This document shows positions 1-64,000 of a stretch of 64,000 bases of DNA, piece by piece. The stretch lies in the NCBI GenBank assembly GCA_000004985.1, contig GG738872.1; one strand, written 5' to 3'. The translations under genes and the position numbers were made by a program. Below the pieces are notes generated by a model. The model was not told the origin of the DNA, ran no database searches, and saw nothing but the letters and a program-made list of their open reading frames with translations. The stretch's first letter is position 1. Each line of letters starts with the position of its first letter. The stretch comes from Naegleria gruberi (taxonomy: Eukaryota).

Positions 1-1
1 G

Positions 2-547
2 TTGACACTTTTCAATTGTAGAAAGGGCCTTCAATTCTGTTATGTATTCTCATACTACATGTTTGACCCTACTGCTTGTGCAGATAAGAAGATTTTAGAA
101 GGTTGTAAAGAGATGATTAATGAAAAGATTAGACAAAGTGCCAGAAACGTGACTGAAGATAATATTGAAATGCTTGAAAATGCTACTGAAAAACTTTCTA
201 ATTTATTGGAAAAGCCAGTCAAGGACTTCTTTAATGAGAATGTTAAACAAGATGTTATGGGATGTACAGTATTGTGTGATAGTAGACTTCAATCTGTATT
301 CAATGTAGTAAGGGAGGATCTTATGATTTCTGGCGAGTTTGGCTGTCCAAGACCAAAATCAACTGTTACAACAAGAGCTACAGCTATTAAATCAGGTCAA
401 TCAATGCTCTCACGTATGATGGAAGAAGCAGAGATTTTAAAAAACAAAAAGCAAGAACTTGAAAAGCAAAAACAATTAGCTGGTACCATTGGTACAGACT
501 TGGATGATATCGAGTTACAAAAGGCAATTTTAGAGTCCATGAAATAA
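2..547 (+). CDS. 3' fragment of a gene (5' end outside window); protein ends in a ubiquitin-interacting-motif-like sequence (DLDDIELQKAILESMK)
   Basis: Open frame runs from the window edge to a TAA at 545-547. The C-terminal acidic run followed by LxxAIxxS matches the UIM consensus. No other domain recognised. Confidence 0.4.
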   Translation: MTLFNCRKGLQFCYVFSYYMFDPTACADKKILEGCKEMINEKIRQSARNVTEDNIEMLENATEKLSNLLEKPVKDFFNENVKQDVMGCTVLCDSRLQSVFNVVREDLMISGEFGCPRPKSTVTTRATAIKSGQSMLSRMMEEAEILKNKKQELEKQKQLAGTIGTDLDDIELQKAILESMK

Positions 548-549
548 AT

Positions 550-1729
550 CTACATGGTTGTGTATTTATTCATTTGTGGTGATTGATAGGATGATGAAGG
601 GAATTGAGATTTTTGATTTACCAACATGTCTAATGATTGTTCAAAACTTCTATCTGTTAATAATAGGACTTCCTTAATATCCTTATCTGAAAAGTGCATT
701 TCTGATAATTGTCTATACTTGTCACAAAAGTCAAATACTTTCAATTGATCCCCTCTGTATGCCTCTGTTGCAAATCTTGCTAATTCACTCGAAAATCCTG
801 GATATTTGTAAACTTCCAAAACATTATAGTAGCACTCTACTTCTTCATCTGTCGAGAAACCAAGTAATGGGTTTGGATCCATTGTTGGAATAGCTGTGTA
901 AGTTGGTTGTGCTTGATAGGAGTCAACCCCAGCCACTGGTGGCGCATAGGAAGAGTGTCTATAATTATTAGTTGAATTGTAATTATTGTTTGGTGATACA
1001 TTGGTATTAATACCATTGATAATACTATTAGTATTACTATTATTATTATATGGAGATATTGTTCTGCCAGTATTATTTACATTTTCAATAGAAGAAGAGA
1101 ATGGAATATTTACAAGTTGATTAATTGATTGTGTAAGACTTGGTGGTGGATTGGTAGTGTTAATTATTATTGATCATGAAATTATTTTGTGGAATAACTT
1201 CCTTGTTAATCTTACTATTAGTGTTATTATTGCTGCTACTTGTAGTCAATGAATCATTATTTCCTTTTGTTGAATTTAATTCTTCCAACAGGGCAATAAA
1301 CTTTGCCTTCCTAGTTTTTTCCTCTTCTTCCTCTCTCTTCATCAATTCTTCAGTTCGTTTAATGTATTCCTTCTCAAAGTCTGGTCTGAAATTGTACTCG
1401 ACCACCAATTCAACACTTCGTCTATTATTTAATGATGATGGTACAGTATTATTAACTTCCTCTTTCCGATCAGAATTTCCATCCATCACCACAGGAGAAA
1501 TCAAACTCAACGATAATCGATTCGTAGCTGTTGATAATATCCCACTATATTGTTGTGTTTGATTATTATTATTAATAATTGATTGCCCACCTCCGGCATT
1601 GCTCGTCATCGACGGAGGTAAACTCTTCCTATTTGTCCTGCTCACAACGTTCACCAATTCAAAATCATCTTCAACGCTTTTTTCCTCATAGCGGAAAGGT
1701 CTGGCTGGAGCATTGTATTGTTGTTGCAT
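550..1729 (-). CDS. Asn/Ser-rich hypothetical protein with a C-terminal helical UBA/CUE-like region. Two ORF segments (1160-1729 and 550-about 1150) are joined by an unresolved short intron or frameshift.
   Basis: ATG at 1727-1729 (MQQQYNAPARP...). ORF 1160-1780 and ORF 550-936 are in different frames but the downstream frame stays open upstream of 936. C-terminal part (GFSTDEEVECYYNVLEVY...DKDIKEVLLLTDRSFEQSLDMLV) has a UBA/CUE-like helix pattern. Exact junction not determined. Confidence 0.35.
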
Positions 1730-1809
1730 TTTTTGTTTTGTGAAAAGGAAAAAGTAAAGATAAGAATAGAATAAAAACACGTGTTCTATTTGGGTTCTAA
1801 ACTGGTAAA

Positions 1810-4800
1810 CTAAGGTTCTAACAAATCGATTTCATCATTTTCAGAGACCTCTTCGTCTTCATCATCAGTATTGTCTTCTTCCTGTTGAGTAGATTGTTCT
1901 TCAATACTAGCCCACAAATCATCATCGAGAAATTCAATTTGTGAATCGGAGGAACATTTTCGTTTCTTTTTTGGTTGTTGTTCTACTGGAGTGGAGGATG
2001 TTGAGCTATCTTCTTTAACTTTTACATGGCATACTTCGATGGAACATCCAGCTTTCGTGAGTAGATCAATCCAAATAATTTGTTTTTCACTGAGTTTGTC
2101 TCCTGGTCCTTTGATTTCACTGAGGAGATGTTCGTGTTTTCCATCTTGCTGAATTTTCCATAATATTAAATCAGGCATTCCACTTCTATTTTCCTTAATG
2201 TCTTCTGCTAGAGTTTGGAGAATTGTTGTGGTGACCTTGATTGGAAAACATTCGGCAATAGCTAGGAGAGCTTCCAATTTTTCATTTTCCTTATTTTCGG
2301 TTTGGCTACTCGAATCATCATCATCTTGGATTTCCATTGTCATTTCCTCATCTCCATCTTCCTCTGTTGGTTCAGTAAAGGCTCTCCAATTACAACAAAC
2401 AGCATTAACGCCATAATTTTCATTCCAACATGTCTTGATTTGCTCTTTCAAATATTGAGCACCTTTTTCTTCAATTTCTTCCAGTCGTTTCTTGAACTTG
2501 TCTCTCCTACGTATGTAGAATGCATCAGTCATGAAATCAAGAGGGCACGATTGGTACTTGTTCTGGAATACATATGGTATTGATGAGTCAAAAACAATAT
2601 TCCACATTACTAGCATAAACATCATGGCCCACAAAGATCCTTCAGAGTGTGCTCCTTGCATACAATTCTTCATTTCATAATGTTCCATAGCAAAATCTTC
2701 CACACTCACAATTGTTTCGTTGTCCTTATGTGAAATAAAGTGGTGTTTCTTTTCTCTATATTTTCTATTTTCTAACTTTTTTGTTTTCCCTTGAATGTAT
2801 ACTAATTTGGGTGGTTTAACATTGGTGGAGATGAATTTATCAATTACTGAGCTTTCTTTGGATAGGGAAGAATATAGTTTCGAATTGATCTTTTCCAACT
2901 TTTTACAAATTCTAAAGTAGCGTTTTTCAAGAGCATACAACTTGTTAGGCGGCAAACTAATACTCCTAGCAAATACAGAACCAGTCTCATTGAAAATTCC
3001 AGCCTTACAAGATTGAAGAGCATTCTTATAGGACTCTTCAGTTTTCAAATGTTCATAATCGAGTGCTAGTCTATTATAGAACTCTCCTCTTTTACCTATC
3101 ATGAATGGTGACTCTATTATTTGCTTGGTATATTGTATGGCCAATTCATAATTCTTATTTCTCTCTAACACCTTAACACAGAACCACAAGAGTCTTCCAT
3201 AAATGTATCCACATCTAAATCTTAATAAATAATAATCCATCGTGAAATCTGAATTGGATTCCTCGTACATTTTCTTCAAAATTGAGGTATCTTGCTCCAA
3301 TCTTGATGCGATATCTTTTGCAAAATTATTGAATTTTTCAACAATTCCATCTACATTACTCTTTTGAATCATATCCAATCTCATTTCTATGGTTGAAAGA
3401 AGTGCATCTTGTGAGTTTTGTGCATCTTGGCCATTCTGTTTGTTAGGAGTTGGATCAGGAACGTCAATCGAATCCATCCATGTATTGGCGATATCAAATG
3501 CTTCTTCGTATTTGATAAAATCCTCTCGAGAACTGAACAAGCTCTTTTGTTCTTGAATTTCATATTTTGGGAAGATTGCAATCTTCTTTTGTTCTAAAAT
3601 CATAATGGTTGCGTTATCAGCTGATTGTGAAAGAAAATAGAGGTGATGAATACGTTTGAAAATAGTTTTCCCATATGATCCTAATCTATAGTACATTGAT
3701 TCAATTTCCTTGCTAGAAGTTGATGCTTTTGCAATAAGTTTCAGGATGTCAGATGGTCTCATTATTGTTGGATCTGAATCTTTGGCACTATCATCTAGTG
3801 GTTTTGATTCGGTCGGCTCCTTCTTTTTGAGAAAGGTAAGCTTCTTTTGTTGTTTCCCATCGCTTCCAACAGAGTTCAATGACTCTGGTTTGGTAATTAT
3901 TGTTTTGATAAGGTCTTGTTTTGGAGAATCTGTTGTCTTTTTGGATTTTTCTTTTTTTACAATATTACTGAGATTCTTCTTGTCTATAATTGCTTTCAAT
4001 TGCTTGTTTGTAAATTCAGATAGCAAGCTTTTCAAATCGTCAATATTCCACTCAGTTGATGATTGTTCCCTATCCACAATAGATAAGCTGTCAACCAGCT
4101 GTACACTACCAAGATGTGAGAGTGCCTCTTTCACACTCTTGCAACATATCACTTGATTTTTCTTTCTCTCCTCGCTATCCTCTTCATTAATATCTATGGT
4201 TTTTTCCAACTCTTTCTTATATTTATCCAACTCGGTTTTTGTGAAATATTTCTGTTTTCTATTAAACATTCTAATATACAATCGTTGAGATGCTGTACAA
4301 AGATTTTTAAAATTACTGATATACTGCTTTTCTTCATCGATAAATAGATGGCCATCTCTCTTCATGACAGTATCCAAAATTTCCAAAAAGTGAAACAAGT
4401 AATAGCTTCTCACTCCATCAAATGAATCCTCTTCATTCAATCCCTGTGAGTCTAAGTTACCAAATCGTTGCTGACTATCCTGCTTGACCAAATCTGTAAG
4501 AGGTGAATTATCAAGAATGGTCACAACATGTGAATCGTGATCTTTTCCACCATCAATATCAATAATTGCTGATGAGAATAATTTACCACCATCGGAAGAG
4601 GAAGGAGTTCTGTTGACCATTTCACCAACAAGATTGTCATCATCATCGAGAATAATCAGGGCATCCTCTGCAGTATTTCCCTGTGAATCTACCTCCGAAA
4701 TACTTCTCTTCTTCGGAGTCACAGAAGAAGAATTATTATTACCTTTCGAAGGCTGGAAGAAGGAAAGAATTGAAGCTGATTTAACTCCAGGAGAAATTGA

Positions 4801-4971
4801 TTTCTTTTTTGATGACAGACTACTACTTGTACCAGGTGTTGATGATGAAGATTTCTTGCTACTTGCACTTCCACCACTTTGGCTTTTACTTGACGAAGGT
4901 GTCTTTGGTGATGGTGTGATGGAGTTTGCACCCTTCTTGTGTTTGCTGGAAGTGGGTGTTTTTGGAGGCAT
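1810..4971 (-). CDS. FAN1: FAN1-like structure-specific nuclease (1053 aa) with C-terminal VRR-NUC domain
   Basis: Single long ORF. C-terminal region (GMPDLILWK...EIKGPGDKLSEKQIIWIDLLTKAG) matches the VRR-NUC/FAN1 catalytic motif pattern (GxPDLxxW...E-hK-GP-D-L-S-x-Q-WhxxL). N-terminus is low-complexity Ser/Thr/Lys-rich; no UBZ zinc finger is recognisable in it (the one expected FAN1 domain I did not find). Confidence 0.7.
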   Translation of the reverse strand: MPPKTPTSSKHKKGANSITPSPKTPSSSKSQSGGSASSKKSSSSTPGTSSSLSSKKKSISPGVKSASILSFFQPSKGNNNSSSVTPKKRSISEVDSQGNTAEDALIILDDDDNLVGEMVNRTPSSSDGGKLFSSAIIDIDGGKDHDSHVVTILDNSPLTDLVKQDSQQRFGNLDSQGLNEEDSFDGVRSYYLFHFLEILDTVMKRDGHLFIDEEKQYISNFKNLCTASQRLYIRMFNRKQKYFTKTELDKYKKELEKTIDINEEDSEERKKNQVICCKSVKEALSHLGSVQLVDSLSIVDREQSSTEWNIDDLKSLLSEFTNKQLKAIIDKKNLSNIVKKEKSKKTTDSPKQDLIKTIITKPESLNSVGSDGKQQKKLTFLKKKEPTESKPLDDSAKDSDPTIMRPSDILKLIAKASTSSKEIESMYYRLGSYGKTIFKRIHHLYFLSQSADNATIMILEQKKIAIFPKYEIQEQKSLFSSREDFIKYEEAFDIANTWMDSIDVPDPTPNKQNGQDAQNSQDALLSTIEMRLDMIQKSNVDGIVEKFNNFAKDIASRLEQDTSILKKMYEESNSDFTMDYYLLRFRCGYIYGRLLWFCVKVLERNKNYELAIQYTKQIIESPFMIGKRGEFYNRLALDYEHLKTEESYKNALQSCKAGIFNETGSVFARSISLPPNKLYALEKRYFRICKKLEKINSKLYSSLSKESSVIDKFISTNVKPPKLVYIQGKTKKLENRKYREKKHHFISHKDNETIVSVEDFAMEHYEMKNCMQGAHSEGSLWAMMFMLVMWNIVFDSSIPYVFQNKYQSCPLDFMTDAFYIRRRDKFKKRLEEIEEKGAQYLKEQIKTCWNENYGVNAVCCNWRAFTEPTEEDGDEEMTMEIQDDDDSSSQTENKENEKLEALLAIAECFPIKVTTTILQTLAEDIKENRSGMPDLILWKIQQDGKHEHLLSEIKGPGDKLSEKQIIWIDLLTKAGCSIEVCHVKVKEDSSTSSTPVEQQPKKKRKCSSDSQIEFLDDDLWASIEEQSTQQEEDNTDDEDEEVSENDEIDLLEP

Positions 4972-5214
4972 TTTTTTGGCGGTATTTTATGAATATGCTC
5001 TAAAGTTGAAATTCTTTATGTTGAAAAGATTACAATGAACAAGTATTTCATTTTGAAAATTACTCAATTTAACCAAATGGTTCCCTCATGCCTCTAATAG
5101 GAACTGGCTTTATATTGAATATGTTCTTAGATTTCATACACTGTTGAGATTGTTTTATCAATTTGTTTTTTCGCGCCAAAAATGAACGTTTAAAAAATTA
5201 ACAACATAAAAAAA

Positions 5215-6414
5215 ATGCCTCACAATGAAAGCATAATGTTCTCACCACCTCCACCAATGAGAGACTCACTCTTAACTGGTGGTCTGAGTTTAATAACCGA
5301 TCATCATGGATCATCACTCCTTGGTGATAATAGTCGCATGATGGACCAATCCGAAATGACATCAGAATTAATTATTGGCAATGATTTTGAAAATAACAAG
5401 AAGTTAACCTTCCTCCACTTACACGACACGGCACAAAACAAATTGGAAGATGAAGAAAGTGAAGGCTCCGTGATGAAAAGCCAACTCAAAAAGCTCTTGT
5501 TTTTGTACCAAGAATTGTGTACTAAAAAGATGAGCATGGAAAGATTAGAACATTTGGATGAGAGTGGAAATGTGGTGGATCGTTTTAAGGGATCGATGAA
5601 TTTTGATGAGAGCCACATTCAACAGGAAAAGAAGGAATACAAGCAAAAGAAGAAGGAAACCAACATGTTATCGGAAGAGTTGGAAACCAAGACTAAGATT
5701 TTACATGAAAAGTTTGCTCATCTCAAGAGTTTGAAACAAAGATATGAGGAAATGTTTGAAAAGTTGGAGAATCCAGACCTTTTAGAAGATAGCACATCAC
5801 TAATTGATATTATGACAGATAATACACCTGCAGTTGAAGAACAACAAATAGTAGATAACCATTCTCAAGATGCTGATAGTCAAGACAATCAAGGAGGTAT
5901 GACTGTCGTCGATGAAGAAGATGAAATTGGGAAAGAGCCAAAAACACTTGATGAATATCTGGGAGATACCAGAAAACGTCTCTCATTCTCTGATGTTGGA
6001 GCAGAAGAAGATATTGAAGAAGAAGAGGACGAGGACGAAGAAGAAAGAATTATTCCAGTTCAACCTCCAAAGCCAATTGAAAACTTGACCATCCTGTCTG
6101 CTGTGAATGAATTCAAATTCCTCAAATGGTGTAACAATATTGAAATTATAGACTGTAGAGAATTCCATTCGAAACAAGTAGTAGAAGTTGAATTGAAGAT
6201 ACCTCTTTCAGCAGATCAAGTTACCAAACTGGATGTAGTCCTCTCATTCAACAAACATTACAAAGAACCTGCTTTAATTTCAGTAACATGTGCTCAACCA
6301 ATTTCATCGCAGAGAATTGACTTTTCTGACATTATTCAGCGAGCCATTTACCTTAACGACGTACCTTATTTATTCTCTGCAATCTCTAGTAGAGTTCGCA
6401 GCTCGAAGAAATAA
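5215..6414 (+). CDS. hypothetical acidic coiled-coil protein (399 aa)
   Basis: Uninterrupted ORF. Central heptad-like K/E-rich region, poly-acidic stretch (EEEDEDEEE), structured C-terminal region. No family recognised. Confidence 0.5.
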   Translation: MPHNESIMFSPPPPMRDSLLTGGLSLITDHHGSSLLGDNSRMMDQSEMTSELIIGNDFENNKKLTFLHLHDTAQNKLEDEESEGSVMKSQLKKLLFLYQELCTKKMSMERLEHLDESGNVVDRFKGSMNFDESHIQQEKKEYKQKKKETNMLSEELETKTKILHEKFAHLKSLKQRYEEMFEKLENPDLLEDSTSLIDIMTDNTPAVEEQQIVDNHSQDADSQDNQGGMTVVDEEDEIGKEPKTLDEYLGDTRKRLSFSDVGAEEDIEEEEDEDEEERIIPVQPPKPIENLTILSAVNEFKFLKWCNNIEIIDCREFHSKQVVEVELKIPLSADQVTKLDVVLSFNKHYKEPALISVTCAQPISSQRIDFSDIIQRAIYLNDVPYLFSAISSRVRSSKK

Positions 6415-6595
6415 TCTCTTGTAAATATAACCAAATAAACCTAGGACTTATTTATTAATGTTATAATATTGAATTATTTGAAGGATTACAATTTCCTTGT
6501 TTTACCTTCTTTTTAAAAGTTACCGTTACACAATTTTGATTGTTATTTAAAATTTTAATGTGATCAAATAGCAATTAAATCAAAAAAAAGGCAGA

Positions 6596-7615
6596 ATGAC
6601 ACAAGTGATATCCGCTCTCGAGATTCACTCCCAACTCCACGCCAAGAAAGTTGGTGACACCATCACTGTCAATTCACAATCCTATCCTATTCGCCTTCGC
6701 TCATCAAACAAATGCAAATTTGTTCATGTGGAAAACATTTGTTTTATTGAACAAAATGAAAAATCCAACTCAAAATATGGAGAGAGAGCTCGCGATGGTG
6801 AAAAGATCACATGGATTGTTACTGGTTCAAAATGGGGATTAATTTGTGACGATTCAGTGGAAGAAACATGTAGTGTTTTGAATGAAGATGGAGAGTTGAC
6901 TTGTGGTACTTTTGTCAAGTTGGATAAGAAGACTCTAGTTGATATTCATGGCGCCCTCCATGATTCCTCTCAAAAATCCATTACAATTCAAGGAAAAACA
7001 TTCAAGAAAACATGCAAGAATAAGTGTAATTTATTTGAAATTAATTCCAGTCAATTCATTGAACAAAACAAGACAAAGAACAGTGATTATGCAAAGAAAG
7101 CAAAGAAGGGTGATAAGATTACTTGGGTTATGGTTTCAAATGTGAGTGGATTCAATGCTCATAAATCATGGGGACTCATCATGAATGGAGAAATAGAGAA
7201 GGATTGTCTCCTCTTCCAAGAAGAGGATGATGATAATGAACAAGCTCAAGTTGTGGAACCAACAGAAGAAGAGGATAAACAACAAGAATCCAATAAGGAA
7301 AACAGCACTCCAAAAATTCTCTATGAATCTGTTTCAGCTATTTCATCAGAAAAGAAAAATGAAAAGCTCAGATATGCCACCCCAGTCAAGAAACTCCAAC
7401 ACAAAAGAAGTCTTGATAAGAGCTCTCCTTCTCTCTTCTCTTCTCCTGCCTCAAGTGAGAAATTGATTCCATCTACACCTCCTTCAATAGTGAAATGTTC
7501 ACCTCTAGAACAAGTTTTGGAAATTCCAGTACGTTCGAGAACGACTCGTAGAAAGAAAAACAAGAAAGACTCCTCTCCGTTGTCTAAGAACTTTGCCCCT
7601 GTTGTAAATCAATAA
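6596..7615 (+). CDS. hypothetical protein with an internal tandem duplication of a ~110-aa module and a Ser/Pro/Lys-rich tail
   Basis: ORF of 339 aa. The two modules share the pattern C-x-F-x-x-N-x-x-F-I-E-Q-N-x-x-K-N-S-x-Y-x-x-x-A-x-x-G-x-K-I-T-W-x-x-x-S. The tail has basic NLS-like runs (RTTRRKKNKK). Confidence 0.5.
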   Translation: MTQVISALEIHSQLHAKKVGDTITVNSQSYPIRLRSSNKCKFVHVENICFIEQNEKSNSKYGERARDGEKITWIVTGSKWGLICDDSVEETCSVLNEDGELTCGTFVKLDKKTLVDIHGALHDSSQKSITIQGKTFKKTCKNKCNLFEINSSQFIEQNKTKNSDYAKKAKKGDKITWVMVSNVSGFNAHKSWGLIMNGEIEKDCLLFQEEDDDNEQAQVVEPTEEEDKQQESNKENSTPKILYESVSAISSEKKNEKLRYATPVKKLQHKRSLDKSSPSLFSSPASSEKLIPSTPPSIVKCSPLEQVLEIPVRSRTTRRKKNKKDSSPLSKNFAPVVNQ

Positions 7616-7658
7616 TAAGCACGTTTGGAACTTGTTTAAATAAATTTATAACTTATAT

Positions 7659-8934
7659 CTAAAAGTAAGGTGCAACAACAGTTTTCTTTGGTTTTTGAAT
7701 TGCATGACTGAAATGAACAGATGTCAAATTAGGTTCCCCTGCCTGAACTTTGAAATAATAATAAGCAAGTGCACCAATAATAAAAATGTAACAGCACCCA
7801 GACACAACAAGACCAAAGCCAACTGTAGTGACAACTATCACTACAATGGTTGTAGGTGTATCAATACTAGTGTTTGTTTTTCCTTGAGATTCAGATAATA
7901 TTTCCATTGTCTCCCAATTCAAAGAGTGTATGAAAATCTTGTCTTTGGATTTGATAACTTTCAATCTCTTATTTGATGAAACCCAATTAAGCTCCTTCTT
8001 AAGTTGAATCTCTTCATTATTCAAGTCAAGTTTCTTCACTTGATTGTCAAGGGTGGTAATGAACAAGTTGTTCCGGGAACATTGCATGGAAGACACCGAA
8101 TTTCCAATTTCATAAACAGTACTCCTTCCACCTTCCTTATTAATTGCTGTCAATACCCAACTCGCCTCCATTCTTGCTGTCTTTGCCAAGAGGTACAGGT
8201 TTCCAGAGCAAAATTTCATTTTCATGTCATCAGCTCTCTCAGTCCAAGAATAGAAGATACTTGAGCCACCAGTCTCTGCTTCCACTTTCTTAATAATATT
8301 ATTATCTTTTTTATAATCAAAGAGGTCGATAAGATTTCAAGCAATAACTTACCTCGATCAGCCATGTAAATATCATTTGTCTTTGAATCAACAGTAATTG
8401 ATGAAATATGATTCATATTCAAGTCCATTCTCACAATATTAGAAATATTTCTTGTTGTCATGTCCAGCACTTTAATATTGTTACCAGATTCTATCCATAT
8501 TAAATTTCCTTTCCACATGTTCAATTCTCTAATGTTCCCAACTGCTTCAAGGTTGTTTGGGCAATTAGCATCATCTCCCTTACCCACCTTTGAATAATAA
8601 ATAAGGACAGCAAATATTTGCTATTACATACCATTAATGTGCTGATCATTCCATTCGTTAACTCCACTTTCCTTATTGTATTATTCTCAACAAAGAATAG
8701 GACATTATTCTCTTCATCAAAATAAGAATTGTAAGCCTCTATTGTTAATTCATAACTGTTCTCCTCTCCATCACCACTGCCAACAACAGTACACTGTTCA
8801 TGTGCTGCTTTCGAGATGTTCCAATTTGATTTGGAGCTCACAATAACCGCTATGACTATCAAGCTGACTAACAAAATTATATAACCAGCAACCAATTTTC
8901 TATTTCCTATACACAAATTGTTCTTCCTCATCAT
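7659..8934 (-). CDS. 3-exon membrane protein with YWTD/NHL-like beta-propeller repeats (exons 8934-8632, 8587-8353, 8287-7659; about 388 aa)
   Basis: Two GT-AG introns reconstructed (GTATGT donor at 8631 and GTAAGT donor at 8352 on the minus strand). Exon lengths keep the frame. N-terminal hydrophobic signal/anchor, C-terminal TM segment (TTIVVIVVTTVGFGLVVSGCCYIFIIGALAYYYF). Repeat-like NDIYMAD and NLYLLA motifs. Confidence 0.55.
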
Positions 8935-9265
8935 GAATGATACGTTCGAACGTCTTTGCTTTCGAGGGTTCCTCTACTACAGTTTTTTATTTGGAATGCT
9001 ATCATTCAAAAGAGTGCGCTCTGGTTTGCAATTACAACCCCACGAAACACCTTAAATATTTTTGGCACCCTTAGATTTGGAAAAATAAAATTCTTTACCA
9101 ACCCTGACAAATGGTTGTAAAGAGCAGCGAATAATAGATGATTTCTTAATTATCTTTACATGGATTGTTATCATCATTATCTTATACAATGGTTGCTTAA
9201 GTATCAATCTTGTAATAATGAACATACATCGAGGAAGATATTCATATTATCACAGCTCCGAAAAA

Positions 9266-12200
9266 ATGCCTGAATTCGAGTGGTAGGTTATCTGATAAAA
9301 GATTTTTTCATTAAATTTATTTATTTTACTCTCCGATTTGAACATATCATCATGTTAACAACAACAATAATGATGATACTAATAATAACATATTTATTTG
9401 GATATAGGAAACCAAAACTTCGTAATTATAAAGCAGAGAATACCGATATTGATACTCTCTACTCGAATGGATTGATCAAGTTGGGATCTGCTCAATCAGC
9501 TGATCATCCACTCTCAAAGAAGAAGACCGTCAATGCCACAAAGGTTGTTGTTGTATCAGAAAATCCTCTCTCCGTAGATCCTTTGAGTGGTGGTGCCAGT
9601 CAATTCCTTGATCCTCTGTCAACAGCTAATAATAATGATAACCAACCTTCCCTCATCATCTCAGGACAACTCAATAGACAAATTGGTTCCAGACAAAAAG
9701 TTGGATATTTAAACTGGGCCTTCAAGAGACAAAAGTACTTAAAGAAGTACACAACAGATAAAAACATTCCGATCATATCGGTATGTAGTCATCACAAAAT
9801 ATTTAAATTTAAATTAATTAATATTTAGAATATTATGGAAGAAGAAGAAGGCAGAGTTATTAAACTCGAGGACAGATTAAAGATGAGATTAGATGAATTG
9901 GATAAGGAAGAAAAAGAACAAGATACACAATATATGGCTCAAAAGGATTATCTTCGCCATTTGGAAAAGTTAAACGATGAATTGAAAGATGCTTGGAACA
10001 TACATAATGATCGTGTTAAATCTTTAAAGATTGTCATTAAATGTTCTAAAATTCTCGGAAAAAGCACTGTTCCTCAATTTTACCCAAGTATGTTTGTATT
10101 GGTCAGTGAAGTTTTGGATACTTTTGGAAAATTGGTTTATAACAGAATTAAGGAGAAGGCTAACCGTACTGATCCTATCACTGGTAAAATTATTTCCAAA
10201 TTACCAAAGGAATTTTCCTTACATGATGTTACTGAAGATGCTAAAGAAGTTTGTAGAAATTGGCATTATAAGGTTGCTTCTATTCGTGAACTTTTAGGTA
10301 GACTTTATTTGGAAATGACAATTTTGTCTAGTTATAGATTTATTTATGATGGAGATGTCAGACTCAAGAAAGATTTTGTTAGAATTGCAAAGGAAATTAG
10401 AGGTATTGGTGATCCACTTATTGCCAACTATGCTCGTTGCTATTTAGCAAGAAAAGGGTTTGAATTGATTCCAGATGAAAAGGAATATTTAATGATCTTG
10501 TTCGATGATTTTGTCTATACACAACAACAAATGGAAGAAGAGCACTTTACCAAATTCCTCAACAAGGTTGGTATCAATAAGGGTCAATACTTTGATCTTT
10601 TAGCTCCTGCTCTCGATTGGATTTTGGAAGTTTTGGGTAAGGATGCTGGAGAACCACTTTTCCACAAAGTTTTAGATAGATATCAAAAAGAAGGAAAATC
10701 AAGTGCCATCTTCTTGAACAGTATCATCAATTCATTTGAAGCTCACTTGGTTGCTCAAGCTGCCTCCATTCTTATTTATGAAATTAAGAATTGTGACGAT
10801 TCTCTCCCTAGACATATTCTTTTCAAATCTTTGGGAGAACAATTTTGCGTTTGTCCACCAGATGACAAGAACAAATTGGAACTCTTGAACGAAATTTGGA
10901 AATTTGTTACAACCATGAAGGAAATTGTTGATTATACATCAGTTGTTGAAGTCTTTATTGAATTTGTCTGTAAATCATTTTCTCTCAAGGAAGTTGGTAT
11001 TTTACTCAGAGACTTGCTTCAACACTTGAAGAATAGTGGTATGACAACATTTGAAATTGTGGAAGCTGACATTCAAAATATTCTCTTGACAATTTTGGAA
11101 AATACTGATGATTTTATCAAGGCATTCAATCTGCAACAATTCTTGCCACTTTTTGACATGCTTTCGAATATTAGAAGAGTTGAAGTCAGTAAGGGAATGT
11201 TGAAGGCATTTGCAAAGAGAAAGAGCACAACAGCAGCTGATCCTGTTGTTATTAGCTCCTTGTTCGATCTTGCACAAACTGTCCAAAACTCTGTAAATGA
11301 ACTCTCACAAGATTTTGAAAAGGAAGAAGTTTGTGAAGCTCTCGTTGGCTTTGTAAATGGCATTGACTTTGGTATGGCATTGGAAAAACAACTCAACTTT
11401 TTCGTTGATTGCAGAAAATCATTCTCAATGTTTGATAGCATTAATGAAGCATTAATCACCAAGACATTGAATATGATTGCTAAAACTTACAAATTTGTGA
11501 AGGCTCAACACTCTACCAAGACAAGTTCCTTTGTCAAGGCATGTATTTCCTTCTGTCACATTACAATTCCTTCCCTCTCTAATCTTTTCAAGAGAACCAA
11601 ACTTTATGTTTTGAGTGGGCAATATGCAGTCATGAACAATTTACTTCCTCAAGCAAATTCATTATTCAAGCTTGCCATTGAAACAATTAACAGTATTCCA
11701 AGAATTGAAACACTCGCTGATAATACAGTTATAGATAATACTGAAGATTTGGTTTCATTGATTTGTTTCATTTCCAGTTGCTTTGTTTCAGTTCCAGGTC
11801 ACCCTGAACAAGGTCCATTCTATCTTATGAGAGGTTTATTGAACTTGATTCAGGAATATGATTGGGGAGTTGGATCAGATGCCAAGATTCGTCTCTTCAT
11901 CTACACCTTATCAACATTAAGTGCCTTAGCTCAAGAAAACCTTCCATACACTTACACAGGTGTGAGCAGTAATGATGAATTGTTCATGGAAGATGACGAT
12001 TACAAACAACAAATTATTGCTATTGGTAACACTATAATTGGAAAGACTGTAGAGGAAATAATGTCGCTAGGTAAAGATGAAGATTTCTCCTCGAAGAGGA
12101 AGCAAGCATTGTGCGCAGCAGAATTGCTCAACTCTATTGTATTTATATCAGCATTTAATAATCAATTGTTAGGACTTGTTGGAGATTTGTACAAATTAGC

Positions 12201-12381
12201 TCAAAATGATGACCAAGCACGTAAGATTGTAAACAACATTAAGAATAATGTCAATTATCTTGCCACCTCAGATCGTCTCAATGTTATTGGTTACTCCTCC
12301 AAAGAACCAATCATGAAAAAACAATTCAAATTGGACAAGCAACAATTTACCGTTTTACAATCTAAAGTTTTCTCTCAATAA
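9266..12381 (+). CDS. VPS35L: VPS35L (retriever complex subunit), 3 exons: 9266-9282, 9408-9780, 9829-12381 (about 980 aa)
   Basis: Spliced N-terminus MPEFEW|KPKLRNYKAEN parallels the VPS35L N-terminus (…FPW…RNYKAE). Conserved HPL/DPL (PL) motifs in the N-terminal tail. Strong blocks such as KSLKIVIKCSKIL, QFYPSMFVL and LDTFGKLVY match VPS35L as I recall it from memory. Introns have GTAGGT and GTATGT donors and AG acceptors, and exon lengths sum to a multiple of 3. Confidence 0.75.
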
Positions 12382-12800
12382 TAAATTTATTCTATTTTAA
12401 CAAATTTCTAGAAATAATATTTAATAATAATAGAAATAATAAATAATAATATTAAAAATTAACAAATCTGATCCATTGATCCTGAATAGATAATATTATC
12501 TCCAATAATTAACATTTAATTTACTAGAATACTATCTACCATTTAAACACCTCAATAAATTTTCTAAAACCAAACTCAAAGGTCCCACAATGGAAAACTG
12601 ATCGTTCCTTGATTACTCCTACACTTCTCCAATCAGCCAATCAATAAAACAGTTCGGATTGTAAAAACATCCGTCAGTTGTTTTTTAACCTTCAAGCAAT
12701 GTCAAACTCACTATCACAGCAGCGATGTTTCACTTTGCGCAACAGAATTTTTTCACACCTTCTTTTGATACTCAGCCTCTTGAATTGACCATTAAAAAAA

Positions 12801-13667
12801 ATGAAGTCAATTATCTGTGTCACACTTTTGCTCATTGCATCAGTTTGTTTCGTCAGTGCTGCTCAACACTGTCTCAGCAATCAATTCACTGCTTCCATCT
12901 TGTTGATGGATCCAAAGAAGGTTTGTGTTTGTACTTTCGAATAATATTTTTTATTCTAATTTCTAATGCGATTTTCTTTCATACAACAATCACTTGTGCT
13001 TTTTAACAATATGATAATTTTTACAATATCGATTCCATGATATTCGAAATATTTGCAATATAACAACAAATTTTAAACTATACGATCAATCACATTTGAA
13101 TAATAATCTAAATAATTCATCTATCACAACAAAAAACAGCGTTACGACGACTTCCACAAGGTCTACTTTGATGAATATTCCCAACAACAAAGAATTGATA
13201 TTCACGAATTGGATCCTAATGATAAGCACGTTTCCATCTTTTTGAAGCACAACATTGCCAAGATGTACATTTATGATCAAACTGCCAACACTTGTACTTC
13301 TCACCCACTCGAAGGTAAATTGCCAGCCTTCTGTTTGGCTAACAATGCTACCAAGGTTGATCAAATCACTATTGGTGGTTCCTTGAAGGCTGATGTCTGG
13401 GAAGAAAAGGTCTTTGGTTGGACTTCTCGTTTGATCTTGGCTGCTGATTCCTACATTCCAATTAACATCTTGTCCAAGGGTGGTCATTTGAATAATCATA
13501 TTTTCGAAGAGTGGTTGGACGTAAAGAACACCATTGAATCACCAGCTGTTTTCCAATTGCCAACTGCTTGTTTGAATGTTCAAGATAACAAGAGAAATGC
13601 TGCTGCTCCAGAAGCCTTGTTGAATCAAGTTGCCAGACTCAATGCTCCATTCACTAAGAAGCTCTAA
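12801..13667 (+). CDS. secreted hypothetical protein, 2 exons (12801-12920, 13140-13667; about 215 aa)
   Basis: Exon 1 encodes a signal peptide (MKSIICVTLLLIASVCFVSA) and ends at a GTTTGT donor. The acceptor AG at 13138-13139 restores the frame into ORF 13209-13667. No family assigned. Confidence 0.5.
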
Positions 13668-13939
13668 ATGATAATGATTGAATGTTAATCATTTTAAATA
13701 AAGCTTTTTGAAAGAGTATTTTCAATTTGAAGTATATATGTATTGATTGTTAATTTATGAAATTCTTAATGCTTAAAAGTGAGAAAATTATTGAATTGTA
13801 AATAGATGACAATACAGCATTTGATCATCACAAAAATAAGTATTTAAAAAATTCAAACAAATAATTTTTAAAAATTTAAAAAAACAAGTTGAAGGAGAAC
13901 CTTCCGATATCAAAATTATCATCAACATAATAGTAAAAT

Positions 13940-14467
13940 ATGAGTGAATTAAAAGATGCTCTCGATTTAAATGTCATGGTACGATATCTGAGATTTTCAA
14001 CATCTTTGGGAAGCTTTGATGTCGAACTCTATACACACCATGTTCCTATGGGTTGTAAATACTTTTCCGATCTTGCTTTAAGTGGATACTACAATGATAC
14101 ATTGATTCATACCATACAACCTAACCATGTTTTTATTGGTGGAGATCCAACAAATACAGGAAGAGGAGGAAAGGAATGGAATGGATATTTACAGGAAATT
14201 CCTACAAGTAAATTGAAACATACAGGAGCTGGAATTATTGGACTTTGTGAGAATTCACAATTTTACGTGACATTGTCTCCTTCACCTTGGAATGATGGAA
14301 AATATTTACCAATTGGAAGAATTTGTAAAAATATGAAAACGATAAAGAGTATTTCACTTGTTCCTGTTGGAGGAGGAAGTAATGGTGAAGAGGATTCGAC
14401 AACACCACTTGAGGAAATAATGATTTATTCCATTCAAGAAATTGAATCTATTGCAGAAGAAGAATAA
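13940..14467 (+). CDS. cyclophilin-type peptidyl-prolyl cis-trans isomerase (PPIL3/CWC27-like)
   Basis: FSTSLGSFDVELYTHHVPMGCKYFSDLALSGYYNDTLIHTIQPNHVFIGGDPTNTGRGG aligns with the cyclophilin core (…GDIDIEL…P.aC.NF..L…YY…FHR…gF..QgGDPTGTGrGG). Confidence 0.75.
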   Translation: MSELKDALDLNVMVRYLRFSTSLGSFDVELYTHHVPMGCKYFSDLALSGYYNDTLIHTIQPNHVFIGGDPTNTGRGGKEWNGYLQEIPTSKLKHTGAGIIGLCENSQFYVTLSPSPWNDGKYLPIGRICKNMKTIKSISLVPVGGGSNGEEDSTTPLEEIMIYSIQEIESIAEEE

Positions 14468-14612
14468 ATTTAATTTTTGAAATTTAATTTCAAATTAAAT
14501 TCATTCTTTAATAATTAATATTAATATTAGCATAGTCATAGTACCTTATTTAAGGAGGATTAATTTTAAATATTATGAAATAATTAATTAATATTTCACT
14601 ATTTAAAAAAAA

Positions 14613-15578
14613 ATGACTCGATTCATTATCAATCTACCTGATGAAATTATTTTTGAAATACTCATGATGGTTTCGAATTCAATTCCTTCCATGATGAATT
14701 TAGGAATGTCTTGTTCATCATTTTGGGAATTAATAACTCAACGAGGAACACTATTATGGACTAGTGTATTGGAAAATATGGCTGATCAAGATCCGAGCCG
14801 TTTTAAAAGGAAAACAATTTCCCTGTTGTATGTACCAATGTTGCCAACAGACAAGTGCCAGAAACTATTAAGAGTTATTAGACACCAATATCGATTTGAA
14901 CTCAAAAAGAAAATTGTCTCAGCAGCAAAACAACTTGAATATCAAGATAAGGTTCTCTTTGTGGAAACTGTAAAATTTAATGATGAGATTACTATGAAAT
15001 TGGTTAATTCAGTCATTGGATCTATAAAATCCTATTATTCACCAGAAAATTTCGTTAACAAATTTGGTGGGTCTATGGGGGTATTATGTGATTTTCTAAG
15101 GCAGCACCAAATGGCAAATTTTACAATAGGAGAAGTAATAGATCATTTCTATAAAAAAAAGAATGCACACAAACATTTAAATCCAAAAGTCAGAGATGAA
15201 ATTTCAGAATTGTACAAAGAATTTACTATGAAACATGTTGCACAAGGTATATACAGTGTTTTACCACTGTTGGGATTTGCAAAGAATGCAGATGATGCTC
15301 TCCTTCTATTAACGTTTATTTATCTTGAATGTCCAATATATGAAACACTAAATCCTAATAATACTTATTTTCCAATGGAAACATTTACAGGATTCGAGTT
15401 GGATCAGAAGAAAGTTTTATTGGGAAAACCTTTTTTGGATATTATTCAAAATCATCTGACAAAAGTTTCTTTATGCTCAAAAAAATTGGATAATATTACA
15501 ACTATTCAACAAGCCATCTCTCAATTCAATGATCAAGTTTATGGACCAACCAAAGTACTTCACTTTGAAATTTTGTAA
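14613..15578 (+). CDS. F-box-like protein (321 aa)
   Basis: N-terminal LPDEIIFEILMMV F-box signature. Remainder has no recognised domain. Confidence 0.5.
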   Translation: MTRFIINLPDEIIFEILMMVSNSIPSMMNLGMSCSSFWELITQRGTLLWTSVLENMADQDPSRFKRKTISLLYVPMLPTDKCQKLLRVIRHQYRFELKKKIVSAAKQLEYQDKVLFVETVKFNDEITMKLVNSVIGSIKSYYSPENFVNKFGGSMGVLCDFLRQHQMANFTIGEVIDHFYKKKNAHKHLNPKVRDEISELYKEFTMKHVAQGIYSVLPLLGFAKNADDALLLLTFIYLECPIYETLNPNNTYFPMETFTGFELDQKKVLLGKPFLDIIQNHLTKVSLCSKKLDNITTIQQAISQFNDQVYGPTKVLHFEIL

Positions 15579-15922
15579 ACTTTGTAACCGTATTTCAAAA
15601 ATGTTCCTCAACGAATTTTCCTTTTCACCAAGCACCAAAAACAAGCTGTTTCGTATTAAGCATCTAACGGTTATTTATCATACCTATCACTACAATAAAA
15701 ATCTTCCACAGTTGTCAAGTTGGCTTTTTTGAGCGCTCGCATGAAAAAGCTCAATTATAAAACATTCAAAAAAATAGGAAAACTTCAAATTTATCCACCA
15801 TCACATTGTTTTGAAAGATTTTCATCATTACTGTTAATTTGGTAGGTTGAAAGATTTAGGATAACGTGTTGATTATAACTTTTATCCGTGTGATGATCAT
15901 AAAATCATTTTAATTTCATAAA

Positions 15923-17009
15923 ATGTTTAGTAGTATAAAGATGACATCGGAAAGTGTAGTAGACTCAAAGATTGAGCATCATCATAATTGTAAAGATCAT
16001 CATCACCATCATGGTGATGATTGTTGCAAAAGGTCCAATGATCATAAAGAGTGCCATCACGATAATACCAATACAAAGCATATTCATCATCAAAATCCAA
16101 AAAGGAAGAGAAATGGATGTGCTATTTGTGGGTTAATGCAAATTATGAATCCATTCCCTGCAACTGGTAATGTTGATGATTATGAACCAACTAAATTTGA
16201 GGAAGCAATGAATGTATTGACTCATTTGTTGCCAATAGCCATTTTTACATACTTTTCGAATAGAATGTTTGTGGAAAATTTGGTCAACTCATCAGAAGAA
16301 ATGTTTGTGGCATTGGTTTTTTGTATTGGGATGTGTATTTTGTTTCTAGTTTCGAGTACTTATCATTTTGTTTGTCTAATTTATGGAAAAAATCACCCAA
16401 ATGTTGATTTTTTCAGATCTATGGATTATGCCACTATTTATGTGAGTATTTTCTAGTATTATTCTTTACTAATTTATGGAATATTTTGTCAAGATTTTCA
16501 TTGGTGCCTCCTATACACCATGGTTGGCTCTGGTTCCACTTGGAGAGGATGGAACGTTTGGAAAAGGTTTTGCAGTTTTGGTGTGGAGTATTGCAGTTAT
16601 TGGACTCATCAAATCTTACAATACCAAATTCTTACCTCAAATTGAAAGTGTTGTCTTGTTGAATTTGATGGGTTGGGTTGCTATTATAATTATTCCACCA
16701 GCTCTATTTACACACGTTCCAATTGAGGCTTTTATTTTCTTATTGATTGGAGGTATTTTCTATTCGGGAGGATGTTTCATTCTCAAATATGGAGATGGTA
16801 GAATACCAGCAGCTCATGCCATTTGGCACATGTTAGTGAACTGTGGAGTGTTATTCCATTTCCTAGTAATGGAAGTTTATTTGATTAAATTGGATACACA
16901 TTTTAGACCTGGTGATGAAATGCCACTCATGGTCTATGAACAAGTGATTGAGGCATGGAATTCGAATAGAACTTGGCACTTCCCAGCCTTTAATGTTTTG
17001 TATAGATAA
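15923..17009 (+). CDS. PAQR/hemolysin-III family 7-TM protein with a His/Cys-rich N-terminal extension; 2 exons (15923-16441, 16494-17009; 344 aa)
   Basis: PAQR signature motifs: E-x2-N-x3-H (EEAMNVLTH), S-x3-H (SSTYH), D-Y-x2-I-x3-I-x-G-S-x2-P spanning the splice junction (MDYATIY|IFIGASYTPW), and C-terminal HxxxH (HAIWH). GTGAGT donor at 16442, acceptor AG at 16492-16493, frame preserved. N-terminus is HHHNCKDHHHHHGDDCCKRSNDHKECHHD. Confidence 0.75.
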
Positions 17010-17157
17010 ATTAAGTATTTTGGTACCTAAATTTGTTGGAAGACATTCCAAGGAAAGTAGTCTAATATTTCATTCTCAAGGCCATTCATATCATTAATTC
17101 TCAATATTGTAAACATTGAACTAACATTTAAAAAAGTTCATACAAGATTATAAAAAA

Positions 17158-18067
17158 ATGCAACACAACTATCCTTTCCGCAAGTCGCTTAGAATTTTCC
17201 TCCTCTCCCTCATTTTAATCTTCATTGGTGTTATAGTTGTGAAAAGTTCAACTGTGTGGATAAGCGTAGTGACGAAATTCTACAATTCCTCCGTTATGAA
17301 ACTGATAGGAATTTGTGGTGTTTGGTACGTTAATGTTCCTATGTAAATAATTATTCTTTACTTCCATTTGTTAAATATATTTAATGATTGAAATTAAAAG
17401 CTCAATTCCTGAAGGAAGAAATCCATCACAAATTTACGATAATTTCATAGTGAATAGCATGGAACAGAATATAAATGTACATTACTTTGCATTGAGTGAG
17501 AATCAGGCCCCATTGGTAACAACGAATACTGATCAACAATTACAAGTGATAATCGATCAGGTGGTGAGTAAGCAAACTATAATTGTCATTTCGAGTGAAT
17601 CCTACACGACGAATATTCTCTTTTCTATCACTGACAAGTACTCAATAGTGAAGAGTAACTTCCTTGCCAATATTCAATATATTTTGGTTAATTCAAAATT
17701 TAAGGCAACTTTCAAGTTTAAGGATGAAAGTCTTTCTTCTCAGATAACTGTTAAATACTATTGTGATGATTTGTGTGGAGCTAATACATTTATTTCAACT
17801 AAGGATGCTTATATTTGGAATAGTGGAGGATCAACTATGGAATTGGAAATGAGACAAAGAATTGGAGCTAATTATACTACATACATTGGGTGTGACAAAT
17901 CTTCCAGTTTTACATTTATGAATCCAATTAATGAGTGTGAAAATGGTGACACTAATTTAATCATTACTGTAGTGTTATCTGTAGTTTTAGGTAGTTGTTG
18001 TTTGGCATGCCTTTGTACGTGCTTATTTTCTATCCTAGGTTGTTTAATTAAGTTGGCCCTTAATTAA
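17158..18067 (+). CDS. hypothetical membrane protein, probably 2 exons (17158-17324, 17401-18067)
   Basis: N-terminal signal/TM (LRIFLLSLILIFIGVIVV) and C-terminal Cys-rich TM (VVLSVVLGSCCLACLCTCLF). Candidate GTACGT donor at 17325 and AG acceptor at 17399-17400 keep the frame. Splice not otherwise supported. Confidence 0.4.
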
Positions 18068-18127
18068 TAAAAGGAATCAAATTACGGATATGGATTATCA
18101 GAACATTATTTTCATAATGAATGTGCT

Positions 18128-18198
18128 CGTCTCGTGGTGTAATGGTAGCATAGTGGACTTTGAATCCATTGACGGAGGTTCGATTCCTCCCGAGACGG
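18128..18198 (+). tRNA. tRNA-Gln (anticodon TTG)
   Basis: Cloverleaf readable by eye: acceptor CGTCTCG/CGAGACG, anticodon stem GTGGA/TCCAT with loop CTTTGAA (anticodon TTG), T-arm GGAGG-TTCGATT-CCTCC. 71 nt. Confidence 0.8.
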
Positions 18199-18261
18199 TA
18201 ACGTGGCGAGCCATAAGTTTTACATCTTAGGTATTTACGTTTATCTCCTCAAAAATTCCAA

Positions 18262-18412
18262 ACTTGCGATTGAGAGGATTCTATTCTTTTCCTGCTTGAT
18301 GAATTACAATAATTACTACATGAATTTCTTGGTATTTAAGGTAGTTCTAGTTGTAGATTTATAATATTAAATTCCATTCAAGCTCACTTCTCTGCAGAAT
18401 ATTTCTTGCTTC
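18262..18412. repeat. left arm of a diverged inverted repeat (partner at 25086-25258 in opposite orientation)
   Basis: 33-bp perfect match (18376-18408 = reverse complement of 25091-25123: attcaagctcacttctctgcagaatatttcttg). Flanking about 120 bp align at roughly 75-80% with indels (shared blocks gattgagagg, cttgatgaat, gtttaaggt, gatttataatattaaat). Confidence 0.6.
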
Positions 18413-18972
18413 ACACTCAATGATGAAATTGGAGAGAAAGGAGATTTATCTCCTCAATCTTATTATAAACTTACGCTTAAGTGGGGTAATTATTAAGGTG
18501 TTGGCAATTTGGCTTGAGAAGATTGAAGGACTTGAACATGGTTGTCAATTCTTATTAGATACCAGCTCTGCTCAACCAACCTTGCACATTTCTTTCACAA
18601 ATGTTGTTGCTGCTGTTAATCCTCAAAATGGGCAAATAATGAGAACAACAACTTTCAATTTAGGCTTTAATCTTTCTCATCAATCATTTTTGACTGTGGG
18701 AAGAGATTTCTTGGCGATTCCACTTGCCAATTCAGTTGTTATTCTTGACAAACTTACTTTCAGATTCATTTGGTTGGAAGAAAGGGAAATATATTTCATA
18801 ATACTCAATGTCTTCATGTTCAAACTTGATATCAAGAGATACCAATTCATTCTTCTTGACATGTAGGAATTATGACGGATCATACACAGCATTAAGATAT
18901 GACGTTTCAAACACCAAAGTTAATACCAATTCAATGCTTGGCATTCCACGTGTTTGTTCCAATTAAATTCCT

Positions 18973-19015
18973 GTAGATGTTTATGATTCACATTTTGGTA
19001 ATGATGCTACGATCT
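18973..19015 (+). repeat. 5S rRNA upstream-element/5S-start-like fragment abutting the assembly gap
   Basis: gtagatgtttatgattcacattttggtaatgatgctacgatct closely matches the sequence immediately upstream of, and running into, the 5S gene at 40977-41030 (gagatgtttatgattcacattttgagtaaatgattggctacggcc). Confidence 0.5.
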
Positions 19016-19065
19016 NNNNNNNNNNNNNNNNNNNNNNNNNNNNNNNNNNNNNNNNNNNNNNNNNN
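19016..19065. other. assembly gap (50 N)
   Basis: Run of N. Preceded by a 5S-like repeat fragment, consistent with a repeat-induced gap. Confidence 0.95.
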
Positions 19066-19268
19066 TTCACAAGCATTCCAACCTTCAGATTGTCTTAAAT
19101 GTTTACTTCATTATGGTATAATTCTTTTTTAAAAGAATAGCCACCTCTGAAATGGAAACTGTTAGGAACTTATACTGAACTTTGTTAATTACTGGGCTGT
19201 CTAATTACTAGTAAATTATAATACGTTTTTTGTAATCTATCTAGTAGTTTGTTAAATTCACGAAAAAA

Positions 19269-20732
19269 ATGGCATCCACACTTCCCTCGCGTCTTGATCA
19301 TTTGCCGCATGAGATTCTGTTCACCATCTTTCAATATGGCTTGGATCCGTACACATTATTCAAGCAAATTATTACCTTTCGACATGTAAATAAAACTTTT
19401 TACGAAATGACCAATGATCAAGACTTTTACAAGGTGCTTTTTGCTGATTTGAGACCTAAAGATACAACATTTGATTATTTTCCTACACATGCCTTCATCG
19501 ATCGATTATTGTTCCGAACCCATAGGGACACTTTTAAAGATTGGACTTGTGAGGAATCATGCAAACCTGCCTATGAAACTCTTAACGGAGAGTTGATTAG
19601 CTATGAATATGAAGATGATGGCAAGGAAAATTTATTTGAAAAGTTTTCAGAGTGGTTGAATCAGGCCTATTCAAATTGTGACAATGTTCTATTGAAAATG
19701 TTGATTCAACTGTGTTTGGGAAGAGAGATGATTTCTCATTTGGGAATTAGCAAAGTTGGAGTGTTGATTGAATTGTTTTTTGAAAAGTTGTTGCAACCTG
19801 CTATTGAGTTGGTCAATTCATGGAATGAAACACCGAAAGAAATGGAATGGAGAGAGGATTTGGTGTTTAATATGAATTTATTGCAAGTGATTGGAACAGA
19901 GAGTTTATTTGGAGAGGATATTGCAGTCTGTTGGAGTGAACTAGATGGAATTGCTTCGTGTATTCCAAGAAAATACTTGTTATTCATTGCTGAAAAGTTT
20001 AGAGACATTGAATTGTTGATGAATGATTCGACTAGAACATGCATGGTTACTCAAATCATGAAAATATTGAGAGATTGTGGAATTAAAGTTGAAAGAATGA
20101 GATTTAGTGATATTGGCATGCATGTGAATTATCAGAGAACTGATGCAACGGATAGAATGATCCCAAAAATAGCAAAGAGCTTTTACTTGCAACATTTAGC
20201 AGTTTGGATTAATAGTCCATCATTGCTGGAGTGGTGTTTAACTGTTGGTATTACATCAGATACCAATCTTAAACATCTTTCCAATAATCCGTATTTGGAT
20301 ATTTCACTTCAAGCTCATGTGAATACATACATTCACGATGCATGTGGCTTGACAGCTCTTCATTATGCTGTTCATAGTGGAAATGTAGAAATATCAAACT
20401 TGCTGATCAAGAAATATTTGGCAAACCCATTTGTGGAATCAAGAATTTCGCATTGGGGAAACCTTACACCATGCATACTTGCACAACTTGGTGAATCTGA
20501 TTCAACAATACAAATGATTTTCAAATCACTTGAAGAAAAATATGGAGATATCAAAGTAACTTTCGATAGAGACGATGAAATTGCCAAGGATGTTGAACAA
20601 TCAAATGATTCTCACAAACTTTCTCTTGAGAAAATGCGCGCAGATGTTTGGTATGAATGTGGAGATGATTATTCTTCTTCTGTTAGAGAGAGAAGGAAGA
20701 AACAGTTTATAATAATGAATTCAAAATGGTAG
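19269..20732 (+). CDS. F-box / ankyrin-repeat protein (487 aa)
   Basis: N-terminal LPHEILFTIF F-box signature. Ankyrin repeat consensus near the C-terminus (GLTALHYAVHSGNVEISNLLIKK). Confidence 0.6.
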   Translation: MASTLPSRLDHLPHEILFTIFQYGLDPYTLFKQIITFRHVNKTFYEMTNDQDFYKVLFADLRPKDTTFDYFPTHAFIDRLLFRTHRDTFKDWTCEESCKPAYETLNGELISYEYEDDGKENLFEKFSEWLNQAYSNCDNVLLKMLIQLCLGREMISHLGISKVGVLIELFFEKLLQPAIELVNSWNETPKEMEWREDLVFNMNLLQVIGTESLFGEDIAVCWSELDGIASCIPRKYLLFIAEKFRDIELLMNDSTRTCMVTQIMKILRDCGIKVERMRFSDIGMHVNYQRTDATDRMIPKIAKSFYLQHLAVWINSPSLLEWCLTVGITSDTNLKHLSNNPYLDISLQAHVNTYIHDACGLTALHYAVHSGNVEISNLLIKKYLANPFVESRISHWGNLTPCILAQLGESDSTIQMIFKSLEEKYGDIKVTFDRDDEIAKDVEQSNDSHKLSLEKMRADVWYECGDDYSSSVRERRKKQFIIMNSKW

Positions 20733-22033
20733 AGACTCTAAACGGTTTCGATTATGAATTTGAGGAAGTTATGGAAGATATTTCAGATGAGTCAGACAAT
20801 GAATATGGATTGTCTTACGAATGGATCAAAAGTCAAGTTCAAGACCAAAGTTCTTTGAAACGTAAGAGAAATTCAAATCATGATTACTACCTGCATAATG
20901 AGAGCTTGAGAAAAATGAGAAAACCTATTGAAGAATTCGAGAAGGTTCAATGGAATTCTTCTCAAGTTGAATTTCTACATGAAACTGATCAAGCCAGTCG
21001 GAGTGATGAATATGATTATAAGCATTGGCCCTTTATTAAAATTATGAAAAGAAAACCAAACTCCATTGAGGGAAATGAAGAGGAACGCGAGGAAGGACAT
21101 ACCGCGGATGAAACAGAGGGAAAAGATGAAAATGAAGAAGAAATAGACGAAAAAGAAGAAGAAAATGAAACTCAACAAGACGAAAAAGAAGTGCTGAATA
21201 TTGGTCCTGAGTTCATTTTGAGAAAAGATTTAACAGTTCCCAAGGAAAAAATGGATTTACTTATCAATGAAGTTCTAAGCAGTTACAAAAGTGGATCATT
21301 CATCATACCGAACGCTAAAATGATGATTCAACAAGCTGCTGAGAACATTGTCTCGTATAATTTCACAATTTCTCAAGATATCTCTCAATTTTGTGGTAGA
21401 GATTATGTTACTAGAAATGATGTAGCCTTGGCTGGTTATTTAGTTTCTTCCAAAACAAACCCTAAAATCCATCATTTCTATTTTGGCAACAGAACGAAAA
21501 CACTCAAATCACACAGAGATGAATTTGTTGAAAATCTGAATATTAGCTCAAAACATATAACAGATCAACTTGGTAAATTAATCCATGACGAATCAATTTT
21601 GAATGCAATAGTGGAAATAATTTCTGAACAATTTGAAAATACCTATTTAACTGAAATACAAGACGAGAAGATTGATCCAAATTATGATGGACTAAGTAGT
21701 GACTCTTCTGAAGGTACAAATTATAGTGAAGATAGTATGCTTTCTAATGTGTGTTTTGAGGAGACTTGTTATGGATTTGAGGTTAATAATTTTGATTTAT
21801 GTTATTCATCCATAAGTGCAAAAGACTTACTCAATGAGAGAAAGGCATGTATCATTGTTGAAAATGATGACTATTTCACAGTACATGAAACTGAAGGACG
21901 TACTGTTTATGAGAATGAGGAAGTAGATTTGAGAACTCGAGTGATTTACACAACTGATAGAGACGAAGCTCTCAATTGGATTGATAATGCTTCAGGTTTT
22001 CACTTCCCTCCAGATGAGGAATATTTAGATTGA
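20726..22033 (+). CDS. acidic hypothetical protein (435 aa) with a histone-fold-like segment; start ATG overlaps the stop of the upstream F-box gene (ATGGTAG)
   Basis: Glu-rich N-terminal half. The segment KMDLLINEVLSSYKSGSFIIPNAKMMIQQAAENIVSYNFTISQDISQFCGRDYVTRNDVALAGYL has helix-loop-helix spacing reminiscent of a histone fold. The 7-nt overlap with ORF 19269-20732 may instead reflect a frameshift within one gene. Confidence 0.4.
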   Translation: MVETLNGFDYEFEEVMEDISDESDNEYGLSYEWIKSQVQDQSSLKRKRNSNHDYYLHNESLRKMRKPIEEFEKVQWNSSQVEFLHETDQASRSDEYDYKHWPFIKIMKRKPNSIEGNEEEREEGHTADETEGKDENEEEIDEKEEENETQQDEKEVLNIGPEFILRKDLTVPKEKMDLLINEVLSSYKSGSFIIPNAKMMIQQAAENIVSYNFTISQDISQFCGRDYVTRNDVALAGYLVSSKTNPKIHHFYFGNRTKTLKSHRDEFVENLNISSKHITDQLGKLIHDESILNAIVEIISEQFENTYLTEIQDEKIDPNYDGLSSDSSEGTNYSEDSMLSNVCFEETCYGFEVNNFDLCYSSISAKDLLNERKACIIVENDDYFTVHETEGRTVYENEEVDLRTRVIYTTDRDEALNWIDNASGFHFPPDEEYLD

Positions 22034-22340
22034 TCATCAAGATTTTTGTTAATTGTTTCAATTTACTGATTAATTTGGCTCACGAATGTTGGTGTCATTA
22101 ATTGCCAGATCGGTTAGAGACACTCCTTGAGGCTGTAATTGAGCACTTGTGGCCAATCCACCATCTCCACTATGTAACTATGTACAGGTGTTCCAGCACC
22201 ACTGTTGAGATGTCCATTAGGTTGGACCTTTGAGATTTTTCTATTTTGATAATATGTCATCGTTGGAATTGACAACAACAACCTTAGGACTTCTTAATTG
22301 TGAATTAAAGTTTTCATCATATTCAAGTTAGAGATTATTA

Positions 22341-23834
22341 TTACCACTCTAAATCTTCGCTGTCATCAATTTCCTCTTCTTCACTTTCTTCTTCATCATC
22401 ATTTTCCTCTTCTGATGACGAAGGTTCACTGCTCTTTGAGATAGTGATTTGTTCCTTAAACTTGGACTTTACTTTCTGAATGGATTTTCTAGAGCACGAA
22501 CTATTGACCAGTATAAGCTCCATAATCTTGTTGATACCATTTTCCAGAATATACTCAATGCCCTGTTCGCTCACGTTATTGGAGCCAAGATTTAGAAATT
22601 TCAAAGTACTTCTCAGGTTAACACTTTCGAGAATGGAGATGAGACCCTCATCTGAAATACTATTACCGTACAGACTTAAATGTTCCAATTTAGTGAGGGT
22701 TTTTGAATTTGAAATATAGCAACATCCAACAGTAGATATTCCAGACATGTCCAAGCTCAGATTTGTTAAATTTGCAAGATTACAGTTGGCAATTTCCAAA
22801 CATCCCTCGTCTCCAATAGTTGAAGATATTTTCAGAGTGTGAAGATTGGGATGAATTGCACCTTGAAAGTATTGAGAGCATATTTCCTCTGAAAATGATT
22901 TAACCCAACCCAAATTCAAATATGAAAGAGTTTTGATTTTTTGAATCATTATCAAGCTTTCGCCAGAGATAGCTTGATTTTTAAGTTTTAGTTTCTCTAG
23001 CTGATGAAATTTGGCAAAATCTAATATACAGTCATCAATTCTGTTATAACTAAGATCCAAAGATTTCAAATTGAACATTACATTTCTCTTAATGGGTTGA
23101 AAATGTCTTATCAAGTTTTGGGAGAGATTGAGTGTTTCTATTGATATACCCTTTGTTATCAAAAAATCGAATAAATATTTCATTGCACCTTCACTAATTA
23201 AATTAATCGACAGATCCAGTTCCACCAATGAAATTTCAGAAGGAATGTTATAACACAACAACTGACACAATGAGTTATCCAAATTACACGAAGAAAGTAC
23301 AAGTTTTTTCATGTTGGAAAATATTGTTGCATTTCTAATCCAGGGAAGTAATTTGAAATCTTTGGTGGATTGTTTTGTAATTACCAATGATTGAATATTA
23401 ATTTTAGTAGAATTGTACATGCTTGGATTTTTGTACGATTCGAAACTATATTCCATATCATTGTGTAAATTGTCCTCCTGCTTTTGTTTAGTCCCAAATT
23501 CAAGGAATTTATATTGCCAATTTTCCTCAATGGTAACATGAAGAGTTGTCCTGCAAGACTCCTCATAAAATTGTTTTGAAACCCGAATCATATTTTCCAT
23601 AATTACTTCCCAATCAAGAAATGATAATATAATTCCAATCATTTCATCGGGAAGAGAAAATGTTTCTTCATGATCAGAATCTTTAGTCTTTTTCTTCTTG
23701 TTTGGTGAAAATTTTACATCAACTAGAGATAATTCGGAATCCCTGATCATCATTCTAGAATCACAAAGATGATTTAAATCGTCCACCTCCTCCAGTAGTG
23801 ATCGTTTCATTTTTTTTAAAATTTTAAATTCCAA
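22341..23834 (-). CDS. F-box / leucine-rich-repeat protein with acidic C-terminal tail (497 aa)
   Basis: LPDEMIGIILSFL F-box signature. Multiple LRRs (LDLSYNRIDD, LSLYGNSISDEGL, LNLGSNNVSEQGI). C-terminal ENDDEEESEEEEIDDSED. Confidence 0.65.
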   Translation of the reverse strand: MEFKILKKMKRSLLEEVDDLNHLCDSRMMIRDSELSLVDVKFSPNKKKKTKDSDHEETFSLPDEMIGIILSFLDWEVIMENMIRVSKQFYEESCRTTLHVTIEENWQYKFLEFGTKQKQEDNLHNDMEYSFESYKNPSMYNSTKINIQSLVITKQSTKDFKLLPWIRNATIFSNMKKLVLSSCNLDNSLCQLLCYNIPSEISLVELDLSINLISEGAMKYLFDFLITKGISIETLNLSQNLIRHFQPIKRNVMFNLKSLDLSYNRIDDCILDFAKFHQLEKLKLKNQAISGESLIMIQKIKTLSYLNLGWVKSFSEEICSQYFQGAIHPNLHTLKISSTIGDEGCLEIANCNLANLTNLSLDMSGISTVGCCYISNSKTLTKLEHLSLYGNSISDEGLISILESVNLRSTLKFLNLGSNNVSEQGIEYILENGINKIMELILVNSSCSRKSIQKVKSKFKEQITISKSSEPSSSEEENDDEEESEEEEIDDSEDLEW

Positions 23835-23963
23835 AAATTAAGGGATTTAGAATTGGTTTTTGCGCCAGAGCTTAATATGTTAAAATTTATGGAGAGCTTG
23901 ACTAACTCATGTGGAATATATGGTATCTAACTCTAGTTACATCATACAATCTTTCGAATTTAT

Positions 23964-24968
23964 TTAATCGTCTGCTGAATATTCAAAGAAGATACATTTT
24001 CCACTATTGGTAATAAACACCACAGCCAATGAGCCAATAACGCCAACATAACACTCCTTATATTCAGCAACAATTGGACATTCTTTCTTAATGAAAGCAA
24101 GCAATTCTTCTAATTTGGAGATTTCTTCGAGGCACTCCTCTCCTCCAATCACTTTTTTCAAAAAGTCAAACAAGTTGTTGTCAAATTCCTGCTTGACATC
24201 CTCAAATGTTCTGTCCAAATAAATTTGTGGATAGAATGAATCTCTTTCACAATTTGTAAAATACTCAAATTTGTCCTTAATATTACTCTCCAAGGAAATA
24301 CTCTGGTATTGGTAATAGTAATTGTTTTGAGGAATTGAACTGGCCACAACGCCAATGATTTTCTTCATCAAATCTGAAAATAATTCTCCAATTTTCTCAT
24401 CATGTTTGATCATTCTTTTCAAAAAGTGAATTCCAAACACACTGGCATTGAAATTAAAATCGAATGTTCTTGCACATCCACCACTGCCATAATTGAGACC
24501 ATTCATTCCATGATATGTAACAGTTTTGTAACCGTTAGAAAATTCTTGTGGAATGATATTTTGAGCAAAAAATCTTCTCATGTCAATCTTCTCGGTCAAT
24601 TGATAGAGAAGGGAGTGCTTTTCAGCAAGTACTTTCCACAATCTCAAGTTTGTACTTGGAGTTGCTTCAATTTGCCAATTTAACATCTGGTACCATTCTT
24701 TGCAAACCAAGGAACAGTTTACCAAAGTTTCGAATTGCCATGGCTCGTTTAAACCATCAAACAGATTTATAAAAATTTCAATCCACAATTCTGGGAGGAT
24801 TAGTTTCATTTTTTTAACTTTATCTTTGCTAACTTTTTTAGCACGAATCATTGCTATGTTAAATACTTTTGTCCAAGTCCCAATTAGAACTTTTACAATG
24901 GTTTCTGTAGCTCCCAATAAACTTTCTAAGAATAAAATGTAACCTTGTATTAAACTGGGCAATGTCAA
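23964..24968 (-). CDS. F-box-like protein (334 aa)
   Basis: ILPELWIEIFINLF F-box-like signature followed by CSLVCKEWYQML. No other domain recognised. Confidence 0.5.
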   Translation of the reverse strand: MTLPSLIQGYILFLESLLGATETIVKVLIGTWTKVFNIAMIRAKKVSKDKVKKMKLILPELWIEIFINLFDGLNEPWQFETLVNCSLVCKEWYQMLNWQIEATPSTNLRLWKVLAEKHSLLYQLTEKIDMRRFFAQNIIPQEFSNGYKTVTYHGMNGLNYGSGGCARTFDFNFNASVFGIHFLKRMIKHDEKIGELFSDLMKKIIGVVASSIPQNNYYYQYQSISLESNIKDKFEYFTNCERDSFYPQIYLDRTFEDVKQEFDNNLFDFLKKVIGGEECLEEISKLEELLAFIKKECPIVAEYKECYVGVIGSLAVVFITNSGKCIFFEYSADD

Positions 24969-25085
24969 ACCTAATTAAGTGTCTTAAACTTGTATACCCA
25001 GGTCAGCACTCTTTTACAATTGAAATTCATCGCTCAACTCCACTTGTTTAGATTTGGAGATGGATCATGGACCACCTCTTCTGAA

Positions 25086-25258
25086 TTGAACAAGAAATAT
25101 TCTGCAGAGAAGTGAGCTTGAATTGATATGAGTTGGTTTTGGATTTAATATTTTAAATCCAAAACTATTTAAAGAAGCACCTTAAACATCAAGAAATACG
25201 ATAGAAGTTAGTTTTCAATAATTTTGCTATTATTCATCAAGCAACCCCTCTCAATCTC
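25086..25258. repeat. right arm of the diverged inverted repeat (partner 18262-18412)
   Basis: See left arm. The orientation is inverted. No tRNA copy accompanies this arm. Confidence 0.6.
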
Positions 25259-25840
25259 AATACCAAGTGAAGAGGTACATCTTTTTGAATAGTATAATCA
25301 TTGATTGTTCTACCGTCTTCCTTAGTGAAATTTATTTATGAACTCTATCTACAATTTTCTAAACTACTTGAAATAGAACGTCTTACAAGAGCTGTTCTAA
25401 TGTTTCAGGAATGAGAACAAAAAGTGCCTTTCGTAAGATTGAAACTTGTACCCATTAGAAACAAAAGGAGTACAATTTCCAATACAGTGTTTGCTGTAGT
25501 TCTTTACAGTCCATATAAAGATCAAAAAGGAATAGATAGGAAAATTGAAAGAATCATTTAGTCCTACTTTCAACATTGGAAATTTATTCATTCCAATGGA
25601 TTCCACGCCATGGTGCTCAATCCAACCATTGAAGTTCTTTCATTCTGTTCTTGTTCAATTCTCCGCACTGAATAACAAAGACCAAATGTACAATGTCCAA
25701 AATCTGTGGCTACTCTTTTTTTGGAAAATCATTAATCTTCAATCATACCAAAAAAATCAATATACTAATCAAACTATTCTTTTCAAATCTTTAAAACTGG
25801 AACATTGTTTCACTTCTCAAACACAATCAAAAAACAAAAA

Positions 25841-26245
25841 ATGAAAAGATTCGTTTCAATCTTATTGATTGCATTGACTTTGGCAATTCTTGCACTTTCC
25901 TTCACTTCAGGAGTTTCTGCTGAAGAATCAGCTGCCTCAACACTTTCCTTGTATATTAGAAAGAATAATAACAAGAAGAGAAATCTCAAGAGATTCAGAC
26001 TCAAGAAGAGAAAGAACAATAGAAAGCTCAACAAGTACATTGACACCTATGGAAGAAAGAGAAGAGGATGGAAGAGATATGGAAAGAAGAGAATTATCAG
26101 AAAGAAGATTGATGTTTATGGAAAGAAGAGAAGATTTAACAAGAAGAGAAGAATCGACACCTACAGAAAGAAGAATAGAAAGAATAGAAAGAACAGAAGA
26201 GGTGGAAAGAAGAATAAGAAAGTTGACCTTTACAAGCGTAAATAA
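25841..26245 (+). CDS. secreted, extremely basic repeat protein (signal peptide plus about 107-aa mature region with about 55% Lys/Arg)
   Basis: MKRFVSILLIALTLAILALSFTSGVSA signal peptide. The mature part consists of reiterated (I/V)D(T/V/L)Y(G/R/K)(K/R)KRR-type units: IDTYGRKRR, IDVYGKKRR, IDTYRKKNR, VDLYKRK. Opposite-strand and other-frame ORFs here are low-complexity artefacts. Confidence 0.5.
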   Translation: MKRFVSILLIALTLAILALSFTSGVSAEESAASTLSLYIRKNNNKKRNLKRFRLKKRKNNRKLNKYIDTYGRKRRGWKRYGKKRIIRKKIDVYGKKRRFNKKRRIDTYRKKNRKNRKNRRGGKKNKKVDLYKRK

Positions 26246-26452
26246 TTGAAAGATTGAATCAATTATTCCTTAAAGCACAAATTTTGAATCAATTTTGCTC
26301 TTAAATATAAAATATAACTTGTGAGTCTCTCGACCGAATTCAATCTTTTTTTCCTTCATCATTTCATGAGCTCATTCAAATCTTGTGGCAACTTGGAAAA
26401 CTGTTTTTCACTTCTTTTTAAAAAAAGCACTTCAAATAAAACTTCGAAAAAA

Positions 26453-27929
26453 ATGTCTGATCATCAAACACCTAGCGTTTCACCAGCAACAACAACATCG
26501 GGGGAAATTGTTCATGAGCAACAACCAGCTGCTACTGTTGCTGCTGTAGAAAATACAACAACAATTCAAGAACCAACTTCAAGTGAAGTAAATTTAGTGT
26601 CAACATCGGAAACAAGTAATAGTGGGAATGATGATAAAAAGAGAAAGAATCCACCTTCCGAATCATCAAATGACAAGAAGAAGAGAAAGGAAAATTATAA
26701 GAAGGGAGGTAAAGGAACAGCTTCTGCCAAGAGAGATAATGATTGGGGTCCAAGAGAACCTAAAGAAAAAAAGGAAGGAGAAGAAAAATTCCAAAAAAGA
26801 AGAGTTGCAATTTTCATTGGGTATTTGGGAACAAATTATAATGGTTCACAAACTTCGTATGTGTTTAAAATTATTATATCTAATATTGAAATTATTTAGA
26901 AATTTTACCAATCCTAATGTCAAGACTGTAGAAGAAACTGTGTTTAAAGCTCTTTGTCAAGCAGGAGGTGTTTCTGGTGACAATAGTACTGACATGAATA
27001 AGGTTCATTTTCACAGAAGTTCAAGAACTGACAAGGGTGTTCATGCTGCCTCAAATGTTTTGGAAATGAAACTTTTAATGAAACCAGGATTGGAAGAAGA
27101 AATGAGAAAACTTTTACCTGAGGATATTGTTTTTTATGGATACAAAAAGGTATCTAAATCATTCAATGCTAAGGAACATTGTACAGCTCGTACCTATGAA
27201 TATTTATTACCTGCTTTTGCATTATCACCAGATCCAAAAGCAGCAACATGGTTTGGACAAATTAATATTGACAAGATTACCAAGGAGGATGTGGAAAGTG
27301 AAAATTTGAATGATATTTACAATTATGATCCAACAGATGAACAAATTGAAAAGGCTAATCGTGTTTTGAAAAACTTTGTTGGAACCAATAGTTTCCATAA
27401 TTATACTCAACTCACAAAAGCCAAGCCAAACTCTTTCAATAGACACATTACCAAGTTTGAATGTTCTAAAGCTTTTGAAATTGATGGAATGAAAGTTGTC
27501 AAGCTCACTGTCACTGGTTCTTCATTCATTTATAACCAAATCAGAAAAATGGTTGGTTTCATGATTGCTGTCATGCGTGGTTCCCTCAATGAAAGTGATT
27601 TCAGTACCTCTGTTGATAAGGAAGTTACTGCCAACGTTCCACTTGCTCCAGCCAATGGATTATTATTATGTGAACAAGAATTCAAGAGATATAATGCTAA
27701 ACAAGGAGCCAAAGTTAATGGTCACGTCACTCCTTCCGATTATTACAAGGAGATGGAAGAATTCAAGAAGAGAATCTATTCCCACATGTTGAAACTTGAA
27801 AAGGAAGAAGGTATCATTGCTAAATTCCTTTTACATTCTAGGGGGTGGAGATTATCGAAGGGATCTAAAGGAGAACCAATTAACAATGTCGAGGAACCAG
27901 TATTAGAATCAATCGAAGAAGATGAATAA
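26453..27929 (+). CDS. PUS1: tRNA pseudouridine synthase, TruA/PUS1 family; 2 exons (26453-26856, 26900-27929)
   Basis: RRVAIFIGYLGTNYNGSQ and the catalytic-Asp motif RTDKGVHA. Further matches to PUS1: ARTYEYLLP and HNYT...MVGFMIAVMRG. Intron GTATGT at 26857 to AG at 26898-26899 restores the frame (…GSQTS|NFTNPNVKTVEE…). Confidence 0.85.
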
Positions 27930-28009
27930 ATAGCTTAGGTTTATTGAATGATTGATAATTAAAACAATCATTAATAATATTTAGAAAACTATACACCTCG
28001 GAAGTAAAA

Positions 28010-28468
28010 TTACCATTCAATTTGGAAAGTAGTAACTCTTGGCTTGTCGTTCAAAGTTCTAACCAACTTTTCAACAATTGGCTTCGATGGAGGAGCTTCT
28101 TGGAGTTCCTTATCAGTATATTGGTTAGAAACAAAGTAACCAACTTGAGAGAACAATTGATTATTGTAGGAAACCTTCAACAAGAGGACAGTACAATCCA
28201 ACAAGTCGGAAGCAGAAATCTTTTCAACATTTGGAGCAGGAGCAGTGACAACAAACTTGTTTGTACCAACCTTGACTGGACCAACGGAAACAGATTCCAA
28301 AACTTGATCTTCATCGGCAGAAGCACTGCTACCAACATAGACAAGTTCCAAATCCAAATCAGATGAGATTTCTTCCATACATTCGAGGGTAACATCTAAT
28401 TCAATATTATCGGTAAATTTGGTTGGGTTGTTCTTAACTTCAACGTTGGTGAGTTTAACCTTGGTCAT
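28010..28468 (-). CDS. ASF1: histone chaperone ASF1 (152 aa)
   Basis: MTKVKLTNVEVKNNPTKFTDNIELDVTLECMEEISSDLDLELVYVGSSASADEDQVLESVSVGPVKVGTNKFVVTAP… aligns along its length with the ASF1 core (…NNPAKF.DPYEFEITFEC…L.YVGS…D.D…LD…VGPV.VG.NKF.F.A…). Confidence 0.9.
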   Translation of the reverse strand: MTKVKLTNVEVKNNPTKFTDNIELDVTLECMEEISSDLDLELVYVGSSASADEDQVLESVSVGPVKVGTNKFVVTAPAPNVEKISASDLLDCTVLLLKVSYNNQLFSQVGYFVSNQYTDKELQEAPPSKPIVEKLVRTLNDKPRVTTFQIEW

Positions 28469-28817
28469 TTTAATCTAGAGTTGTTGTGTGTATTTTTTTT
28501 AGAGAGTGGTTTGATTAAAATCCAATTTATTTAAATTTTTTAAAAAGAAAACAACCGTTAAAGAAAATTGGAGGGAATTTTTATTTGTGGCGCCAACCTG
28601 ATTCCGTTACAACACAGGTTCCGAAATTATTTGACAACAACGTAAACTCTTGTAATTTCATTGATTGAATCAATAACTCTTCCTAATATTAATCCAAACA
28701 ATAAATTTCCAAGTTATAATTGCAAATACGATAACAATTTGCTTCTCCAATTACATTGTAATTTGGCGCCATTTTATTTTTGTAGTTTGAATATTTTGCA
28801 CCAACAAACACAAAGAA

Positions 28818-31800
28818 ATGCCTTATTCACCCCGTTCTGATTCAATAACACATACAAAATCAATGCCGTCTCTCAGTCAGCCCTACGAATATCAACATCA
28901 CGGAACTGATTATGATGCTGCCATGAATGTTGTAGATGATTACGAGTATCACCCTTCTGAAGATTATGAAGCTGTTGTTAGAAAAACAAAGAAATCTTCA
29001 TCATCATCGAGGAGAGAATTTCAAAATTATGATGGCTCTTATTCACCAGCATTGTCATATTCTTCAGTGAGCAGTGGACGTTCTTCAAATAGTGGAAGGA
29101 GGAAAGATGTTCTGGAAGAATTATCGGAAGAAGATATGAGAAGGAAAATGTATAAAAAGTATAAGGATAAGGGTGTGATTGGACTTTTAAAAACTCAATT
29201 GAGAAGCGTAATTTATGATGACTTGACAAAGAGAGCACCAGCTAAGGAACCAAATATTTCAGTTTTTGGATCTCGATCGGAAATTCAAAGAGCATGTGTA
29301 AGTAATTATGTCACAAACTCATACCCACAAACTTTCAGGATGGAATTGTTTTGGATCACCTGAAAAAAAATGGTTATTCATTCACCACGAGTATCTTTAC
29401 TTCCGAAGCCAACATTAAAGAAGTACCCAAGAATTCAGAATATGATGTTTATCATTTAATTGGACTTAAAATGTATAATTTGGATGTTGTCAAAGATACA
29501 GACTCTCATGAATTGTTGGACTATGATCCAAATAATCAACTTACTAAACTTTTATCAGAAATGTACTACAGCACAAACTGGAAAGGAGAGAGTATTCTGA
29601 CGAAATTCTTGTCAGTCATAAAAAAGCTAGGCGATAAGCAAACTCGAGTTGGGATGTGTCAAACAGATCCACTCACAGAGGACCAACCTGTAGATAGTAA
29701 ATTAAAAATGATTGATGAAGAATTTATAACTCAATTGGAAAATGAAAAGAAAACCCAGACTCAATCCTTGGAACAGAAATATCTCGAATATCAAAGAGAA
29801 TGTGAAAAAAGAGCCAATGAAGAACTCAAGTCTAGACTGAAAATGTTTGAAGAGACAACAATTAGTGCTATGAGATTGGAAGAAAGTGCCAAATACAGAG
29901 AAAGAATAGCTAGAGAAATAGAAGAAATGGAAAAATCCCACATGAGAAAAATGGAACGTCTCATGGAGAGGGAAAGAGAAATTTCAGCTCGACTCGAAAA
30001 GAAAGAAAAGGATTTGGAAAAGCAATCATTCGAGCACAGACAGAAAATGTACAAAGAAATTGAAGATCTTCAACGTAGAAATCAAGGTCTTGCAAGAGAA
30101 AAAAACAATTTGGAGATGAGAAAAACAGAGTTGGAAGAAAAGGCAAGACGATTGGACGTATTGGCTGCTCAAACAACTGTTGATGTCAAATCTGAAATGT
30201 CTTTAATGAGAGCAAACTTGGAGAGAGAAAACATTGCAAATATGAGAAGAATTGAAGAGGAAAGGAGAAAGTTGGAATTGGAAAAGGAACAAGTTGCAGA
30301 ACAATTAAAAAAACATAGTGCGGCCATTCACCTGGAAGAAACAATTAAACAATATCAGGGCTCTCTTGACATTGTAAAGAGCGAGTTGAATGAATCTAGA
30401 AAGAGAATTAGAGACTTGGAAGAAATGAATGATCAGCTAAGAATGCAGCTAGGTATGATAAAGGAGCAAGCTGAACAACAAACAAATACTTCCAATGAAA
30501 AGCCAGCCACACCTGCCATTATTCACATTCCATCAATTGATCCTGTCAGAGAAAATTCCCTCAATAGAGAAATTGAAAATCTTAAATTGCAATTAAGAGA
30601 TAAGGAACGTGAGTTCTCCAACTTACAAGACAGAATTCTTGTCTATGAAAGAAATGAGAGAGCTCTACGATCGAACGTTGAAGACAATGAAAGAGAAAAG
30701 AAGAGACTCATGGATGAATGTAGGAAGGAACTCATAGAAGAAAAACAAAAAGCCAAAAAGGCTCTCCTACATTGGCAATCAGCAGAAAGGGCTTCCATGA
30801 GTGAAAAATTACAAAAAGATCGAGTACGATCAGAGAGAATGCAAAGAGATTTAGAGGAACAATATCTTCAGAATAGAACGCTTCAACATGAAATTGATCG
30901 TTTGAGGAATTTATTGGAATTACCAAGGGTGTCTGGAGGAGAACTGAAAAAGACAAGTTTTTCTGATATTGGATCTAAGGGATCAATGCCAGAAATTTCA
31001 TATCCATCCTCTTTGAGGGATGATAATCTTTATGCTAAACTCTCCGATTATCCTGAGATTTCTATTCATGAAAAATTGAATGAAATAGACAAGTTGGGGT
31101 ATTCGTTCAGCAAAGATTTTGGAGATTTGAAAGAAAGCAAACAGCCATCTCCTTCTTTGGGACAACCTACAAAGGAAAAAACAAATGACTTTTTCGAGAG
31201 TTTAGGGCTTGGATCATTTTCAAATAATTACATGATGGAAGATATTAAACCATCATCTTACTATGGTTTACCTAATCCTGAACGTCAAACAACATCCACC
31301 AACAACAACTACTCGAGTAGTATTAATTCTTTCAACACCAGAGGAGATGATTATCAATCAACAACAAATCTACCTCCAATAAGCTCCTCTATCAGTGGAA
31401 TTCCATCAACTAAATCCCCTACTTCTAGAAACTCACCTCCAAAGAAGACTCTTGACGAGCCATCGACTTTCACAACATCCTACAAACCAATTTCCCCTAA
31501 GAATTATCAATATGATACCAAACCTTCAACCACCTCCTCAATTGATTTCACACAACATCATCCAACTCAGCAAATTAAAGCACCACAACAACAGCAACCA
31601 GTTGAGGAGCAAACAACCAGATTTATTGGTTCTACCTCCCCTAGCATTACTTCAACAAACAATCCTCCTCCAACCATTGAAGTTTCCACTCCCTCCACAT
31701 TTTCCTCTTCCTCTGTGTTTGATATGAAGAATAACAATTATGAAACTGAGAGAATAGTAGAAAAGCAACCTGAACCAATTTATCAAAAGCCTCCATCCCC

Positions 31801-32305
31801 AAAGAAGACTATTATTGTTGAACAACCACCACAGCCAACAACAATTGTAGAACAACCAACAACTCAATTCGTGAGAGAAGTGGAAAAGAAGATTGAATCA
31901 CCTCCTCGCCAAACAACAATAATCAAGGAAGAGCCACCAGCAAGAATTGAGAATAACCCAATTCCCGAGCAAAAACCATCTAGCATTGAAGAGTATAAAC
32001 GTATGTTACAACAACAAAGAGAGTCGGATTCAAGAGCCTCTACAGTCACCACTTCATCTTCTAACTATGAATCCGAGCAGAATGATGAACAAGCAACAGA
32101 GGAGGAAGAACACCATCAACAAGAAGAGTATCACCACGATGACTCTTTCAATCATCACAACGATGACCACTTACATGCTCACAATGACCACCATTCCGAT
32201 GGATGGAACATATCAGATGCTTCTATTAGTGGAGGAGGTTTCGATGATGATGATTTGGATGTTGAGGATGACCTCTTTGGACAGAAGGACTATGATGATT
32301 TCTAA
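28818..32305 (+). CDS. OFD1-like / TOF-LisH-motif coiled-coil protein; 2 exons (28818-29297, 29339-32305; about 1148 aa)
   Basis: GTAAGT donor at 29298 and AG acceptor at 29337-29338 preserve the frame. N-terminal GLLKTQLRSVIYDDL…DGIVLDHLKKNGYSFTTSIFTSEA resembles the LisH/PLL (TOF) module of OFD1 (…LKTQLRNQLI…VADHLQRCGYEYSLSVF…). It is followed by about 450 aa of coiled coil, a Ser/Thr/Pro-rich region and an acidic His-rich tail. Confidence 0.55.
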
Positions 32306-32675
32306 TTGTTGTCAATAAAACACAACCTTTGTTGTTAAGAAAATCATGATGACGTAAGCATGCGCTTCTTGAACAAGAAAGGGAATGTATAAATCTTCTT
32401 CATATCGAAATTGTGTTAAATTTATGATGAGGATGTTGTTTGGTAAAGAAGTAGAATTTATTAATTACACTTTGTATTAAGTTGGCAACTTTTTGTGAGT
32501 GTTCAGAATTGATGCTCAAAGCTGGGAGCGAAATTCACTTCTGACTTTGACCAAGCAAAACGCACTAGAAAAGTTTTTGTTGTAAAGTAGATGCGTCAAC
32601 CGTTCATTAATTGTAAGTCCAACGAAAAATAAAAAACTTTGAATTGTTTAAAAAAAATCCCTCACATCATATACA

Positions 32676-32996
32676 ATGAAGGTCGTCGCAGCTTATTTGT
32701 TGGCAGTCTTAGGTGGTAACGAACAACCAGCCAAGAAGGATATTGAAAAGATTTTGAGCTCTGTTGGTGCTGAAGTCGATGGTGAACAAATTGATAGACT
32801 CTTGAAGGAATTGTCTGGTAAGAACGTTTTCGACGTTATTGCCTCCGGAAAGGAAAAGTTGGCTTCCGTCCCAACTGGTGGTGCTGCTGCCTCTTCCGCT
32901 CCAGCTGCTGCTGCCTCAACTGCTGCTGCTGTTGAAGAAAAGAAGCCAGAACCTGAAGAAGAAGAAGAAGAAATGGGTTTCGGTGGTCTCTTCTAA
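32676..32996 (+). CDS. RPLP2: 60S acidic ribosomal protein P2
   Basis: MKVVAAYLLAVLGGNEQPAKKDIEKILSSVGAEVD…Ala-rich hinge…EEEEEEMGFGGLF: the canonical P2 N-terminus, hinge and C-terminal tail. Confidence 0.95.
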   Translation: MKVVAAYLLAVLGGNEQPAKKDIEKILSSVGAEVDGEQIDRLLKELSGKNVFDVIASGKEKLASVPTGGAAASSAPAAAASTAAAVEEKKPEPEEEEEEMGFGGLF

Positions 32997-33620
32997 ATCT
33001 ACTTAAAATAAAAATCCTAAATATTTAAAACTTCTTAATTGCTTGACTAGTATTATTGTTCGTCAATTTCACAACAGCCACTTACTCTTGATCTGTGGAT
33101 TGAATAAAACAAGGTCACAATAACAAGGATTAATAAATTGTCTTAAGTAATATTTTTCATGACACTTTAAAATTCAATTCTATTTGTTCCAAACCTGTAA
33201 AGCAAAAGATTTACGAAGTTTCCTAGAATGAAACGCCTGAAATTGACGAGCCAAAGCTGATACCTCTTAGTATCCATGCATCCGAGCAGATCTGATAAGT
33301 CGTTTTATGCTCATAGCCTTGGTAGGATGCATGTTGAATCATCGAATAATATTTCCTGATGAAATCAGAGAGTTGAATTTATTTTCCAAACCAAATTTAA
33401 AAATTATGGTAATTAAATTCGAATTTTAAATAAAAAAGAAAAACTGTAGATGCTGTCAAGTGAAATTCAATGGAATGTTGATTTAGTTAACAATAATAAA
33501 CAACCATTCCAGTGCATACCACAGCAGCAAAATCCATTCATAAAAAGAGAAGCATATTCAACAGTGTTTTCCATCGATCCTTAATATTAACGTTAGTAAC
33601 TGAATTGTGTTTAATAAGAA

Positions 33621-33681
33621 GCCGACATAGCTCAGTTGGGAGAGCGTAAGACTGAAGATCTTAAGGTCCCTGGTGTCGGCA
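33621..33681 (+). pseudogene. tRNA-Phe(GAA)-like sequence lacking the T-arm (probable tRNA pseudogene or assembly deletion)
   Basis: GCCGACATAGCTCAGTTGGGAGAGCGTAAGACTGAAGATCTTAAGGTC-CCTGG-TGTCGGCA. Acceptor, D-arm, anticodon arm (GAA) and variable loop are intact, and the 3' acceptor strand TGTCGGC pairs with the 5' end. The expected ~12 nt (TTCGATxCCAGG) of T-loop and 3' T-stem are absent. Confidence 0.5.
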
Positions 33682-33752
33682 AATTTTGATTTAGTAAAGT
33701 TTGAGTATTAAGAAGAAAATAAATATATCTTGAAGTTGTGTTGTCAAGGTTG

Positions 33753-34658
33753 TTATTTGTTATTGTTCATTGATAAAGAATAAGATCCACTATTTGGATC
33801 CTTATCAAATTTAAAATTATTAATATTGATACCAAAAGCTCCCAAAAACTTGCCTCCAACATCTTTGAGTTGACCCCACATTTCTTCCAATTGCTTCTTT
33901 TGTTCTTCTTCTGATTTCACACGTAATCTTTCTGCATCCAATAGAATCTTCTTGGCCAACTGGTCTGGAATCATTGTAGGATCTTTCAAAATAATGTCTT
34001 GCAATTTTTTCATATCCGAATAGCTGGCTTGATAATTGTTCAATTGTTCATGACATTGAGATCTCTTGTAAAGTGATTTATAATGTTCCGAATCTAAATG
34101 ATCCAAAATAATTGTACAATACTCCAAACTTCTTTGAAATGAACTCATTTGGAAAAATGTTAAAGCCAAATTCGAATATAACACAATCAGCAATGTCTTC
34201 ACTTGATTATCATTATCTTCTTTAAATAAATCCAAATCTTTTGAAATTAAAGCCAAGGTCTCCTTTTCTGAAAGTAAAACTTCGGAATTTTCTAATAATA
34301 TATCATTATTATTTTCATTATTATTTTCCTCATTAATTTCCTCTTCGGAATTGTTTGTACTAGTAATATTTTCAGAATTATTTACATCATCATCTGCTGT
34401 TGTTGTTGTTTCATTCACTTGACCAATGGTAGACTTATTTGCATCTTTTGATTCATCTTGAACCTCCTTGTTTTTAGAAATATAATCCCTCACAAAAACT
34501 ACCAAATTACTCAAAGACTCTTGATAATACTTCTCAGCAAGTTCCCATTCCCTTGTTTTAAAATGTTGATTTCCCTTTTCCTTGCTTTGATTACATTCCG
34601 ATAAAATGTTTTTCACTAGTTCCGAGTTACAAATGCCTGAGTCATTAGATTGTTTCAT
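33753..34658 (-). CDS. TPR-repeat protein, TTC1-like (301 aa)
   Basis: TPR consensus (KEKGNQHFKTREWELAEKYYQESL). Acidic Asn/Glu-rich linker. The C-terminal tail FLGAFGININNFKFDKDPNSGSYSLSMNNNK resembles the TTC1 C-terminus, recalled from memory. Confidence 0.55.
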   Translation of the reverse strand: MKQSNDSGICNSELVKNILSECNQSKEKGNQHFKTREWELAEKYYQESLSNLVVFVRDYISKNKEVQDESKDANKSTIGQVNETTTTADDDVNNSENITSTNNSEEEINEENNNENNNDILLENSEVLLSEKETLALISKDLDLFKEDNDNQVKTLLIVLYSNLALTFFQMSSFQRSLEYCTIILDHLDSEHYKSLYKRSQCHEQLNNYQASYSDMKKLQDIILKDPTMIPDQLAKKILLDAERLRVKSEEEQKKQLEEMWGQLKDVGGKFLGAFGININNFKFDKDPNSGSYSLSMNNNK

Positions 34659-35493
34659 TTTTTCCTTCTCTTTTTAATTCCTTTTCCTTCTTTTTTATTC
34701 AATTCGTTCTTTTGCTTTTCAAAGTCTACATCAATGTAGATGAAACTTTAGTAATTATTTAAAAATGTAGTTTGTATCAAGTCAACCAATAATATTGATT
34801 ATGATAACATTAGCCGAAGATTATATTATCTCTAATTTGGATTGTGCTGTTGTAAAATTACTTGATTTAAGCAATGGTGAATCAATTATCAATAATAGCG
34901 AGATTCGTGTTGTTGTGATTTCTCAGCAATGCAAGAAGAAGAAACAACATCCAAAGTTTCTAACTCCTTGTCCGTGTCACCAATCGAATTGATGGATCAT
35001 TATAAAAAAAATCCTCACCACTCACTGAACCTCCTGCCAACAAAGATAAACATCTTACAGGGATTCTTTGAAAAACAATCATTTGGTAGAATATATTATC
35101 TGAATCAACAATATTTTACTGTTGTGTTCTTTTTCAGATTGATCTGATAACCAACAAATTGTTGCTAATTGGCTGAAGAAGATAAAAGAAAATTATTCAA
35201 TTTACATTGAATCAAATTGCAACAAACTATCAATTGTTATTTCAACAAACAAAAACGATCTAGAAGGAAATAGAAAATTTTTTCAAATATCTTTTTAGAT
35301 CATCAAAGAAGAAAAATCCAATTAGTAATATCCGATCTTTGAAGATTATCGAGTGATCCACACAATTAATAACAACAACAACAATAATTTTAGTAGAACT
35401 CTATTAGCTTGCTATACACGGGATCACCTTATTATTGGAACTAGAATAACATAATACATTTTGGATCAAACATTATAGAATTGAAACTATTAA

Positions 35494-38400
35494 ATGTCTA
35501 ATTTAAAGGATAGAATAGCAGCCTTTGAAAATAGGAATAATACAGGTAGTGGTGGTGCTAGTACAACAAACAATGCTCCTACCTCAAGTAAACCAACAAG
35601 GATTAACGGATCAGAATTAACATCAACTAGTGGTGGTGGCAGTGGTAGTGGCAATGGTCACCCAAGTGGTCGTCCTCTTCCTCCAACTAAAACTACTTCA
35701 AGCAATCCTGTATCAACAACAACAACAACAAACAATGGTAACAATACCACAACTCCAAGAACTCTGCCACCAACACCAACCGATAGAACCTCACTCAATG
35801 TTGGACTGAATAGAACAAATACCACTACCAATAATAATAACACTACTCCTCCAACTGTTAGTCCAAGAATAATAACAACCACACCTACCAATACTACCAA
35901 TACTACACAAGTTGCTGCAGGTAATTCTCAGAATCATCAGCACCACCACCCAACAACAAGCCAGCATCAACCTTCTCCAACCATAAATACCACCCCAACA
36001 ACGCAACAAGAAAATAGCGCAACATTAACTCCAGTATCACCATCTTCATCTCCAACGCAAACACTCACAAGAGTTAATTCTGCTGGACAACAGGACAATC
36101 TTTATGATATGACAAATAATGAGGACGGAAATATGGAGGACGATCCAAGAAGACCGAATGATGTAAATGCTATTCATCAATTGCCAAAAAACAAACCTGC
36201 TGTACCTAAAAAGTTTAGAAATACTCCAGGTACTACAACTACAAATTCAACTTTGGGTAGACCAACACCAAAAGTTCCACCTTCAATTCCACAAGCCAGA
36301 AGAGCTGTTACTTCTTCAGTCACACAAGTCGATCTACCAACTTCAGAAAATGGTTCTGAACCAAACACAACCACAACAAATGTTGATCCAGGTTCTACAA
36401 TCACCTATTCCGATTCATTCAATTCATCAAGAATATCTATTCGTCCATCAGCCAATGGAATGCCTTATGCTTCAGGAATTGTTGGATTAGGCGATAAGCT
36501 CCCACAAGGAAAATTCATTCCTTATGTTCCACCTGAAGTTGAGGATACTGTTGTTAGTAGCTCTCTCACAAAACAAGTTAAACTTTCTATTACATCTGAA
36601 TCAGATGCTGAAACATTGGAATTCCAGGAAATTTACAAACATCCAACTAAAAAACAACAAGATGCTGCTGTTATTCTTCAAAAGTATATCAGAAGATGGG
36701 ATGCTAAAAAGGCCTACAAAAAGATGCAAAAAGCCAGACTTAACAGAGAAAATTGTGCCAAGGAAATTTTGTCAACAGAAAAGTACTATGTTGAATCACT
36801 TAACATTCTTCAAGAAGTTTATCTTAAACCATTCAAAGCTATGGCTGCAAAGGATAAACCATTGATCACCAAGGAAGAAGTCTCTGCTATTTTCTCGGAT
36901 ATTGATGTTATTTTGAACTTTAACAATACATTTTTGAAAGATTTAGAAGAGAGGCTCCAAAACTATGTATACACTGTTACGATCAGTGATATTTTCCTCC
37001 AAATTGCACCTTTCTTTAAAACTTATTCACGATACTGTAACAATTTTGATAAGGCAAATGAAGTCCTCAGGGAATGCAAAAAGAGGGAAGAATTCAAGGA
37101 ACAAGTTTCCAAGATGGATAAGGATAGTAGAACCTCCAAGTTAGGTCTGCAAAGTTATCTTATTCTCCCAATCCAACGTATTCCAAGATATAGATTGCTT
37201 CTCCAAGATTTGATCAAACATTCAGGACCTTCCCATCCCGATTACAAAGGATTGAAATTGGCTCTCGAAAAGATTTGTGAAGTTGCCGATCACTTGAACA
37301 ATACAATGAAGAGTATTGAAGCAACCAATGAAATTATCAAGATTCAATCCCAATTCTATGGTGAATTGAATTTGGTTGAACCTCATAGAAAATTCTTGAA
37401 AGATGGTGCATTGCAAGAAATTGTTTCCGCTGACTTTACCAAAACAAGAGATATCTATGTTCATCTTTTCAATGATATTATTCTCCTTTCACAAAAATCA
37501 GGGAAAACTTTCACCCTCAAACTTCAACTTCCTCTCAATGATTTGATTATTTTCAGCTACCTAAACCAAGAAGATCAAATTGATGACACAATCTTTAAAT
37601 TACAATCACCAAGTAAGGCAATCATCATCAAGACAGCTACACCAGCCGAAAAAAATAGTTGGACCATCACTTTGCACAATTTGATTAATGAATCTAAAAT
37701 TTCCAAGAAGAATAAGACACTCAATGTGGATGTACATACAATTGCTGACGATTCTTCAACTACATTTGCTTTGGCTATGAGTGACAATGATGGTATTGTC
37801 ATTCCACCTGAAGAGTGTATCAGAAGAATGAAGGCTGGTTCTACTATGCTCAAATATTGTCGTACTGGTAAGCCTCACTTTAGAAGATTTGTATTGAGTT
37901 CTGATGAAACTGAACTTATGTGGGGATCCCCTAATAAGCAATCTAACGAATCTATTGTGTCTCTTACTGATGTCAAGAAGATTTGTTACGGCCAAAACAC
38001 AGCAATTTTCCAAAAGTATAAGAATCCTGATCTTGAAGGTCTTTCATTCTCATTATTGTACAGAGATAGAACTTTGGATATTGTATGTAAGGATAAGCAA
38101 GAGTATCACACATGGGTACAAGGTATCACATACTTGTTGTCACACTTGGATTCCATTTTAAAGAAGAAGACTGTTGTCCCAGTTGTTGGAAACGAACCAA
38201 AATTCGCACCAATCACCATCGTCCACGATATGGAAAATGAGAAACAAAAATTCAAGGAACAATTTGAAAGAATTGGTGATGCTTATACATGGGGTCAAGG
38301 TGCTAGTGGTTCACTTGGACACGGAAATCAAGAAGATAAGAAGGAGCCTCTGGTTATGAAGGACTTTTTATATTTGGATGTTTCTATGGTTGCTTGTGAA

Positions 38401-39270
38401 AATTCTGCTGGTGCTGCTGTCATGTTTACAGGAGAATTGTTTACATGGGGCAAAGGAGAAAAAGGTAGATTGGGTCATGGTGATTCTAACGATAGANNNN
38501 NNNNNNNNNNNNNNNNNNNNNNNNNNNNNNNNNNNNNNNNNNNNNNNNNNNNNNNNNNNNNNNNNNNNNNNNNNNNNNNNNNNNNNNNNNNNNNNNNNNN
38601 NNNNNNNNNNNNNNNNNNNNNNNNTCACAATAATACTGAAGAGTATCTTTTACCAACATTTGTAGAAACATTTAGAAATATGCCAGTTAAACAAATTGCT
38701 GCTGGTAGTGCACACAGTGGTTGTATCACAGAAGGAGATGGAGCTGTTTACATGTGGGGAAGTGGTATTTATGGCCAAATTGGTAACAATACTAATACTC
38801 ACGCTTTAACACCAATGAGAGTCAAGTTTGGTAAACTGAAAGCCAAACAACTTGTATGTGGTGTTAATCACGTACTTGTTCTTATGGAAGATGGATCTGT
38901 TTACGGTTGGGGAGCTGGTACTTATGGTAGACTTGGTAATGGTAATGAATCAGATCAACGTGTTCCTGTAAGAATTAATTTCTTTGACGATAAGAATGTT
39001 CGTGGATTGGGAGCTGGTGGCAGTAGTAGTGCTGCTGTTTGTGCTCACCAATGGGTTCCTGATAAGGATGCTGATGATTGTATGAGTTGCAAGTCAAAGT
39101 TTACATTCCTCAGAAGAAGACACCATTGCAGATATTGTGGTGGTATTTTCTGTGGAAGTTGTACTGGTAAAAGAATTACTCTTCTTCGTTTTGGTTTTGA
39201 TGAACCAGTTAGAGTTTGTGACAATTGTTATCAAATTCTTACAAACGCTGCTCAAACCTACAAGAGGTAA
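35494..39270 (+). CDS. multidomain RhoGEF: Ser/Thr/Asn-rich N-terminus, IQ motif, DH domain, two PH domains, RCC1 repeats, C-terminal FYVE zinc finger (about 1258 aa; interrupted by an N gap)
   Basis: IQ: AAVILQKYIRRWDAKKAYKKMQKARL. DH: LQSYLILPIQRIPRYRLLLQDLIKHS. PH: MLKYCRTGKPHFRRFVLSSDETELMWGSP…EYHTWVQGITYLL. RCC1: YTWGQGASGSLGHG, FTWGKGEKGRLGHGDSNDR, VYMWGSGIYGQIGN, VYGWGAGTYGRLGNG. FYVE: WVPDKDADDCMSCKSKFTFLRRRHHCRYCGGIFCGSC…RVCDNCY. Confidence 0.8.
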   Translation: MSNLKDRIAAFENRNNTGSGGASTTNNAPTSSKPTRINGSELTSTSGGGSGSGNGHPSGRPLPPTKTTSSNPVSTTTTTNNGNNTTTPRTLPPTPTDRTSLNVGLNRTNTTTNNNNTTPPTVSPRIITTTPTNTTNTTQVAAGNSQNHQHHHPTTSQHQPSPTINTTPTTQQENSATLTPVSPSSSPTQTLTRVNSAGQQDNLYDMTNNEDGNMEDDPRRPNDVNAIHQLPKNKPAVPKKFRNTPGTTTTNSTLGRPTPKVPPSIPQARRAVTSSVTQVDLPTSENGSEPNTTTTNVDPGSTITYSDSFNSSRISIRPSANGMPYASGIVGLGDKLPQGKFIPYVPPEVEDTVVSSSLTKQVKLSITSESDAETLEFQEIYKHPTKKQQDAAVILQKYIRRWDAKKAYKKMQKARLNRENCAKEILSTEKYYVESLNILQEVYLKPFKAMAAKDKPLITKEEVSAIFSDIDVILNFNNTFLKDLEERLQNYVYTVTISDIFLQIAPFFKTYSRYCNNFDKANEVLRECKKREEFKEQVSKMDKDSRTSKLGLQSYLILPIQRIPRYRLLLQDLIKHSGPSHPDYKGLKLALEKICEVADHLNNTMKSIEATNEIIKIQSQFYGELNLVEPHRKFLKDGALQEIVSADFTKTRDIYVHLFNDIILLSQKSGKTFTLKLQLPLNDLIIFSYLNQEDQIDDTIFKLQSPSKAIIIKTATPAEKNSWTITLHNLINESKISKKNKTLNVDVHTIADDSSTTFALAMSDNDGIVIPPEECIRRMKAGSTMLKYCRTGKPHFRRFVLSSDETELMWGSPNKQSNESIVSLTDVKKICYGQNTAIFQKYKNPDLEGLSFSLLYRDRTLDIVCKDKQEYHTWVQGITYLLSHLDSILKKKTVVPVVGNEPKFAPITIVHDMENEKQKFKEQFERIGDAYTWGQGASGSLGHGNQEDKKEPLVMKDFLYLDVSMVACENSAGAAVMFTGELFTWGKGEKGRLGHGDSNDRXXXXXXXXXXXXXXXXXXXXXXXXXXXXXXXXXXXXXXXXXXXHNNTEEYLLPTFVETFRNMPVKQIAAGSAHSGCITEGDGAVYMWGSGIYGQIGNNTNTHALTPMRVKFGKLKAKQLVCGVNHVLVLMEDGSVYGWGAGTYGRLGNGNESDQRVPVRINFFDDKNVRGLGAGGSSSAAVCAHQWVPDKDADDCMSCKSKFTFLRRRHHCRYCGGIFCGSCTGKRITLLRFGFDEPVRVCDNCYQILTNAAQTYKR
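38497..38624. other. assembly gap (128 N) inside the RCC1 region of the RhoGEF gene
   Basis: Run of N. Frame continuity across it cannot be assessed. Confidence 0.95.
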
Positions 39271-39843
39271 TTTGTAACATATAAAACTATTTATTTAAAA
39301 TTTTTGAAGTCTGGTGTCGTAATTTACTTCTTGTCACTTATCGAATCTTTAGTACTGTATCATAGTTCAAATCAAGATTTTAATCAACTTTTACAAAGAT
39401 TTTCTCCATTTTTGACTTTTATTCCTAAAAATGTGATTATCAAACCCAATAAAAAAAACCTGTAAGCGGATCATTTAAAATATCATTAATAATACGTTAT
39501 TGTTTATTGGAATTACCGAACCAACATTCATTTCCTCAATCACCAACTTATATGATGAAGATTATTGAAAAAGATGCCAAAATTTCAATAGAGAACTGAT
39601 TGTTGAGATTCATGACGAAAATATTTTGATGCTTAATAACAGTACTCTCTTTTCGTCATGCTTATCAACGTTACACTGTATTCGTACCATATCCTTGCCT
39701 TAAATTGAATTGTATTTCCGTGAGTAAGCGAAATGGCTTATCCAAACTAAAGTTCTTTACCTATTCTATACCCTATAAATGCAACTGTTTTAATAACCAA
39801 CTGTTTTTCCAACCAAGAAAAAAACAATTAATAACAAATAACA

Positions 39844-40806
39844 ATGCACTCTATTCAAGCTTTAAAGTTGAACAAACTTAATCTCGATCCTGCAATTTCT
39901 ACATCCAACGATGAATCAGATTCGAATAAGAAGAAATATATCAAGTTCTCTGATAGATTTGGAACCACAGAACCTTTCTACAAATACATGGTCACAAAAT
40001 TCGAGTTGGTACACAACCACCTCTTAAACATTTGTCCAGTCATTCTCATGGTTTTGGTACATAATGACCTTCTGTCACCATTCTGGGCAGTATTAATTCA
40101 ACAATACTTAACAATTATATGGACACTTTCTCTGCATTCCCTTCTCCATGCCAAGACATGTGTCGATTCCAATCAAAACTATGATTTGCTTACTGACATT
40201 CTTATTGGAATTCCATATTTTGGTTTATTCACTCCTTCCATTGCTAAATTTGGTCATGACACACATCACAATTACACTGGAACTGAAAAGGATTTGGATC
40301 ACTTCTTCTTCAAGACTGAAAATCCAATTCTCCTCTTTATTTATTCCTCATTCTTTTCTGAATATTACATTTTCTGCTATTTATGGGAGAAATCTTCAGA
40401 AAAGATGCAAATTTTAAGAAGTGTTTCAATCATGCTCGTTAAATTGGTGATTTTATTGACAATGTACAAGATTTTGGGTAATTCCTTCTTGATTATCTTT
40501 TTGAGTTCAAGATTTGCAAAGAGTTACATTTTTGCTTCCTTTACTCAACTTGTCCACAAGATTGATTTGGAAACAATTTTATTCGATTTGGAAGAAAGAT
40601 TGAATTTGCCAATCACTATTGATACTATTTTGCATTACACTTTCGGATACAATATTCATGTAGTCAAGTATCACGATGATCATCATGCTTACAGAATGAT
40701 TTGTCCATCTGCTTACTATCCAGCTCTTCATAATTATTATAAGAAACATCAAGTGAAGGAAAATAATAATAGAATTGACAGTCCTGGAAGAAATAAAGCA
40801 ATATAA
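39844..40806 (+). CDS. fatty acid hydroxylase/desaturase superfamily membrane protein (three His boxes)
   Basis: HSLLH (HxxxH), HDTHH (HxxHH) and HVVKYHDDHH (HxxHH) spaced as in sterol-desaturase/hydroxylase-type di-iron membrane enzymes. Several hydrophobic segments. Confidence 0.55.
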   Translation: MHSIQALKLNKLNLDPAISTSNDESDSNKKKYIKFSDRFGTTEPFYKYMVTKFELVHNHLLNICPVILMVLVHNDLLSPFWAVLIQQYLTIIWTLSLHSLLHAKTCVDSNQNYDLLTDILIGIPYFGLFTPSIAKFGHDTHHNYTGTEKDLDHFFFKTENPILLFIYSSFFSEYYIFCYLWEKSSEKMQILRSVSIMLVKLVILLTMYKILGNSFLIIFLSSRFAKSYIFASFTQLVHKIDLETILFDLEERLNLPITIDTILHYTFGYNIHVVKYHDDHHAYRMICPSAYYPALHNYYKKHQVKENNNRIDSPGRNKAI

Positions 40807-41017
40807 AAAAACTTAATTACTATACATATTTGAAACAATATTATTAAGCAAAAATCCTAAAATTGATAATTTACGTATGAACTTTGTGCCTTTCAATGAA
40901 AATGAATTTATTCGAAATAGTGTGAATTACAAATTTAAAACCATTTTTTAAATTGTTTTGAAATGAGGTTGCTCCTGAAGTTGAGATGTTTATGATTCAC
41001 ATTTTGAGTAAATGATT

Positions 41018-41135
41018 GGCTACGGCCATATCACGATGCATGCACCTCATCCCGTCCGATTTGAGAAGTTAAGCATCGTCGAGCCACATCAGTACTGAGG
41101 TTGGAGACAACTTGGGAACCTGTGGTGCTGTAGTC
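41018..41135 (+). rRNA. 5S ribosomal RNA gene (copy 1), followed by a T5 Pol III terminator at 41136-41140
   Basis: GGCTACGGCCATATCACGATGCATGCACCTCATCCCGTCCGATTTGAGAAGTTAAGCATCGTCGAGCCACATCAGTACTGAGGTTGGAGACAACTTGGGAACCTGTGGTGCTGTAGTC matches the universal 5S helices/boxes (…ACGGCCATA…CCCGTCCGATxTG.GAAGTTAAGC…AGTACT…GGGAGAC…GGGAA…GGTGCTGTAG). 118 nt. Confidence 0.85.
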
Positions 41136-41292
41136 TTTTTAATCTTAGATAAATCAACAGGATTACGACTGTGCGTATTGAGCTTGAGAGGTTATAAATA
41201 ACATTATGAACTATTGAAAATAATGTGTGAATGATTTAGGTTTTATTTACAATGATTTGCCTTGGTTTACAAAATTTTGAGTTAAATGGAGA

Positions 41293-41508
41293 TTACCACT
41301 TTTTGAATTGTTTGTTTCTCATTTCTAAGGTGTTATGTGATTGAGATTTGAAAGTTTTGCTTGTTTCACTTCCAATAGAATTCAATGTTTTGTAATCAAT
41401 TAAATTTCTTCTTCTTGTACCACCAACAATGTTATCCAGAGAAATTTCGGAATTAAATTGTGAAGTATTATTGGAGGAATTATACATATTTCTTCTTGTT
41501 GAGACCAT
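41293..41508 (-). CDS. small ORF (71 aa), divergently oriented paralogue of ORF 41728-41925
   Basis: Shares the motif NI(V/I)(G/S)GTR(R/H)RN(L/N)IDY…N with the facing ORF. No database family recognised. Confidence 0.35.
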   Translation of the reverse strand: MVSTRRNMYNSSNNTSQFNSEISLDNIVGGTRRRNLIDYKTLNSIGSETSKTFKSQSHNTLEMRNKQFKKW

Positions 41509-41727
41509 TTTCTTATTGTTATTTTGTTATTTTCTTTTGTTGATTTTCATTAATTTTCCTTTCATCAAAATATTAATAGAAAAATTCAAATTTCTTGTGA
41601 TGAGTGGAAAATCCACTAAAAATCGGAATCACAAAATTAGTGGAAATCATCACGGAAATAAACAGATCTGGTATCAGATGATATTTCCACAACAAAACAA
41701 AACTAAATAACAAAAACTAAGAGCAAA

Positions 41728-41925
41728 ATGCCAGCTAGAAATACTTCATCAAATTCTTCCGAAGATAGAATTCCAACAAAAACAGAATGGACAAGATCTA
41801 AACCAATTGATTTAACTAAAAGATTACCATTATTTGATATTGATACTTCAAATATAATAAGTGGAACTAGACATCGTAATAATATTGATTATCATCATGC
41901 AAATTTAAATGGTAAACAAATGTGA
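41728..41925 (+). CDS. small ORF (65 aa), divergently oriented paralogue of ORF 41293-41508
   Basis: …FDIDTSNIISGTRHRNNIDYHHANLNGKQM versus …ISLDNIVGGTRRRNLIDYKTLNSIGSE in the partner. ATG preceded by an A-rich leader. Confidence 0.35.
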   Translation: MPARNTSSNSSEDRIPTKTEWTRSKPIDLTKRLPLFDIDTSNIISGTRHRNNIDYHHANLNGKQM

Positions 41926-42471
41926 AAAGATCATCGAAAAATTCAATTGAAAAGAGAGCTAAACAATCAAACACCACAACTAAGAAGATTACTAAATCGA
42001 AAAAGATGTAAAATTGTAACTTGTAAATAATTCAGTAAATTGTAAATATATGAAGTTTCAATTTCGAATTGATCAGAATATGAGAAACCAAAATTTGGAT
42101 CAAGCAATTTACATGGCAAAAGTTCAATAAATAGAAGGGTGATCAACCTTTTCAATTTCTTCAACAACCTGTTATTTGAACACAACAAGATTCGTCCAGA
42201 ACTCTTGCCTTCACTGTTCATACAGTCAAAGACTGTAGCGGGATAGTCGCCATATTCCTGGCAGGCTTCCCGTCCAAAATTAATAATTGAAATTTCTCTA
42301 GAGCTTCCAAAGTATTGATAACTATAAAAATGAAGGAATAAGTTAAAGATTTCAAGTAAATAAGATTTTGTTGTCTTTCAATGGTTAATTCATTTTGTAA
42401 TTTTAGACGATCATATTGGATGAACAATACCTATTTCAATTTATTTATTATTCATTGTATTAAGGCAATAA

Positions 42472-42530
42472 ATGGCTACGGTATATCGTTTCATAGAGTT
42501 AAACATTGATTTTGAGTAATGAATAGCTGT
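42472..42530 (+). repeat. degenerate 5S rRNA fragment (5S start plus upstream-element-like pieces)
   Basis: aaatggctacggtatatcg… and …attgattttgagtaatgaatagct resemble the 5' end and the conserved upstream element of the two intact 5S genes but lack the gene body. Confidence 0.4.
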
Positions 42531-42832
42531 ACCCAAACCATTTTACAAGTATTAAATTTTTCCAATAATCACCTTTTAATTCAAAACCATTAAGAGTCAA
42601 ATTGCATTCAATTCACGAACGACAAGTTAAAATTCATTATTGCATGTACAGCTGCAGCACATACTTACTAAACATGAACCAATTTTGTGTCCATAAACAA
42701 AAATCGGTTCATCGAAAGAATTTCTTTGCCGAAGAACTACTTTCTAAAAATATATATAACTATATAGTTTAAAAAGCAGGGAACTGTTTTGAATTCAAGA
42801 AAAACAATAAGAAAAACAAGACAACAAACATA

Positions 42833-43291
42833 ATGCAATTATTTGTCAAGACACTCACTGGAAGAACTATCACTTTGGAGGTTGAATCTAATGATTCAAT
42901 TGAAAATGTGAAAAGAAAAGTACAAGATAAGGAAGGAATTTCACCAGATCAACAAAGACTCATCTTTGCTGGAAAACAATTGGAAGATGGCAGAACTATT
43001 AATGATTACAACATTCAAAAAGATTCAACTCTTCATTTGGTGTTGAGATTAAGAGGAGGAATGCAACTTTTTGTAAAAACTTTAACTGGAAAGACAATCA
43101 CTATTGAAATGGAATCGAATGATACTGTTGAGAATATGAAACAAAAGATATTTGATAAGGAAGGTATTCCTTCAGATCAACAACGATTGATTTATGCCGG
43201 TAAGCAATTGGAAGATGGAAGAACTATTGGTGATTACAATCTTCAAAAGGATTCAACTGTGCATTTAGTATTGAGATTGAGAGGTGGTTAA
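42833..43291 (+). CDS. di-ubiquitin-like gene: two diverged ubiquitin repeats ending in GG-stop
   Basis: Repeat 1 differs from canonical ubiquitin at about 11 of 76 positions and repeat 2 at about 16 of 76. Lys6/27/29/33/48/63 and the C-terminal LRLRGG are retained; Lys11 is Arg in repeat 1. Confidence 0.8.
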
Positions 43292-43472
43292 GTTAGCAAA
43301 ATATCATAGATTCTCTCAATTATTGTCAATAAATTATTGAATAGTGAACATGAGTAAAATTTATAATCAACATCCAAAAACAAGTCATTTGTAACTTTCT
43401 AATGGAGCTACATACACTCAATTTCAGAGGAGGTTTGAACTGATTCATGTTTCACAATTTAAGATAATGAAT

Positions 43473-43590
43473 GGCTACGGCCATATCATGATGAATGCAC
43501 CTCATCCCGTCCGATTTGAGAAGTTAAGCATCGTCGAGCCACATCAGTACTGAGGTTGGAGACAACTTGGGAACCTGTGGTGCTGTAGTC
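43473..43590 (+). rRNA. 5S ribosomal RNA gene (copy 2), followed by a T5 terminator
   Basis: Same length (118 nt) as copy 1. It differs at a few positions (TCATGATGAATGCACC vs TCACGATGCATGCACC). The upstream 40 bp shares the element tgattcacAATTTaAGaTAATGAATGGCTACGG with copy 1. Confidence 0.85.
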
Positions 43591-44022
43591 TTTTTATTTT
43601 TAAAAATTTGTAATATCAAAAAACATTGAGGATTGCCTTTCAACTGTTTAGCTTCATAGGCAGTCTTCATTTCAGATAGAACATATTGAAAGTTCAATAT
43701 TGCTTCAATCTTTTTTAAAAATTTTAACCACAATTATAATAATAGAATTTAAATAAATTGAATACATAGAGATCAGCATTACATGACTCCATAGCAATCA
43801 TACCAATAATCAAAGGACAAAAGGCAACTTATGGGTTTGCGTACTCGATTGCTGTGAAGTGGGTACACAAGCTCAGTTGTCTTTTTTTCCATTCTCTAAT
43901 TTCAATTTCTTTTGCTCCTCCATTCTCATCCCAAATGATGGTAAACTACTACTCGAAAGTGAATAAAAAATTGTAACTTACAAAGATTCCATTCGTTTCC
44001 AAAATGTACAAAACCAAAAAAA

Positions 44023-45379
44023 ATGCTCGAAAAGCCAACCCACACCATTTCACTGATCGGGCAAAAAGGCAGTGGTAAATCAACACTTTTAGGTCAACTA
44101 TTGTATAGGATGGGATATGTTTTCGATGAACAATTAGAAGAAATTTCAAAAACTGCTGATCAATTAGGAAAACCAAATTGTAAATATTCCTTCCTGGTCA
44201 ACACAACCAGAAAGGAGAGGGAATGTGCATCAAGTAGTCAATTATCGTTTAGACAAGTGGAAACTAAAAATTATTTCTGTAATTTAATTGACACACCAGG
44301 TAGGAATTCTTATTTGAATTTATTGAAACATTTTTGGAATATTGAAAGGAATGGCAGTTTATATGAAGAAAACAATTCGTGCATTGGCAATTTCGAATAC
44401 AGTTATTGCAGTAATTGATCCGAGAGAAGTCGAATTCGAAAGGAGCATCAATCGATTTGATGGAATATTGAGACAGTACATGTTTTCTTCCAGAGTTTCC
44501 AATTCACAAATTATTTGTTGTGTCAATTTAATGGATCATCCAGAAGTTAATTATTCAGAGCAAGTCTTTGTGAAAACAGTTAGTGAACTTTCAAACATCT
44601 TGAAAAGAATAGGATGTAGGTCTCCAGTAGATATCATTCCAATTTCTGGTTATTGTGGAGATAATATTGTGGAAATATCTGATAAAACACCATGGTATGA
44701 GGGTAAATGTCTATTGGATGCTTTGAATTCATTGAAACCAACTGCAAATAATCTGGAACAAAGTTTAAGAATTCCAATTTTGGATGTTAAAAAAATAAGT
44801 GGAGTTGGAACAGTTGTTTATGGAAAAGTTGTAGCAGGAATACTAAAAATGGGGTCAAAAATAGTATTGGCTAATTCTAATATTGAAAATGCAAGAATTG
44901 AAGCTATTGAATCATTTGGAAAGCGATTGGAAGAAGCAAAATCTGGTCAACTGGTGGCTATCAACTTGCGTAATGTCTTCCACAGCTCAATCAAATCAGG
45001 AGATGTAATATTAGAGGGGGGGAAATCTACTGGTATTGTAACTCGCTTCTTTGAAGCCTGTATTTTAAATATTGGCCATCCAAACAACATTCATCCAAAT
45101 TACAAGCCTACAATTCAAGTACAGGCTACTCAAGCTACTTGTAAATTGGTTACTATTAAGAAAACCACAACTCCACAAGGGGTTTTGATTGAAAATTCAC
45201 CACGCTTTATTAAGAGAAATGAATTTGGAGTGGTTGAGTGTGAATTAGACAAAGCTTGTTATTTGGATAAGGATGTGTTTTGTAGATTTTATTTCAGAGA
45301 TTTGAGGAAGGTAATAGGATTTGGCTTGATTACTCGTGTTGGAGTTGAACAGCCCGTGGAAAGTGAAAGTAATAAATAA
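44023..45379 (+). CDS. EF-1alpha-family GTPase paralogue with altered GTPase motifs; 2 exons (44023-44299, 44349-45379; about 435 aa)
   Basis: N-terminus KPTHTISLIGQKGSGKSTLLGQLLY aligns with the EF1A G1 region (KTHINIVVIGHVDSGKST). G3 is DTPG|M instead of DAPGH, with Met replacing the catalytic His across the splice junction. Then YMKKTIRALAISNTVIAVID (EF1A: FIKNMITGTSQADCAVLIV), G4 NLMD, and a domain II/III-like region (ILDVKKISGVGTVVYGKVVAGILKMGSKIV). Intron GTAGGA at 44300 to AG at 44347-44348, frame preserved. Confidence 0.7.
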
Positions 45380-45706
45380 TTAGAACTAATTGTTGGAAAA
45401 AATCATTTCAATAAAACTCTTTCCACCTTATTTACCTGTCGTTATTTGTTTTCCTCACCTCTGAGATTAAATATTGTATTAACGTTAGAAATTTTATTGA
45501 ATACTGAATTAAATTCAATCTGATATCATTCAATGTATGTTATACTTTAAGGAGCTAATTTAAACTGATAAGGATTAAGCTATATTGGCTACTAGTTGTC
45601 TACTTTGAATTTGTTGACAGAGTTGTATAGCTTTGGTTGTGTTCCTTTTTTTGAGGCTTTTTCCAAGTTGTAAAATACTTCTAATTCCTCTAGGTTTTTC
45701 ATGGGG

Positions 45707-46880
45707 TCATTCATAAACGTAAATGAAAGTATCATGAGCAACAAACAATCTTCCAGTAAATCTATCAAGACAAAGACCTGACGAGCCATGGGGTAATTTC
45801 TTTTTCAAAATTAACTTTCCATCTCTATCAATAACAAATGCCTTGAATTTACCAAATGCAGGATTAATAATGAAATATATCAATCCAGATAGTCTATCCA
45901 TATCAATGAAATCCACTAATGATCCAGGTTGTTCAAAAATTATTTCTTGTTTCCATTCTCCATTCACATATTCGAATCGTTCAATATTCCTGTCAATCAT
46001 TACGAAAAATGAATTCTCAGCCAAACGATCCACACATATAGAACCACTCAACCATTGAGGACTCATATCATATTTGGTAAGAGAGCTTCCAGTTGTTGCA
46101 TCATAAAACCTTACGGAATTAGAATCCACTGAAACTACTCTCTTTCCTTCAAGCATTAAAACATTAATTCCCTTATCTGAATGATAACCCTCAACTTTCC
46201 ATAATGGATTGCACTTCCCCTTCGTTTCAATAAATTCCCTTAAATCGTATTTTACAATGTGTTGTGAATGATTGTTTATCAGTGCATCAAATCCTCGTCC
46301 ATTATAATTTTCCTCAATTGTAAAACAAGAAACCTTCTTTCCATGTGAAATGATGTAACTTTTGTAATTTGTTACTTGGTCAATTATCATAAAACTATAT
46401 CTCGTCAATGCTATTAAACAAGAGCATTGCTTTGATAGTTTAACATCATAGAGAGGCTCAAAAGTTTCCTCAAAATATTGCCTACAATCAATTGTAGAAA
46501 TTAAATTAAAATTATTGGAGAATGGTGCTAAATGTTTTTCCCTGAATTTTTGTTGCAGCTTTGGTAAAAAGTTGCTCCGAACCATCATCAACAACAAGAT
46601 TATTCTTTTTGGAACTGTGTGGAACAAAATCAATCAGCTGAATGTGTTGCGGCATTTTTTTAACCAACTTTCCAGTAAGATTGGTTTTTACAATATTGGT
46701 CAACTGAAGATTCTTAGAATCATAAAGATTAATTTGAATATTGAGCTCAGGTTTGATTTCAACAATTCTTGGCGTTTCAAATAAAACACTATCTCTTTTG
46801 TAAACACAAGGAAAATGTTCGAGTTTTACTCGGAGAGAATGGGAACGAATCAAACTCCTAAAACCCTTTTGAACATGCAA
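45707..46880 (-). CDS. hypothetical protein, beta-propeller-like. Two overlapping ORF segments (46880-46512 and 46633-45707) imply a short intron or frameshift near 46560-46600.
   Basis: Long open frames in two phases on the minus strand. A candidate 37-nt GT-AG intron would join them in frame, but this is not secure. No family recognised. Confidence 0.4.
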
Positions 46881-47061
46881 CTCTTCAATAACTGAAACAA
46901 ACTTTACAAAAGAGATTGTTGTGGATTGTACGATAACGTTAAAAAATTAAAATCTTTTCATAGGACAAAAAAAATCACAACATTGTTTCTTCCTCATATT
47001 TGAATAGATCACAGTAATAGATAGTTATTGACACTCTCCTTTGATCATCACCAATTCCGAG

Positions 47062-48736
47062 ATGAGACCTCAACAACAAACACTAATTTATTTATTCATG
47101 ATGATGATGATTGGTTTCATCATCATGATGTTACTAAACATTCATCATGTTCAATCAATTTCTATCAAAATTCCAACCAAACAACAACAACACCCATCCA
47201 AAACAATGTTACCAATTCATCATCATCATCATCAAAATTCAAATCCTATCAAGAAGGGAAAAGTAAACAATATTGGAAAAAGTAGTGCAGAGTGGCGTTC
47301 CCGAAGTATTTATCAAATTATTACTGATAGATTTAGTCCTTCTGAGAGTGGAAGTGGAAAATCGTGTCCTCTCCTCTATACTTATTGTGGAGGTACTTTT
47401 CAGGGAATTACTTCACATTTGAACTATGTGAAAAGTTTGGGATTTAATGCTATTTGGATTAGTCCAATTGTGTTGAATTTACCTGGTGGATATCATGGTA
47501 AGTTGTGGAATTATTGACAAGTTGACCAGATGGTTGAAAATTAATTTTGTAAAGGTTATTGGGCTCAGGATTGGTTTGCTGTTAATCCACATTTTGGAAC
47601 TCAAGCTGATTTGATTAATTTGGTTAAAACAGCTCATAGTATGGATATTTGGGTTATGGTAGATGTAGTTTTCAATCATGTTGTAAGTTTTTTCGATGAG
47701 TTTCGTTTACAAATTAAATTAGGGACCTGTTGGTTTTGATTTTTCAGAAATTTCACCATTCAATTCATCAACTCATTATCATCCTTATTGTCAAATTAAT
47801 AACTGGTCTAATCAAACAGAAGTGGAATATTGTAGATTGGCTGATTTACCTGATTTGGATCAAAGTAATAATTTTGTTTACAAGACATTGTCAAATTGGA
47901 TTACTGATTTTGTTTTAAATACTTTTGGATTTGATGGTATTAGAATTGATACAGTACCTGAAATTTCCAAGACTTTCTGGAGTGATTTGAAAACCAACAT
48001 TTTGGCTCCAAAGTATGGAGATATTTACTCAATTGGAGAAGTGTTAAATGGAGATATGAATTATGTAGCTCCATATGCAAATATTTTGGGTGCAACTCTC
48101 CACTATCCAATGTATTTTGTTTTAAAGAGCATCTTTTCACAAGGTGGAAGCATGTATCAAATCAGAAATACCATCAACAGTGCACGATCTCTCGTTAAGG
48201 ATACATCTCTTCTTGGAGTATTTATTGATAATCATGATAATCCAAGATTTTTGAATTATGAAAGTGATTACAAATTATATCAAAATGCATTGACCTATGT
48301 ATTGACCTCAGAGGGAATTCCAATCTTTTACTATGGTACAGAACAAGGGTTCAATGGTGGTGCAGATCCTTTCAATAGAGAACCATTATGGCCAACCAGC
48401 TTTAACCAAAATTCCTATCTCTTCACTTTCGTCCAAAAGATTATGAATTTTAGAAATACTCACTTCCAAGAATTTTTAAATAATCCATTACAAGTTGAGA
48501 GATATGTGGCTAATAACTTTTATGCATTCTCAAGAGGAAATGTCTTTGTTGCCACAACAAATGTTGGTTCCAGTTATGGTCGATTGCAATATACCATTAC
48601 TTATCATCCCTATTCTGATGGAACAGTATTGTGTGATATTTTCTGGGGTAACAATGATTGTGAAACAGTAACTAATGGCCAATTTACTGTAGTCTTACTC
48701 AACGGAGAATCAAAAATCTATTATCCACAACAATAA
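47062..48736 (+). CDS. secreted alpha-amylase, glycoside hydrolase family 13 (Taka-amylase type); 3 exons (47062-47497, 47555-about 47682/47686, 47748-48736)
   Basis: Signal peptide, then AEWRSRSIYQIITDRF…YCGGTFQGI…GFNAIWISPI…GYHG|YWAQDWFAVNPHFGTQADL…MVDVVFNHV|…HPYCQINNWSNQTEVEYCRLADLPDLDQ…GFDGIRIDTV…GEVLNGD…FIDNHDNPRF…PIFYYGTEQGF. GTAAGT donors at 47498 and 47683. The second intron's canonical boundaries leave a 1-nt frame discrepancy (see findings). Confidence 0.85.
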
Positions 48737-49641
48737 AAGAGATTCTCAAATTTTCCTTAGACCTTTTTTACAGGCATTCCGAAATTAGGCAAGCTTTACA
48801 AATTAATTTTGGAAAGGAAATTGTTGTAAAATGTGCAAACGAACAACTTTGAATTGATTTCAAAAAGATATAATTCCAACGAAGGTCAATTGAAGACAAG
48901 TATTCGTTGCGTTGGATATTGAGAGGATCGATCTTCTTTGAAAGCAATACCTAGAAAAACAAACATAACAACCAGAAAAGATCATCGCTCATTCAAAACT
49001 ATATTGAATGAATTTCGAGAATTTCAGCTGTCTTTTTGTTGGGTCGTTACTTTTTCTTCCTGCATTGACGTTGACGTTTTTTCGCAACAAGTCCTGTCAA
49101 TAATCAAAAAAAAGTTTTCAACAGCATAACCCAGCCACTCGTGGAAACCATTCCATCCTACCCAAAAACCACTTTCATTTGTGTCCTAGGATACGTTTCC
49201 ATTCTTGCTGTCCACAAAACAACCAAAGGTTCACTTTGAAAATACATTCTTTTCGCGCCAATTTCGTAAAACTCCAAACAAGTCCACCGTATTCGTTGGT
49301 CCAATTTTAATTAGAAAAGCAACTTGCAGATTTTCTTCTTTGTTTTTTGGTTGTTGTGGAAGAAAATATTTATACATTCTCTCATCAAATATTGTATCAT
49401 CACCCAAGAGTTAACTCCGCTTTTTTCTCAACCACCTCCAACATCATCATCAAACAAAATTCCCCTCCCTCTCTCTTTCCGTTGTATATTTATTCATCAT
49501 CATTTTGGCAAATTTTGAATATTACTCTATATTTGTAACAATATATTAGCTATATATTGTTATTATTGAAGATATTAGATTGTATATTATCGCCCTTTTT
49601 TTGATTAGGCAATTCATATTTATTTAAATTATTAAAACACA

Positions 49642-51020
49642 ATGAAAATACTAAGAAGATTAGTTTCAAAGAAGAAGAAAAGATATGAAGATCCAGAGAA
49701 TGGATTTGATTTAGATCTTGCTTGTAAGTGTTTATCATAATATCAAAATATCATTAATTGCTGCTGCTACTTCTATTGTTGTTCAATTAACATCAATTGT
49801 CAAAAAATTCAGACATAACTCCGAATATTATTGCCATGGGATATCCATCTCCTAATTTTGAAAAGATTTATCGTAATCCAATGGAGGAAGTTCAACGATT
49901 TTTGGAAACTAAACACAAAGACAAGTACAAGTTGTGGAATTTGTGTGCTGAAAGATCCTACGATAAGACATGTTTCCATGGTCGTGTTGAAGATAGTTAT
50001 CAATTCTATGATCATGAAGCTCCAAAGTTTGAAATTTTAATTCCATTTTGTAAAAATGTTCATGAATGGTTGAGTCAAGATCCAGAAAATGTTGCTGTCA
50101 TTCACTGTAAAGCAGGAAAAGGAAGAACAGGTGTTTGTATCAGTTGTTATCTCATGTATGCTCAACTTCAACCAAGTGCTAAAGCAAGTTTAGATTTTTA
50201 TGGTAAAGCAAGAACAAAAAATCACAAAGGTGTCACAATTCCAAGTCAAAGAAGATATGTACATTATTTGGAGACAGCATTCGTAGAAAATACAAAGAGA
50301 CGTCTCAGTTCAATTGAAGTAGTTGAAACTAAAAGCAGTGATAGTATACAGAGCAATAATGGTGATAATGTAGTTGAGAGTAGCTCTGTGAAAAAACCAC
50401 ACTCTGCTGAGCCATCATCATCCGATATTGACTCTCCTGTCAGTACACCAACACCAACACCTACAACAGAAGAACCAAAGAAGAAATCATACATTGATGT
50501 CATGTCCAAACTAGACGATTCTGATATTGTATTCCCAAATGCTACTCCTTCTCTAAGACTCAAAACTATTTCGATAACACCAGCCCCTGTAATTGGTGGT
50601 ATTCTTAATTTTGAAGTACTTGACGGAGATTTTGCAGTTTTGTAAGTATTCTTGTTTTTCAATTTTATAATTGACCTAAATTATCTTAATAGATACGACC
50701 ATAAGGATTACGAGAGAAATGGTGTCACTTACAAAACATCTGACAACTCTTTGACTGTAAATATTAATGTACCAGTCAATGGTGATGCTAAAATTGTTGT
50801 GAAAAAGAAAAAGAGAGGAAAATTCGTGAAATTCTTCCATTTTTGGATCAATACTCATTTCGTAGAAAAGGACTCTGAGGATGATAATTTATTCAGGGTT
50901 TCGTTTGAAAAACACGAATTGGACAAAATTTACCGAGACACCAAACACAAAAAGCTGCCAGAAGGTTGTAAGGTCGAATTGACTTTTAATCGTAATACTG
51001 ATACTCGTACTTCAGAATAA
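49642..51020 (+). CDS. PTEN: PTEN lipid/protein phosphatase with C2 domain; 3 exons (49642-49723, 49813-50641, 50693-51020; 412 aa)
   Basis: MKILRRLVSKKKKRYEDPENGFDLDLA|YITPNIIAMGYP…KYKLWNLCAER…HCKAGKGRTGVCISCYLM…TIPSQRRYVHY (P-loop HCKAGKGR). C2-domain exon FFHFWINTHFV. GTAAGT donors at 49724 and 50642, AG acceptors at 49811-49812 and 50691-50692. Total length is a multiple of 3. Confidence 0.85.
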
Positions 51021-51298
51021 ATCTCCCTAGTTCTTTAAAATAGCTCCCTATTAATCAAACTTAATTTATTGGACGTACTCGAATTAAGAGAATGTAATTA
51101 TATTAAAAAATTCTGGACTAGATTCAGAAAATATTTACTATGTGTTTCCATCCAACAGTTTGATATCAATGCAATTCATCATATTTGCCAATGGTTCCTT
51201 TGAAAACTCACTTAGCCACAGTAAAACCACAGTAATACACAGTATTGGTATGGAGTTTTTATAATAATAACAAAATTTACTAAAAAAAAAGATTCATC

Positions 51299-52819
51299 AT
51301 GGCTTTAAGGCGACGCAACCATAAGGCAAATTTGTTGTCGTTTTTAATGGCTTGCGTGATGATGGCTCTAATGATGCTGTCTATTGGAATCAATGCATCT
51401 AAGTTATATATGAAGGGATCGGAACGCTTTTCTGCAACTCCAATGATGAAACTTGATGTAGCCATTGATCAAGTTGTCTCAAAGAGCTGTTTGGCTGGTT
51501 TGAAAGGAGTTCAATGTCCTGAAAATATTGGCAAGAAGAGATTTACACCATCATCAACTTTGGATTTGTTGTTTGCTGGAATGGGTTATGACTCTTATGC
51601 ACACACTGTTAAACCTCAGATTTTGAATTCCAATACTGTCAATGTCTTGTCTAGCCCAAGTGTGAACTCAATTTCAGTAACAATGACTGATGCTCGTCAA
51701 TTCTATTCACAAGTTTATCCAATTTCTGGTCAGCAATCAACATTTTACAATGGGTTGTATACACATAATGGTGGAGCTGATGAAATATTTACAAAATTCT
51801 TTGAAGGAAAATTGAATGTATTGAATGCTCAACAACAATACACAACTCATCAAACATCTGTTACTAATGCAATGGATATTACGAGTGGATTTTCCAGAAT
51901 TGTGGAAATTTTGCCAAATGAAATGAACCAAGAAATGTATGAGAAAATTATTGAATTCTTTGGAGATTCTGTCATGACTCTTGTTAATTTTGGTGGAGTT
52001 GTGGATTCAACTGTTTCTGTTCGTGGTTGCTATTCTGATCCAAATATGGAAAACTATGTTAAAACTCAATTATCTGGAATCATTCAGGGATATGATGCTG
52101 ATGTTCCTGTTGGTTGGGTAAAATACCACAAAATATCTGAATTAGACATTGCAGGTGGTAATCCAGAAATTGATAATATTCCAAGAAGAGTTGAAACCTT
52201 CCACCTAAATCCAGTACCAATTAGATTTGATACAATTCCAATTTGGCAAGTTTTTCCAGAAGGTCCAAAACGAAACAATATGAAAGCAGTTTATGATTCC
52301 TATGTTCAAGCCCAAGGTTCTATGGTTGAGAATAAGATTAATCGCATTCAACAACTCAAATTGCAAGAACTTCAAAAGCCCCAACCATTCGTTGCCTACG
52401 CAAGAAGAAAGTCCAATAACTTTATCTATGGCATTGCAGAAGGATTAATGGCTATTGGACAACCAATAGATATTAGTGCTTTAAGCTACAAATTCTTCAC
52501 CAACCAATTGGCAGTATTGAATGGTAAGACAACAGTTAGATTAATTAGACATAATGAAAATGTATTTCACATGGAGGCCATTCAAAGTTGTCCTAATATG
52601 GGTGCTTATGCTGCTAAAACTCCAACACTTATTTCGAATGTTGTTGGCAACAGTTGTGCTTTCATTCGTCTGGAGAATGCTCCAGTAGGGGGAGGTTTTA
52701 AAAACATGGTGGAAAGGGTGAACTATGATGAGGCTAATGAATTGTTTGTTTGCAGTGGATGTCATGCTTACATTCTTAATTGGACTGATTTGAGATGTGA
52801 TTGTCCAGCAATTAATTAA
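51299..52819 (+). CDS. hypothetical signal-anchored secreted/membrane protein with Cys-rich C-terminus (506 aa)
   Basis: N-terminal hydrophobic anchor (LLSFLMACVMMALMMLSIG). C-terminal CSGCHAYILNWTDLRCDCP. A LYTHNGG motif is superficially MACPF-like but the spacing does not fit. Confidence 0.45.
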   Translation: MALRRRNHKANLLSFLMACVMMALMMLSIGINASKLYMKGSERFSATPMMKLDVAIDQVVSKSCLAGLKGVQCPENIGKKRFTPSSTLDLLFAGMGYDSYAHTVKPQILNSNTVNVLSSPSVNSISVTMTDARQFYSQVYPISGQQSTFYNGLYTHNGGADEIFTKFFEGKLNVLNAQQQYTTHQTSVTNAMDITSGFSRIVEILPNEMNQEMYEKIIEFFGDSVMTLVNFGGVVDSTVSVRGCYSDPNMENYVKTQLSGIIQGYDADVPVGWVKYHKISELDIAGGNPEIDNIPRRVETFHLNPVPIRFDTIPIWQVFPEGPKRNNMKAVYDSYVQAQGSMVENKINRIQQLKLQELQKPQPFVAYARRKSNNFIYGIAEGLMAIGQPIDISALSYKFFTNQLAVLNGKTTVRLIRHNENVFHMEAIQSCPNMGAYAAKTPTLISNVVGNSCAFIRLENAPVGGGFKNMVERVNYDEANELFVCSGCHAYILNWTDLRCDCPAIN

Positions 52820-52913
52820 TGATAAACATCTAATAACCTCAGTTAACAAAGGTCAATAATTTGATGGAGCATTGATCCAATCAGATATAATAATTTAATT
52901 CAAACAATAAAAA

Positions 52914-54785
52914 ATGGCTGAACATGAAAATGATTGGAATGGGAAATTTGTTCTCTCATGTGATGTAGGAACAAATTCAGTGAGAACGGCTCTCATTAGT
53001 CTGGAAAATGGATCCATGAAGGAAAATTCTCTCATCACTCAATTTCAAATTAATATTTGGAGTTATCATACAAAGAAAAAGTGTAATCTCTCCGATGAGG
53101 TATTTATGGAACAATCATCAATGAATATTTGGAATCAGATTTGTGAATCGAGTAGAAAATCAATGATGGCCTCAAAAACTAGCCCTGAACAAGTAGTTGG
53201 AGTTTGCTTTGATGCTACTTGTTCACTGGTTGTTTGGGATGTTGATTTGAATAAGCCAGTTTCTGTTGTCCTTTCTGAAGATCGTCAGCATCAAGATGAA
53301 TTCAATCAGAGAAATGTAATCCTATGGGCTGATCATAGATCAAAACACTTTGCATCTCAAATTAATGACACTAAATTTGAGAAAGTGTTAAAATATGTTG
53401 GAGGAAAGATTTCTCCTGAGATGGAGTTGCCAAAAATTAAATTCCTATTAGAGAATGGAGTTTTTGATTTGGAAGAAAATAAGGGAATACAATTCTTTGA
53501 TTTGGCAGATTGGCTCACCTTCATGTGTACTGGAAATTCACAATTCAGATCACAATGCACAACAACTTGCAAGTGGGGATATGTTTTTGACCAAACAAGT
53601 GCTGATTCCGATATTATTTGTGGAGGATGGAATGTAAAGTTTTTGGAAAATGTGAAATTGGATGGAATTCTAACTCCTATCAATCTAATTGGATCAAGCA
53701 TATGTAAAATTGGATCCAATGTACAATTTAAAATAGCACCATCAGCAGCTGCTCAGCTAGGATTATCTGAGAATGTTTTAGTGGGTGTACCAGTTATTGA
53801 TGCCCATGCAGGAGGATTAGGAATGGTTGGTGCTGTTTTGAATATGGATGAAAAGCATACCAAACAGGATATTACAAAAACCTTGGTGTTGATAGCTGGA
53901 ACATCAAGTTGTCACATGATTGTGTCTGAAGAACCTGTATTTATTGAAGGAGTGTGGGGACCATTTTATAACAGCATGACCTTGGATATGCATTTGAGTG
54001 AAGGAGGCCAGACATTTTGTGGAGCTGCTTTGGATTATATTGTTGAATCTCATCCACAATACTTTAATCTTATTCAAAGTGTATCAAATCAACACAAAAT
54101 TGATAGCACTACTTCAGTATCAGCACTCAAATTAATGGCCATCAAAAAATTAGAATCAATTCTGGAACAAATGAAAGAGCAGAGACAGCTCGAACACATT
54201 GACATGCTCACTTCAGATGTTCACATTTGTCCATATTGGAATGGATGCAGATCACCACTTGCAGATCCTGAATTTAGAGGAGTAATTACTGGCCTCTCAG
54301 TAACCCCTCTAAATACCAACAAGAAAATTGAAAACCTATTGACACAACATTCTTCTCCAATTACTTCAGACGATAGTGATTTTGAACAATTGGCTGTGTT
54401 GTATTTGGCCATGATTCAAGCTTTAGCGTACGGAACCAAACATATTATGCAAGAAATGATAAAGAGTGGCCATACCATTGATAGAATTTTCATGTGTGGT
54501 GGCCTTTCCAATAATGAACTATTCGTAAAACAACATGCAAATATTACTGAAAAACCAATTTATAGAATGGATCAAGATTCCATGCTGTTGGGGTGTGGTG
54601 TACTTTCTTCTGTGGCTTGTGGAGCTTACAGTGACATGTATCATGCAATGAGAAGTATGTGTCATCTAAACAGGGAAAGAGATGTCATGCCAGAAAATGA
54701 ATTACAATTGTATCATCAAAAGAAATTCAATGTATTCATGGAGATTATTAGAGACTTTATCAAATACAGAGAAATGATGAAGTAA
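52914..54785 (+). CDS. FGGY-family carbohydrate kinase (ribulokinase/FGGY-like; 623 aa)
   Basis: N-terminal LSCDVGTNSVRTALIS (actin-fold kinase phosphate-1), WADHRS, PVIDAHAGGLG, AGTSSCHM and C-terminal MCGGLSNNELFVKQHANITEKPI match FGGY kinase signatures. Confidence 0.8.
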   Translation: MAEHENDWNGKFVLSCDVGTNSVRTALISLENGSMKENSLITQFQINIWSYHTKKKCNLSDEVFMEQSSMNIWNQICESSRKSMMASKTSPEQVVGVCFDATCSLVVWDVDLNKPVSVVLSEDRQHQDEFNQRNVILWADHRSKHFASQINDTKFEKVLKYVGGKISPEMELPKIKFLLENGVFDLEENKGIQFFDLADWLTFMCTGNSQFRSQCTTTCKWGYVFDQTSADSDIICGGWNVKFLENVKLDGILTPINLIGSSICKIGSNVQFKIAPSAAAQLGLSENVLVGVPVIDAHAGGLGMVGAVLNMDEKHTKQDITKTLVLIAGTSSCHMIVSEEPVFIEGVWGPFYNSMTLDMHLSEGGQTFCGAALDYIVESHPQYFNLIQSVSNQHKIDSTTSVSALKLMAIKKLESILEQMKEQRQLEHIDMLTSDVHICPYWNGCRSPLADPEFRGVITGLSVTPLNTNKKIENLLTQHSSPITSDDSDFEQLAVLYLAMIQALAYGTKHIMQEMIKSGHTIDRIFMCGGLSNNELFVKQHANITEKPIYRMDQDSMLLGCGVLSSVACGAYSDMYHAMRSMCHLNRERDVMPENELQLYHQKKFNVFMEIIRDFIKYREMMK

Positions 54786-55133
54786 TATTATTACAAGTTT
54801 GTATGGGATGAAACTAGGTGGAAAGTAAATTTACAATAGTAGATAATTGAAGTCTTAACAAAATCTAAAACACAGCCATTTGGAGAGCACTTTTGTAACC
54901 ACTTCAAACTCAAGAAGCACTTCAAATTCAAGAACCACCAATAATACTAATCATTATAAAACTATTTCCAGTAACATATCCTTAAACATTGTGTCCGACT
55001 TCTCTAAAATCGAATTTTCTGCAGGTCCTCACTTGAAACTCCACACAACCTAAAAAAATACCTCAAACAACAACTGCCTAGGCGGATCCTCAAGAAAGAT
55101 TTTGCAATTTTTAAAGAACACATTTTCAAAATC

Positions 55134-56825
55134 ATGATGAATGGAAAGGATGACGACCATGTGGAGGATCGGAATGGACTAGAAAACCACGAATTAATGA
55201 CCATGCAACATTATACATCGTCGAATTCTCTCGAGGAGGACGTTCAATTAGAAAAGAATGAAGAATTGCTGTTGAATAATGATGAGGAAGGCAATAATAA
55301 TGGAGGCAGTGATGATTCTCCTATACAAGAAAGAGACTATAATCAATTGACGAGATGGGAAAAATTTAAACATTTACTTGTGAATATGAGAGGACAATTT
55401 AAGAACATGGTGGAAATTGCTTTTCCAACAATTTTGATGAATATTTCTAATAAGATTTTGGGAGTGGAAGATATGGCATTTATTGGAAGATTGGGCAGTG
55501 AGGAATATATGGCATCTGCTGCCTTGGCTAATGCTATTTTCTTTTGTTTGAGTTTTATTTCAGTTGGTCTTATTAATGGACAAGATACATTTGTTGCACA
55601 AGCTTTTGGTGCTAAGAATAAGCCACTTGTTGGAGTTTGGATGCTGAGAAGTATTACCTTGTTGGTGACATTTTTGATACCTGTATTTATTGTGCTCTTC
55701 TTTTTGGAATTTTGCTTAACAACGATAGGTGTTGAGGAGAGTATTGCTCATTTATCTGGTCAATTTGTTAGATATTTATTACCTGGACTTTTACCATTTG
55801 CTTTGAATAGATCGGTGGCCAGATTTTTAGTTTCTGTTGATGTGAGACTGCCCAATACTATTATTCCAATTGCTGCTATTTTTGTAAACTTTGGATTGAA
55901 TTGGTTGTTTGTATTTGGAATTGGATTTAAAGGAATTGGATTTTTAGGAGCAGCCATTGCTACATCCCTTTCAAGACTTTTCAGTTTAATGTGTTATGTC
56001 TATGTGCTATATCACCATCGTGAAAAGTTTAAGGAATGTATTTATGGAGCTATGCAATGGAAGGAAGTATTTCAAATTTCTGGTTTTGTTGAATATTTGA
56101 AACAAGCAATTCCAGGTACAATCGCAACATGTTGTGAGGTGTGGGCCTTTGAAATGACAACTTTGATTGCTGCTTACATGTCACCTACTCATGTGGCTGC
56201 TCACTCAATTGTGTTAAATGTCACTTCATTATCATTCATGGTTCCTTTGGCCTTGTCTAGTGCTGCTGCTGTCATGGTAGGCCAAAGACTTGGTGCCAGA
56301 AATCCTCAAGAAGCCAAATACTCTGCCTACCTGTGCCTGACTAGCTCTGGATTGTTCATGATTATCAATGCTATTGTCATTGGAGCCTTCTCTACATTGA
56401 TTCCTAGAATTTACACAAATGAACAACCAGTCATTGATATGGCAGCTTCTATTTTCCCTCTGGTTTCTCTATTTGCTGTAACAGATGGTATTCAAGGTAC
56501 TGCTTCTGGTGTATTGCGTGGAGCATCTTGTCAAATGGTATCAATGGTTGCCAATATTATTGCCTATTACGTTATTAGCATTCCAATTGGAATGGTTTTG
56601 GCTTTTATTGCTGATTGGCAACTATTTGGTTTGTGGACTGGTTTGACAATTAGTTTAATTCTCGTTGCAGGTTCATTACTGCTCTATATCATATTCAGAA
56701 TTAATTGGGAAAAGGAATCTCAAGTTGCATACGAAAGGGCCAGTAAAATGGTAAAAAGCAACAGTACAGATTCATCACTCGATTCAATTAATAATGAGAA
56801 TAATGATGAATCAAATAATCAATAA
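55134..56825 (+). CDS. MATE (multidrug and toxic compound extrusion) family transporter (563 aa)
   Basis: Twelve predicted TM segments after an acidic N-terminal tail. EIAFPTILMNISNKILGVEDMAFIGRLGSEEYMASAALANAIFF is typical of the MATE N-terminal lobe. Confidence 0.8.
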   Translation: MMNGKDDDHVEDRNGLENHELMTMQHYTSSNSLEEDVQLEKNEELLLNNDEEGNNNGGSDDSPIQERDYNQLTRWEKFKHLLVNMRGQFKNMVEIAFPTILMNISNKILGVEDMAFIGRLGSEEYMASAALANAIFFCLSFISVGLINGQDTFVAQAFGAKNKPLVGVWMLRSITLLVTFLIPVFIVLFFLEFCLTTIGVEESIAHLSGQFVRYLLPGLLPFALNRSVARFLVSVDVRLPNTIIPIAAIFVNFGLNWLFVFGIGFKGIGFLGAAIATSLSRLFSLMCYVYVLYHHREKFKECIYGAMQWKEVFQISGFVEYLKQAIPGTIATCCEVWAFEMTTLIAAYMSPTHVAAHSIVLNVTSLSFMVPLALSSAAAVMVGQRLGARNPQEAKYSAYLCLTSSGLFMIINAIVIGAFSTLIPRIYTNEQPVIDMAASIFPLVSLFAVTDGIQGTASGVLRGASCQMVSMVANIIAYYVISIPIGMVLAFIADWQLFGLWTGLTISLILVAGSLLLYIIFRINWEKESQVAYERASKMVKSNSTDSSLDSINNENNDESNNQ

Positions 56826-57013
56826 ATATTTATTGAGGATTAATGAATATTGTGACAAATGCATTGTTTATAAAACAAGTGTACACTGACCATTCTTAAA
56901 TATGTTGAGTGGAACAATATCTGAACAGAAGATAACAAGGAAAAAGCCTTTAAATCATACTTTGGTGTGTCCTATTGACAGACTGTCAACTTTTAATGTT
57001 TAATAATGAGATG

Positions 57014-58247
57014 TTAGCAATAGTGTTCTTTTGCTATTTTGATAATGCTCTCGTAGTCTGGTCTATTGTTTGGATCTTTTTCTAGCATGGACAAAACAAG
57101 ATCAACACATGCAGTGCTATACTCTGAGAAATTTTTGTGAATTCTTTCCTTGATGAAGAGTTTTGCTTTGATTTCATCTTGTTCGATAACTTTCCATAGC
57201 ATGGTATTAAAATCAAAAGACATCATTTCAAACAATGTACATCCCAATGAGAAAACATCTCCCTTAAATGTACTCATTTCTGTTTCAATTAGTTCTGGAG
57301 AAGCATATTTCATTGTACATGAGCTATCATCAATTACCATTTGAATATTAGAAACTGAGGTAGCAAATCCAAAATCGGATAAAACACAATCCAATTCATC
57401 ATGGGTGTGCTTGGTTACTAGAAAATTCGAGCTTTTCACATCTCTGTGAACAATATTGTTGGAAAGTAAATAGCTGAGAGCAAGACTGGCCTTTGTTAGG
57501 AATTGGATAACCATTCTTTCAGAAAAAGGTTGATTTTTCATAAAGTTATTATATATAGTTCCACTCAAATCCCCAAGAGCAAAGTAAGGCATGACGAGAT
57601 AGATTTTGCTCTCTGTTATATCAATTTCAATTGCAAGTAATGGTACTATTAACTCATCATTCTTGATAATGTTTTGATGAGATATTTCCTTGATTTGACT
57701 TTCAAGCTCAATAACATTGTAAAATCTAACCATCTTGAGAGCTAATTGTCTTGGTGAATCAGCTTGATCAAAAGTATCTGTGCACAAATAGACCTTTCCA
57801 CAGCCACCACTTTTGATGAACTTTTCAATACGATATCTTCCTTTGATCAGATCAGTGCTCGTTGAATTGGGATTGATTGCTTGACGTTTAGGTTTGATTT
57901 GATGGTATCCTCAATTCTGTTAAATGAAAACTATTTGATTCGATATCTCTATAGAGTTGAATCAACTTATCAATAAATAAAATTTCTAAATTACATGCTG
58001 AAAAATCCAAAATTTCAATACTCGATTCTGGTATGAATGAAATAAGTGAAATACCTGTACTAGTGTCAATGTTACATCCGCTGAGTACCAATTTCTTGAC
58101 ATTGTTATCTCTGAATCCCATTTGTGTGATACCTTGATTTCCATTCAAATAAATTTCTTCTATATTATTCATATGATGAATGGCAGTACAAAATTCTTTT
58201 ACATCTCGACCTGTCAAGTTATTATACCCTAAATCAATAATTTTCAA
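57014..58247 (-). CDS. LRR-containing Ser/Thr protein kinase. LRR segment (58247-57888) and kinase segment (about 57893-57014) are in different frames, so there is a frameshift or an unrecognised short intron.
   Basis: Kinase frame is open from about 57893 with the Gly loop IKSGGCGKVYLC, then HRD (IVHRDVKSSNFLV), DFG (LSDFGFA) and APE-like (YASPELI) motifs. The upstream ORF encodes LRRs (LGYNNLTG…LNGNQGIT…LSGCNID…LDFSACNLE) and ends 3 nt into the kinase frame. Confidence 0.55.
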
Positions 58248-58280
58248 TGAATAAATCCATATTATAGAATTAAATATTGA

Positions 58281-58977
58281 TCATCTCTGTAAGAAATCAA
58301 AATGAAATATTGTTTCTCTTAAATTCAAAGAATCATTGCCCTCATCAATCATTTCAAATATAGACACAAGACGGATATCAGGTTTAATCTTTAAATTTAG
58401 ACAAACCTTCTTATAGATCGATGAGGGATCAACAATTTTGTAATCATTCTCTTTAAACCATGAATTCGAATATATTTGTTTGCAATCACCAATGAATCCA
58501 TTCATTGCACTTTCTCCACCATTAAAATAAAATTCCAACTGCTTACTTGCCCCAATATTGTCAATTATTATGAAATTATTCTTCCTATAAATCTTGAAAC
58601 TTGTTGAATTATCAATTGGGTTTGGGGTTGTCCAGCTGTATTCATCTTGATAATTACATTATCACCCTATTCATCTAAACTAATTGTAAACAATTTTTTT
58701 CGGAAATCAAACCATAGTTGACAAAGAACCCATAAAAAATTGACCACTTGCGCAACAATACGGTTTTTCCAACACCAATACAACCTAAGAGCACGATATT
58801 TATAAAATAGTCACAATCCTTGCTTTTTGTTAATTGTGTTTGTTGAGAAAGGGGATCAAAGTTTGATGGTGTTGAGTTTCTAGTAATTGAGATTGGGTGT
58901 GTTCTATCGGAAGAGCTGCTACGTCCCATTTTTATGATTCTTGCATCTTGTCCCGTTTGTGAACAGTTTGGTGGCAA
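58281..58977 (-). CDS. divergent P-loop GTPase-like gene (Ras-superfamily-like G1 and switch regions), at least 2 exons
   Basis: Exon 1 encodes NIVLLGCIGVGKTVLLRK (G1). The continuing frame encodes WTTPNPIDNSTSFKIYRKNNFIIIDNIGA, which aligns with the Ras switch I to DTAGQ region (DxxG present, Gln replaced by Ala). Canonical NKxD and SAK motifs are not found. It may instead be the N-terminal part of the downstream LRR-kinase gene. Confidence 0.35.
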
Positions 58978-59011
58978 ACTGAGAAAATTGGAGCTTAAAA
59001 GCTCACTCGTA

Positions 59012-59084
59012 GCCCGTCTAGCTCAGTCGGTAGAGCGCAAGGCTCTTAACCTTGTGGTCGTGGGTTCGACCCCCACGGTGGGCG
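59012..59084 (+). tRNA. tRNA-Lys (anticodon CTT)
   Basis: GCCCGTC-TA-GCTC-AGTCGGTA-GAGC-G-CAAGG-CTCTTAA-CCTTG-TGGTC-GTGGG-TTCGACC-CCCAC-GGTGGGC-G folds as a canonical cloverleaf. 73 nt. Confidence 0.85.
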
Positions 59085-59169
59085 ATTCATATTTTTGAAA
59101 AGTTCAACATATTTTCAACATTGTACTTCCCTCCAAAATCTGTTTCATCATTTCAACAATAAAAAAAGA

Positions 59170-59742
59170 ATGGCTTCAAATCTTCTTCGACTGGCCGATA
59201 GATGTGGATGCTATAATGAGGATGAATTCAATTCTCAACAACAAGACAATGAAATGGATTTAACTAACCTATTATCGGAATCTATGAATATTCAAGATAG
59301 AATTTTTCAACTCCATGAAAAGTACGAATTAATGATGGAATATAACAAGACGTACGATTTGCTCAATGATGAAAGATTGTCGGAGCGATTGATGTTATTG
59401 AATGAATTGTGTGATAATTTGGAAAGGTTCTCAGTTAACAAGTCAAAGATTTTGAACAAGATTCAAGCTCCAACTCTTGACACCTCACAAAAGCTTGTCA
59501 AAATTAATCGTGAATATCAACCACATTTTGCCAATTTGTTGAAGAGTATTGCCAGAACGATGGATATTGTACATCAATCGATCAATAATATTGAGTGGGC
59601 CTCTGTGAAAAAGAAGAACATTGAAAAGAGTAAATTAGAAGATGTGTTTAAATCAATTCCACAAATGCTTTCAAAATATCAAAGATTTGTCTCTACCATT
59701 GACTCCCAAACACTGGCTCTAAATAGTGCTGCAAATATTTGA
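59170..59742 (+). CDS. hypothetical coiled-coil protein (about 190 aa from MASNLLRL)
   Basis: ORF directly downstream of tRNA-Lys. Helical/heptad character. No family recognised. Confidence 0.4.
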   Translation: MASNLLRLADRCGCYNEDEFNSQQQDNEMDLTNLLSESMNIQDRIFQLHEKYELMMEYNKTYDLLNDERLSERLMLLNELCDNLERFSVNKSKILNKIQAPTLDTSQKLVKINREYQPHFANLLKSIARTMDIVHQSINNIEWASVKKKNIEKSKLEDVFKSIPQMLSKYQRFVSTIDSQTLALNSAANI

Positions 59743-59849
59743 GAGAATTATCCCTTTGAAGATGTTGTGATGATGATTATCCAAGTATGCACAAATGATG
59801 AAAGAATTCTTTCCTGTGCTCTATATTTTCTGTTAAATATCAACAAGAA

Positions 59850-60448
59850 TTATCTAATAGACTTCTTTTCCAATTCCTCAATTTCTTCGATAGTGAGACT
59901 CCCCTTTGGCATGTGATAATAGTGATGACCAAAGAAGTCTACACAATCAATATGATTTTCTTCAAGTTTTACGAACGGAGATGGTAAAACTATTAATTGT
60001 ATAAATAAAGAATATGTAAATAAATCCAATTAAATAAGATGAATATATATCCTCAAGAATGGATGAAAAACATACATCTAATTTGCTTTTGCAAATAGGT
60101 ATCATAAACTCTGTAAATAGTAAATAAGAGAGAAACAAAGAAAAGAGCAAAAGTGAGAATAGCACCCGAGACTACAATTTCCTTCTCCCTCCTGTTGGTG
60201 ATTAAAACTCCAGCCTTTCCTTTCAACAAACGTTCTTCCAATTCCTTCATACGTTTATCTTGTTTGGATTCAAAGGCTGTTTTTGGTTTGTTTTGTTCTG
60301 TTGGTACATCATTTCGGAGGAGGGATTGAGTTGAGAAATTTCTTCTATTCATTGTACCAATGAAGGATTTTAAGAGTTGAGAAGATGATCCTGTATTGCT
60401 GATAGGAAGAGCTTTGAGTCTATTCAGCAATGTCATGTTGTTGAGCAT
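59850..60448 (-). CDS. small single-pass membrane protein, 2 exons (60448-60076, 59989-59850; about 170 aa), possibly mitochondrial
   Basis: Presequence-like N-terminus (MLNNMTLLNRLKALP), one TM (ILTFALFFVSLLFTIY). GTATGT donor at 60075 (minus strand) and AG acceptor at 59991-59990 join in frame to an exon encoding …FGHHYYHMPKGSLTIEEIEELEKK. Confidence 0.45.
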
Positions 60449-60606
60449 TTTCTTCTTTGTGTTGCTTTGTTAAAAATGCCTGCCAAAATTTTCATTGTAA
60501 AAACTAATAGGCAACGAAAAAATTAAAAACTGTTTCCAAAAAAAATTCAAAATGTAAGTTGCTGCACGAACTATCGTTTATTCATCCAACAAATTTTAAA
60601 GACAGA

Positions 60607-61056
60607 ATGGTCAATAGACAAGCCACTTTGAAGGACGTTAACCCACAACAATGGGTCGTTGCTTACGCTGAACACTTGAAGAAGCAAGGTAAGATTGTTT
60701 TGCCAAAATGGGTCGATATTGCTAAGACTGCCGTCCACAAGGAATTGCCACCAATGAATCCAGATTGGTTCTACGTTCACTGCGCTGCTGTTGCCAGAAA
60801 CATTTACTTGAGACCTGGAACTGGTGTCCAAGGTTTGAGAAAGAGATACGGTATGGCCAAGAATGGTGGTTATGCTCCATATCATCACGAAAGAGCCTCT
60901 AGAACTGTCCAAAGAAAGTGTATGCAAGAATTGGAAAGAATCGGTGTTTTGGCTTCTGAAGAACAAGCTAAGAATCCACACTCTGGTAGAAGAGTCACCT
61001 CCCAAGGAAGACAAGACATGGACAGAATTGCTCAAAGCCTCAAGTTGAAGAAGTAA
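60607..61056 (+). CDS. RPS19: 40S ribosomal protein S19 (eS19; 149 aa)
   Basis: MVNRQATLKDVNPQQWVVAYAEHLKKQGKIVLPKWVDIAKTAVHKELPP…WFYVHCAAVARNIYLRPGTGVQGLRKRYG…RRVTSQGRQDMDRIAQ matches eS19 throughout. An upstream ATG-GTAAGT at 60552 does not splice in frame, so it is a likely 5'UTR intron or decoy. Confidence 0.9.
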   Translation: MVNRQATLKDVNPQQWVVAYAEHLKKQGKIVLPKWVDIAKTAVHKELPPMNPDWFYVHCAAVARNIYLRPGTGVQGLRKRYGMAKNGGYAPYHHERASRTVQRKCMQELERIGVLASEEQAKNPHSGRRVTSQGRQDMDRIAQSLKLKK

Positions 61057-61216
61057 ATTACCATCATAAAACCAAAAAAATTAATTTCAAGATTTGGTTA
61101 TTTTTTTATTGACTTTGTTAAATTTCTGACCTGTCATCAAATTATATCTCTGGCAAGCAGTTCAGTTTCTGTTAAATAATTATTTGGATAATGATTCAAT
61201 ACTTTAAACTGGTTTA

Positions 61217-62695
61217 TTAATTTACTACAAGATTATCTGAATCAAACTTGCTTAGGGCGGAAATAAGGTTGACACATCTCTCACCACAACCATCCATTTG
61301 TTCACTTCCATTTCCGAAACGTATTGGTCTCTTTTTTCTCACAACTACCACATGAATTTCTCGAGCTTGTAAAGATGACGAAACTGTAAAGTCCAAATCA
61401 ATTCTTCTCCACTTGATATCCTGAAGATTTTTCAAAATGGTTTCCTCAAATTCCACTTCACAATTATTGTCTCTATAGAGTTTTTTGCACTTGTCGTTCA
61501 AGTCTCCCACAAATGGTTCATGTTCGGTACCTTTCCAGCTAGCTTTCAAAAGATGGTCAATTCTCTCTGTTGATACAGTCTCCTTCCCGTAAGGTGTAAA
61601 GAATTCATTCAACAAGTTAACATATGCATTTGAGGTGAGAAATTCACTGCTAGCTCCTCCAATTTTAACTGATGGTTCTGCATGTTCATTGAGTGGATAC
61701 GGATTAAATGAACGAATTGATGAAGATGGAAAAGGAACAGTTGAATCCAAATTACATGATGATATTAAGGTTCTTTGTGGAAACTTTTTCAAAACTTTTA
61801 CAAAATCTGATTCTGGCAAACTCATTCTGTACAATAATGATTCTTCAATGGAATTGCCATCATCCAATTTCAACTCTTTTCCTGTCAATCCAAGAAGTGA
61901 AATAAATGTATGCGCTGCAAATCTGTAAATTGATTTGAAATAGGTACCACCAGGTCTTCTCGATCCTAAATGTGGAGTTGATATTGTTGTAAAATTCTAA
62001 TACAGATTAAAATAATTATTGATATTAAAAATCCCACTTACACATGGAACCAAATGTGGAAATACATTATCTACAAAATATTTTCGATGTTCTTGGAATT
62101 CTTCATCTTTGGAAATTTCAATATCACCACTTGGTAAGTCATATACTAGTTTAACGAAATATCTGGCAATTAATCCTCCTAATGAATGCCCAATGACACT
62201 TAATTTCAATTTCTTACCATTCGAAAGTGAAACCTTTCTTTCATAAATAATTTTCAACACTTCTTTCAATACATTGGTTCCCAATGATTCAATACCATCA
62301 TGTGTTTTACCTTCATTACAAGCACAATCAATAATCTGAAATAATTTCAATTATCAAGTTAGTGACAAGTTACTTACAATGGCATGTTCTGGTGTTTCAT
62401 CGGAATTATACAACTCTTTTAATTTTTCTGCAATAAACTGAAAATCCTTCTGATTACCATGCAGTCCATGAATTAAAACATATAGATCATTATGTTTTGA
62501 TTGAGTATTTTTCTCACTTGTTTCCGTTGCTTTATATTCAATCGAAGGAGTCATCTCTTCCACCATTGTTGAATTGTTTTTTTCTATTGTATCAATTTGT
62601 TCCTCCACCATTGTCTCTTTTAAATTATCCATTGCAGATGATGATTGTGATGATTCTACTTGATCATCTGTTACAGAAGAAGGTTGTTGGGACAT
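61217..62695 (-). CDS. DUF676-type putative serine esterase/lipase; 3 exons (62695-62378, 62335-62042, 61996-61217; 463 aa)
   Basis: LYVLIHGLHGNQKDF (DUF676 N-terminal motif), nucleophile elbow GHSLGG and FTTISTPHLGS. Two GTAAGT-donor introns (62377-62336 and 62041-61997) restore a continuous frame, and each exon length is a multiple of 3. Confidence 0.75.
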
Positions 62696-62853
62696 TTTTT
62701 ATGTATTTTGTGCTTCCGATTATTATTCTTAAAATAACTCCACCTCAACTTTTCGAGTATGATACGAATACTGCGAGGACATTTAAAGAATTGGACTATG
62801 AAGAAAGAAATAATAGTAAGGAAAAGAGTTTTAAAGGAGATTGTTTTATAATT

Positions 62854-64000
62854 TTACATGTAGAATTGTTGAGCACTGAGAGAATCGATACCACCACTTG
62901 GAACTCTAATGTGAGTGGTTGGGGAGTTACCTGATCGGCAGTACATCTTGCTGAGATACTTATTTCTGACATAGGTTTGTAAGGCTGGTTGATTGATATT
63001 ACTGTTTGGTTTAGTGTTTGGAGGAAGGCTCAATTCGAAATGTTCATTGGCAGTCTTGTTGCCAATAGCGTACAGGAATGTGAGTTGTTCTTTAGAAAGT
63101 TTAGCACCACCAACTGTCAAGCTTTCGAGTCTACCAGTCTTTAAGGTAAAGTGAGCCAATCTACATTGAGTACACAAAACTGTACCATAACCTAAGTGAG
63201 CCCATTGGACTTGGGTTGAGGAACAATCAGCACAACAATTGTTACCATCTTTTTTGAGAACATCTTCATTATTTGAAATTGGAGTGGATGGAATGCTCAA
63301 ACTTCTGTAGGTAAAAGCTTCATCAGGTTCAACATATTCGAAATTAGGATTAATCAAAACAGGAGCAGTTGGAGAAGATGGTGGTTGAACATAAGACTTT
63401 TGGAGTCCAAAGAATGATGGTGGAGTGGATTGAAGAGTAGGGATTGACCTCACATTACCAGCTTGGAGCTTGAATTGACCAACTTGAGAAACAAATCTGG
63501 ACAAGTTTGTGTAAACTTGATTGTACTTCAAGCTAATCTTCTTAATGTCATCAGAGAATTTGTTGGCTTCACTACACTTTTGAAGGCTGTGGGTTGCTGA
63601 CAAATACAAATCATAGGCATCACAAGTTACAGGAATGATGGAGCCCATCTTTGCAGATGGAGTCTTTTCAATCAAGATTGACTTTTGCAATTGCATTAAA
63701 CCGTCCAAAAGATCAATCAATTCAGAAACATCTTGCGATTCAATATTTGCTTTAAGAGCAAAGTTACTGCTAACGCTATTCTTGAGATTTTGCAAAATGT
63801 CACATCTCTTTTCCAACCAGGTACCATATTCAACAACGAATTTGGCAATCAATTGATTCTTTGGTTTCCATACTTCTTTCAGATCTTGAACAAGGCTCTT
63901 AATTTCGATAGGATCAACCTTATCTGGTAATGATTGAGCAATATGATGAAGTAAGATCATGGCCTTAACAGCAATATTTGGATCAACAAAGATTGGTCTT
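62854..64000 (-). CDS. ArfGAP-domain protein, 5' end beyond window (partial)
   Basis: ArfGAP zinc finger CADCSSTQVQWAHLGYGTVLCTQCRLAHF…FLYAIGNKTANEHFE (C-x2-C-x16-C-x2-C then GNxxxN). Frame remains open to the window edge upstream of the first listed Met. Confidence 0.6.
   Translation of the reverse strand, partial: RPIFVDPNIAVKAMILLHHIAQSLPDKVDPIEIKSLVQDLKEVWKPKNQLIAKFVVEYGTWLEKRCDILQNLKNSVSSNFALKANIESQDVSELIDLLDGLMQLQKSILIEKTPSAKMGSIIPVTCDAYDLYLSATHSLQKCSEANKFSDDIKKISLKYNQVYTNLSRFVSQVGQFKLQAGNVRSIPTLQSTPPSFFGLQKSYVQPPSSPTAPVLINPNFEYVEPDEAFTYRSLSIPSTPISNNEDVLKKDGNNCCADCSSTQVQWAHLGYGTVLCTQCRLAHFTLKTGRLESLTVGGAKLSKEQLTFLYAIGNKTANEHFELSLPPNTKPNSNINQPALQTYVRNKYLSKMYCRSGNSPTTHIRVPSGGIDSLSAQQFYM

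Follow-up and report, generated by a model that had tools for sequence, protein, structure and literature searches.

Birth-and-death evolution that leaves pseudogenes has one of its textbook examples in the ubiquitin gene families (PMC3123226, citing Nei, Rogozin and Piontkivska 2000). The locus described here resembles that process in having truncated, disabled ubiquitin coding sequence that keeps its own 3' flank in a genome with multi-copy ubiquitin genes. It differs in having two fragments of the same tail lying 6.7 kb apart in inverted orientation, which by accident frame unrelated genes and whose source gene was not found.

Other systems share the outward form of the locus. Composite, foldback and terminal-inverted-repeat DNA transposons can also bracket several genes with two inverted arms, but here the arms end in host coding sequence, differ by ∼13% divergence and 11 indels, and come with neither a transposase nor a target-site duplication of the unit. 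Low-copy inverted repeats that mediate inversions by non-allelic homologous recombination likewise form inverted pairs a few kilobases apart with a short perfect tract; unlike in those systems, the arms here are ∼150 bp with a 33-nt perfect tract, and the gene order outside them is collinear with that of the sister species. TRE3 and TRE5 of Dictyostelium are non-LTR elements that target tRNA genes. Compared with these and with processed pseudogenes or other retrocopies, a likeness of organization and not of compared sequences, the locus has 5'-truncated copies with a common 3' end, one of which follows a tRNA gene at ∼54 nt and is flanked by a 13-bp repeat. However, it has no poly(A) and no reverse transcriptase or endonuclease open reading frame (ORF), and its second copy has neither tRNA nor flanking repeats.

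Two arms derived from ubiquitin

The window is the whole 64-kb stretch of Naegleria gruberi DNA that was analyzed, and exact matches of its proteins confirm that species; the features of interest are collected in Table 1. The original prediction described a 33-bp perfect inverted match within diverged, indel-containing arms of about 150 to 170 bp in opposite orientation, starting about 60 bp downstream of tRNA-Gln(TTG), and it placed an assembly gap and a 5S-like fragment in the block between them. We recovered each of these. A repeat search of the window gives a core of 36 nt that is 97% complementary and holds a longest perfect run of 33 nt. Gapped alignment extends the arms to 18264-18413 and 25260-25087 (about 150/174 bp), with 135 matches, 20 mismatches and 57 gap columns in ∼11 indels, i.e., 87% identity over aligned columns and 64% with gaps counted. 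The pair scores E=4e-12 in within-window blastn, so the similarity is far beyond chance, and it is the sole such pair found in the window by blastn and an nhmmer profile. Beyond the inner ends, any extension of the homology is at chance level (p=0.58). The inverted repeat is thus confirmed as real and its arms as genuine duplicated DNA. Their inverted orientation rests on scaffolding across the assembly gap and is supported by HlyIII and Pus1, which keep the order and strand that they have in the sister species.

Table 1. Features of the HlyIII-Pus1 interval (positions within the window)
Feature	Position	Strand	Details	Basis
Lineage-specific 9.3-kb segment	17010-26320		between HlyIII (ends 17009) and Pus1 (starts ∼26321); contains both arms, tRNA-Gln and 5S start	
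tRNA-Gln(TTG) gene	18127-18199	+		ARAGORN; Rfam tRNA 68.8 bits
13-bp direct repeat TTTATCTCCTCAA, copy 1	18240-18252	+	candidate target-site duplication of left copy	exact match to 18445-18457
Left arm	18264-18413	+	LRLRG codons 18264-18278, in-frame 12-nt indel, stop TGATGA, ∼110 nt 3' flank; core 18373-18408	alignments, six-frame translation
148-aa ORF, reality uncertain	18420-18866	+	just inside left arm	ORF list; codon score ambiguous
13-bp direct repeat, copy 2	18445-18457	+		
5S upstream element and first ∼9 nt of 5S gene	18975-19015	+	ended by assembly gap	90% identical to 40984-41024; aligned to both intact 5S loci
Assembly gap	19016-19065		50 N	
F-box-like/ankyrin gene, orphan	19269-20732	+		Pfam F-box-like 27.5 bits, Ank 26.8 bits, above thresholds
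Acidic 435-aa ORF, orphan	20726-22033	+		
Leucine-rich-repeat (LRR) gene	22341-23834	-	RNI/NLR-type LRRs, acidic C-terminal tail	Pfam LRR_6, LRR_4; PDB LRR proteins
F-box-like gene	23964-24809	-	281 aa from Met at 24809 (start probable)	sub-threshold Pfam F-box-like
Right arm	25087-25260	-	LRLRGVA, stop TGATGA, ∼150 nt 3' flank; core 25091-25126	
Ubiquitin C-terminal fragment, pseudogene	25246-25320	-	residues 51-75; N60T, S65V, T66P, G76V	

The outer end of the right arm is formed by the 25 C-terminal ubiquitin codons, read on the minus strand (tblastn with canonical ubiquitin, E=4e-9, 76% identity), and this fragment is 82.7% identical in nucleotides to positions 42982-43056 of a di-ubiquitin gene in the window (blastn E=3e-14). 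The ubiquitin homology ends abruptly in both copies: the right one breaks off at codon 51 and the left, which retains only the five codons for LRLRG, at codon 71-72. From there the arms are collinear through LRLRG, an in-frame 12-nt indel and a common GCT-TGA-TGA stop into a 3' flank of ∼150 nt common to both. The right fragment is disabled: it begins at codon 51, lacks a start codon, has stop codons upstream and carries replacements at invariant sites, and no further ubiquitin sequence lies beyond it. The outer boundaries of the copies therefore differ by ∼60 nt of ubiquitin coding sequence, and the left copy (18264-18413) falls entirely inside the span of the right one (25320-25087). With their ubiquitin codons, common stop and common flank, the arms are two 5'-truncated, non-coding tails of ubiquitin genes pointing inward and not transposon termini; alignment and translation thus identify a ubiquitin gene as their origin. 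Ubiquitin genes are multi-copy in N. gruberi, with an identical di-ubiquitin protein under at least four accessions and on six contigs. A polyubiquitin gene with the 3' flank of the arms was not found: the di-ubiquitin gene at 42833-43291 and its copies on contigs L005 and L006 have another 3' flank.

The left copy lies 64 nt downstream of tRNA-Gln. It is also bracketed by the 13-bp direct repeat, which starts 41 nt downstream of the tRNA gene and has its second copy beyond the arm homology. A direct repeat of at least 13 nt occurs in 0.27% of 2964 window samples of the same geometry (p ∼0.003, not corrected for the three configurations tried). The first repeat copy is separated from the left ubiquitin codons by 11 nt of unrelated sequence, and the 31 nt preceding the second repeat copy are purine-rich. 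The direct repeat hints at a small insertion beside the tRNA gene. The suggested tRNA-associated insertion retains a little support, for the left copy alone; the right copy has no tRNA within 8 kb and no flanking direct repeat (7-mers are the best matches). Neither copy has a poly(A) tract; the left has a purine-rich 20-mer.

A lineage-specific segment and its genes

The comparison with related species that had been proposed was made. In Naegleria lovaniensis and Naegleria fowleri, HlyIII is followed directly by Pus1, with ∼75-155 bp between them. The bracketed block is missing from this interval and its flanks are collinear: tblastx of the window against both loci gives matches at 16001-17003 and 26591-27875 and nothing real between, and neither locus has a tRNA or 5S gene. 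Since HlyIII and Pus1 are adjacent in both sister species, the whole 9.3 kb is lineage specific, including tRNA-Gln and the 5S start, and the absence of the block from the orthologous interval means that the region was rearranged or received an insertion in one lineage. The segment may be a gain of N. gruberi or a loss from the other lineage; the outgroup Willaertia does not decide between the two, as it has SRP19, not HlyIII, upstream of Pus1. The interval offers a clean case of a 9-kb N. gruberi lineage-specific island in which Pol III genes and gene fragments lie together with orphan or fast-evolving F-box and LRR genes, which is relevant to the acquisition of novel genes by free-living Naegleria relative to N. 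fowleri.

Between the arms, the original prediction had placed three F-box genes and an acidic histone-fold-like gene, and had suggested, as one of several options, a segmental duplication that is expanding the F-box family. Its gene content holds in part. The F-box of the F-box/ankyrin ORF passes the Pfam threshold and the LRRs of the next gene are clear; however, the F-box of the LRR gene is a LPDEMIGIILSFL motif seen by eye, with no Pfam F-box match, and that of the F-box-like gene reaches at best 21.0 bits, below the cut-off of 24.3. For the acidic ORF, neither Pfam nor the PDB sequences give a histone-fold or other match. Neither this ORF nor the F-box/ankyrin gene has a homolog at E≤1e-3, the latter among 5.8 billion proteins. 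The F-box-like gene has a 72% identical paralog on another N. gruberi scaffold (XP_002676740), along with less similar relatives in both N. gruberi and N. lovaniensis. The 148-aa ORF has no Pfam match and is unrelated to the F-box-like gene.

The set is convergent, with two genes on the plus strand followed by two on the minus strand, and the genes on the two halves are not paralogs: pairwise BLASTP gives E≥0.028 for all pairs of the four bracketed genes, and the sole stretch to align is the F-box motif, at E=0.56. With four genes that are not detectably paralogous to each other, two of them lacking any homolog at E≤1e-3, a repeat-driven F-box expansion is not supported.

Origin of the two copies

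We consider it probable, though by no means certain, that the arms descend from the 3' end of a polyubiquitin gene's last unit with ∼150 nt of flank and have since decayed, that one was copied locally from the other, and that the F-box genes are bystanders. The source segment would be a last unit ending in LRLRGG-Ala-stop-stop, plus its 3' flank. One copy, probably the shorter left one, would have been made from the other by a local event at the DNA level, either a short templated insertion or an inverted duplication during break repair just downstream of the tRNA gene. Such copying would explain why the copies lie within 7 kb of each other in opposite orientation, why the left one is a subset of the right and why a direct repeat brackets it. 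In the region, a host sequence that is not mobile does occur twice, the shorter copy corresponding to part of the longer. The copies would then have diverged by ∼13% substitutions and 11 indels, and the genes between these relics would have been neither mobilized nor amplified by the repeat. We regard the inverted pair as real but ordinary, a relic of duplication and not the termini of a mobile element with F-box genes as cargo. For the biology of mobile elements it has little import: the apparent F-box-carrying transposon is an accident of two ubiquitin-tail relics.

A composite, foldback or terminal-inverted-repeat element, one of the forms proposed for the block, is not supported. On their outer sides the arms terminate in ubiquitin codons (25 in the right arm, 5 in the left), and a Pfam screen of all ORFs of at least 80 aa in 17.3-26.3 kb gave only F-box-like, Ank and LRR domains, with no transposase, reverse transcriptase, integrase or gag/pol. 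The target-site duplication expected outside 18262 and 25258 did not appear: between 18200-18270 and 25250-25340, the best match is an 8-mer off the boundaries, which is also the commonest control outcome. The same evidence bears on a dispersed non-autonomous family (MITE-, SINE- or foldback-like) with a captured ubiquitin tail, the block being then a composite element or a mere interval. An AT-rich 30-nt palindrome in the right arm (25136-25165), half-deleted in the left, and the candidate target-site duplication at the left copy would suit such a family, but neither arm ends in terminal inverted repeats of its own, and the outer boundaries of the copies differ by the ubiquitin coding sequence noted above. 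Nor was a third copy found in the window, in 67 kb of related loci (other Naegleria loci and ENA N. gruberi-like contigs) or, for a core 23-mer, in JGI metagenomes or IMG/VR. We consider this reading very unlikely. LTR remnants of one or two insertions of a tRNA-targeted retroelement are extremely improbable; the left arm lies close to tRNA-Gln, but the arms are inverted instead of direct, begin with ubiquitin codons and have no gag, pol or integrase remnants, and the right arm has no tRNA near it.

Independent retroposition of 5'-truncated polyubiquitin mRNA 3' ends by non-LTR machinery is unlikely but deserves more weight. Flanking direct repeats like that of the left copy are typical of target-primed reverse transcription, and the purine-rich stretch before the second repeat copy would fit as well. 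The copies also differ in their 5' truncation points and have a common 3' end ∼150 nt past the stop, the size of a 3' untranslated region, and retrotransposons are reported in N. gruberi (PMC12344493). Against this stand the missing poly(A) tracts, the unrelated 11 nt that separate the left ubiquitin codons from the repeat, and the right copy with neither direct repeat nor nearby tRNA; the copies have no fixed distance to a tRNA gene, the left lying 54-64 nt downstream of one. Moreover, only an abundant family would make it likely for two independent insertions to fall 7 kb apart while the rest of the 64 kb has none.

Given 31 differences over 155 aligned columns, the perfect run of 33 nt is somewhat longer than would be expected (p ∼0.02), which could reflect constraint or gene conversion instead of neutral decay. 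If the arms or their core were kept in this way, as a boundary or regulatory cis-element or as a substrate for recurrent inversion, their position around convergently transcribed genes would make sense. But the excess is marginal. The two sides have no common spacing: on the left the next ORF is 12 nt away from the core, and on the right the next start codon is at ∼280 nt. The arms match no RNA family in Rfam and form no convincing structure; the core also has no other occurrence in the window, the related loci, JGI metagenomes or IMG/VR. Such retention is highly improbable, even more so than a dispersed family. Local copying of a ubiquitin tail remains the reading that we favor.

Ubiquitin and 5S rRNA genes

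A broader reading, which we think quite unlikely, would make ubiquitin-5S modules or tails a dispersing unit in N. gruberi, copied by retroposition or templated break repair preferentially beside Pol III genes and marking or seeding lineage-specific islands at synteny breakpoints. The inverted pair would then be two footprints of this unit, and the 36-nt core a functional part of the module.

The association of the two gene types can be described in its own right. 5S rRNA genes are reportedly linked to other multigene families, for instance as 5S clusters between the ubiquitin genes of Tetrahymena pyriformis. Ubiquitin and 5S rRNA genes are repeatedly adjacent in N. gruberi too, where three ubiquitin genes or tails have a 5S gene after them: at the 43-kb locus, on contig L005 and at the left relic, where the 5S start gave no Rfam match. 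Unlike the reported Tetrahymena arrangement, the N. gruberi units are dispersed and not tandem, and they vary in spacing and orientation (183 bp in the same sense, 161 bp in the opposite sense, and ∼730 bp).

Ubiquitin codons in the inverted repeat

The inverted repeat expected beside tRNA-Gln(TTG) is present, as is the tRNA gene itself (see the table of coordinates). A repeat search recovers the best-kept 36 nt of the arms at 97%, including a longest perfect run of 33 nt. In gapped alignment the similarity reaches across the full arms, with 135 matching positions, 20 mismatches, and about 11 indels that add up to 57 gap columns, and blastn of arm against arm within the window gives E=4e-12. 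Neither blastn nor an nhmmer profile built from both arms found a second such inverted pair in the 64 kb. The flanking genes HlyIII and Pus1 keep their order and strand, which supports the scaffold orientation across the assembly gap and, with it, the arms being inverted relative to each other.

What, then, are the arms? Window self-comparison matched the sequence abutting the right arm to a 228-bp tandem repeat, which is a di-ubiquitin gene, and tblastn with canonical ubiquitin placed residues 51-75 there (E=4e-9), so that the right arm has the codons for LRLRG as its outermost 15 nt. This right-hand fragment has substitutions where ubiquitin is normally invariant, among them G76V, and upstream of it there are stop codons and no ubiquitin similarity. 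The left arm opens with TTG CGA TTG AGA GGA, again LRLRG, followed by an in-frame 12-nt indel and then by GCT TGA TGA and an ensuing flank common to the right arm. Since both arms hold ubiquitin codons, the repeat unit is the end of a ubiquitin open reading frame (ORF) plus about 150 nt downstream, truncated at codon 51 in the right copy and at about codon 71-72 in the left, with both copies reading inward toward the center of the block. The arms are a pair of ubiquitin pseudogene fragments. Birth-and-death evolution is commonly illustrated with ubiquitin families (PMC3123226). In all, the feature is real, its surroundings are lineage specific, and its explanation is ordinary.

The di-ubiquitin gene at 43 kb, which ends GG-TAA, was considered as a source of the arms and rejected, as its 3′ flank and the arms do not align beyond the LRLRGG codons; the 3′ flanks of the paralogous di-ubiquitin loci on two other contigs (L005 and L006) likewise do not align to the arms. 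L006 is a 799-bp contig in an unrelated NCBI assembly (GCA_006365155.1), and L003 is a contig of an ENA metagenome assembly (ERZ929261) that corresponds to 25858-28578 and starts just short of the right arm. Both are N. gruberi-like DNA (98 to 100% identity), and L006 is probably environmental or contaminant Naegleria.

The 33-nt perfect run mildly exceeds the expectation under neutral decay (p ~0.02); a short tract of gene conversion or a degree of constraint could account for the excess. Rfam and searches with a 23-mer from the core gave no other pointers to arm function, and the 23-mer had 0 matches in JGI metagenomes and IMG/VR. The right arm also contains an AT-rich, near-perfect palindrome, half of which is missing from the left arm through a 16-nt deletion.

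Coordinates of features in the window, and on one ENA contig where indicated
Feature	Position	Detail
HlyIII, end	17009	
tRNA-Gln(TTG)	18127-18199	64 nt left of the left arm
Direct repeat TTTATCTCCTCAA	18240-18252 and 18445-18457	perfect, 13 bp; copies 192 bp apart
Left arm / right arm	18264-18413 / 25260-25087	extent of gapped alignment
Best-kept part of arms	18373-18408 / 25091-25126	36 nt
Left ubiquitin-tail relic, then 5S start	18264-19015	~730 bp apart
5S fragment	18975-19015	
Assembly gap in block	19016-19065	N run
Overlap of F-box/ankyrin and acidic ORFs	20726-20732	7 nt, same strand (ATGGTAG)
Palindrome TTTTGGATTTAAtattTTAAATCCAAAA	25136-25165	30 nt, right arm
Ubiquitin residues 51-75	25320-25246	tblastn
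Match to tandem repeat	25247-25321	minus strand
Basic-repeat ORF	25805-26245	just upstream of Pus1
Pus1, start	near 26321	
tRNA-Phe(GAA)-like sequence	33621-33681	61 nt
1258-aa ORF	35494-39270	
Second assembly gap	38497-38624	128 N
320-aa gene	39844-40806	
Intact 5S genes	41018, 43473	
Tandem repeat (di-ubiquitin)	42832-43287	228-bp unit
Di-ubiquitin gene	42833-43291	
Di-ubiquitin, then 5S	42833-43591	183 bp apart, same sense
Di-ubiquitin, then 5S (ENA contig L005)	673-1403	5S 161 bp downstream, opposite sense

Origin of the left copy

The left copy lies between two identical 13-bp sequences in direct orientation, and direct repeats of at least 13 bp occurred in 0.27% of window samples of the same geometry. 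This layout resembles that of a short segment inserted some 41-54 nt downstream of the tRNA. The right copy has no comparable direct repeat. An inward extension of the arm homology to the second 13-mer was tried and rejected, being at chance level (p=0.58).

We favor break repair, in which the nearby right-hand relic would have been copied as a DNA template to give the left copy. Such copying would account for why the arms lie 7 kb apart, why they are inverted, and why the left copy amounts to a part of the right. A left copy derived from a retroposed ubiquitin mRNA tail also fits. Retroposition would explain 5′ truncation points that differ between the copies, a 3′ end that both share at a UTR-like distance, and a target-site duplication around the left copy; however, poly(A) is absent and the right copy has no such duplication. 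The tRNA-targeted retroelement of the original prediction survives only as a partial likeness, seen in the 13-bp repeat of the left copy near a tRNA gene. Other mobile elements had been suggested as well, and their defining tests failed. Pfam found no transposase, reverse transcriptase, or integrase domain in any ORF between or beside the arms, and the search for target-site duplications returned no direct repeat flanking the block as a whole, which speaks against a composite or foldback element with terminal inverted repeats; an LTR-type pair of terminal repeats fails on the missing reverse transcriptase and integrase domains.

Gene content of the block and its lineage-specific setting

The block was thought to hold three F-box genes and a histone-fold-like acidic gene. 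In Pfam, only the F-box/ankyrin gene has an F-box-like match above threshold; the match in the F-box-like gene is subthreshold, the LRR gene has no F-box match in Pfam or PDB sequences, and no histone fold was found in the acidic gene with either. Pairwise comparison of the left-half genes (F-box/ankyrin and acidic) with the right-half genes (LRR and F-box-like) showed similarity only at the F-box motif (E=0.56), so the block is neither a decayed palindrome nor an F-box tandem array. This lack of similarity counts against the proposed expansion of an F-box family by segmental duplication. It is also one reason to reject the whole block as an old palindromic duplication carrying one F-box gene per half; the other is that no relic of the F-box-like family lies beyond the left arm on its downstream side.

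No homolog of the F-box/ankyrin or the acidic ORF turned up at E<=1e-3 among 5.8 billion proteins, a set that includes N. gruberi, N. fowleri, and N. lovaniensis. The two ORFs overlap slightly on the same strand; they may be transcribed together, or may be parts of a single gene interrupted by a frameshift or by an intron that was not recognized. The F-box-like gene has a 72% paralog on another N. gruberi scaffold, plus weaker relatives; a metagenome scan guided by this protein pair found no relatives, and six family members, once aligned, proved too divergent to search with. F-box, ankyrin, and LRR genes are common in giant viruses. A viral origin for the orphan genes was rejected, with no supporting match and with GC content equal to that of the surroundings.

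In the N. lovaniensis and N. fowleri loci, HlyIII is followed by Pus1 within about 75-155 bp, and then by ASF1, a LisH protein, and a ribosomal P protein. The window has these genes in the same order and on the same strands, and its Pus1 is 71% identical to that of N. lovaniensis and 69% to that of N. fowleri. Neither sister locus contains a tRNA or 5S gene, and 17010-26460 has no match to them. Given that HlyIII and Pus1 are adjacent in the sister species, without tRNA or 5S genes, the whole finding lies inside a 9.3-kb lineage-specific segment. Its orphan content favors gain or rapid turnover. In Willaertia the gene upstream of Pus1 is SRP19, not HlyIII, so the outgroup fits gain in N. gruberi or loss in the other lineage alike. 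Just upstream of Pus1, an ORF with a signal-peptide-like N terminus and very basic, K/R-rich imperfect repeats has no family match in Pfam; it is also found in the ENA strain contig.

Upstream of HlyIII there is no synteny (window 1-15900 versus sister loci 1-8700), and two genes located ahead of HlyIII in the sister species, a histidine kinase and a 133-aa gene, are missing from the window; HlyIII stands alone as a syntenic gene at a breakpoint. A GT..AG between its two ORFs had suggested a ciliate with 15-nt introns, a reading rejected on the Naegleria match of Pus1 and on five window proteins that equal N. gruberi RefSeq proteins from a 413,107-bp scaffold residue for residue; the HlyIII intron measures about 50 nt. 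At the other end of the synteny, about 33.3 kb, sits exactly a tRNA-Phe(GAA)-like sequence that lacks most of its T-arm (Rfam, 48 bits; no ARAGORN call) and is probably a tRNA pseudogene. The conserved Pus1-RPLP block is therefore bordered on both sides by Pol III genes or their relics.

5S rRNA genes beside ubiquitin

The 5S-like fragment and the assembly gap reported in the block are both genuine. The fragment consists of the 5S upstream element, which it has in common with the window's two intact 5S genes, and the opening ~9 nt of 5S, at which point it runs into the gap. Blastn picked it up at the edge of the gap; an Rfam search for 5S inside the block returned nothing at E<=10, as too short a piece of the gene is there. 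In N. gruberi, ubiquitin genes recur next to 5S rRNA genes, as the table shows.

The 152-aa di-ubiquitin protein occurs in identical form under at least four N. gruberi accessions, on 6 contigs. The nearby 320-aa gene has a paralog at least 90% identical on another scaffold, with a neighboring accession number, and 39844-43600 appears to be part of a multicopy segment. A second assembly gap breaks the 1258-aa ORF, which reads by eye like RCC1-type repeats around the gap.

What the first reader, a model, noticed from the sequence alone, without database searches (positions are those of the whole stretch)
25841..26245. Signal-peptide protein made almost entirely of Lys/Arg repeat units
After a clear cleavable signal peptide the about 107-aa mature product is about 55% K/R and built from reiterated units of the form (I/V)D(T/V/L)Y-x-(K/R)KRR. 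Every unit is bounded by dibasic sites, so the precursor could be processed into multiple short cationic peptides. It would be unusual for a secreted protein to carry this much charge unless it binds polyanions (nucleic acid, polyphosphate, cell-wall/matrix polysaccharide) or acts as an antimicrobial or cell-penetrating peptide precursor. I recognise no named family.
Basis: seen in the sequence. Interest (0 to 1): 0.6.

Follow-up and report, generated by a model that had tools for sequence, protein, structure and literature searches.

The report
Unannotated secreted polycationic protein of Naegleria
This is a real but unannotated gene of the soil amoeba Naegleria gruberi; it encodes a small exported protein with a net charge of about +45 and belongs to a little family found only in Naegleria-like organisms, whose function (most likely sticking to negatively charged microbes or polymers) is still untested.

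Summary
The ORF at 25841-26245 (+) exists as described. The window is Naegleria gruberi NEG-M, and this exact protein is absent from public protein sets, so the locus is unannotated. The reading frame is right. Against a paralogue, dN/dS is 0.14, and 12 of 16 differences in the basic domain fall at third codon positions. Only this frame stays open in all four loci with DNA. Lys codons are 27 AAG to 3 AAA, against 46% AAG in neighbouring ORFs. The product has a classical signal peptide (−3 Val invariant; −1 only Ala/Cys/Gly), a short acidic linker and a 96-aa basic domain. K+R is 48% of the mature protein, not 55%. N. gruberi holds at least six dispersed paralogues, and three metagenome relatives exist. 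No Pfam, PDB or other homologue was found. Full-length members keep a net charge of +43 to +45 at 47% identity, and every Asp sits in a ΦDΦY motif. The protein fails the KEP repeat-coverage criterion, shows no amphipathic helix and has no RiPP-type neighbours. My best reading is an exported, disordered polycation that binds polyanionic targets, of host-defence or prey-handling type. That function is inferred, not shown. The finding is moderately interesting.

The parts
25614..25840 (+). Upstream region duplicated together with the gene. It probably holds the promoter and a short A-rich 5' leader, with a TATA-like TTTAAAA at 25790-25796.
   Evidence: blastn of the paralogous metagenome contig L002 aligns window 25614-26248 at 82% identity. 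Conserved blocks are visible in the pairwise alignment. The A-rich leader before the ATG is shared by all four loci. The promoter function is inferred.
25841..26245 (+). Complete intron-less CDS of 134 codons plus TAA. The gene is not annotated in N. gruberi NEG-M.
   Evidence: ORF and translation. The exact product is absent from the 15-billion-protein collection. dN/dS is 0.14 against the L002 paralogue. This is the only frame open in all four loci. Lys codons are AAG 27 to AAA 3, p = 7.5e-7 against neighbouring ORFs.
25841..25921 (+). Signal peptide, residues 1-27 (MKRFVSILLIALTLAILALSFTSGVSA), with predicted cleavage after Ala27.
   Evidence: Hydropathy profile. Residues S6-L14 are invariant. 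-3 Val is invariant, and -1 is A, C or G in every member. Synonymous differences inside the h-region against L001 show selection at the protein level. No dedicated predictor was run.
25922..25954 (+). Short acidic/neutral linker or pro-piece, residues 28-38 (EESAASTLSLY). It holds the only Glu residues of the mature protein.
   Evidence: E29 and S33-T34-L35-S36 are invariant across the five members of alignment A2.
25955..26242 (+). Polybasic, predicted-disordered domain, residues 39-134. It is 53% K+R, with no Cys, no Ser and no N-glycosylation sequon.
   Evidence: Composition. AlphaFold2 gave pLDDT 62 and pTM 0.23 with no compact fold. No amphipathic periodicity above shuffles. 12 of 16 nucleotide differences against L002 are at codon position 3.
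26039..26050 (+). ΦDΦY motif 1 (IDTY, residues 67-70, followed by GRKRR).
   Evidence: Conserved in all N. gruberi paralogues and lost in P0005/P0020.
26108..26119 (+). ΦDΦY motif 2 (IDVY, residues 90-93, followed by GKKRR).
   Evidence: Absent from P0005/P0020.
26153..26164 (+). ΦDΦY motif 3 (IDTY, residues 105-108, in KKRRIDTYRKK). This is the most conserved element of the mature protein.
   Evidence: R103, R104, D106, T107, Y108, K110 and K111 are invariant in all members, including the 47%-identical P0005.
26222..26233 (+). ΦDΦY motif 4 (VDLY, residues 128-131, in KKVDLYKRK-stop) at the C-terminus.
   Evidence: The same C-terminal layout (KKΦDΦYK[KR]K-stop) is seen in the window, P0001-P0004 and L001/L003.
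26280..26325 (+). Family-specific 3'-UTR element: AATTTTG-N4-AATTTTG (26280-26297), then CTTGTGAG (26318-26325).
   Evidence: Conserved downstream of the stop codon in the window, L001, L002 and L003. The double heptamer occurs once in the 64-kb window, against 0.11 expected. The octamer alone is not enriched. Function unknown.

Best explanation
Shown: the locus is a genuine, intron-less protein-coding gene of Naegleria gruberi that the NEG-M annotation missed. It is one of at least six dispersed paralogues of a family so far seen only in Naegleria-like organisms.

Shown from sequence and family patterns, but not by experiment: the product is a pre-protein. It has a conserved N-terminal signal peptide (residues 1-27), an 11-residue acidic/neutral linker, and a 96-residue disordered domain with net charge about +45. 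Four short ΦDΦY motifs punctuate that domain.

Inferred: the hydrophobic N-terminus, with its positive N-flank and acidic C-flank, drives the basic domain into the ER lumen. The protein is then exported to the medium or the cell surface, or routed to food vacuoles.

Inferred mechanism: the protein works as a polycation. Its dense Lys/Arg tracts bind polyanionic targets electrostatically. The most plausible targets are the envelopes or nucleic acids of bacterial prey or competing microbes, so it would act in host defence or prey handling like protamine or a cationic killer peptide. The ΦDΦY motifs would serve as short hydrophobic/aromatic contact points or as limited trimming sites.

I do not think it is mainly a precursor that is diced at every dibasic site.
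For: Gene reality and reading frame:
- dN/dS is 0.14, with differences at codon positions 1/2/3 of 9/5/24, against the paralogous contig L002.
- Within the basic domain, 12 of 16 differences are at position 3.
- Only frame +1 is open in all four loci. The +2 frame has 4-7 stops in the relatives.
- Lys codons are 27 AAG to 3 AAA, against 46% AAG in 14 neighbouring ORFs (p = 7.5e-7). The longest A run is only 4. This fits selection for translatability of a Lys-rich message.

Organism and annotation status:
- Seven neighbouring ORFs match N. gruberi NEG-M proteins exactly.
- The target protein is absent from the collection.

Family:
- P0001-P0004 and P0018 lie on five other scaffolds.
- Environmental relatives are P0005, P0019 and P0020.
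- The flanks of L002 differ from the window beyond 25614 and 26248, so these are paralogues, not alleles.

Secretory targeting:
- The h-region SILLIALTL is invariant, -3 Val is invariant, -1 is A/C/G only, and Glu residues follow the predicted site in all members.

Charge as the selected trait:
- Full-length members have net +43 to +45 and 106-113 mature residues despite 47% identity, while motif number varies from 2 to 5.

Disorder:
- AlphaFold2 gave pTM 0.23.

Pattern typical of defence peptide families (my own knowledge of amphibian AMP and conotoxin families):
- A conserved prepro region with a diverging mature part, a lineage-restricted distribution and multiple gene copies.

Literature context:
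- Naegleria already makes antibacterial effectors from processed precursors, the naegleriapores (PMC6723116).
- Strongly cationic peptides kill microbes, including N. gruberi itself (preprint 10.64898/2026.08.23.746575).
Against: - There is no functional, localisation or expression evidence of any kind. No transcript data could be consulted.
- No signal-peptide predictor was run. The 18-residue h-region is long enough for an uncleaved signal anchor.
- The hydrophobic moment is not above shuffles, and only about 20% of residues are hydrophobic. It is therefore not a classical amphipathic membrane-active AMP.
- A net charge of +45 with no acidic pro-domain is unlike known AMP precursors, which usually neutralise the cationic part.
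- The strict conservation of ΦDΦY motifs 3 and 4, and of the rule that every Asp sits in a motif, is not explained by a purely electrostatic role.
- Absence from other Naegleria species rests on protein databases only. This very locus shows that such genes escape annotation.
Confidence: 0.4

Rival explanations
1. Multi-copy propeptide. After signal-peptide removal, the protein is cut at its basic runs and trimmed by a carboxypeptidase. This releases several copies of a tiny ΦDΦY peptide (IDTY, IDVY, VDLY), some Gly-extended and possibly amidated. These peptides would act as a signal or pheromone, or as a modified RiPP-like product. The basic tracts would be mere spacers.
For: - Four motif copies are each flanked by basic runs. 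Tyr-Gly-(K/R)(K/R) follows two of the four motifs, and a fifth site, RYGKKR, has the same form. This is the classical Gly-dibasic amidation/cleavage layout (layout from my own knowledge, e.g. the TRH precursor).
- Motifs 3 and 4 are the most conserved part of the mature protein.
- Motif copy number varies between members, as it does in pheromone and KEP precursors (PMC6339444).
- Ustiloxin/phomopsin precursors also repeat a short Tyr/Ile core between KR sites.
Against: - Motifs cover only 11.9% of the protein, below the 15% KEP threshold. P0005 and P0020 have only two motifs.
- About half of all residues being K/R is far more than cleavage sites require.
- The spacers are as conserved as the motifs among N. 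gruberi paralogues, and total charge is conserved.
- Gly is replaced by Arg at motif 3 in four paralogues and is absent at motif 4.
- A review states that excavates lack PAM (PMC6529398).
- A 35-genome survey placed the P-proprotein domain in Excavata (there Trichomonas), Heterokonta and Opisthokonta, not in Discicristata, the group that includes N. gruberi (PMC2770060).
- No tyrosinase, DUF3328 or protease genes lie within ±15 kb, and the paralogues have unrelated neighbours.
Confidence: 0.15
2. Structural or packaging polycation. The protein would be a secreted counter-ion or 'glue' that condenses or cross-links polyanionic material. Candidates are cyst-wall or plug polysaccharide, mucilage, polyphosphate, or negatively charged substrata. 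Tyr residues would serve as stickers or cross-link sites, by analogy with coacervate-forming basic cement and adhesive proteins.
For: - Net charge and length are conserved while sequence is not.
- The domain is disordered and K/R/G/N/Y-rich, with regularly recurring Tyr.
- A protein of +45 probably needs a polyanionic partner during trafficking (inference).
Against: - Tyr is only 6.5% of the mature protein, far below mussel or sandcastle-worm adhesives (my own knowledge).
- There is no Ser for phosphorylation and no Cys.
- A lineage-restricted, multi-copy and fast-diverging family is not what one expects for a core cyst-wall component, since all Naegleria encyst. The taxonomic absence itself is only weakly established.
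Confidence: 0.2
3. Not a soluble secreted protein. Either the hydrophobic N-terminus is an uncleaved signal anchor that tethers the polybasic domain to a membrane, or targeting is inefficient and the NLS-like basic domain takes the protein to the nucleus or nucleolus.
For: - The h-region is 18 residues long and unusually conserved for a signal peptide.
- KKRR-type tracts resemble nuclear or nucleolar localisation signals (my own knowledge).
- Cationic peptides accumulate in the N. gruberi nucleolus.
Against: - The c-region obeys the -3/-1 rule in every member, with only small residues at -1, as expected if cleavage is under selection.
- The charge difference across the hydrophobic segment (N-flank +2, C-flank -2) predicts translocation of the C-terminal part (inference from the positive-inside and charge-difference rules).
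Confidence: 0.1
4. The ORF is a chance open frame in purine-rich low-complexity DNA, or a pseudogene copy, and makes no functional product.
For: - The locus is not annotated in the reference genome.
- A/G-rich DNA keeps several frames open by itself: the +2 frame is open for 122 codons in the window.
- No transcript evidence was obtained.
Against: - dN/dS is 0.14 and differences are mainly at third positions.
- Start, stop and frame are conserved in six or more paralogues and in metagenome relatives at dS of about 0.9.
- Lys codon usage is strongly biased to AAG.
- The upstream region and a 3'-UTR motif are conserved.
Confidence: 0.03

Closest known systems
Cationic host-defence / cell-penetrating 'killer' polypeptides (protamine, PR-39, Hydra arminin-type precursors)
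   Same: - Signal peptide, then a short acidic piece, then a strongly cationic product.
- Action expected through electrostatic binding to polyanionic envelopes or nucleic acids.
- Lineage-restricted multigene family with a conserved prepro region.
- PR-39-type polycations are active on N. gruberi itself.
   Different: - Net charge of +45 over about 100 residues is several-fold higher than typical AMPs.
- No amphipathic helix, no Pro/Arg or Cys scaffold, and no neutralising pro-domain.
- No sequence homology to any such family.
- Activity is untested.
KEX2-processed repeat proteins (KEPs) of fungi and animal multi-copy neuropeptide precursors (e.g. the TRH precursor)
   Same: - Signal peptide.
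- A short motif repeated four times and flanked by KR/RR/KK.
- Gly-dibasic after some copies.
- Variable copy number among relatives.
   Different: - Repeat coverage is 11.9% against the 15% minimum, and distant members have two copies where at least three are required.
- Basic residues make up half of the protein rather than two per unit.
- Neither a kexin-type convertase nor PAM has been reported in Naegleria's lineage in the literature consulted.
Diatom silaffins (Sil1p-type precursors)
   Same: - Signal peptide followed by highly basic repeated units separated by RR-type sites.
- The products act as polycations on an anionic or mineral phase (my own knowledge).
   Different: - Silaffin units are Lys/Ser-rich and heavily phosphorylated or polyamine-modified. 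The basic domain here has no Ser at all.
- Naegleria does not silicify.
- No homology.
Ustiloxin/phomopsin (dikaritin) RiPP precursors
   Same: - Secreted precursor that repeats a tetrapeptide-scale Tyr/Ile-containing core between dibasic sites (PMC6339444).
   Different: - Those genes sit in clusters with UstYa/DUF3328 oxidases and a tyrosinase. Nothing of the kind lies within ±15 kb here.
- The paralogues are dispersed with unrelated neighbours.
- That system is fungal-specific.

Membership tests
KEX2-processed repeat proteins (criteria of PMC6339444) | N-terminal signal peptide and no other transmembrane segment | tested here: inconclusive
   Classical n/h/c layout, the -3/-1 rule kept in all members, and no second hydrophobic segment. 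SignalP/TMHMM, as used in the published pipeline, could not be run.
KEX2-processed repeat proteins (criteria of PMC6339444) | In-silico cleavage at KR/RR gives at least 4 fragments of at least 2 aa, and at least 3 of them share a motif | tested here: met
   The window protein gives 10 fragments of at least 2 aa and 4 ΦDΦY-bearing fragments. Not met by family members P0005 and P0020, which have 2 motifs.
KEX2-processed repeat proteins (criteria of PMC6339444) | Repeated motifs occupy at least 15% of the protein length | tested here: not met
   4 x 4 aa over 134 aa is 11.9%. Values across the family are 5.7-15.2%. Threshold quoted.
KEX2-processed repeat proteins (criteria of PMC6339444) | A Kex2/furin-type (P-domain) convertase present in the organism | not testable with these tools
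   The N. gruberi genome could not be searched. PMC2770060 inferred the P-proprotein domain in Excavata (Trichomonas), Heterokonta and Opisthokonta, not in Discicristata, which includes N. gruberi.
Amidated peptide-hormone precursors | Peptide-Gly-(K/R)(K/R) processing/amidation sites after each product | tested here: inconclusive
   Present after motifs 1 and 2 and at RYGKKR. Absent after motifs 3 (YRKK) and 4 (YKRK-stop) in the window. Gly is present at motif 3 in P0002, P0005 and P0018.
Amidated peptide-hormone precursors | Peptidylglycine alpha-amidating monooxygenase (PHM+PAL) in the organism | not testable with these tools
   Review PMC6529398 states that excavates (example given: Trypanosoma) completely lack PAM. 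Naegleria is not named.
Amphipathic alpha-helical cationic antimicrobial peptides | Net positive charge plus a significant helical hydrophobic moment (segregated hydrophobic face) | tested here: not met
   Charge is +45, but the mean and maximum hydrophobic moment at 100 degrees is not above 500 shuffles in 4 of 5 members, including the window protein.
Ustiloxin-type (dikaritin) RiPP precursors | Precursor gene clustered with UstYa/DUF3328 oxidase and tyrosinase genes | tested here: not met
   A Pfam scan of 10 ORFs within about ±15 kb found F-box-like, LRR, PseudoU_synth_1, LisH, TPR, RhoGEF/RCC1/FYVE and Vps35 only.
Silaffin-type biomineralisation polycations | Lys/Ser-rich repeat units | tested here: not met
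   There is no Ser in residues 39-134. The three Ser of the mature protein all lie in the linker. That silaffin units are Lys/Ser-rich and separated by RRIL/RRNL is recalled from my own knowledge.
Any curated protein family or solved structure | Significant profile match | tested here: not met
   Pfam gave only sub-threshold noise. A profile search of the PDB gave 0 hits at E <= 1. The 1.84-billion-representative profile search returned only family members.

The most novel reading that the evidence does not exclude
The family could be a pro-hormone-like precursor of a heterolobosean amoeba. Cutting at its basic tracts would release several copies of a ΦDΦY tetrapeptide, some Gly-extended and amidated or otherwise modified at Tyr. 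The peptides would serve as an intercellular signal, for example for density, encystment, mating or differentiation. That would put multi-copy peptidergic signalling, using non-canonical processing enzymes, in a lineage where neither kexin-type convertases nor PAM have been reported.
Probability: 0.07. Interest if true: 0.8.

Novelty: new variant of a known kind. Interest (0 to 1): 0.4.

Why it matters
If the favoured reading holds, Naegleria would have an unrecognised class of exported, extremely cationic (+45), disordered effector proteins alongside its saposin-like naegleriapores. That would be relevant to how bacterivorous amoebae kill or handle prey and compete. It would also show that cationic 'killer' polypeptides are made outside animals.

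There are two practical points. First, small low-complexity secretory genes are missed or mis-modelled in the N. gruberi annotation. This locus is unannotated, one paralogue is fused to a NOT2-like gene, and another has a wrong N-terminus. Second, such proteins are nearly invisible to tryptic proteomics, so their absence from secretome lists means little.

Tried and rejected
Searches that returned nothing or could not be used:
- Exact-sequence look-ups of the target, P0001, P0003 and P0018 in the contig index found nothing on record. DNA of the annotated N. gruberi paralogues was therefore not available. Metagenome contigs L001-L003 were used instead.
- tblastn of the family against the window found no second copy.
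- The JGI metagenome scan matched 600 pattern hits, none confirmed.
- A profile search through the word-indexed database added nothing new.
- A search with the 41-aa prepro region alone, meant to find other cargoes behind the same signal peptide, returned no candidates, apparently a limitation of the word index.
- Rfam had no match on 25000-27000.
- Literature searches for the locus tags or accessions and for Naegleria with lysine-rich, amidating or kexin terms found nothing on this family. One search was too broad to be useful.

Tests that gave negative results:
- AlphaFold2 gave a low-confidence all-helix model (pTM 0.23), so no fold search was attempted.
- The amphipathic-helix and β-periodicity test was negative.

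Readings rejected:
- The alternative reading frames.
- Allelic rather than paralogous origin of the relatives, because the flanks differ.
- A RiPP cluster context.
- Formal KEP membership.
Full report
**1. What is there**

The window has about 33% G+C throughout. Seven of ten long ORFs tested match proteins of Naegleria gruberi strain NEG-M exactly (EFC43616, EFC43617, EFC43621, EFC43630, EFC43636 and others), all on one 413,107-bp scaffold. So the sequence is N. gruberi nuclear DNA.

The product is:

MKRFVSILLIALTLAILALSFTSGVSA / EESAASTLSLY / IRKNNNKKRNLKRFRLKKRKNNRKLNKYIDTYGRKRRGWKRYGKKRIIRKKIDVYGKKRRFNKKRRIDTYRKKNRKNRKNRRGGKKNKKVDLYKRK

This exact protein is absent from a collection of about 15 billion proteins that contains the NEG-M gene set. 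The best database hit is only 86% identical. The locus is therefore not annotated.

**2. Checking the numbers**

- K+R is 47.7% of the mature protein and 53% from Ile39 onward, rather than about 55%. Net charge is +45.
- The mature part has no Cys and no N-glycosylation sequon, and residues 39-134 have no Ser.
- There are four [ILVF]D[TVLF]Y motifs (IDTY, IDVY, IDTY, VDLY), and they contain all four Asp residues. None of 100,000 shuffles of the mature sequence gave four such motifs.
- The motifs cover only about 12% of the protein, and DNA-level repeats are weak. The protein is better described as a polybasic low-complexity domain punctuated by four short motifs than as an array of units.

**3. 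Is it a real gene in this frame?**

Purine-rich DNA keeps several frames open. The +2 frame is open for 122 codons in the window, so this question needed a test. Three metagenome contigs carry relatives with DNA:
- L002 encodes a near-identical copy of paralogue P0001.
- L001 and L003 encode a member 47% identical to the window protein.

The evidence for the stated frame is as follows.
- Window against L002 gives dS 0.35, dN 0.05 and dN/dS 0.14, with differences at codon positions 1/2/3 of 9/5/24.
- Inside the basic domain alone, 12 of 16 differences are at position 3, with 5 amino-acid changes in 94 codons.
- Only frame +1 is open end-to-end in all four loci. Frame +2 carries 4-7 stops in the relatives.
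- Start codon, frame and the C-terminal ...ΦDΦYK(K/R)K-stop are retained even at dS of about 0.9.
- Lys codons are 27 AAG to 3 AAA, against 46% AAG pooled over 14 neighbouring ORFs (binomial p = 7.5e-7). The longest A run in a 30-Lys message is 4. This is what selection for efficient translation of a Lys-rich mRNA would produce.

Transcript evidence could not be obtained.

**4. The family**

N. gruberi has at least six copies on six scaffolds:
- this locus;
- EFC40780 (P0001), EFC41070 (P0002) and EFC43980 (P0003);
- EFC43417 (P0004), whose N-terminus is aberrant and lacks the signal peptide;
- EFC42503 (P0018), in which a family member is fused to a NOT2_3_5_C protein, evidently a merged gene model.

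Environmental relatives are P0005, P0019 and P0020 from ENA metagenomes.

Searches beyond these found nothing:
- A HMMER profile search of 1.84 billion representatives returned only these proteins.
- A JGI metagenome scan returned nothing.
- Pfam and the PDB gave no match.

The window holds a single copy. Similarity between the window and L002 extends from 25614 to 26248 at 82% identity and then stops. The duplicated unit is therefore the gene plus about 230 bp upstream, and the copies are dispersed paralogues with unrelated neighbours.

**5. Anatomy and what is conserved**

(a) Signal peptide. S6-L14 (SILLIALTL) is invariant at the protein level despite synonymous differences. Val at -3 is invariant. 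The -1 residue is Ala, Cys or Gly and nothing else. Glu residues follow the site in every member. The N-flank carries +2 and the 15 residues after the hydrophobic core carry -2. By the charge-difference rule this orients the C-terminal part into the lumen (inference). No dedicated predictor could be run.

(b) Linker. EE...ASTLS(L/T)Y is conserved.

(c) Basic domain. Among full-length members, net charge is +43 to +45 and mature length is 106-113 residues, although identity falls to 47% and the number of ΦDΦY motifs varies from 2 to 5. In every member, each Asp of the mature part lies in a ΦDΦY motif. Motif 3 (KKRRIDTY.KK) and the C-terminal motif 4 are the best-conserved elements.

(d) Structure. 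AlphaFold2 gave pLDDT 62 and pTM 0.23 with generic helices and no compact fold. The helical or β hydrophobic moment is not above shuffles in four of five members.

**6. Mechanism**

Shown, or directly readable from the sequence: a conserved translated ORF, a signal-peptide-like N-terminus under selection, and extreme conserved positive charge.

Inferred: export into the secretory or endolysosomal pathway, and action as a polycation. I favour electrostatic binding to polyanionic targets of a bacterivorous amoeba, namely bacterial envelopes or nucleic acids in food vacuoles or outside the cell. The reasons are:
- charge and length are conserved rather than sequence;
- the family is lineage-restricted, multi-copy and diverging, with a conserved prepro region, which is typical of defence peptide families (my own knowledge);
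- Naegleria already deploys processed antibacterial effectors (PMC6723116);
- highly cationic peptides are potent killers, even of N. gruberi itself (preprint 10.64898/2026.08.23.746575).

The confidence in this functional reading is modest (about 0.4). The conserved ΦDΦY motifs are not explained by charge alone, and there is no acidic pro-domain to neutralise the cation.

**7. Rivals**

- In its favour are the Tyr-Gly-dibasic sites and the motif conservation.
- Against it: repeat coverage is 11.9%, below the 15% KEP threshold (PMC6339444), and distant members have only two motifs.
- Spacers and total charge are conserved, and Gly is replaced by Arg or absent at two of the four motifs.
- Cutting at all dibasic sites leaves uncharged stubs rather than cationic peptides.
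- The literature consulted does not report PAM (PMC6529398) or a P-domain convertase (PMC2770060) in Naegleria's lineage.
- There is no RiPP-type gene neighbourhood.

A structural, adhesive or polyanion-packaging role remains possible (0.2). So does a membrane-tethered or nuclear fate (0.1). A non-functional ORF is essentially excluded (0.03).

**8. Comparison and novelty**

The protein works most like protamine-type or cationic killer polypeptides. In layout it resembles KEPs, neuropeptide precursors and silaffins. It fails a defining feature of each family that could be tested (see the membership table) and has no detectable homologue outside Naegleria-like sequences.

Five paralogues have sat in GenBank since the genome release as 'predicted protein'. 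The family itself is therefore not newly discovered, only uncharacterised, and this copy is unannotated.

I rate it a new variant of a known kind (an exported cationic effector-like protein) and moderately interesting at 0.4. It is real and unusual in degree, but there is no evidence yet of a new mechanism.

Noticed in passing
window 25841-26245: The gene is missing from the N. gruberi NEG-M annotation. The exact product is not in the protein collection, although neighbouring genes match exactly. Small low-complexity secretory ORFs seem to be under-called in this genome.
   Followed up: yes
P0018 = EFC42503 / NAEGRDRAFT_50395 (N. gruberi, another scaffold): This 565-aa 'predicted protein' consists of a family member (residues 1-~132) fused to a Q/N-rich region and a NOT2_3_5_C domain (residues 436-557, E = 4e-35). 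It is almost certainly two genes merged by the gene model, which also removes the member's usual C-terminal ΦDΦYKRK.
   Followed up: partly
P0004 = EFC43417 (N. gruberi, another scaffold): The N-terminal 36 residues (MVMGFRHTQTQTQTHTQ...) are unrelated to the family and lack the signal peptide. From residue 37 on the protein is a normal member. The start or first exon is probably mis-modelled.
   Followed up: no
L001 110-601 and L003 127-621: The metagenome gene calls P0005 and P0020 read through an in-frame TAG. With the standard code the ORF ends at ...VD(F/L)YKKK-stop, exactly as in the N. gruberi family. The 24-residue tails are artefacts of the gene caller's genetic code.
   Followed up: yes
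window 26280-26297 and 26318-26325: A 3'-UTR element, AATTTTG-N2-4-AATTTTG followed 20-30 nt later by YTTGYGAG, is conserved in the window, L001, L002 and L003 despite dS of about 0.9 in the CDS. The double heptamer occurs only here in the 64 kb (0.11 expected). It may be a family-specific mRNA 3'-end or regulatory signal.
   Followed up: partly
window 25614-25760: Blocks 100-230 nt upstream of the ATG are nearly identical between the window and the paralogous contig L002, while the sequence between them diverges. Examples are TCAATCCAA.C.TTGAAGTTCTTT.ATTCTGTTCTT, AAAGACCAAATG.ACAATGTC.AAAATC and ACTCTTTTTTTGG. They are candidate shared promoter elements.
   Followed up: no
window 26454-27929: The downstream gene is a PseudoU_synth_1 (PUS1-like) protein starting about 210 nt after the target's stop. 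Its two overlapping ORFs in different frames are joined by a 43-nt GTATGT...TAG intron at 26857-26899.
   Followed up: partly
window 19269-20732 and 23964-24968: Two F-box-like genes, one with ankyrin repeats, and an LRR gene (22341-23834) lie just upstream. Intergenic spacers in the region are only a few hundred bases.
   Followed up: no
window 39844-40806: The 320-aa product (EFC43630) falls in a single 90%-identity cluster with EFC41286 from a different 358-kb scaffold. This points to a recent segmental duplication or to separately assembled haplotypes in NEG-M.
   Followed up: no
L001 vs L003, CDS 3' part: The two environmental variants differ almost only by non-synonymous changes (14 against 1 synonymous). 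The changes cluster in ...NRKNGKNFHKLNRKSGKK... versus ...NKKNGKKHQHKNRKGGKK... This could reflect local indel or frameshift compensation, or relaxed or diversifying selection in the basic tail. The differences are too few to decide.
   Followed up: no

Follow-up and report, generated by a model that had tools for sequence, protein, structure and literature searches.

With regard to the conservation of translational GTPases, a gene at positions 44023-45379 of the window, i.e., the 64,000-nucleotide stretch of DNA analyzed here, raises the question whether a protein built throughout like EF-1α can still act as an elongation factor once its catalytic histidine has been replaced, and, if not, what kind of protein it has become. 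A preliminary description had assigned this gene to the EF-1α family and had proposed that its product is impaired in GTP hydrolysis and is not a genuine elongation factor. The gene and its parts are located on the plus strand.

The gene starts with an ATG at 44023 and is composed of two exons. Exon 1 (44023-44299) encodes residues 1-92, from the initiator Met through the G1/P-loop and switch I to the D90-T-P portion of G3, and ends with base one of the Gly93 codon. It is followed by a spliceosomal intron of 49 nt (44300-44348) with GT..AG borders, which is inserted in phase 1 within the Gly93 codon (G/GA), while exon 2 (44349-45379) supplies the two other bases of this codon and encodes Met94 through Lys435; closed by a TAA stop whose last base is 45379, this exon covers the remaining G domain as well as domains II and III. 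Without splicing, the frame terminates at 44418; excision of 44300-44348 fuses exon 1 to a downstream frame of 345 codons and results in a three-domain EF-1α-family protein of 435 amino acids.

The replacement of the histidine stands or falls with this splice, as a different one might restore DxPGH. An exhaustive list for the locus comprises 52 in-frame GT-AG pairs; none of them yields DxPGH, and upon translation only the excision of 44300-44348 joins the two frames collinearly with EF-1α. Fifty of the other pairs were rejected because conserved EF1A segments would be deleted. That leaves one candidate, in which an AG at 44356-44357, 9 nt further downstream and the only alternative in-frame acceptor close by, would lead to DTPVYMKK; it was rejected since two orthologous loci from metagenomes, L001 and L002, have AA at that site. 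Both loci carry introns of 52 nt at the same position, with the same GTAGGAA donor and the same AAAG/GA acceptor as the window gene. Indels relative to the window are confined to the intron in L001 and L002, and the adjoining exons remain in frame. The predicted splice junction, across which the sequence DTPG-M is formed just as originally proposed, is therefore supported by comparative evidence. An upstream ATG at 44004 was considered as an alternative start but is out of frame, opens a uORF of 24 codons and is absent from L001, while the start codon at 44023 is conserved in every orthologue (L001, L002 and the N. gruberi protein P0002), as is the sequence of exon 1. Comparison of open reading frames and orthologues did not reveal any N-terminal extension at the locus, in agreement with the earlier statement that an extension of the Hbs1/eRF3 type is lacking. 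A 5S rRNA gene is situated just 430 nt upstream of the gene.

By fold and homology, the window protein is a member of the EF-Tu/EF1A superfamily (EF1 family of translational GTPases). The Pfam domains GTP_EFTU (80 bits), GTP_EFTU_D2 (43 bits) and GTP_EFTU_D3/GTP-eEF1A_C (41 bits) all score above their cut-offs and span the full length, and HMMER aligns residues 1-423 end to end with solved a/eEF1A structures (E=6e-75 for aEF1A from Aeropyrum pernix, about 1e-58 for mammalian eEF1A). The collinearity with eEF1A through domains II and III noted before is thereby borne out. With canonical eEF1A/aEF1A the protein shares the three-domain architecture, the length and about 29-33% identity.

Within the superfamily, solved a/eEF1A structures (174-256 bits; E values from 6e-75 to 1e-55) match far better than solved eRF3 and Hbs1 (83-134 bits; E values of about 1e-38 for eRF3 and from 1e-37 to 1e-22 for Hbs1). 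These values bear on the idea that the gene encodes the Naegleria version of Hbs1, eRF3, a Ski7-like adaptor or EFL that is devoid of the N-terminal extension. The domain II motif G-K-V..G indeed contains Lys as in eRF3-like and Hbs1-like proteins instead of the Arg of eEF1A, and the active site is degenerate like that of Ski7. On the other hand, the GHVDAGKST signature is absent, neighbor joining (NJ) does not place the protein with eRF3/Hbs1-like sequences bearing it, and there is no N-terminal region able to carry exosome- or Ski-binding motifs. N. gruberi, moreover, already possesses one Hbs1 and one eRF3, separately from 12 paralogues classified as "eEF1A" and one as "aEF1A" (Atkinson, 2015; PMC4342817). 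Such an identity thus appears very unlikely, and the alignments and phylogeny suggested in the preliminary description direct the protein to the a/eEF1A side of the family.

The same similarity searches bring up the possibility that the protein is an archaeal aEF1A, acquired by horizontal transfer or retained as a relic, and not a duplicate of eukaryotic eEF1A. The top match among solved structures is the A. pernix protein with 256 bits as compared to about 200 bits for eukaryotic eEF1A, an aEF1A from Hodarchaeota leads the full-length matches in the representative library (223 bits), and HMM classification had assigned one N. gruberi protein to "aEF1A" (Atkinson, 2015; PMC4342817). However, other archaeal EF1As reach 164-197 bits, which is no better than the 200-211 bits of eukaryotic proteins, and sequences on long branches are expected to resemble slowly evolving, consensus-like ones most. 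At 27 discriminating positions, six matches to the eukaryotic and seven to the archaeal state were counted. Indels specific to eukaryotic eEF1A would be a further marker, but hardly any separate the plant-type references from aEF1A. The spliceosomal intron, the host-like GC content of the gene (33%) and the closest affinity of the gene, which is to another N. gruberi paralogue (see below), likewise render an archaeal origin highly improbable.

Although the protein is clearly related to EF-1α, the residues that make EF-1α a translational GTPase have been extensively remodeled. When compared with 19 canonical a/eEF1A sequences, it has kept 47 of the 83 positions that are conserved to at least 90%; within the G domain the count is 27 of 53, with the altered positions clustering in the P-loop, switch I, switch II, QTREH and G4. 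Alignment to a/eEF1A shows that the G1/P-loop (G13-Q-K-G-S-G-K-S-T21; 44059-44085) conforms to GxxxxGK[ST], while H-V-D of translational GTPases is changed to Q-K-G. The canonical sequence is GHVD(S/H)GKST, so that the altered G1 reported earlier is correct; L001 and the N. gruberi orthologue read GQTGSGKST. The position of the P-loop Asp, which coordinates a monovalent cation in translational GTPases (PMC4509514), is thus occupied by Gly in the window protein. Switch I/G2 is degenerate (R66-E-C-A-S-S-S-Q73 versus ERGITID; 44218-44241): RGITID is replaced by CAS[S/T]SQ, in which the Mg-binding Thr corresponds to Ser71 in the window protein and to Thr in the other three orthologues.

The start of G3/switch II, D90-T-P-G93 followed by M94 (44290-44353, including the intron; Met codon at 44351-44353), contains the catalytic position, which is His throughout the a/eEF1A, eRF3-like and Hbs1-like reference sequences. 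This position can be compared between the window gene, L001 and L002, the N. gruberi gene model being one that omits residues 93-162. His is present in none of the three. The substitution by Met, for which conservation in orthologues had been suggested as a check, recurs in L001, but L002 has Ser instead, while the surrounding residues DTPG and YMKK are invariant. The consensus of the switch II helix is altered as well. The sequence Q-T-R-E-H, universally conserved in EF-Tu, EF1A, eRF3 and Hbs1, is replaced by G131-I-L-R-Q135 (44461-44475) in an alignment where QTREH corresponds to GILRQY and positions 131, 134 and 135 are changed. In G4 (N152-L-M-D155; 44525-44536), which is identical in L001 and L002, Leu takes the place of the NKxD lysine; the Asn is still present, and so is the Asp that specifies guanine. 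G5 (S192-G-Y; 44645-44653) is retained and reads S-A-Y in the orthologues. Taken together, the His after DxPG, the GHVDxGKST P-loop and the set of RGITID, QTREH and NKxD, i.e., three hallmarks of an elongation factor G domain, are all missing, whereas the nucleotide-binding framework (GxxxxGKST, DxxG, N..D and G5) is preserved along with many structural Gly, Pro and Trp residues.

Domain II points in the same direction. In EF-Tu, the aminoacyl pocket involves Glu226, Asp227, Phe229 and Asn285 (PMC4329189), to which Leu237, Asp238, Lys240 and Leu294 correspond according to sequence alignment, such that only the Asp is kept and the protein lacks a pocket of the EF-Tu type. Lys240 (LDVKKI; 44789-44791) occupies the site of an aromatic residue, namely Phe229 in Thermus EF-Tu and the Tyr of QDVYKI in a/eEF1A; the Lys is conserved in all four orthologues. 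Gln293-Leu294 (SGQLVAI; 44948-44953) replaces the conserved G-D-N, the Asn of which is equivalent to EF-Tu Asn285. The exchange of Asn for Leu294 is likewise found in all orthologues and also in the N. gruberi paralogue P0233 (AGQLVTI). As further differences from canonical proteins, the basic C-terminal tail of eukaryotic eEF1A is missing and the gene evolves much faster than those for eEF1A/aEF1A (ω about 0.3).

Judged from its sequence, the protein is therefore best regarded as a strongly diverged EF-1α paralogue specific for the Naegleria lineage, and it is probably a non-catalytic pseudo-GTPase. The fold has been retained while the catalytic His, the Asp of the cation site, canonical switches, QTREH, the NKxD lysine and two residues of the pocket have been given up. 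With the loss of this translational-GTPase machinery, the protein most likely neither carries aminoacyl-tRNA nor functions as a ribosome-activated GTPase, and both GTP hydrolysis and aminoacyl-tRNA binding are predicted to be absent. The additional losses in motifs and pocket thus favor the earlier prediction of a hydrolysis-impaired protein. The retained GxxxxGKST, DxxG, N..D and S-G/A-Y motifs suggest that GTP is bound, although this is not certain because the G4 lysine is lost and the P-loop Asp is exchanged for Gly. Most likely, the protein would act by binding a partner and not via a hydrolysis cycle, with nucleotide either held stably or perhaps not bound at all.

It would thereby resemble yeast Ski7, for whose G-like domain a mode of action of this sort has been put forward. 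This C-terminal domain has Ser instead of the catalytic His, Ser in switch I and an altered P-loop; it binds GTP stably, and Ski7 has been proposed to be a binder rather than an enzyme (PMC4509514). The resemblance to the Saccharomyces protein encompasses the three-domain module of the EF1A superfamily and a catalytic position not occupied by His (Ser in both Ski7 and L002), the substitution of Ser for Thr in switch I that is also seen in the window protein, Thr at the position of the P-loop Val, which is shared with L001 and the N. gruberi orthologue (GQTG), and the replacement of the P-loop Asp in both Ski7 and the window protein. In contrast, Ski7 is a recent duplicate of Hbs1 in yeasts, whereas the affinities of the window protein lie with a/eEF1A instead of Hbs1/eRF3. 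Ski7 also has a long N-terminal region bridging the exosome and the Ski complex that has no counterpart here, and its P-loop Asn still coordinates a monovalent ion while the window protein has Gly. The analogy would accordingly apply to the chemistry of the active site but not to ancestry, and the window protein, being neither Hbs1-like nor equipped with the N-terminal region, does not qualify as a Ski7.

The missing histidine could also be read differently. In HAS-GTPases, the catalytic Gln/His has given way to a hydrophobic residue; catalysis comes from another site or in trans, and activation relies on a different element, for example a K+ site to which the P-loop and switch I contribute residues. 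A still-active GTPase with non-canonical catalysis of this kind would be in line with the Met that the window protein and L001 have in place of the catalytic His and with the preserved P-loop Lys/Ser, DxxG and switch I Ser/Thr, and even for Ski7, Kowalinski et al. allow for a non-canonical residue supporting hydrolysis on the ribosome (PMC4509514). In L002, however, Ser is present, so that a hydrophobic side chain as in HAS-GTPases is not conserved, the cation-coordinating position of the P-loop is Gly, and none of switch I, switch II and QTREH has kept its canonical form, with the switch II region being the fastest-evolving part between close orthologues. Retention of GTPase activity is unlikely on these grounds.

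A pseudo-GTPase should be under selection, and for this the orthologues are informative. In addition to L001 and L002, there is an N. gruberi orthologue (XP_002671682, NAEGRDRAFT_73219; P0002); the open reading frames orthologous to exon 2 are P0001 and P0003. Its gene model is mis-spliced, in that it omits residues 93-162, switch II included, and runs past the stop. Three independent genomes (the window, L001 and L002) have full-length intact reading frames with conserved start, splice sites and stop, and in N. gruberi the frame is intact in part. The orthologues share 90-97% identity in domain II, and their alignment shows long invariant blocks. The dN/dS ratios of 0.26 (p=2.6e-11) and 0.32 (p=5e-9) are significantly below 1. 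This purifying selection implies that the window gene is not a pseudogene. In the operational sense of the term, i.e., a catalytic residue lost, the fold retained and the gene under selection, the findings describe a pseudo-GTPase.

The same data were examined for signs of a decaying duplicate, that is, a young pseudogene or a gene heading for loss without a function of its own. The gene is part of a large lineage-specific expansion, and a dN/dS of about 0.3 is high for a member of the EF-1α family. On the L002 branch, residues 93-146 are near-neutral (ω 0.73-0.79), from which it follows that part of the protein may be decaying, and the N. gruberi model skips residues 93-162. Furthermore, homology searches and a scan of JGI metagenome contigs did not detect orthologues beyond the N. 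gruberi group, such that the function, if any, would be young or dispensable. Within these searches, word-indexed runs with the single protein and with a six-sequence profile returned only three close Naegleria matches amid bacterial CysN/CysC sequences, the flood of which was probably caused by the word GSGKST; the profile run did not return P0233 or P0175 even though both are within the query alignment, and exhaustive HMMER searching used the exon 2 product as query. Set against the intact reading frames in three genomes, the highly significant selection and the conservation of domain II, decay of the entire gene is unlikely, and a selectively maintained pseudo-GTPase is the preferred reading.

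The sister of the window gene in the NJ tree is the N. gruberi paralogue P0233 (XP_002670889, NAEGRDRAFT_60950), with a bootstrap value of 91.5%. It is also devoid of the catalytic His (G1 GQANSGKTT, G3 DAPANP, G4 NKME), and derived states are common to both proteins. An expansion of eEF1A and eEF2 paralogues in N. gruberi has been counted and termed 'highly divergent' (Atkinson, 2015; PMC4342817; bioRxiv 10.64898/2026.02.23.705090), and the N. gruberi orthologue of the window gene is part of this already catalogued expansion. In the literature retrieved, we did not find any description of catalytic-residue loss, gene structure or selection regime for these paralogues; searches for accession numbers and locus tags did not yield any mention, nor did a combination of 'pseudoGTPase' and eEF1A.

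EF1A-like proteins without the catalytic His are not restricted to Naegleria. Examples are encoded in Stentor coeruleus (OMJ68244, DTPGNK), Tetrahymena thermophila (XP_001019879, DTPGDT), Physarum polycephalum (a transcript, DTPGRS) and Anaeramoeba flamelloides (KAJ6252312, DTPGRR). They resemble the window protein in size (about 430-450 amino acids), the lack of an extension, a degenerate G1 and a D[TV]PG motif followed by a residue other than His. Yet these proteins do not show any specific affinity to the Naegleria protein: they score 162-188 bits, i.e., below canonical eEF1A, and most of them retain NKxD and the aromatic residue of the pocket. It is unlikely that the Naegleria proteins (the window gene product, NAEGRDRAFT_60950 and a relative from L003) form one ancient, unnamed subfamily of EF1A-derived pseudo-GTPases with those of ciliates, Physarum and Anaeramoeba, which would have a conserved role outside elongation and would have been lost from animals, fungi and plants. 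The NJ trees are star-like, and independent degenerations in individual lineages constitute the alternative. The recurrent DTPG with Thr instead of Ala in many of the His-less proteins is compatible with a single subfamily.

A conceptual parallel is provided by several protist lineages in which a diverged EF-1α is found alongside EFL (Kamikawa et al., 2013; PMC3699394). The common idea is that of an EF-1α copy freed from core translation and kept for an auxiliary function. The situation differs in that EFL is not among the factors listed for N. gruberi, and canonical eEF1A copies are present (Atkinson, 2015; PMC4342817).

If the reading as a pseudo-GTPase is true, Naegleria has at least two or three proteins derived from EF-1α that retain the fold but do not hydrolyze GTP and probably do not bind aminoacyl-tRNA, i.e., natural 'dead-enzyme' forms of a protein that ranks among the most conserved known. 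They would offer a compact system without extra domains for probing roles of the EF-1α scaffold outside elongation, such as ribosome surveillance, cytoskeleton binding or regulation. For the window protein, ribosome-associated surveillance and a cytoskeletal 'moonlighting' role as in eEF1A would be equally hypothetical candidates. The high copy numbers reported for eEF1A and eEF2 in N. gruberi would then not reflect simple dosage duplicates. The existence of the paralogues had been catalogued beforehand, and no established concept is changed. To judge by the similar His-less copies of ciliates, slime moulds and Anaeramoeba, the phenomenon appears to be under-appreciated. In practical terms, the N. 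gruberi reference model XP_002671682 should be corrected.

The EF-1α-like gene at 44023-45379 (+) comprises two frames, the first opening with the ATG at 44023 and closed by a stop at 44418, the second spanning 345 codons up to the TAA at 45377-45379, and excision of 44300-44348 joins both into a 435-aa product. This 49-nt intron (+ strand; GTAGGA...AAAG) lies in phase 1 within a Gly codon, and its site is identical in two orthologous loci from metagenomic contigs, L001 and L002, which share with the window the GTAGGAA donor and an AAAG acceptor followed by GA. In both loci the intron measures 52 nt; indels are exclusively intronic and both exons stay in frame. The predicted splice is thereby supported by comparison of orthologous loci. 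Among all 52 GT-AG pairs with a frame open through to 45379, only 44300-44348 preserves collinearity with EF-1α and none restores DxPGH, the motif whose restoration by a different splice the preliminary description had named as speaking against its reading; the translated product carries GQKGSGKST as G1 and DTPG followed by Met94 as G3, exactly as described there. The sole other in-frame acceptor AG nearby in the window (44356-44357) reads AA in L001 and L002.

All orthologues keep the start codon at 44023, the ATG that precedes it at 44004 is out of frame and missing in L001, and a 5S rRNA gene terminates 430 nt before the gene. The protein therefore lacks an N-terminal extension, which bears out the earlier statement that none of the Hbs1/eRF3 type is present. 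The ATG at 44004 opens a 24-codon uORF (44004-44078, +) that begins 19 nt 5' of the main ATG and overlaps the main frame out of frame; given the missing ATG in L001, it is probably without function.

The closest named protein is an N. gruberi 'predicted protein' (XP_002671682 / EFC38938 / NAEGRDRAFT_73219 / D2VW20) with 82% identity, while the window protein shares 87% and 94% identity with the orthologues from L001 and L002 (both ENA ERZ929261), respectively. From the match to this protein and a window GC of 33.7%, the sequence is assigned to a Naegleria that is near to N. gruberi NEG-M without being the same. The public model XP_002671682 is mis-spliced: it passes from residue 92 (the end of DTP) straight to EQVF at residue 163, such that switch II through G4 are missing, and its C-terminal residues and stop are replaced by about 90 unrelated residues. 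The L002 orthologue (contig k127_286698, CDS 440-716 + 769-1796) looks mosaic: across residues of about 163-262 it is identical to the N. gruberi protein wherever the two are comparable, whereas its domain III is in essence that of the window protein. Such a pattern could stem from two close strains merged during metagenome assembly or from genuine recombination. Should the stretch of L002 that resembles N. gruberi reach further upstream, N. gruberi itself probably has Ser at the His position (DTPGSEIYMKK).

The 435-aa protein matches the Pfam families GTP_EFTU, GTP_EFTU_D2 and GTP_EFTU_D3/GTP-eEF1A_C, each over cut-off, and solved EF-1α structures align over residues 1-423, in agreement with the collinearity from the first residues claimed initially. 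The matches comprise Aeropyrum pernix aEF1A (E=6e-75, 256 bits), mammalian and yeast eEF1A (E about 1e-58 to 1e-55, about 193-203 bits), eRF3 (E about 1e-38) and Hbs1 (E=1e-37 to 1e-22). With the exon-2 product as query, an exhaustive HMMER search across 1.84 billion representatives retrieved no homologue whose identity lay between the 86% of the Naegleria cluster and 35%. An earlier survey lists 1 'aEF1A', 12 eEF1A, 9 eEF2, 1 eRF3, 1 Hbs1 and 1 eGTPBP, among others, for N. gruberi and describes protist copies as 'often highly divergent' (Atkinson, 2015; PMC4342817). As separate Hbs1 and eRF3 proteins are thus already listed, the gene is not an orthologue of either, and its assignment to any of the specialised factors Hbs1, eRF3, Ski7 or EFL is very unlikely. 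The gene belongs to an N. gruberi expansion that has been catalogued but is uncharacterised, the EF-1α orthogroup having again been flagged as expanded in a 2026 preprint (bioRxiv 10.64898/2026.02.23.705090).

An archaeal origin might be suspected from the top matches, i.e., A. pernix among solved structures (PDB) and a Hodarchaeota MAG (223 bits) among full-length library matches, and such likeness may be the reason why one N. gruberi protein received the label 'aEF1A' in HMM classification. However, other archaeal EF1As score 164-197 bits vs. 200-211 bits for eukaryotic eEF1A, and of 27 discriminating positions six show the eukaryotic and seven the archaeal state. In addition, the gene has a spliceosomal intron, a host-like base composition (window GC 33.7%) and another Naegleria gene as its sister. 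On these grounds, we attribute the resemblance to long-branch or consensus effects and regard archaeal descent as highly improbable.

With reference to 12 canonical eEF1A-type and seven archaeal EF1A sequences, which define 83 positions of at least 90% conservation, the protein retains 47 of these positions (27/53 in the G domain, 9/12 in domain II and 11/18 in domain III), and the losses cluster in catalytic and switch elements. In the alignment, H-V-D of the canonical P-loop is replaced by Q-K/T-G, RGITID of switch I by CAS(S/T)SQ, the switch II helix RDFIKNMITGTSQAD by AVYMKKTIRALAISN, the QTREH motif by GILRQY and NKMD of G4 by NLMD. The catalytic His has given way to Met, Met or Ser in the orthologues; retention of the proposed His to Met change was found for L001, which has Met, but not for L002, which has Ser. 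The Mg-binding Thr of switch I is Ser in the window protein and Thr in the three other orthologues. GxxxxGK-S-T, D90xxG93, N152 and D155 of G4 and S192 of G5 are kept. The aminoacyl pocket of EF-Tu is formed by His67, Glu226, Asp227, Phe229, Thr239 and Asn285 (PMC4329189). By alignment-only mapping, Lys240 takes the place of the aromatic pocket residue in domain II (Tyr in QDVYKI of a/eEF1A) and Leu294 that of Asn in the GDN motif; both changes are common to all four orthologues.

Since P-loop Lys/Ser, DxxG, the specificity Asp and G5 are retained, the protein probably still binds guanine nucleotide, whereas the missing His, the missing cation-site Asp and the remodelled switches predict that ribosome-activated hydrolysis is probably lost. 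The aminoacyl end of tRNA is unlikely to be held. Alongside the established fold, motif losses, selection and paralogy, we consider it probable that the protein is a selected, non-catalytic EF-1α-derived binder. That it is instead an active GTPase with non-canonical catalysis appears unlikely: Met at the catalytic position could point to a HAS-type mechanism, but L002 has Ser there, and Gly occupies the cation site. The nearest analogue of the putative binder would be the G-like domain of yeast Ski7, a proposed pseudo-trGTPase that stably binds GTP and in which Ser stands at the position of the catalytic His and again in switch I, with Thr/Asn replacing Val/Asp of the P-loop (PMC4509514). Substitutions of this type recur in the Naegleria orthologues as Ser94 (L002), Ser71 (window) and Thr15 (L001 and N. 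gruberi). Ski7, however, is Hbs1-derived and depends on an N-terminal adaptor region that the window protein does not have; the likeness is one of active-site chemistry, not of membership.

Pairwise dN/dS values (Nei-Gojobori) amounted to 0.26 for window vs. L001 (p for ω<1 = 2.6e-11), 0.32 for L001 vs. L002 (p = 5e-9) and 0.55 for the very close pair window vs. L002 (p = 0.051). The gene is under purifying selection, much weaker than usual for EF-1α. In domain II, the orthologues share 90-97% identity. On the L002 branch, residues 93-146, the former switch II/helix region, evolve almost neutrally (ω 0.73-0.79), which fits lost catalytic constraint there. The narrow distribution and the ω of about 0.75 in this one segment would also suit a decaying duplicate, but three intact ORFs and an ω significantly lower than 1 make decay quite improbable. 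Divergent N. gruberi EF-1α copies have appeared in the literature before (Atkinson, 2015; PMC4342817; bioRxiv 10.64898/2026.02.23.705090); in the literature on these copies we found no account of the missing catalytic His and other motifs, of the corrected exon-intron structure or of the selection acting on the gene, all of which are apparently new. The observation is sound; as a probable pseudo-GTPase derived from a translational GTPase, the protein is mildly surprising to the specialist and does not yet constitute a mechanism-level discovery.

A second His-less N. gruberi paralogue, P0233 (XP_002670889, NAEGRDRAFT_60950), with GQANSGKTT as G1, DAPANP as G3 and NKME as G4, comes out as the window clade's sister at 91.5% NJ support (200 bootstraps). 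Derived states common to both are Gln14, Arg103, Asn109, Cys213, GQLV at 292-295, Phe403 and the N-terminus MLEKPT. A relative of P0233 with 47% identity, P0097 (locus L003, 70-1080), suggests a third His-less lineage: its ORF, on a contig that does not cover exon 1, begins right after an AG behind AT-rich sequence, the equivalent of the window intron acceptor, and reads V-G-S-F-M-K-S, so that the intron position is possibly shared. Numerous His-less, extension-less EF1A-like proteins of 430-450 aa with degenerate G1 occur in free-living protists, namely Stentor coeruleus, Tetrahymena thermophila with related species, Physarum polycephalum (a transcript) and Anaeramoeba flamelloides, and further ones in metagenome contigs (library entries include P0134, P0159, P0138, P0146, P0121, P0143, P0144, P0132 and P0149). 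Many of these proteins have DTPG in place of DAPG. The NJ tree is star-like, and they may or may not be related to one another.

Two 5S rRNA genes (41018-41136 and 43473-43591, both +), identical at 117 of 119 bases and, over about 153 bp with short flanks, 94% identical, flank a di-ubiquitin gene just upstream of the EF1A-like gene; in the window, 5S rRNA genes are scattered between protein-coding genes and not arranged in a tandem array. The intronless di-ubiquitin ORF (42833-43291, +) encodes two head-to-tail units ending exactly at RLRGG, with a mutual identity of 61/76 and MQLFVK rather than MQIFVK as start. Both units diverge unusually far from the canonical ubiquitin sequence, with identities of 65/76 and 60/76, and the ORF may be a ubiquitin-like paralogue. 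Ubiquitin-like-domain proteins are reported to be expanded in N. gruberi (preprint, bioRxiv 10.64898/2026.02.23.705090). Downstream, the EF1A-like gene faces a convergent 308-aa ORF (45707-46633, -), whose L002 counterpart (2090-3037, -; 315 aa) is without precomputed Pfam hit; judged by the matching position and orientation of these ORFs, local gene order looks conserved between window and L002. Assembly gaps, seen as runs of N, are located at 19016-19065 (50 bases) and 38497-38624 (128 bases), the latter breaking a 1258-codon ORF (35494-39270, +) whose translation, by eye, resembles a RhoGEF of the DH-PH type with RCC1-like repeats behind it and a FYVE-type zinc finger at the C-terminus. A 61-nt tRNA match at 33621-33681 (+; Rfam 48 bits, no ARAGORN call) may represent a truncated or atypical tRNA, while tRNA Gln-TTG (18127-18199) and tRNA Lys-CTT (59012-59084) were detected by both Rfam and ARAGORN.
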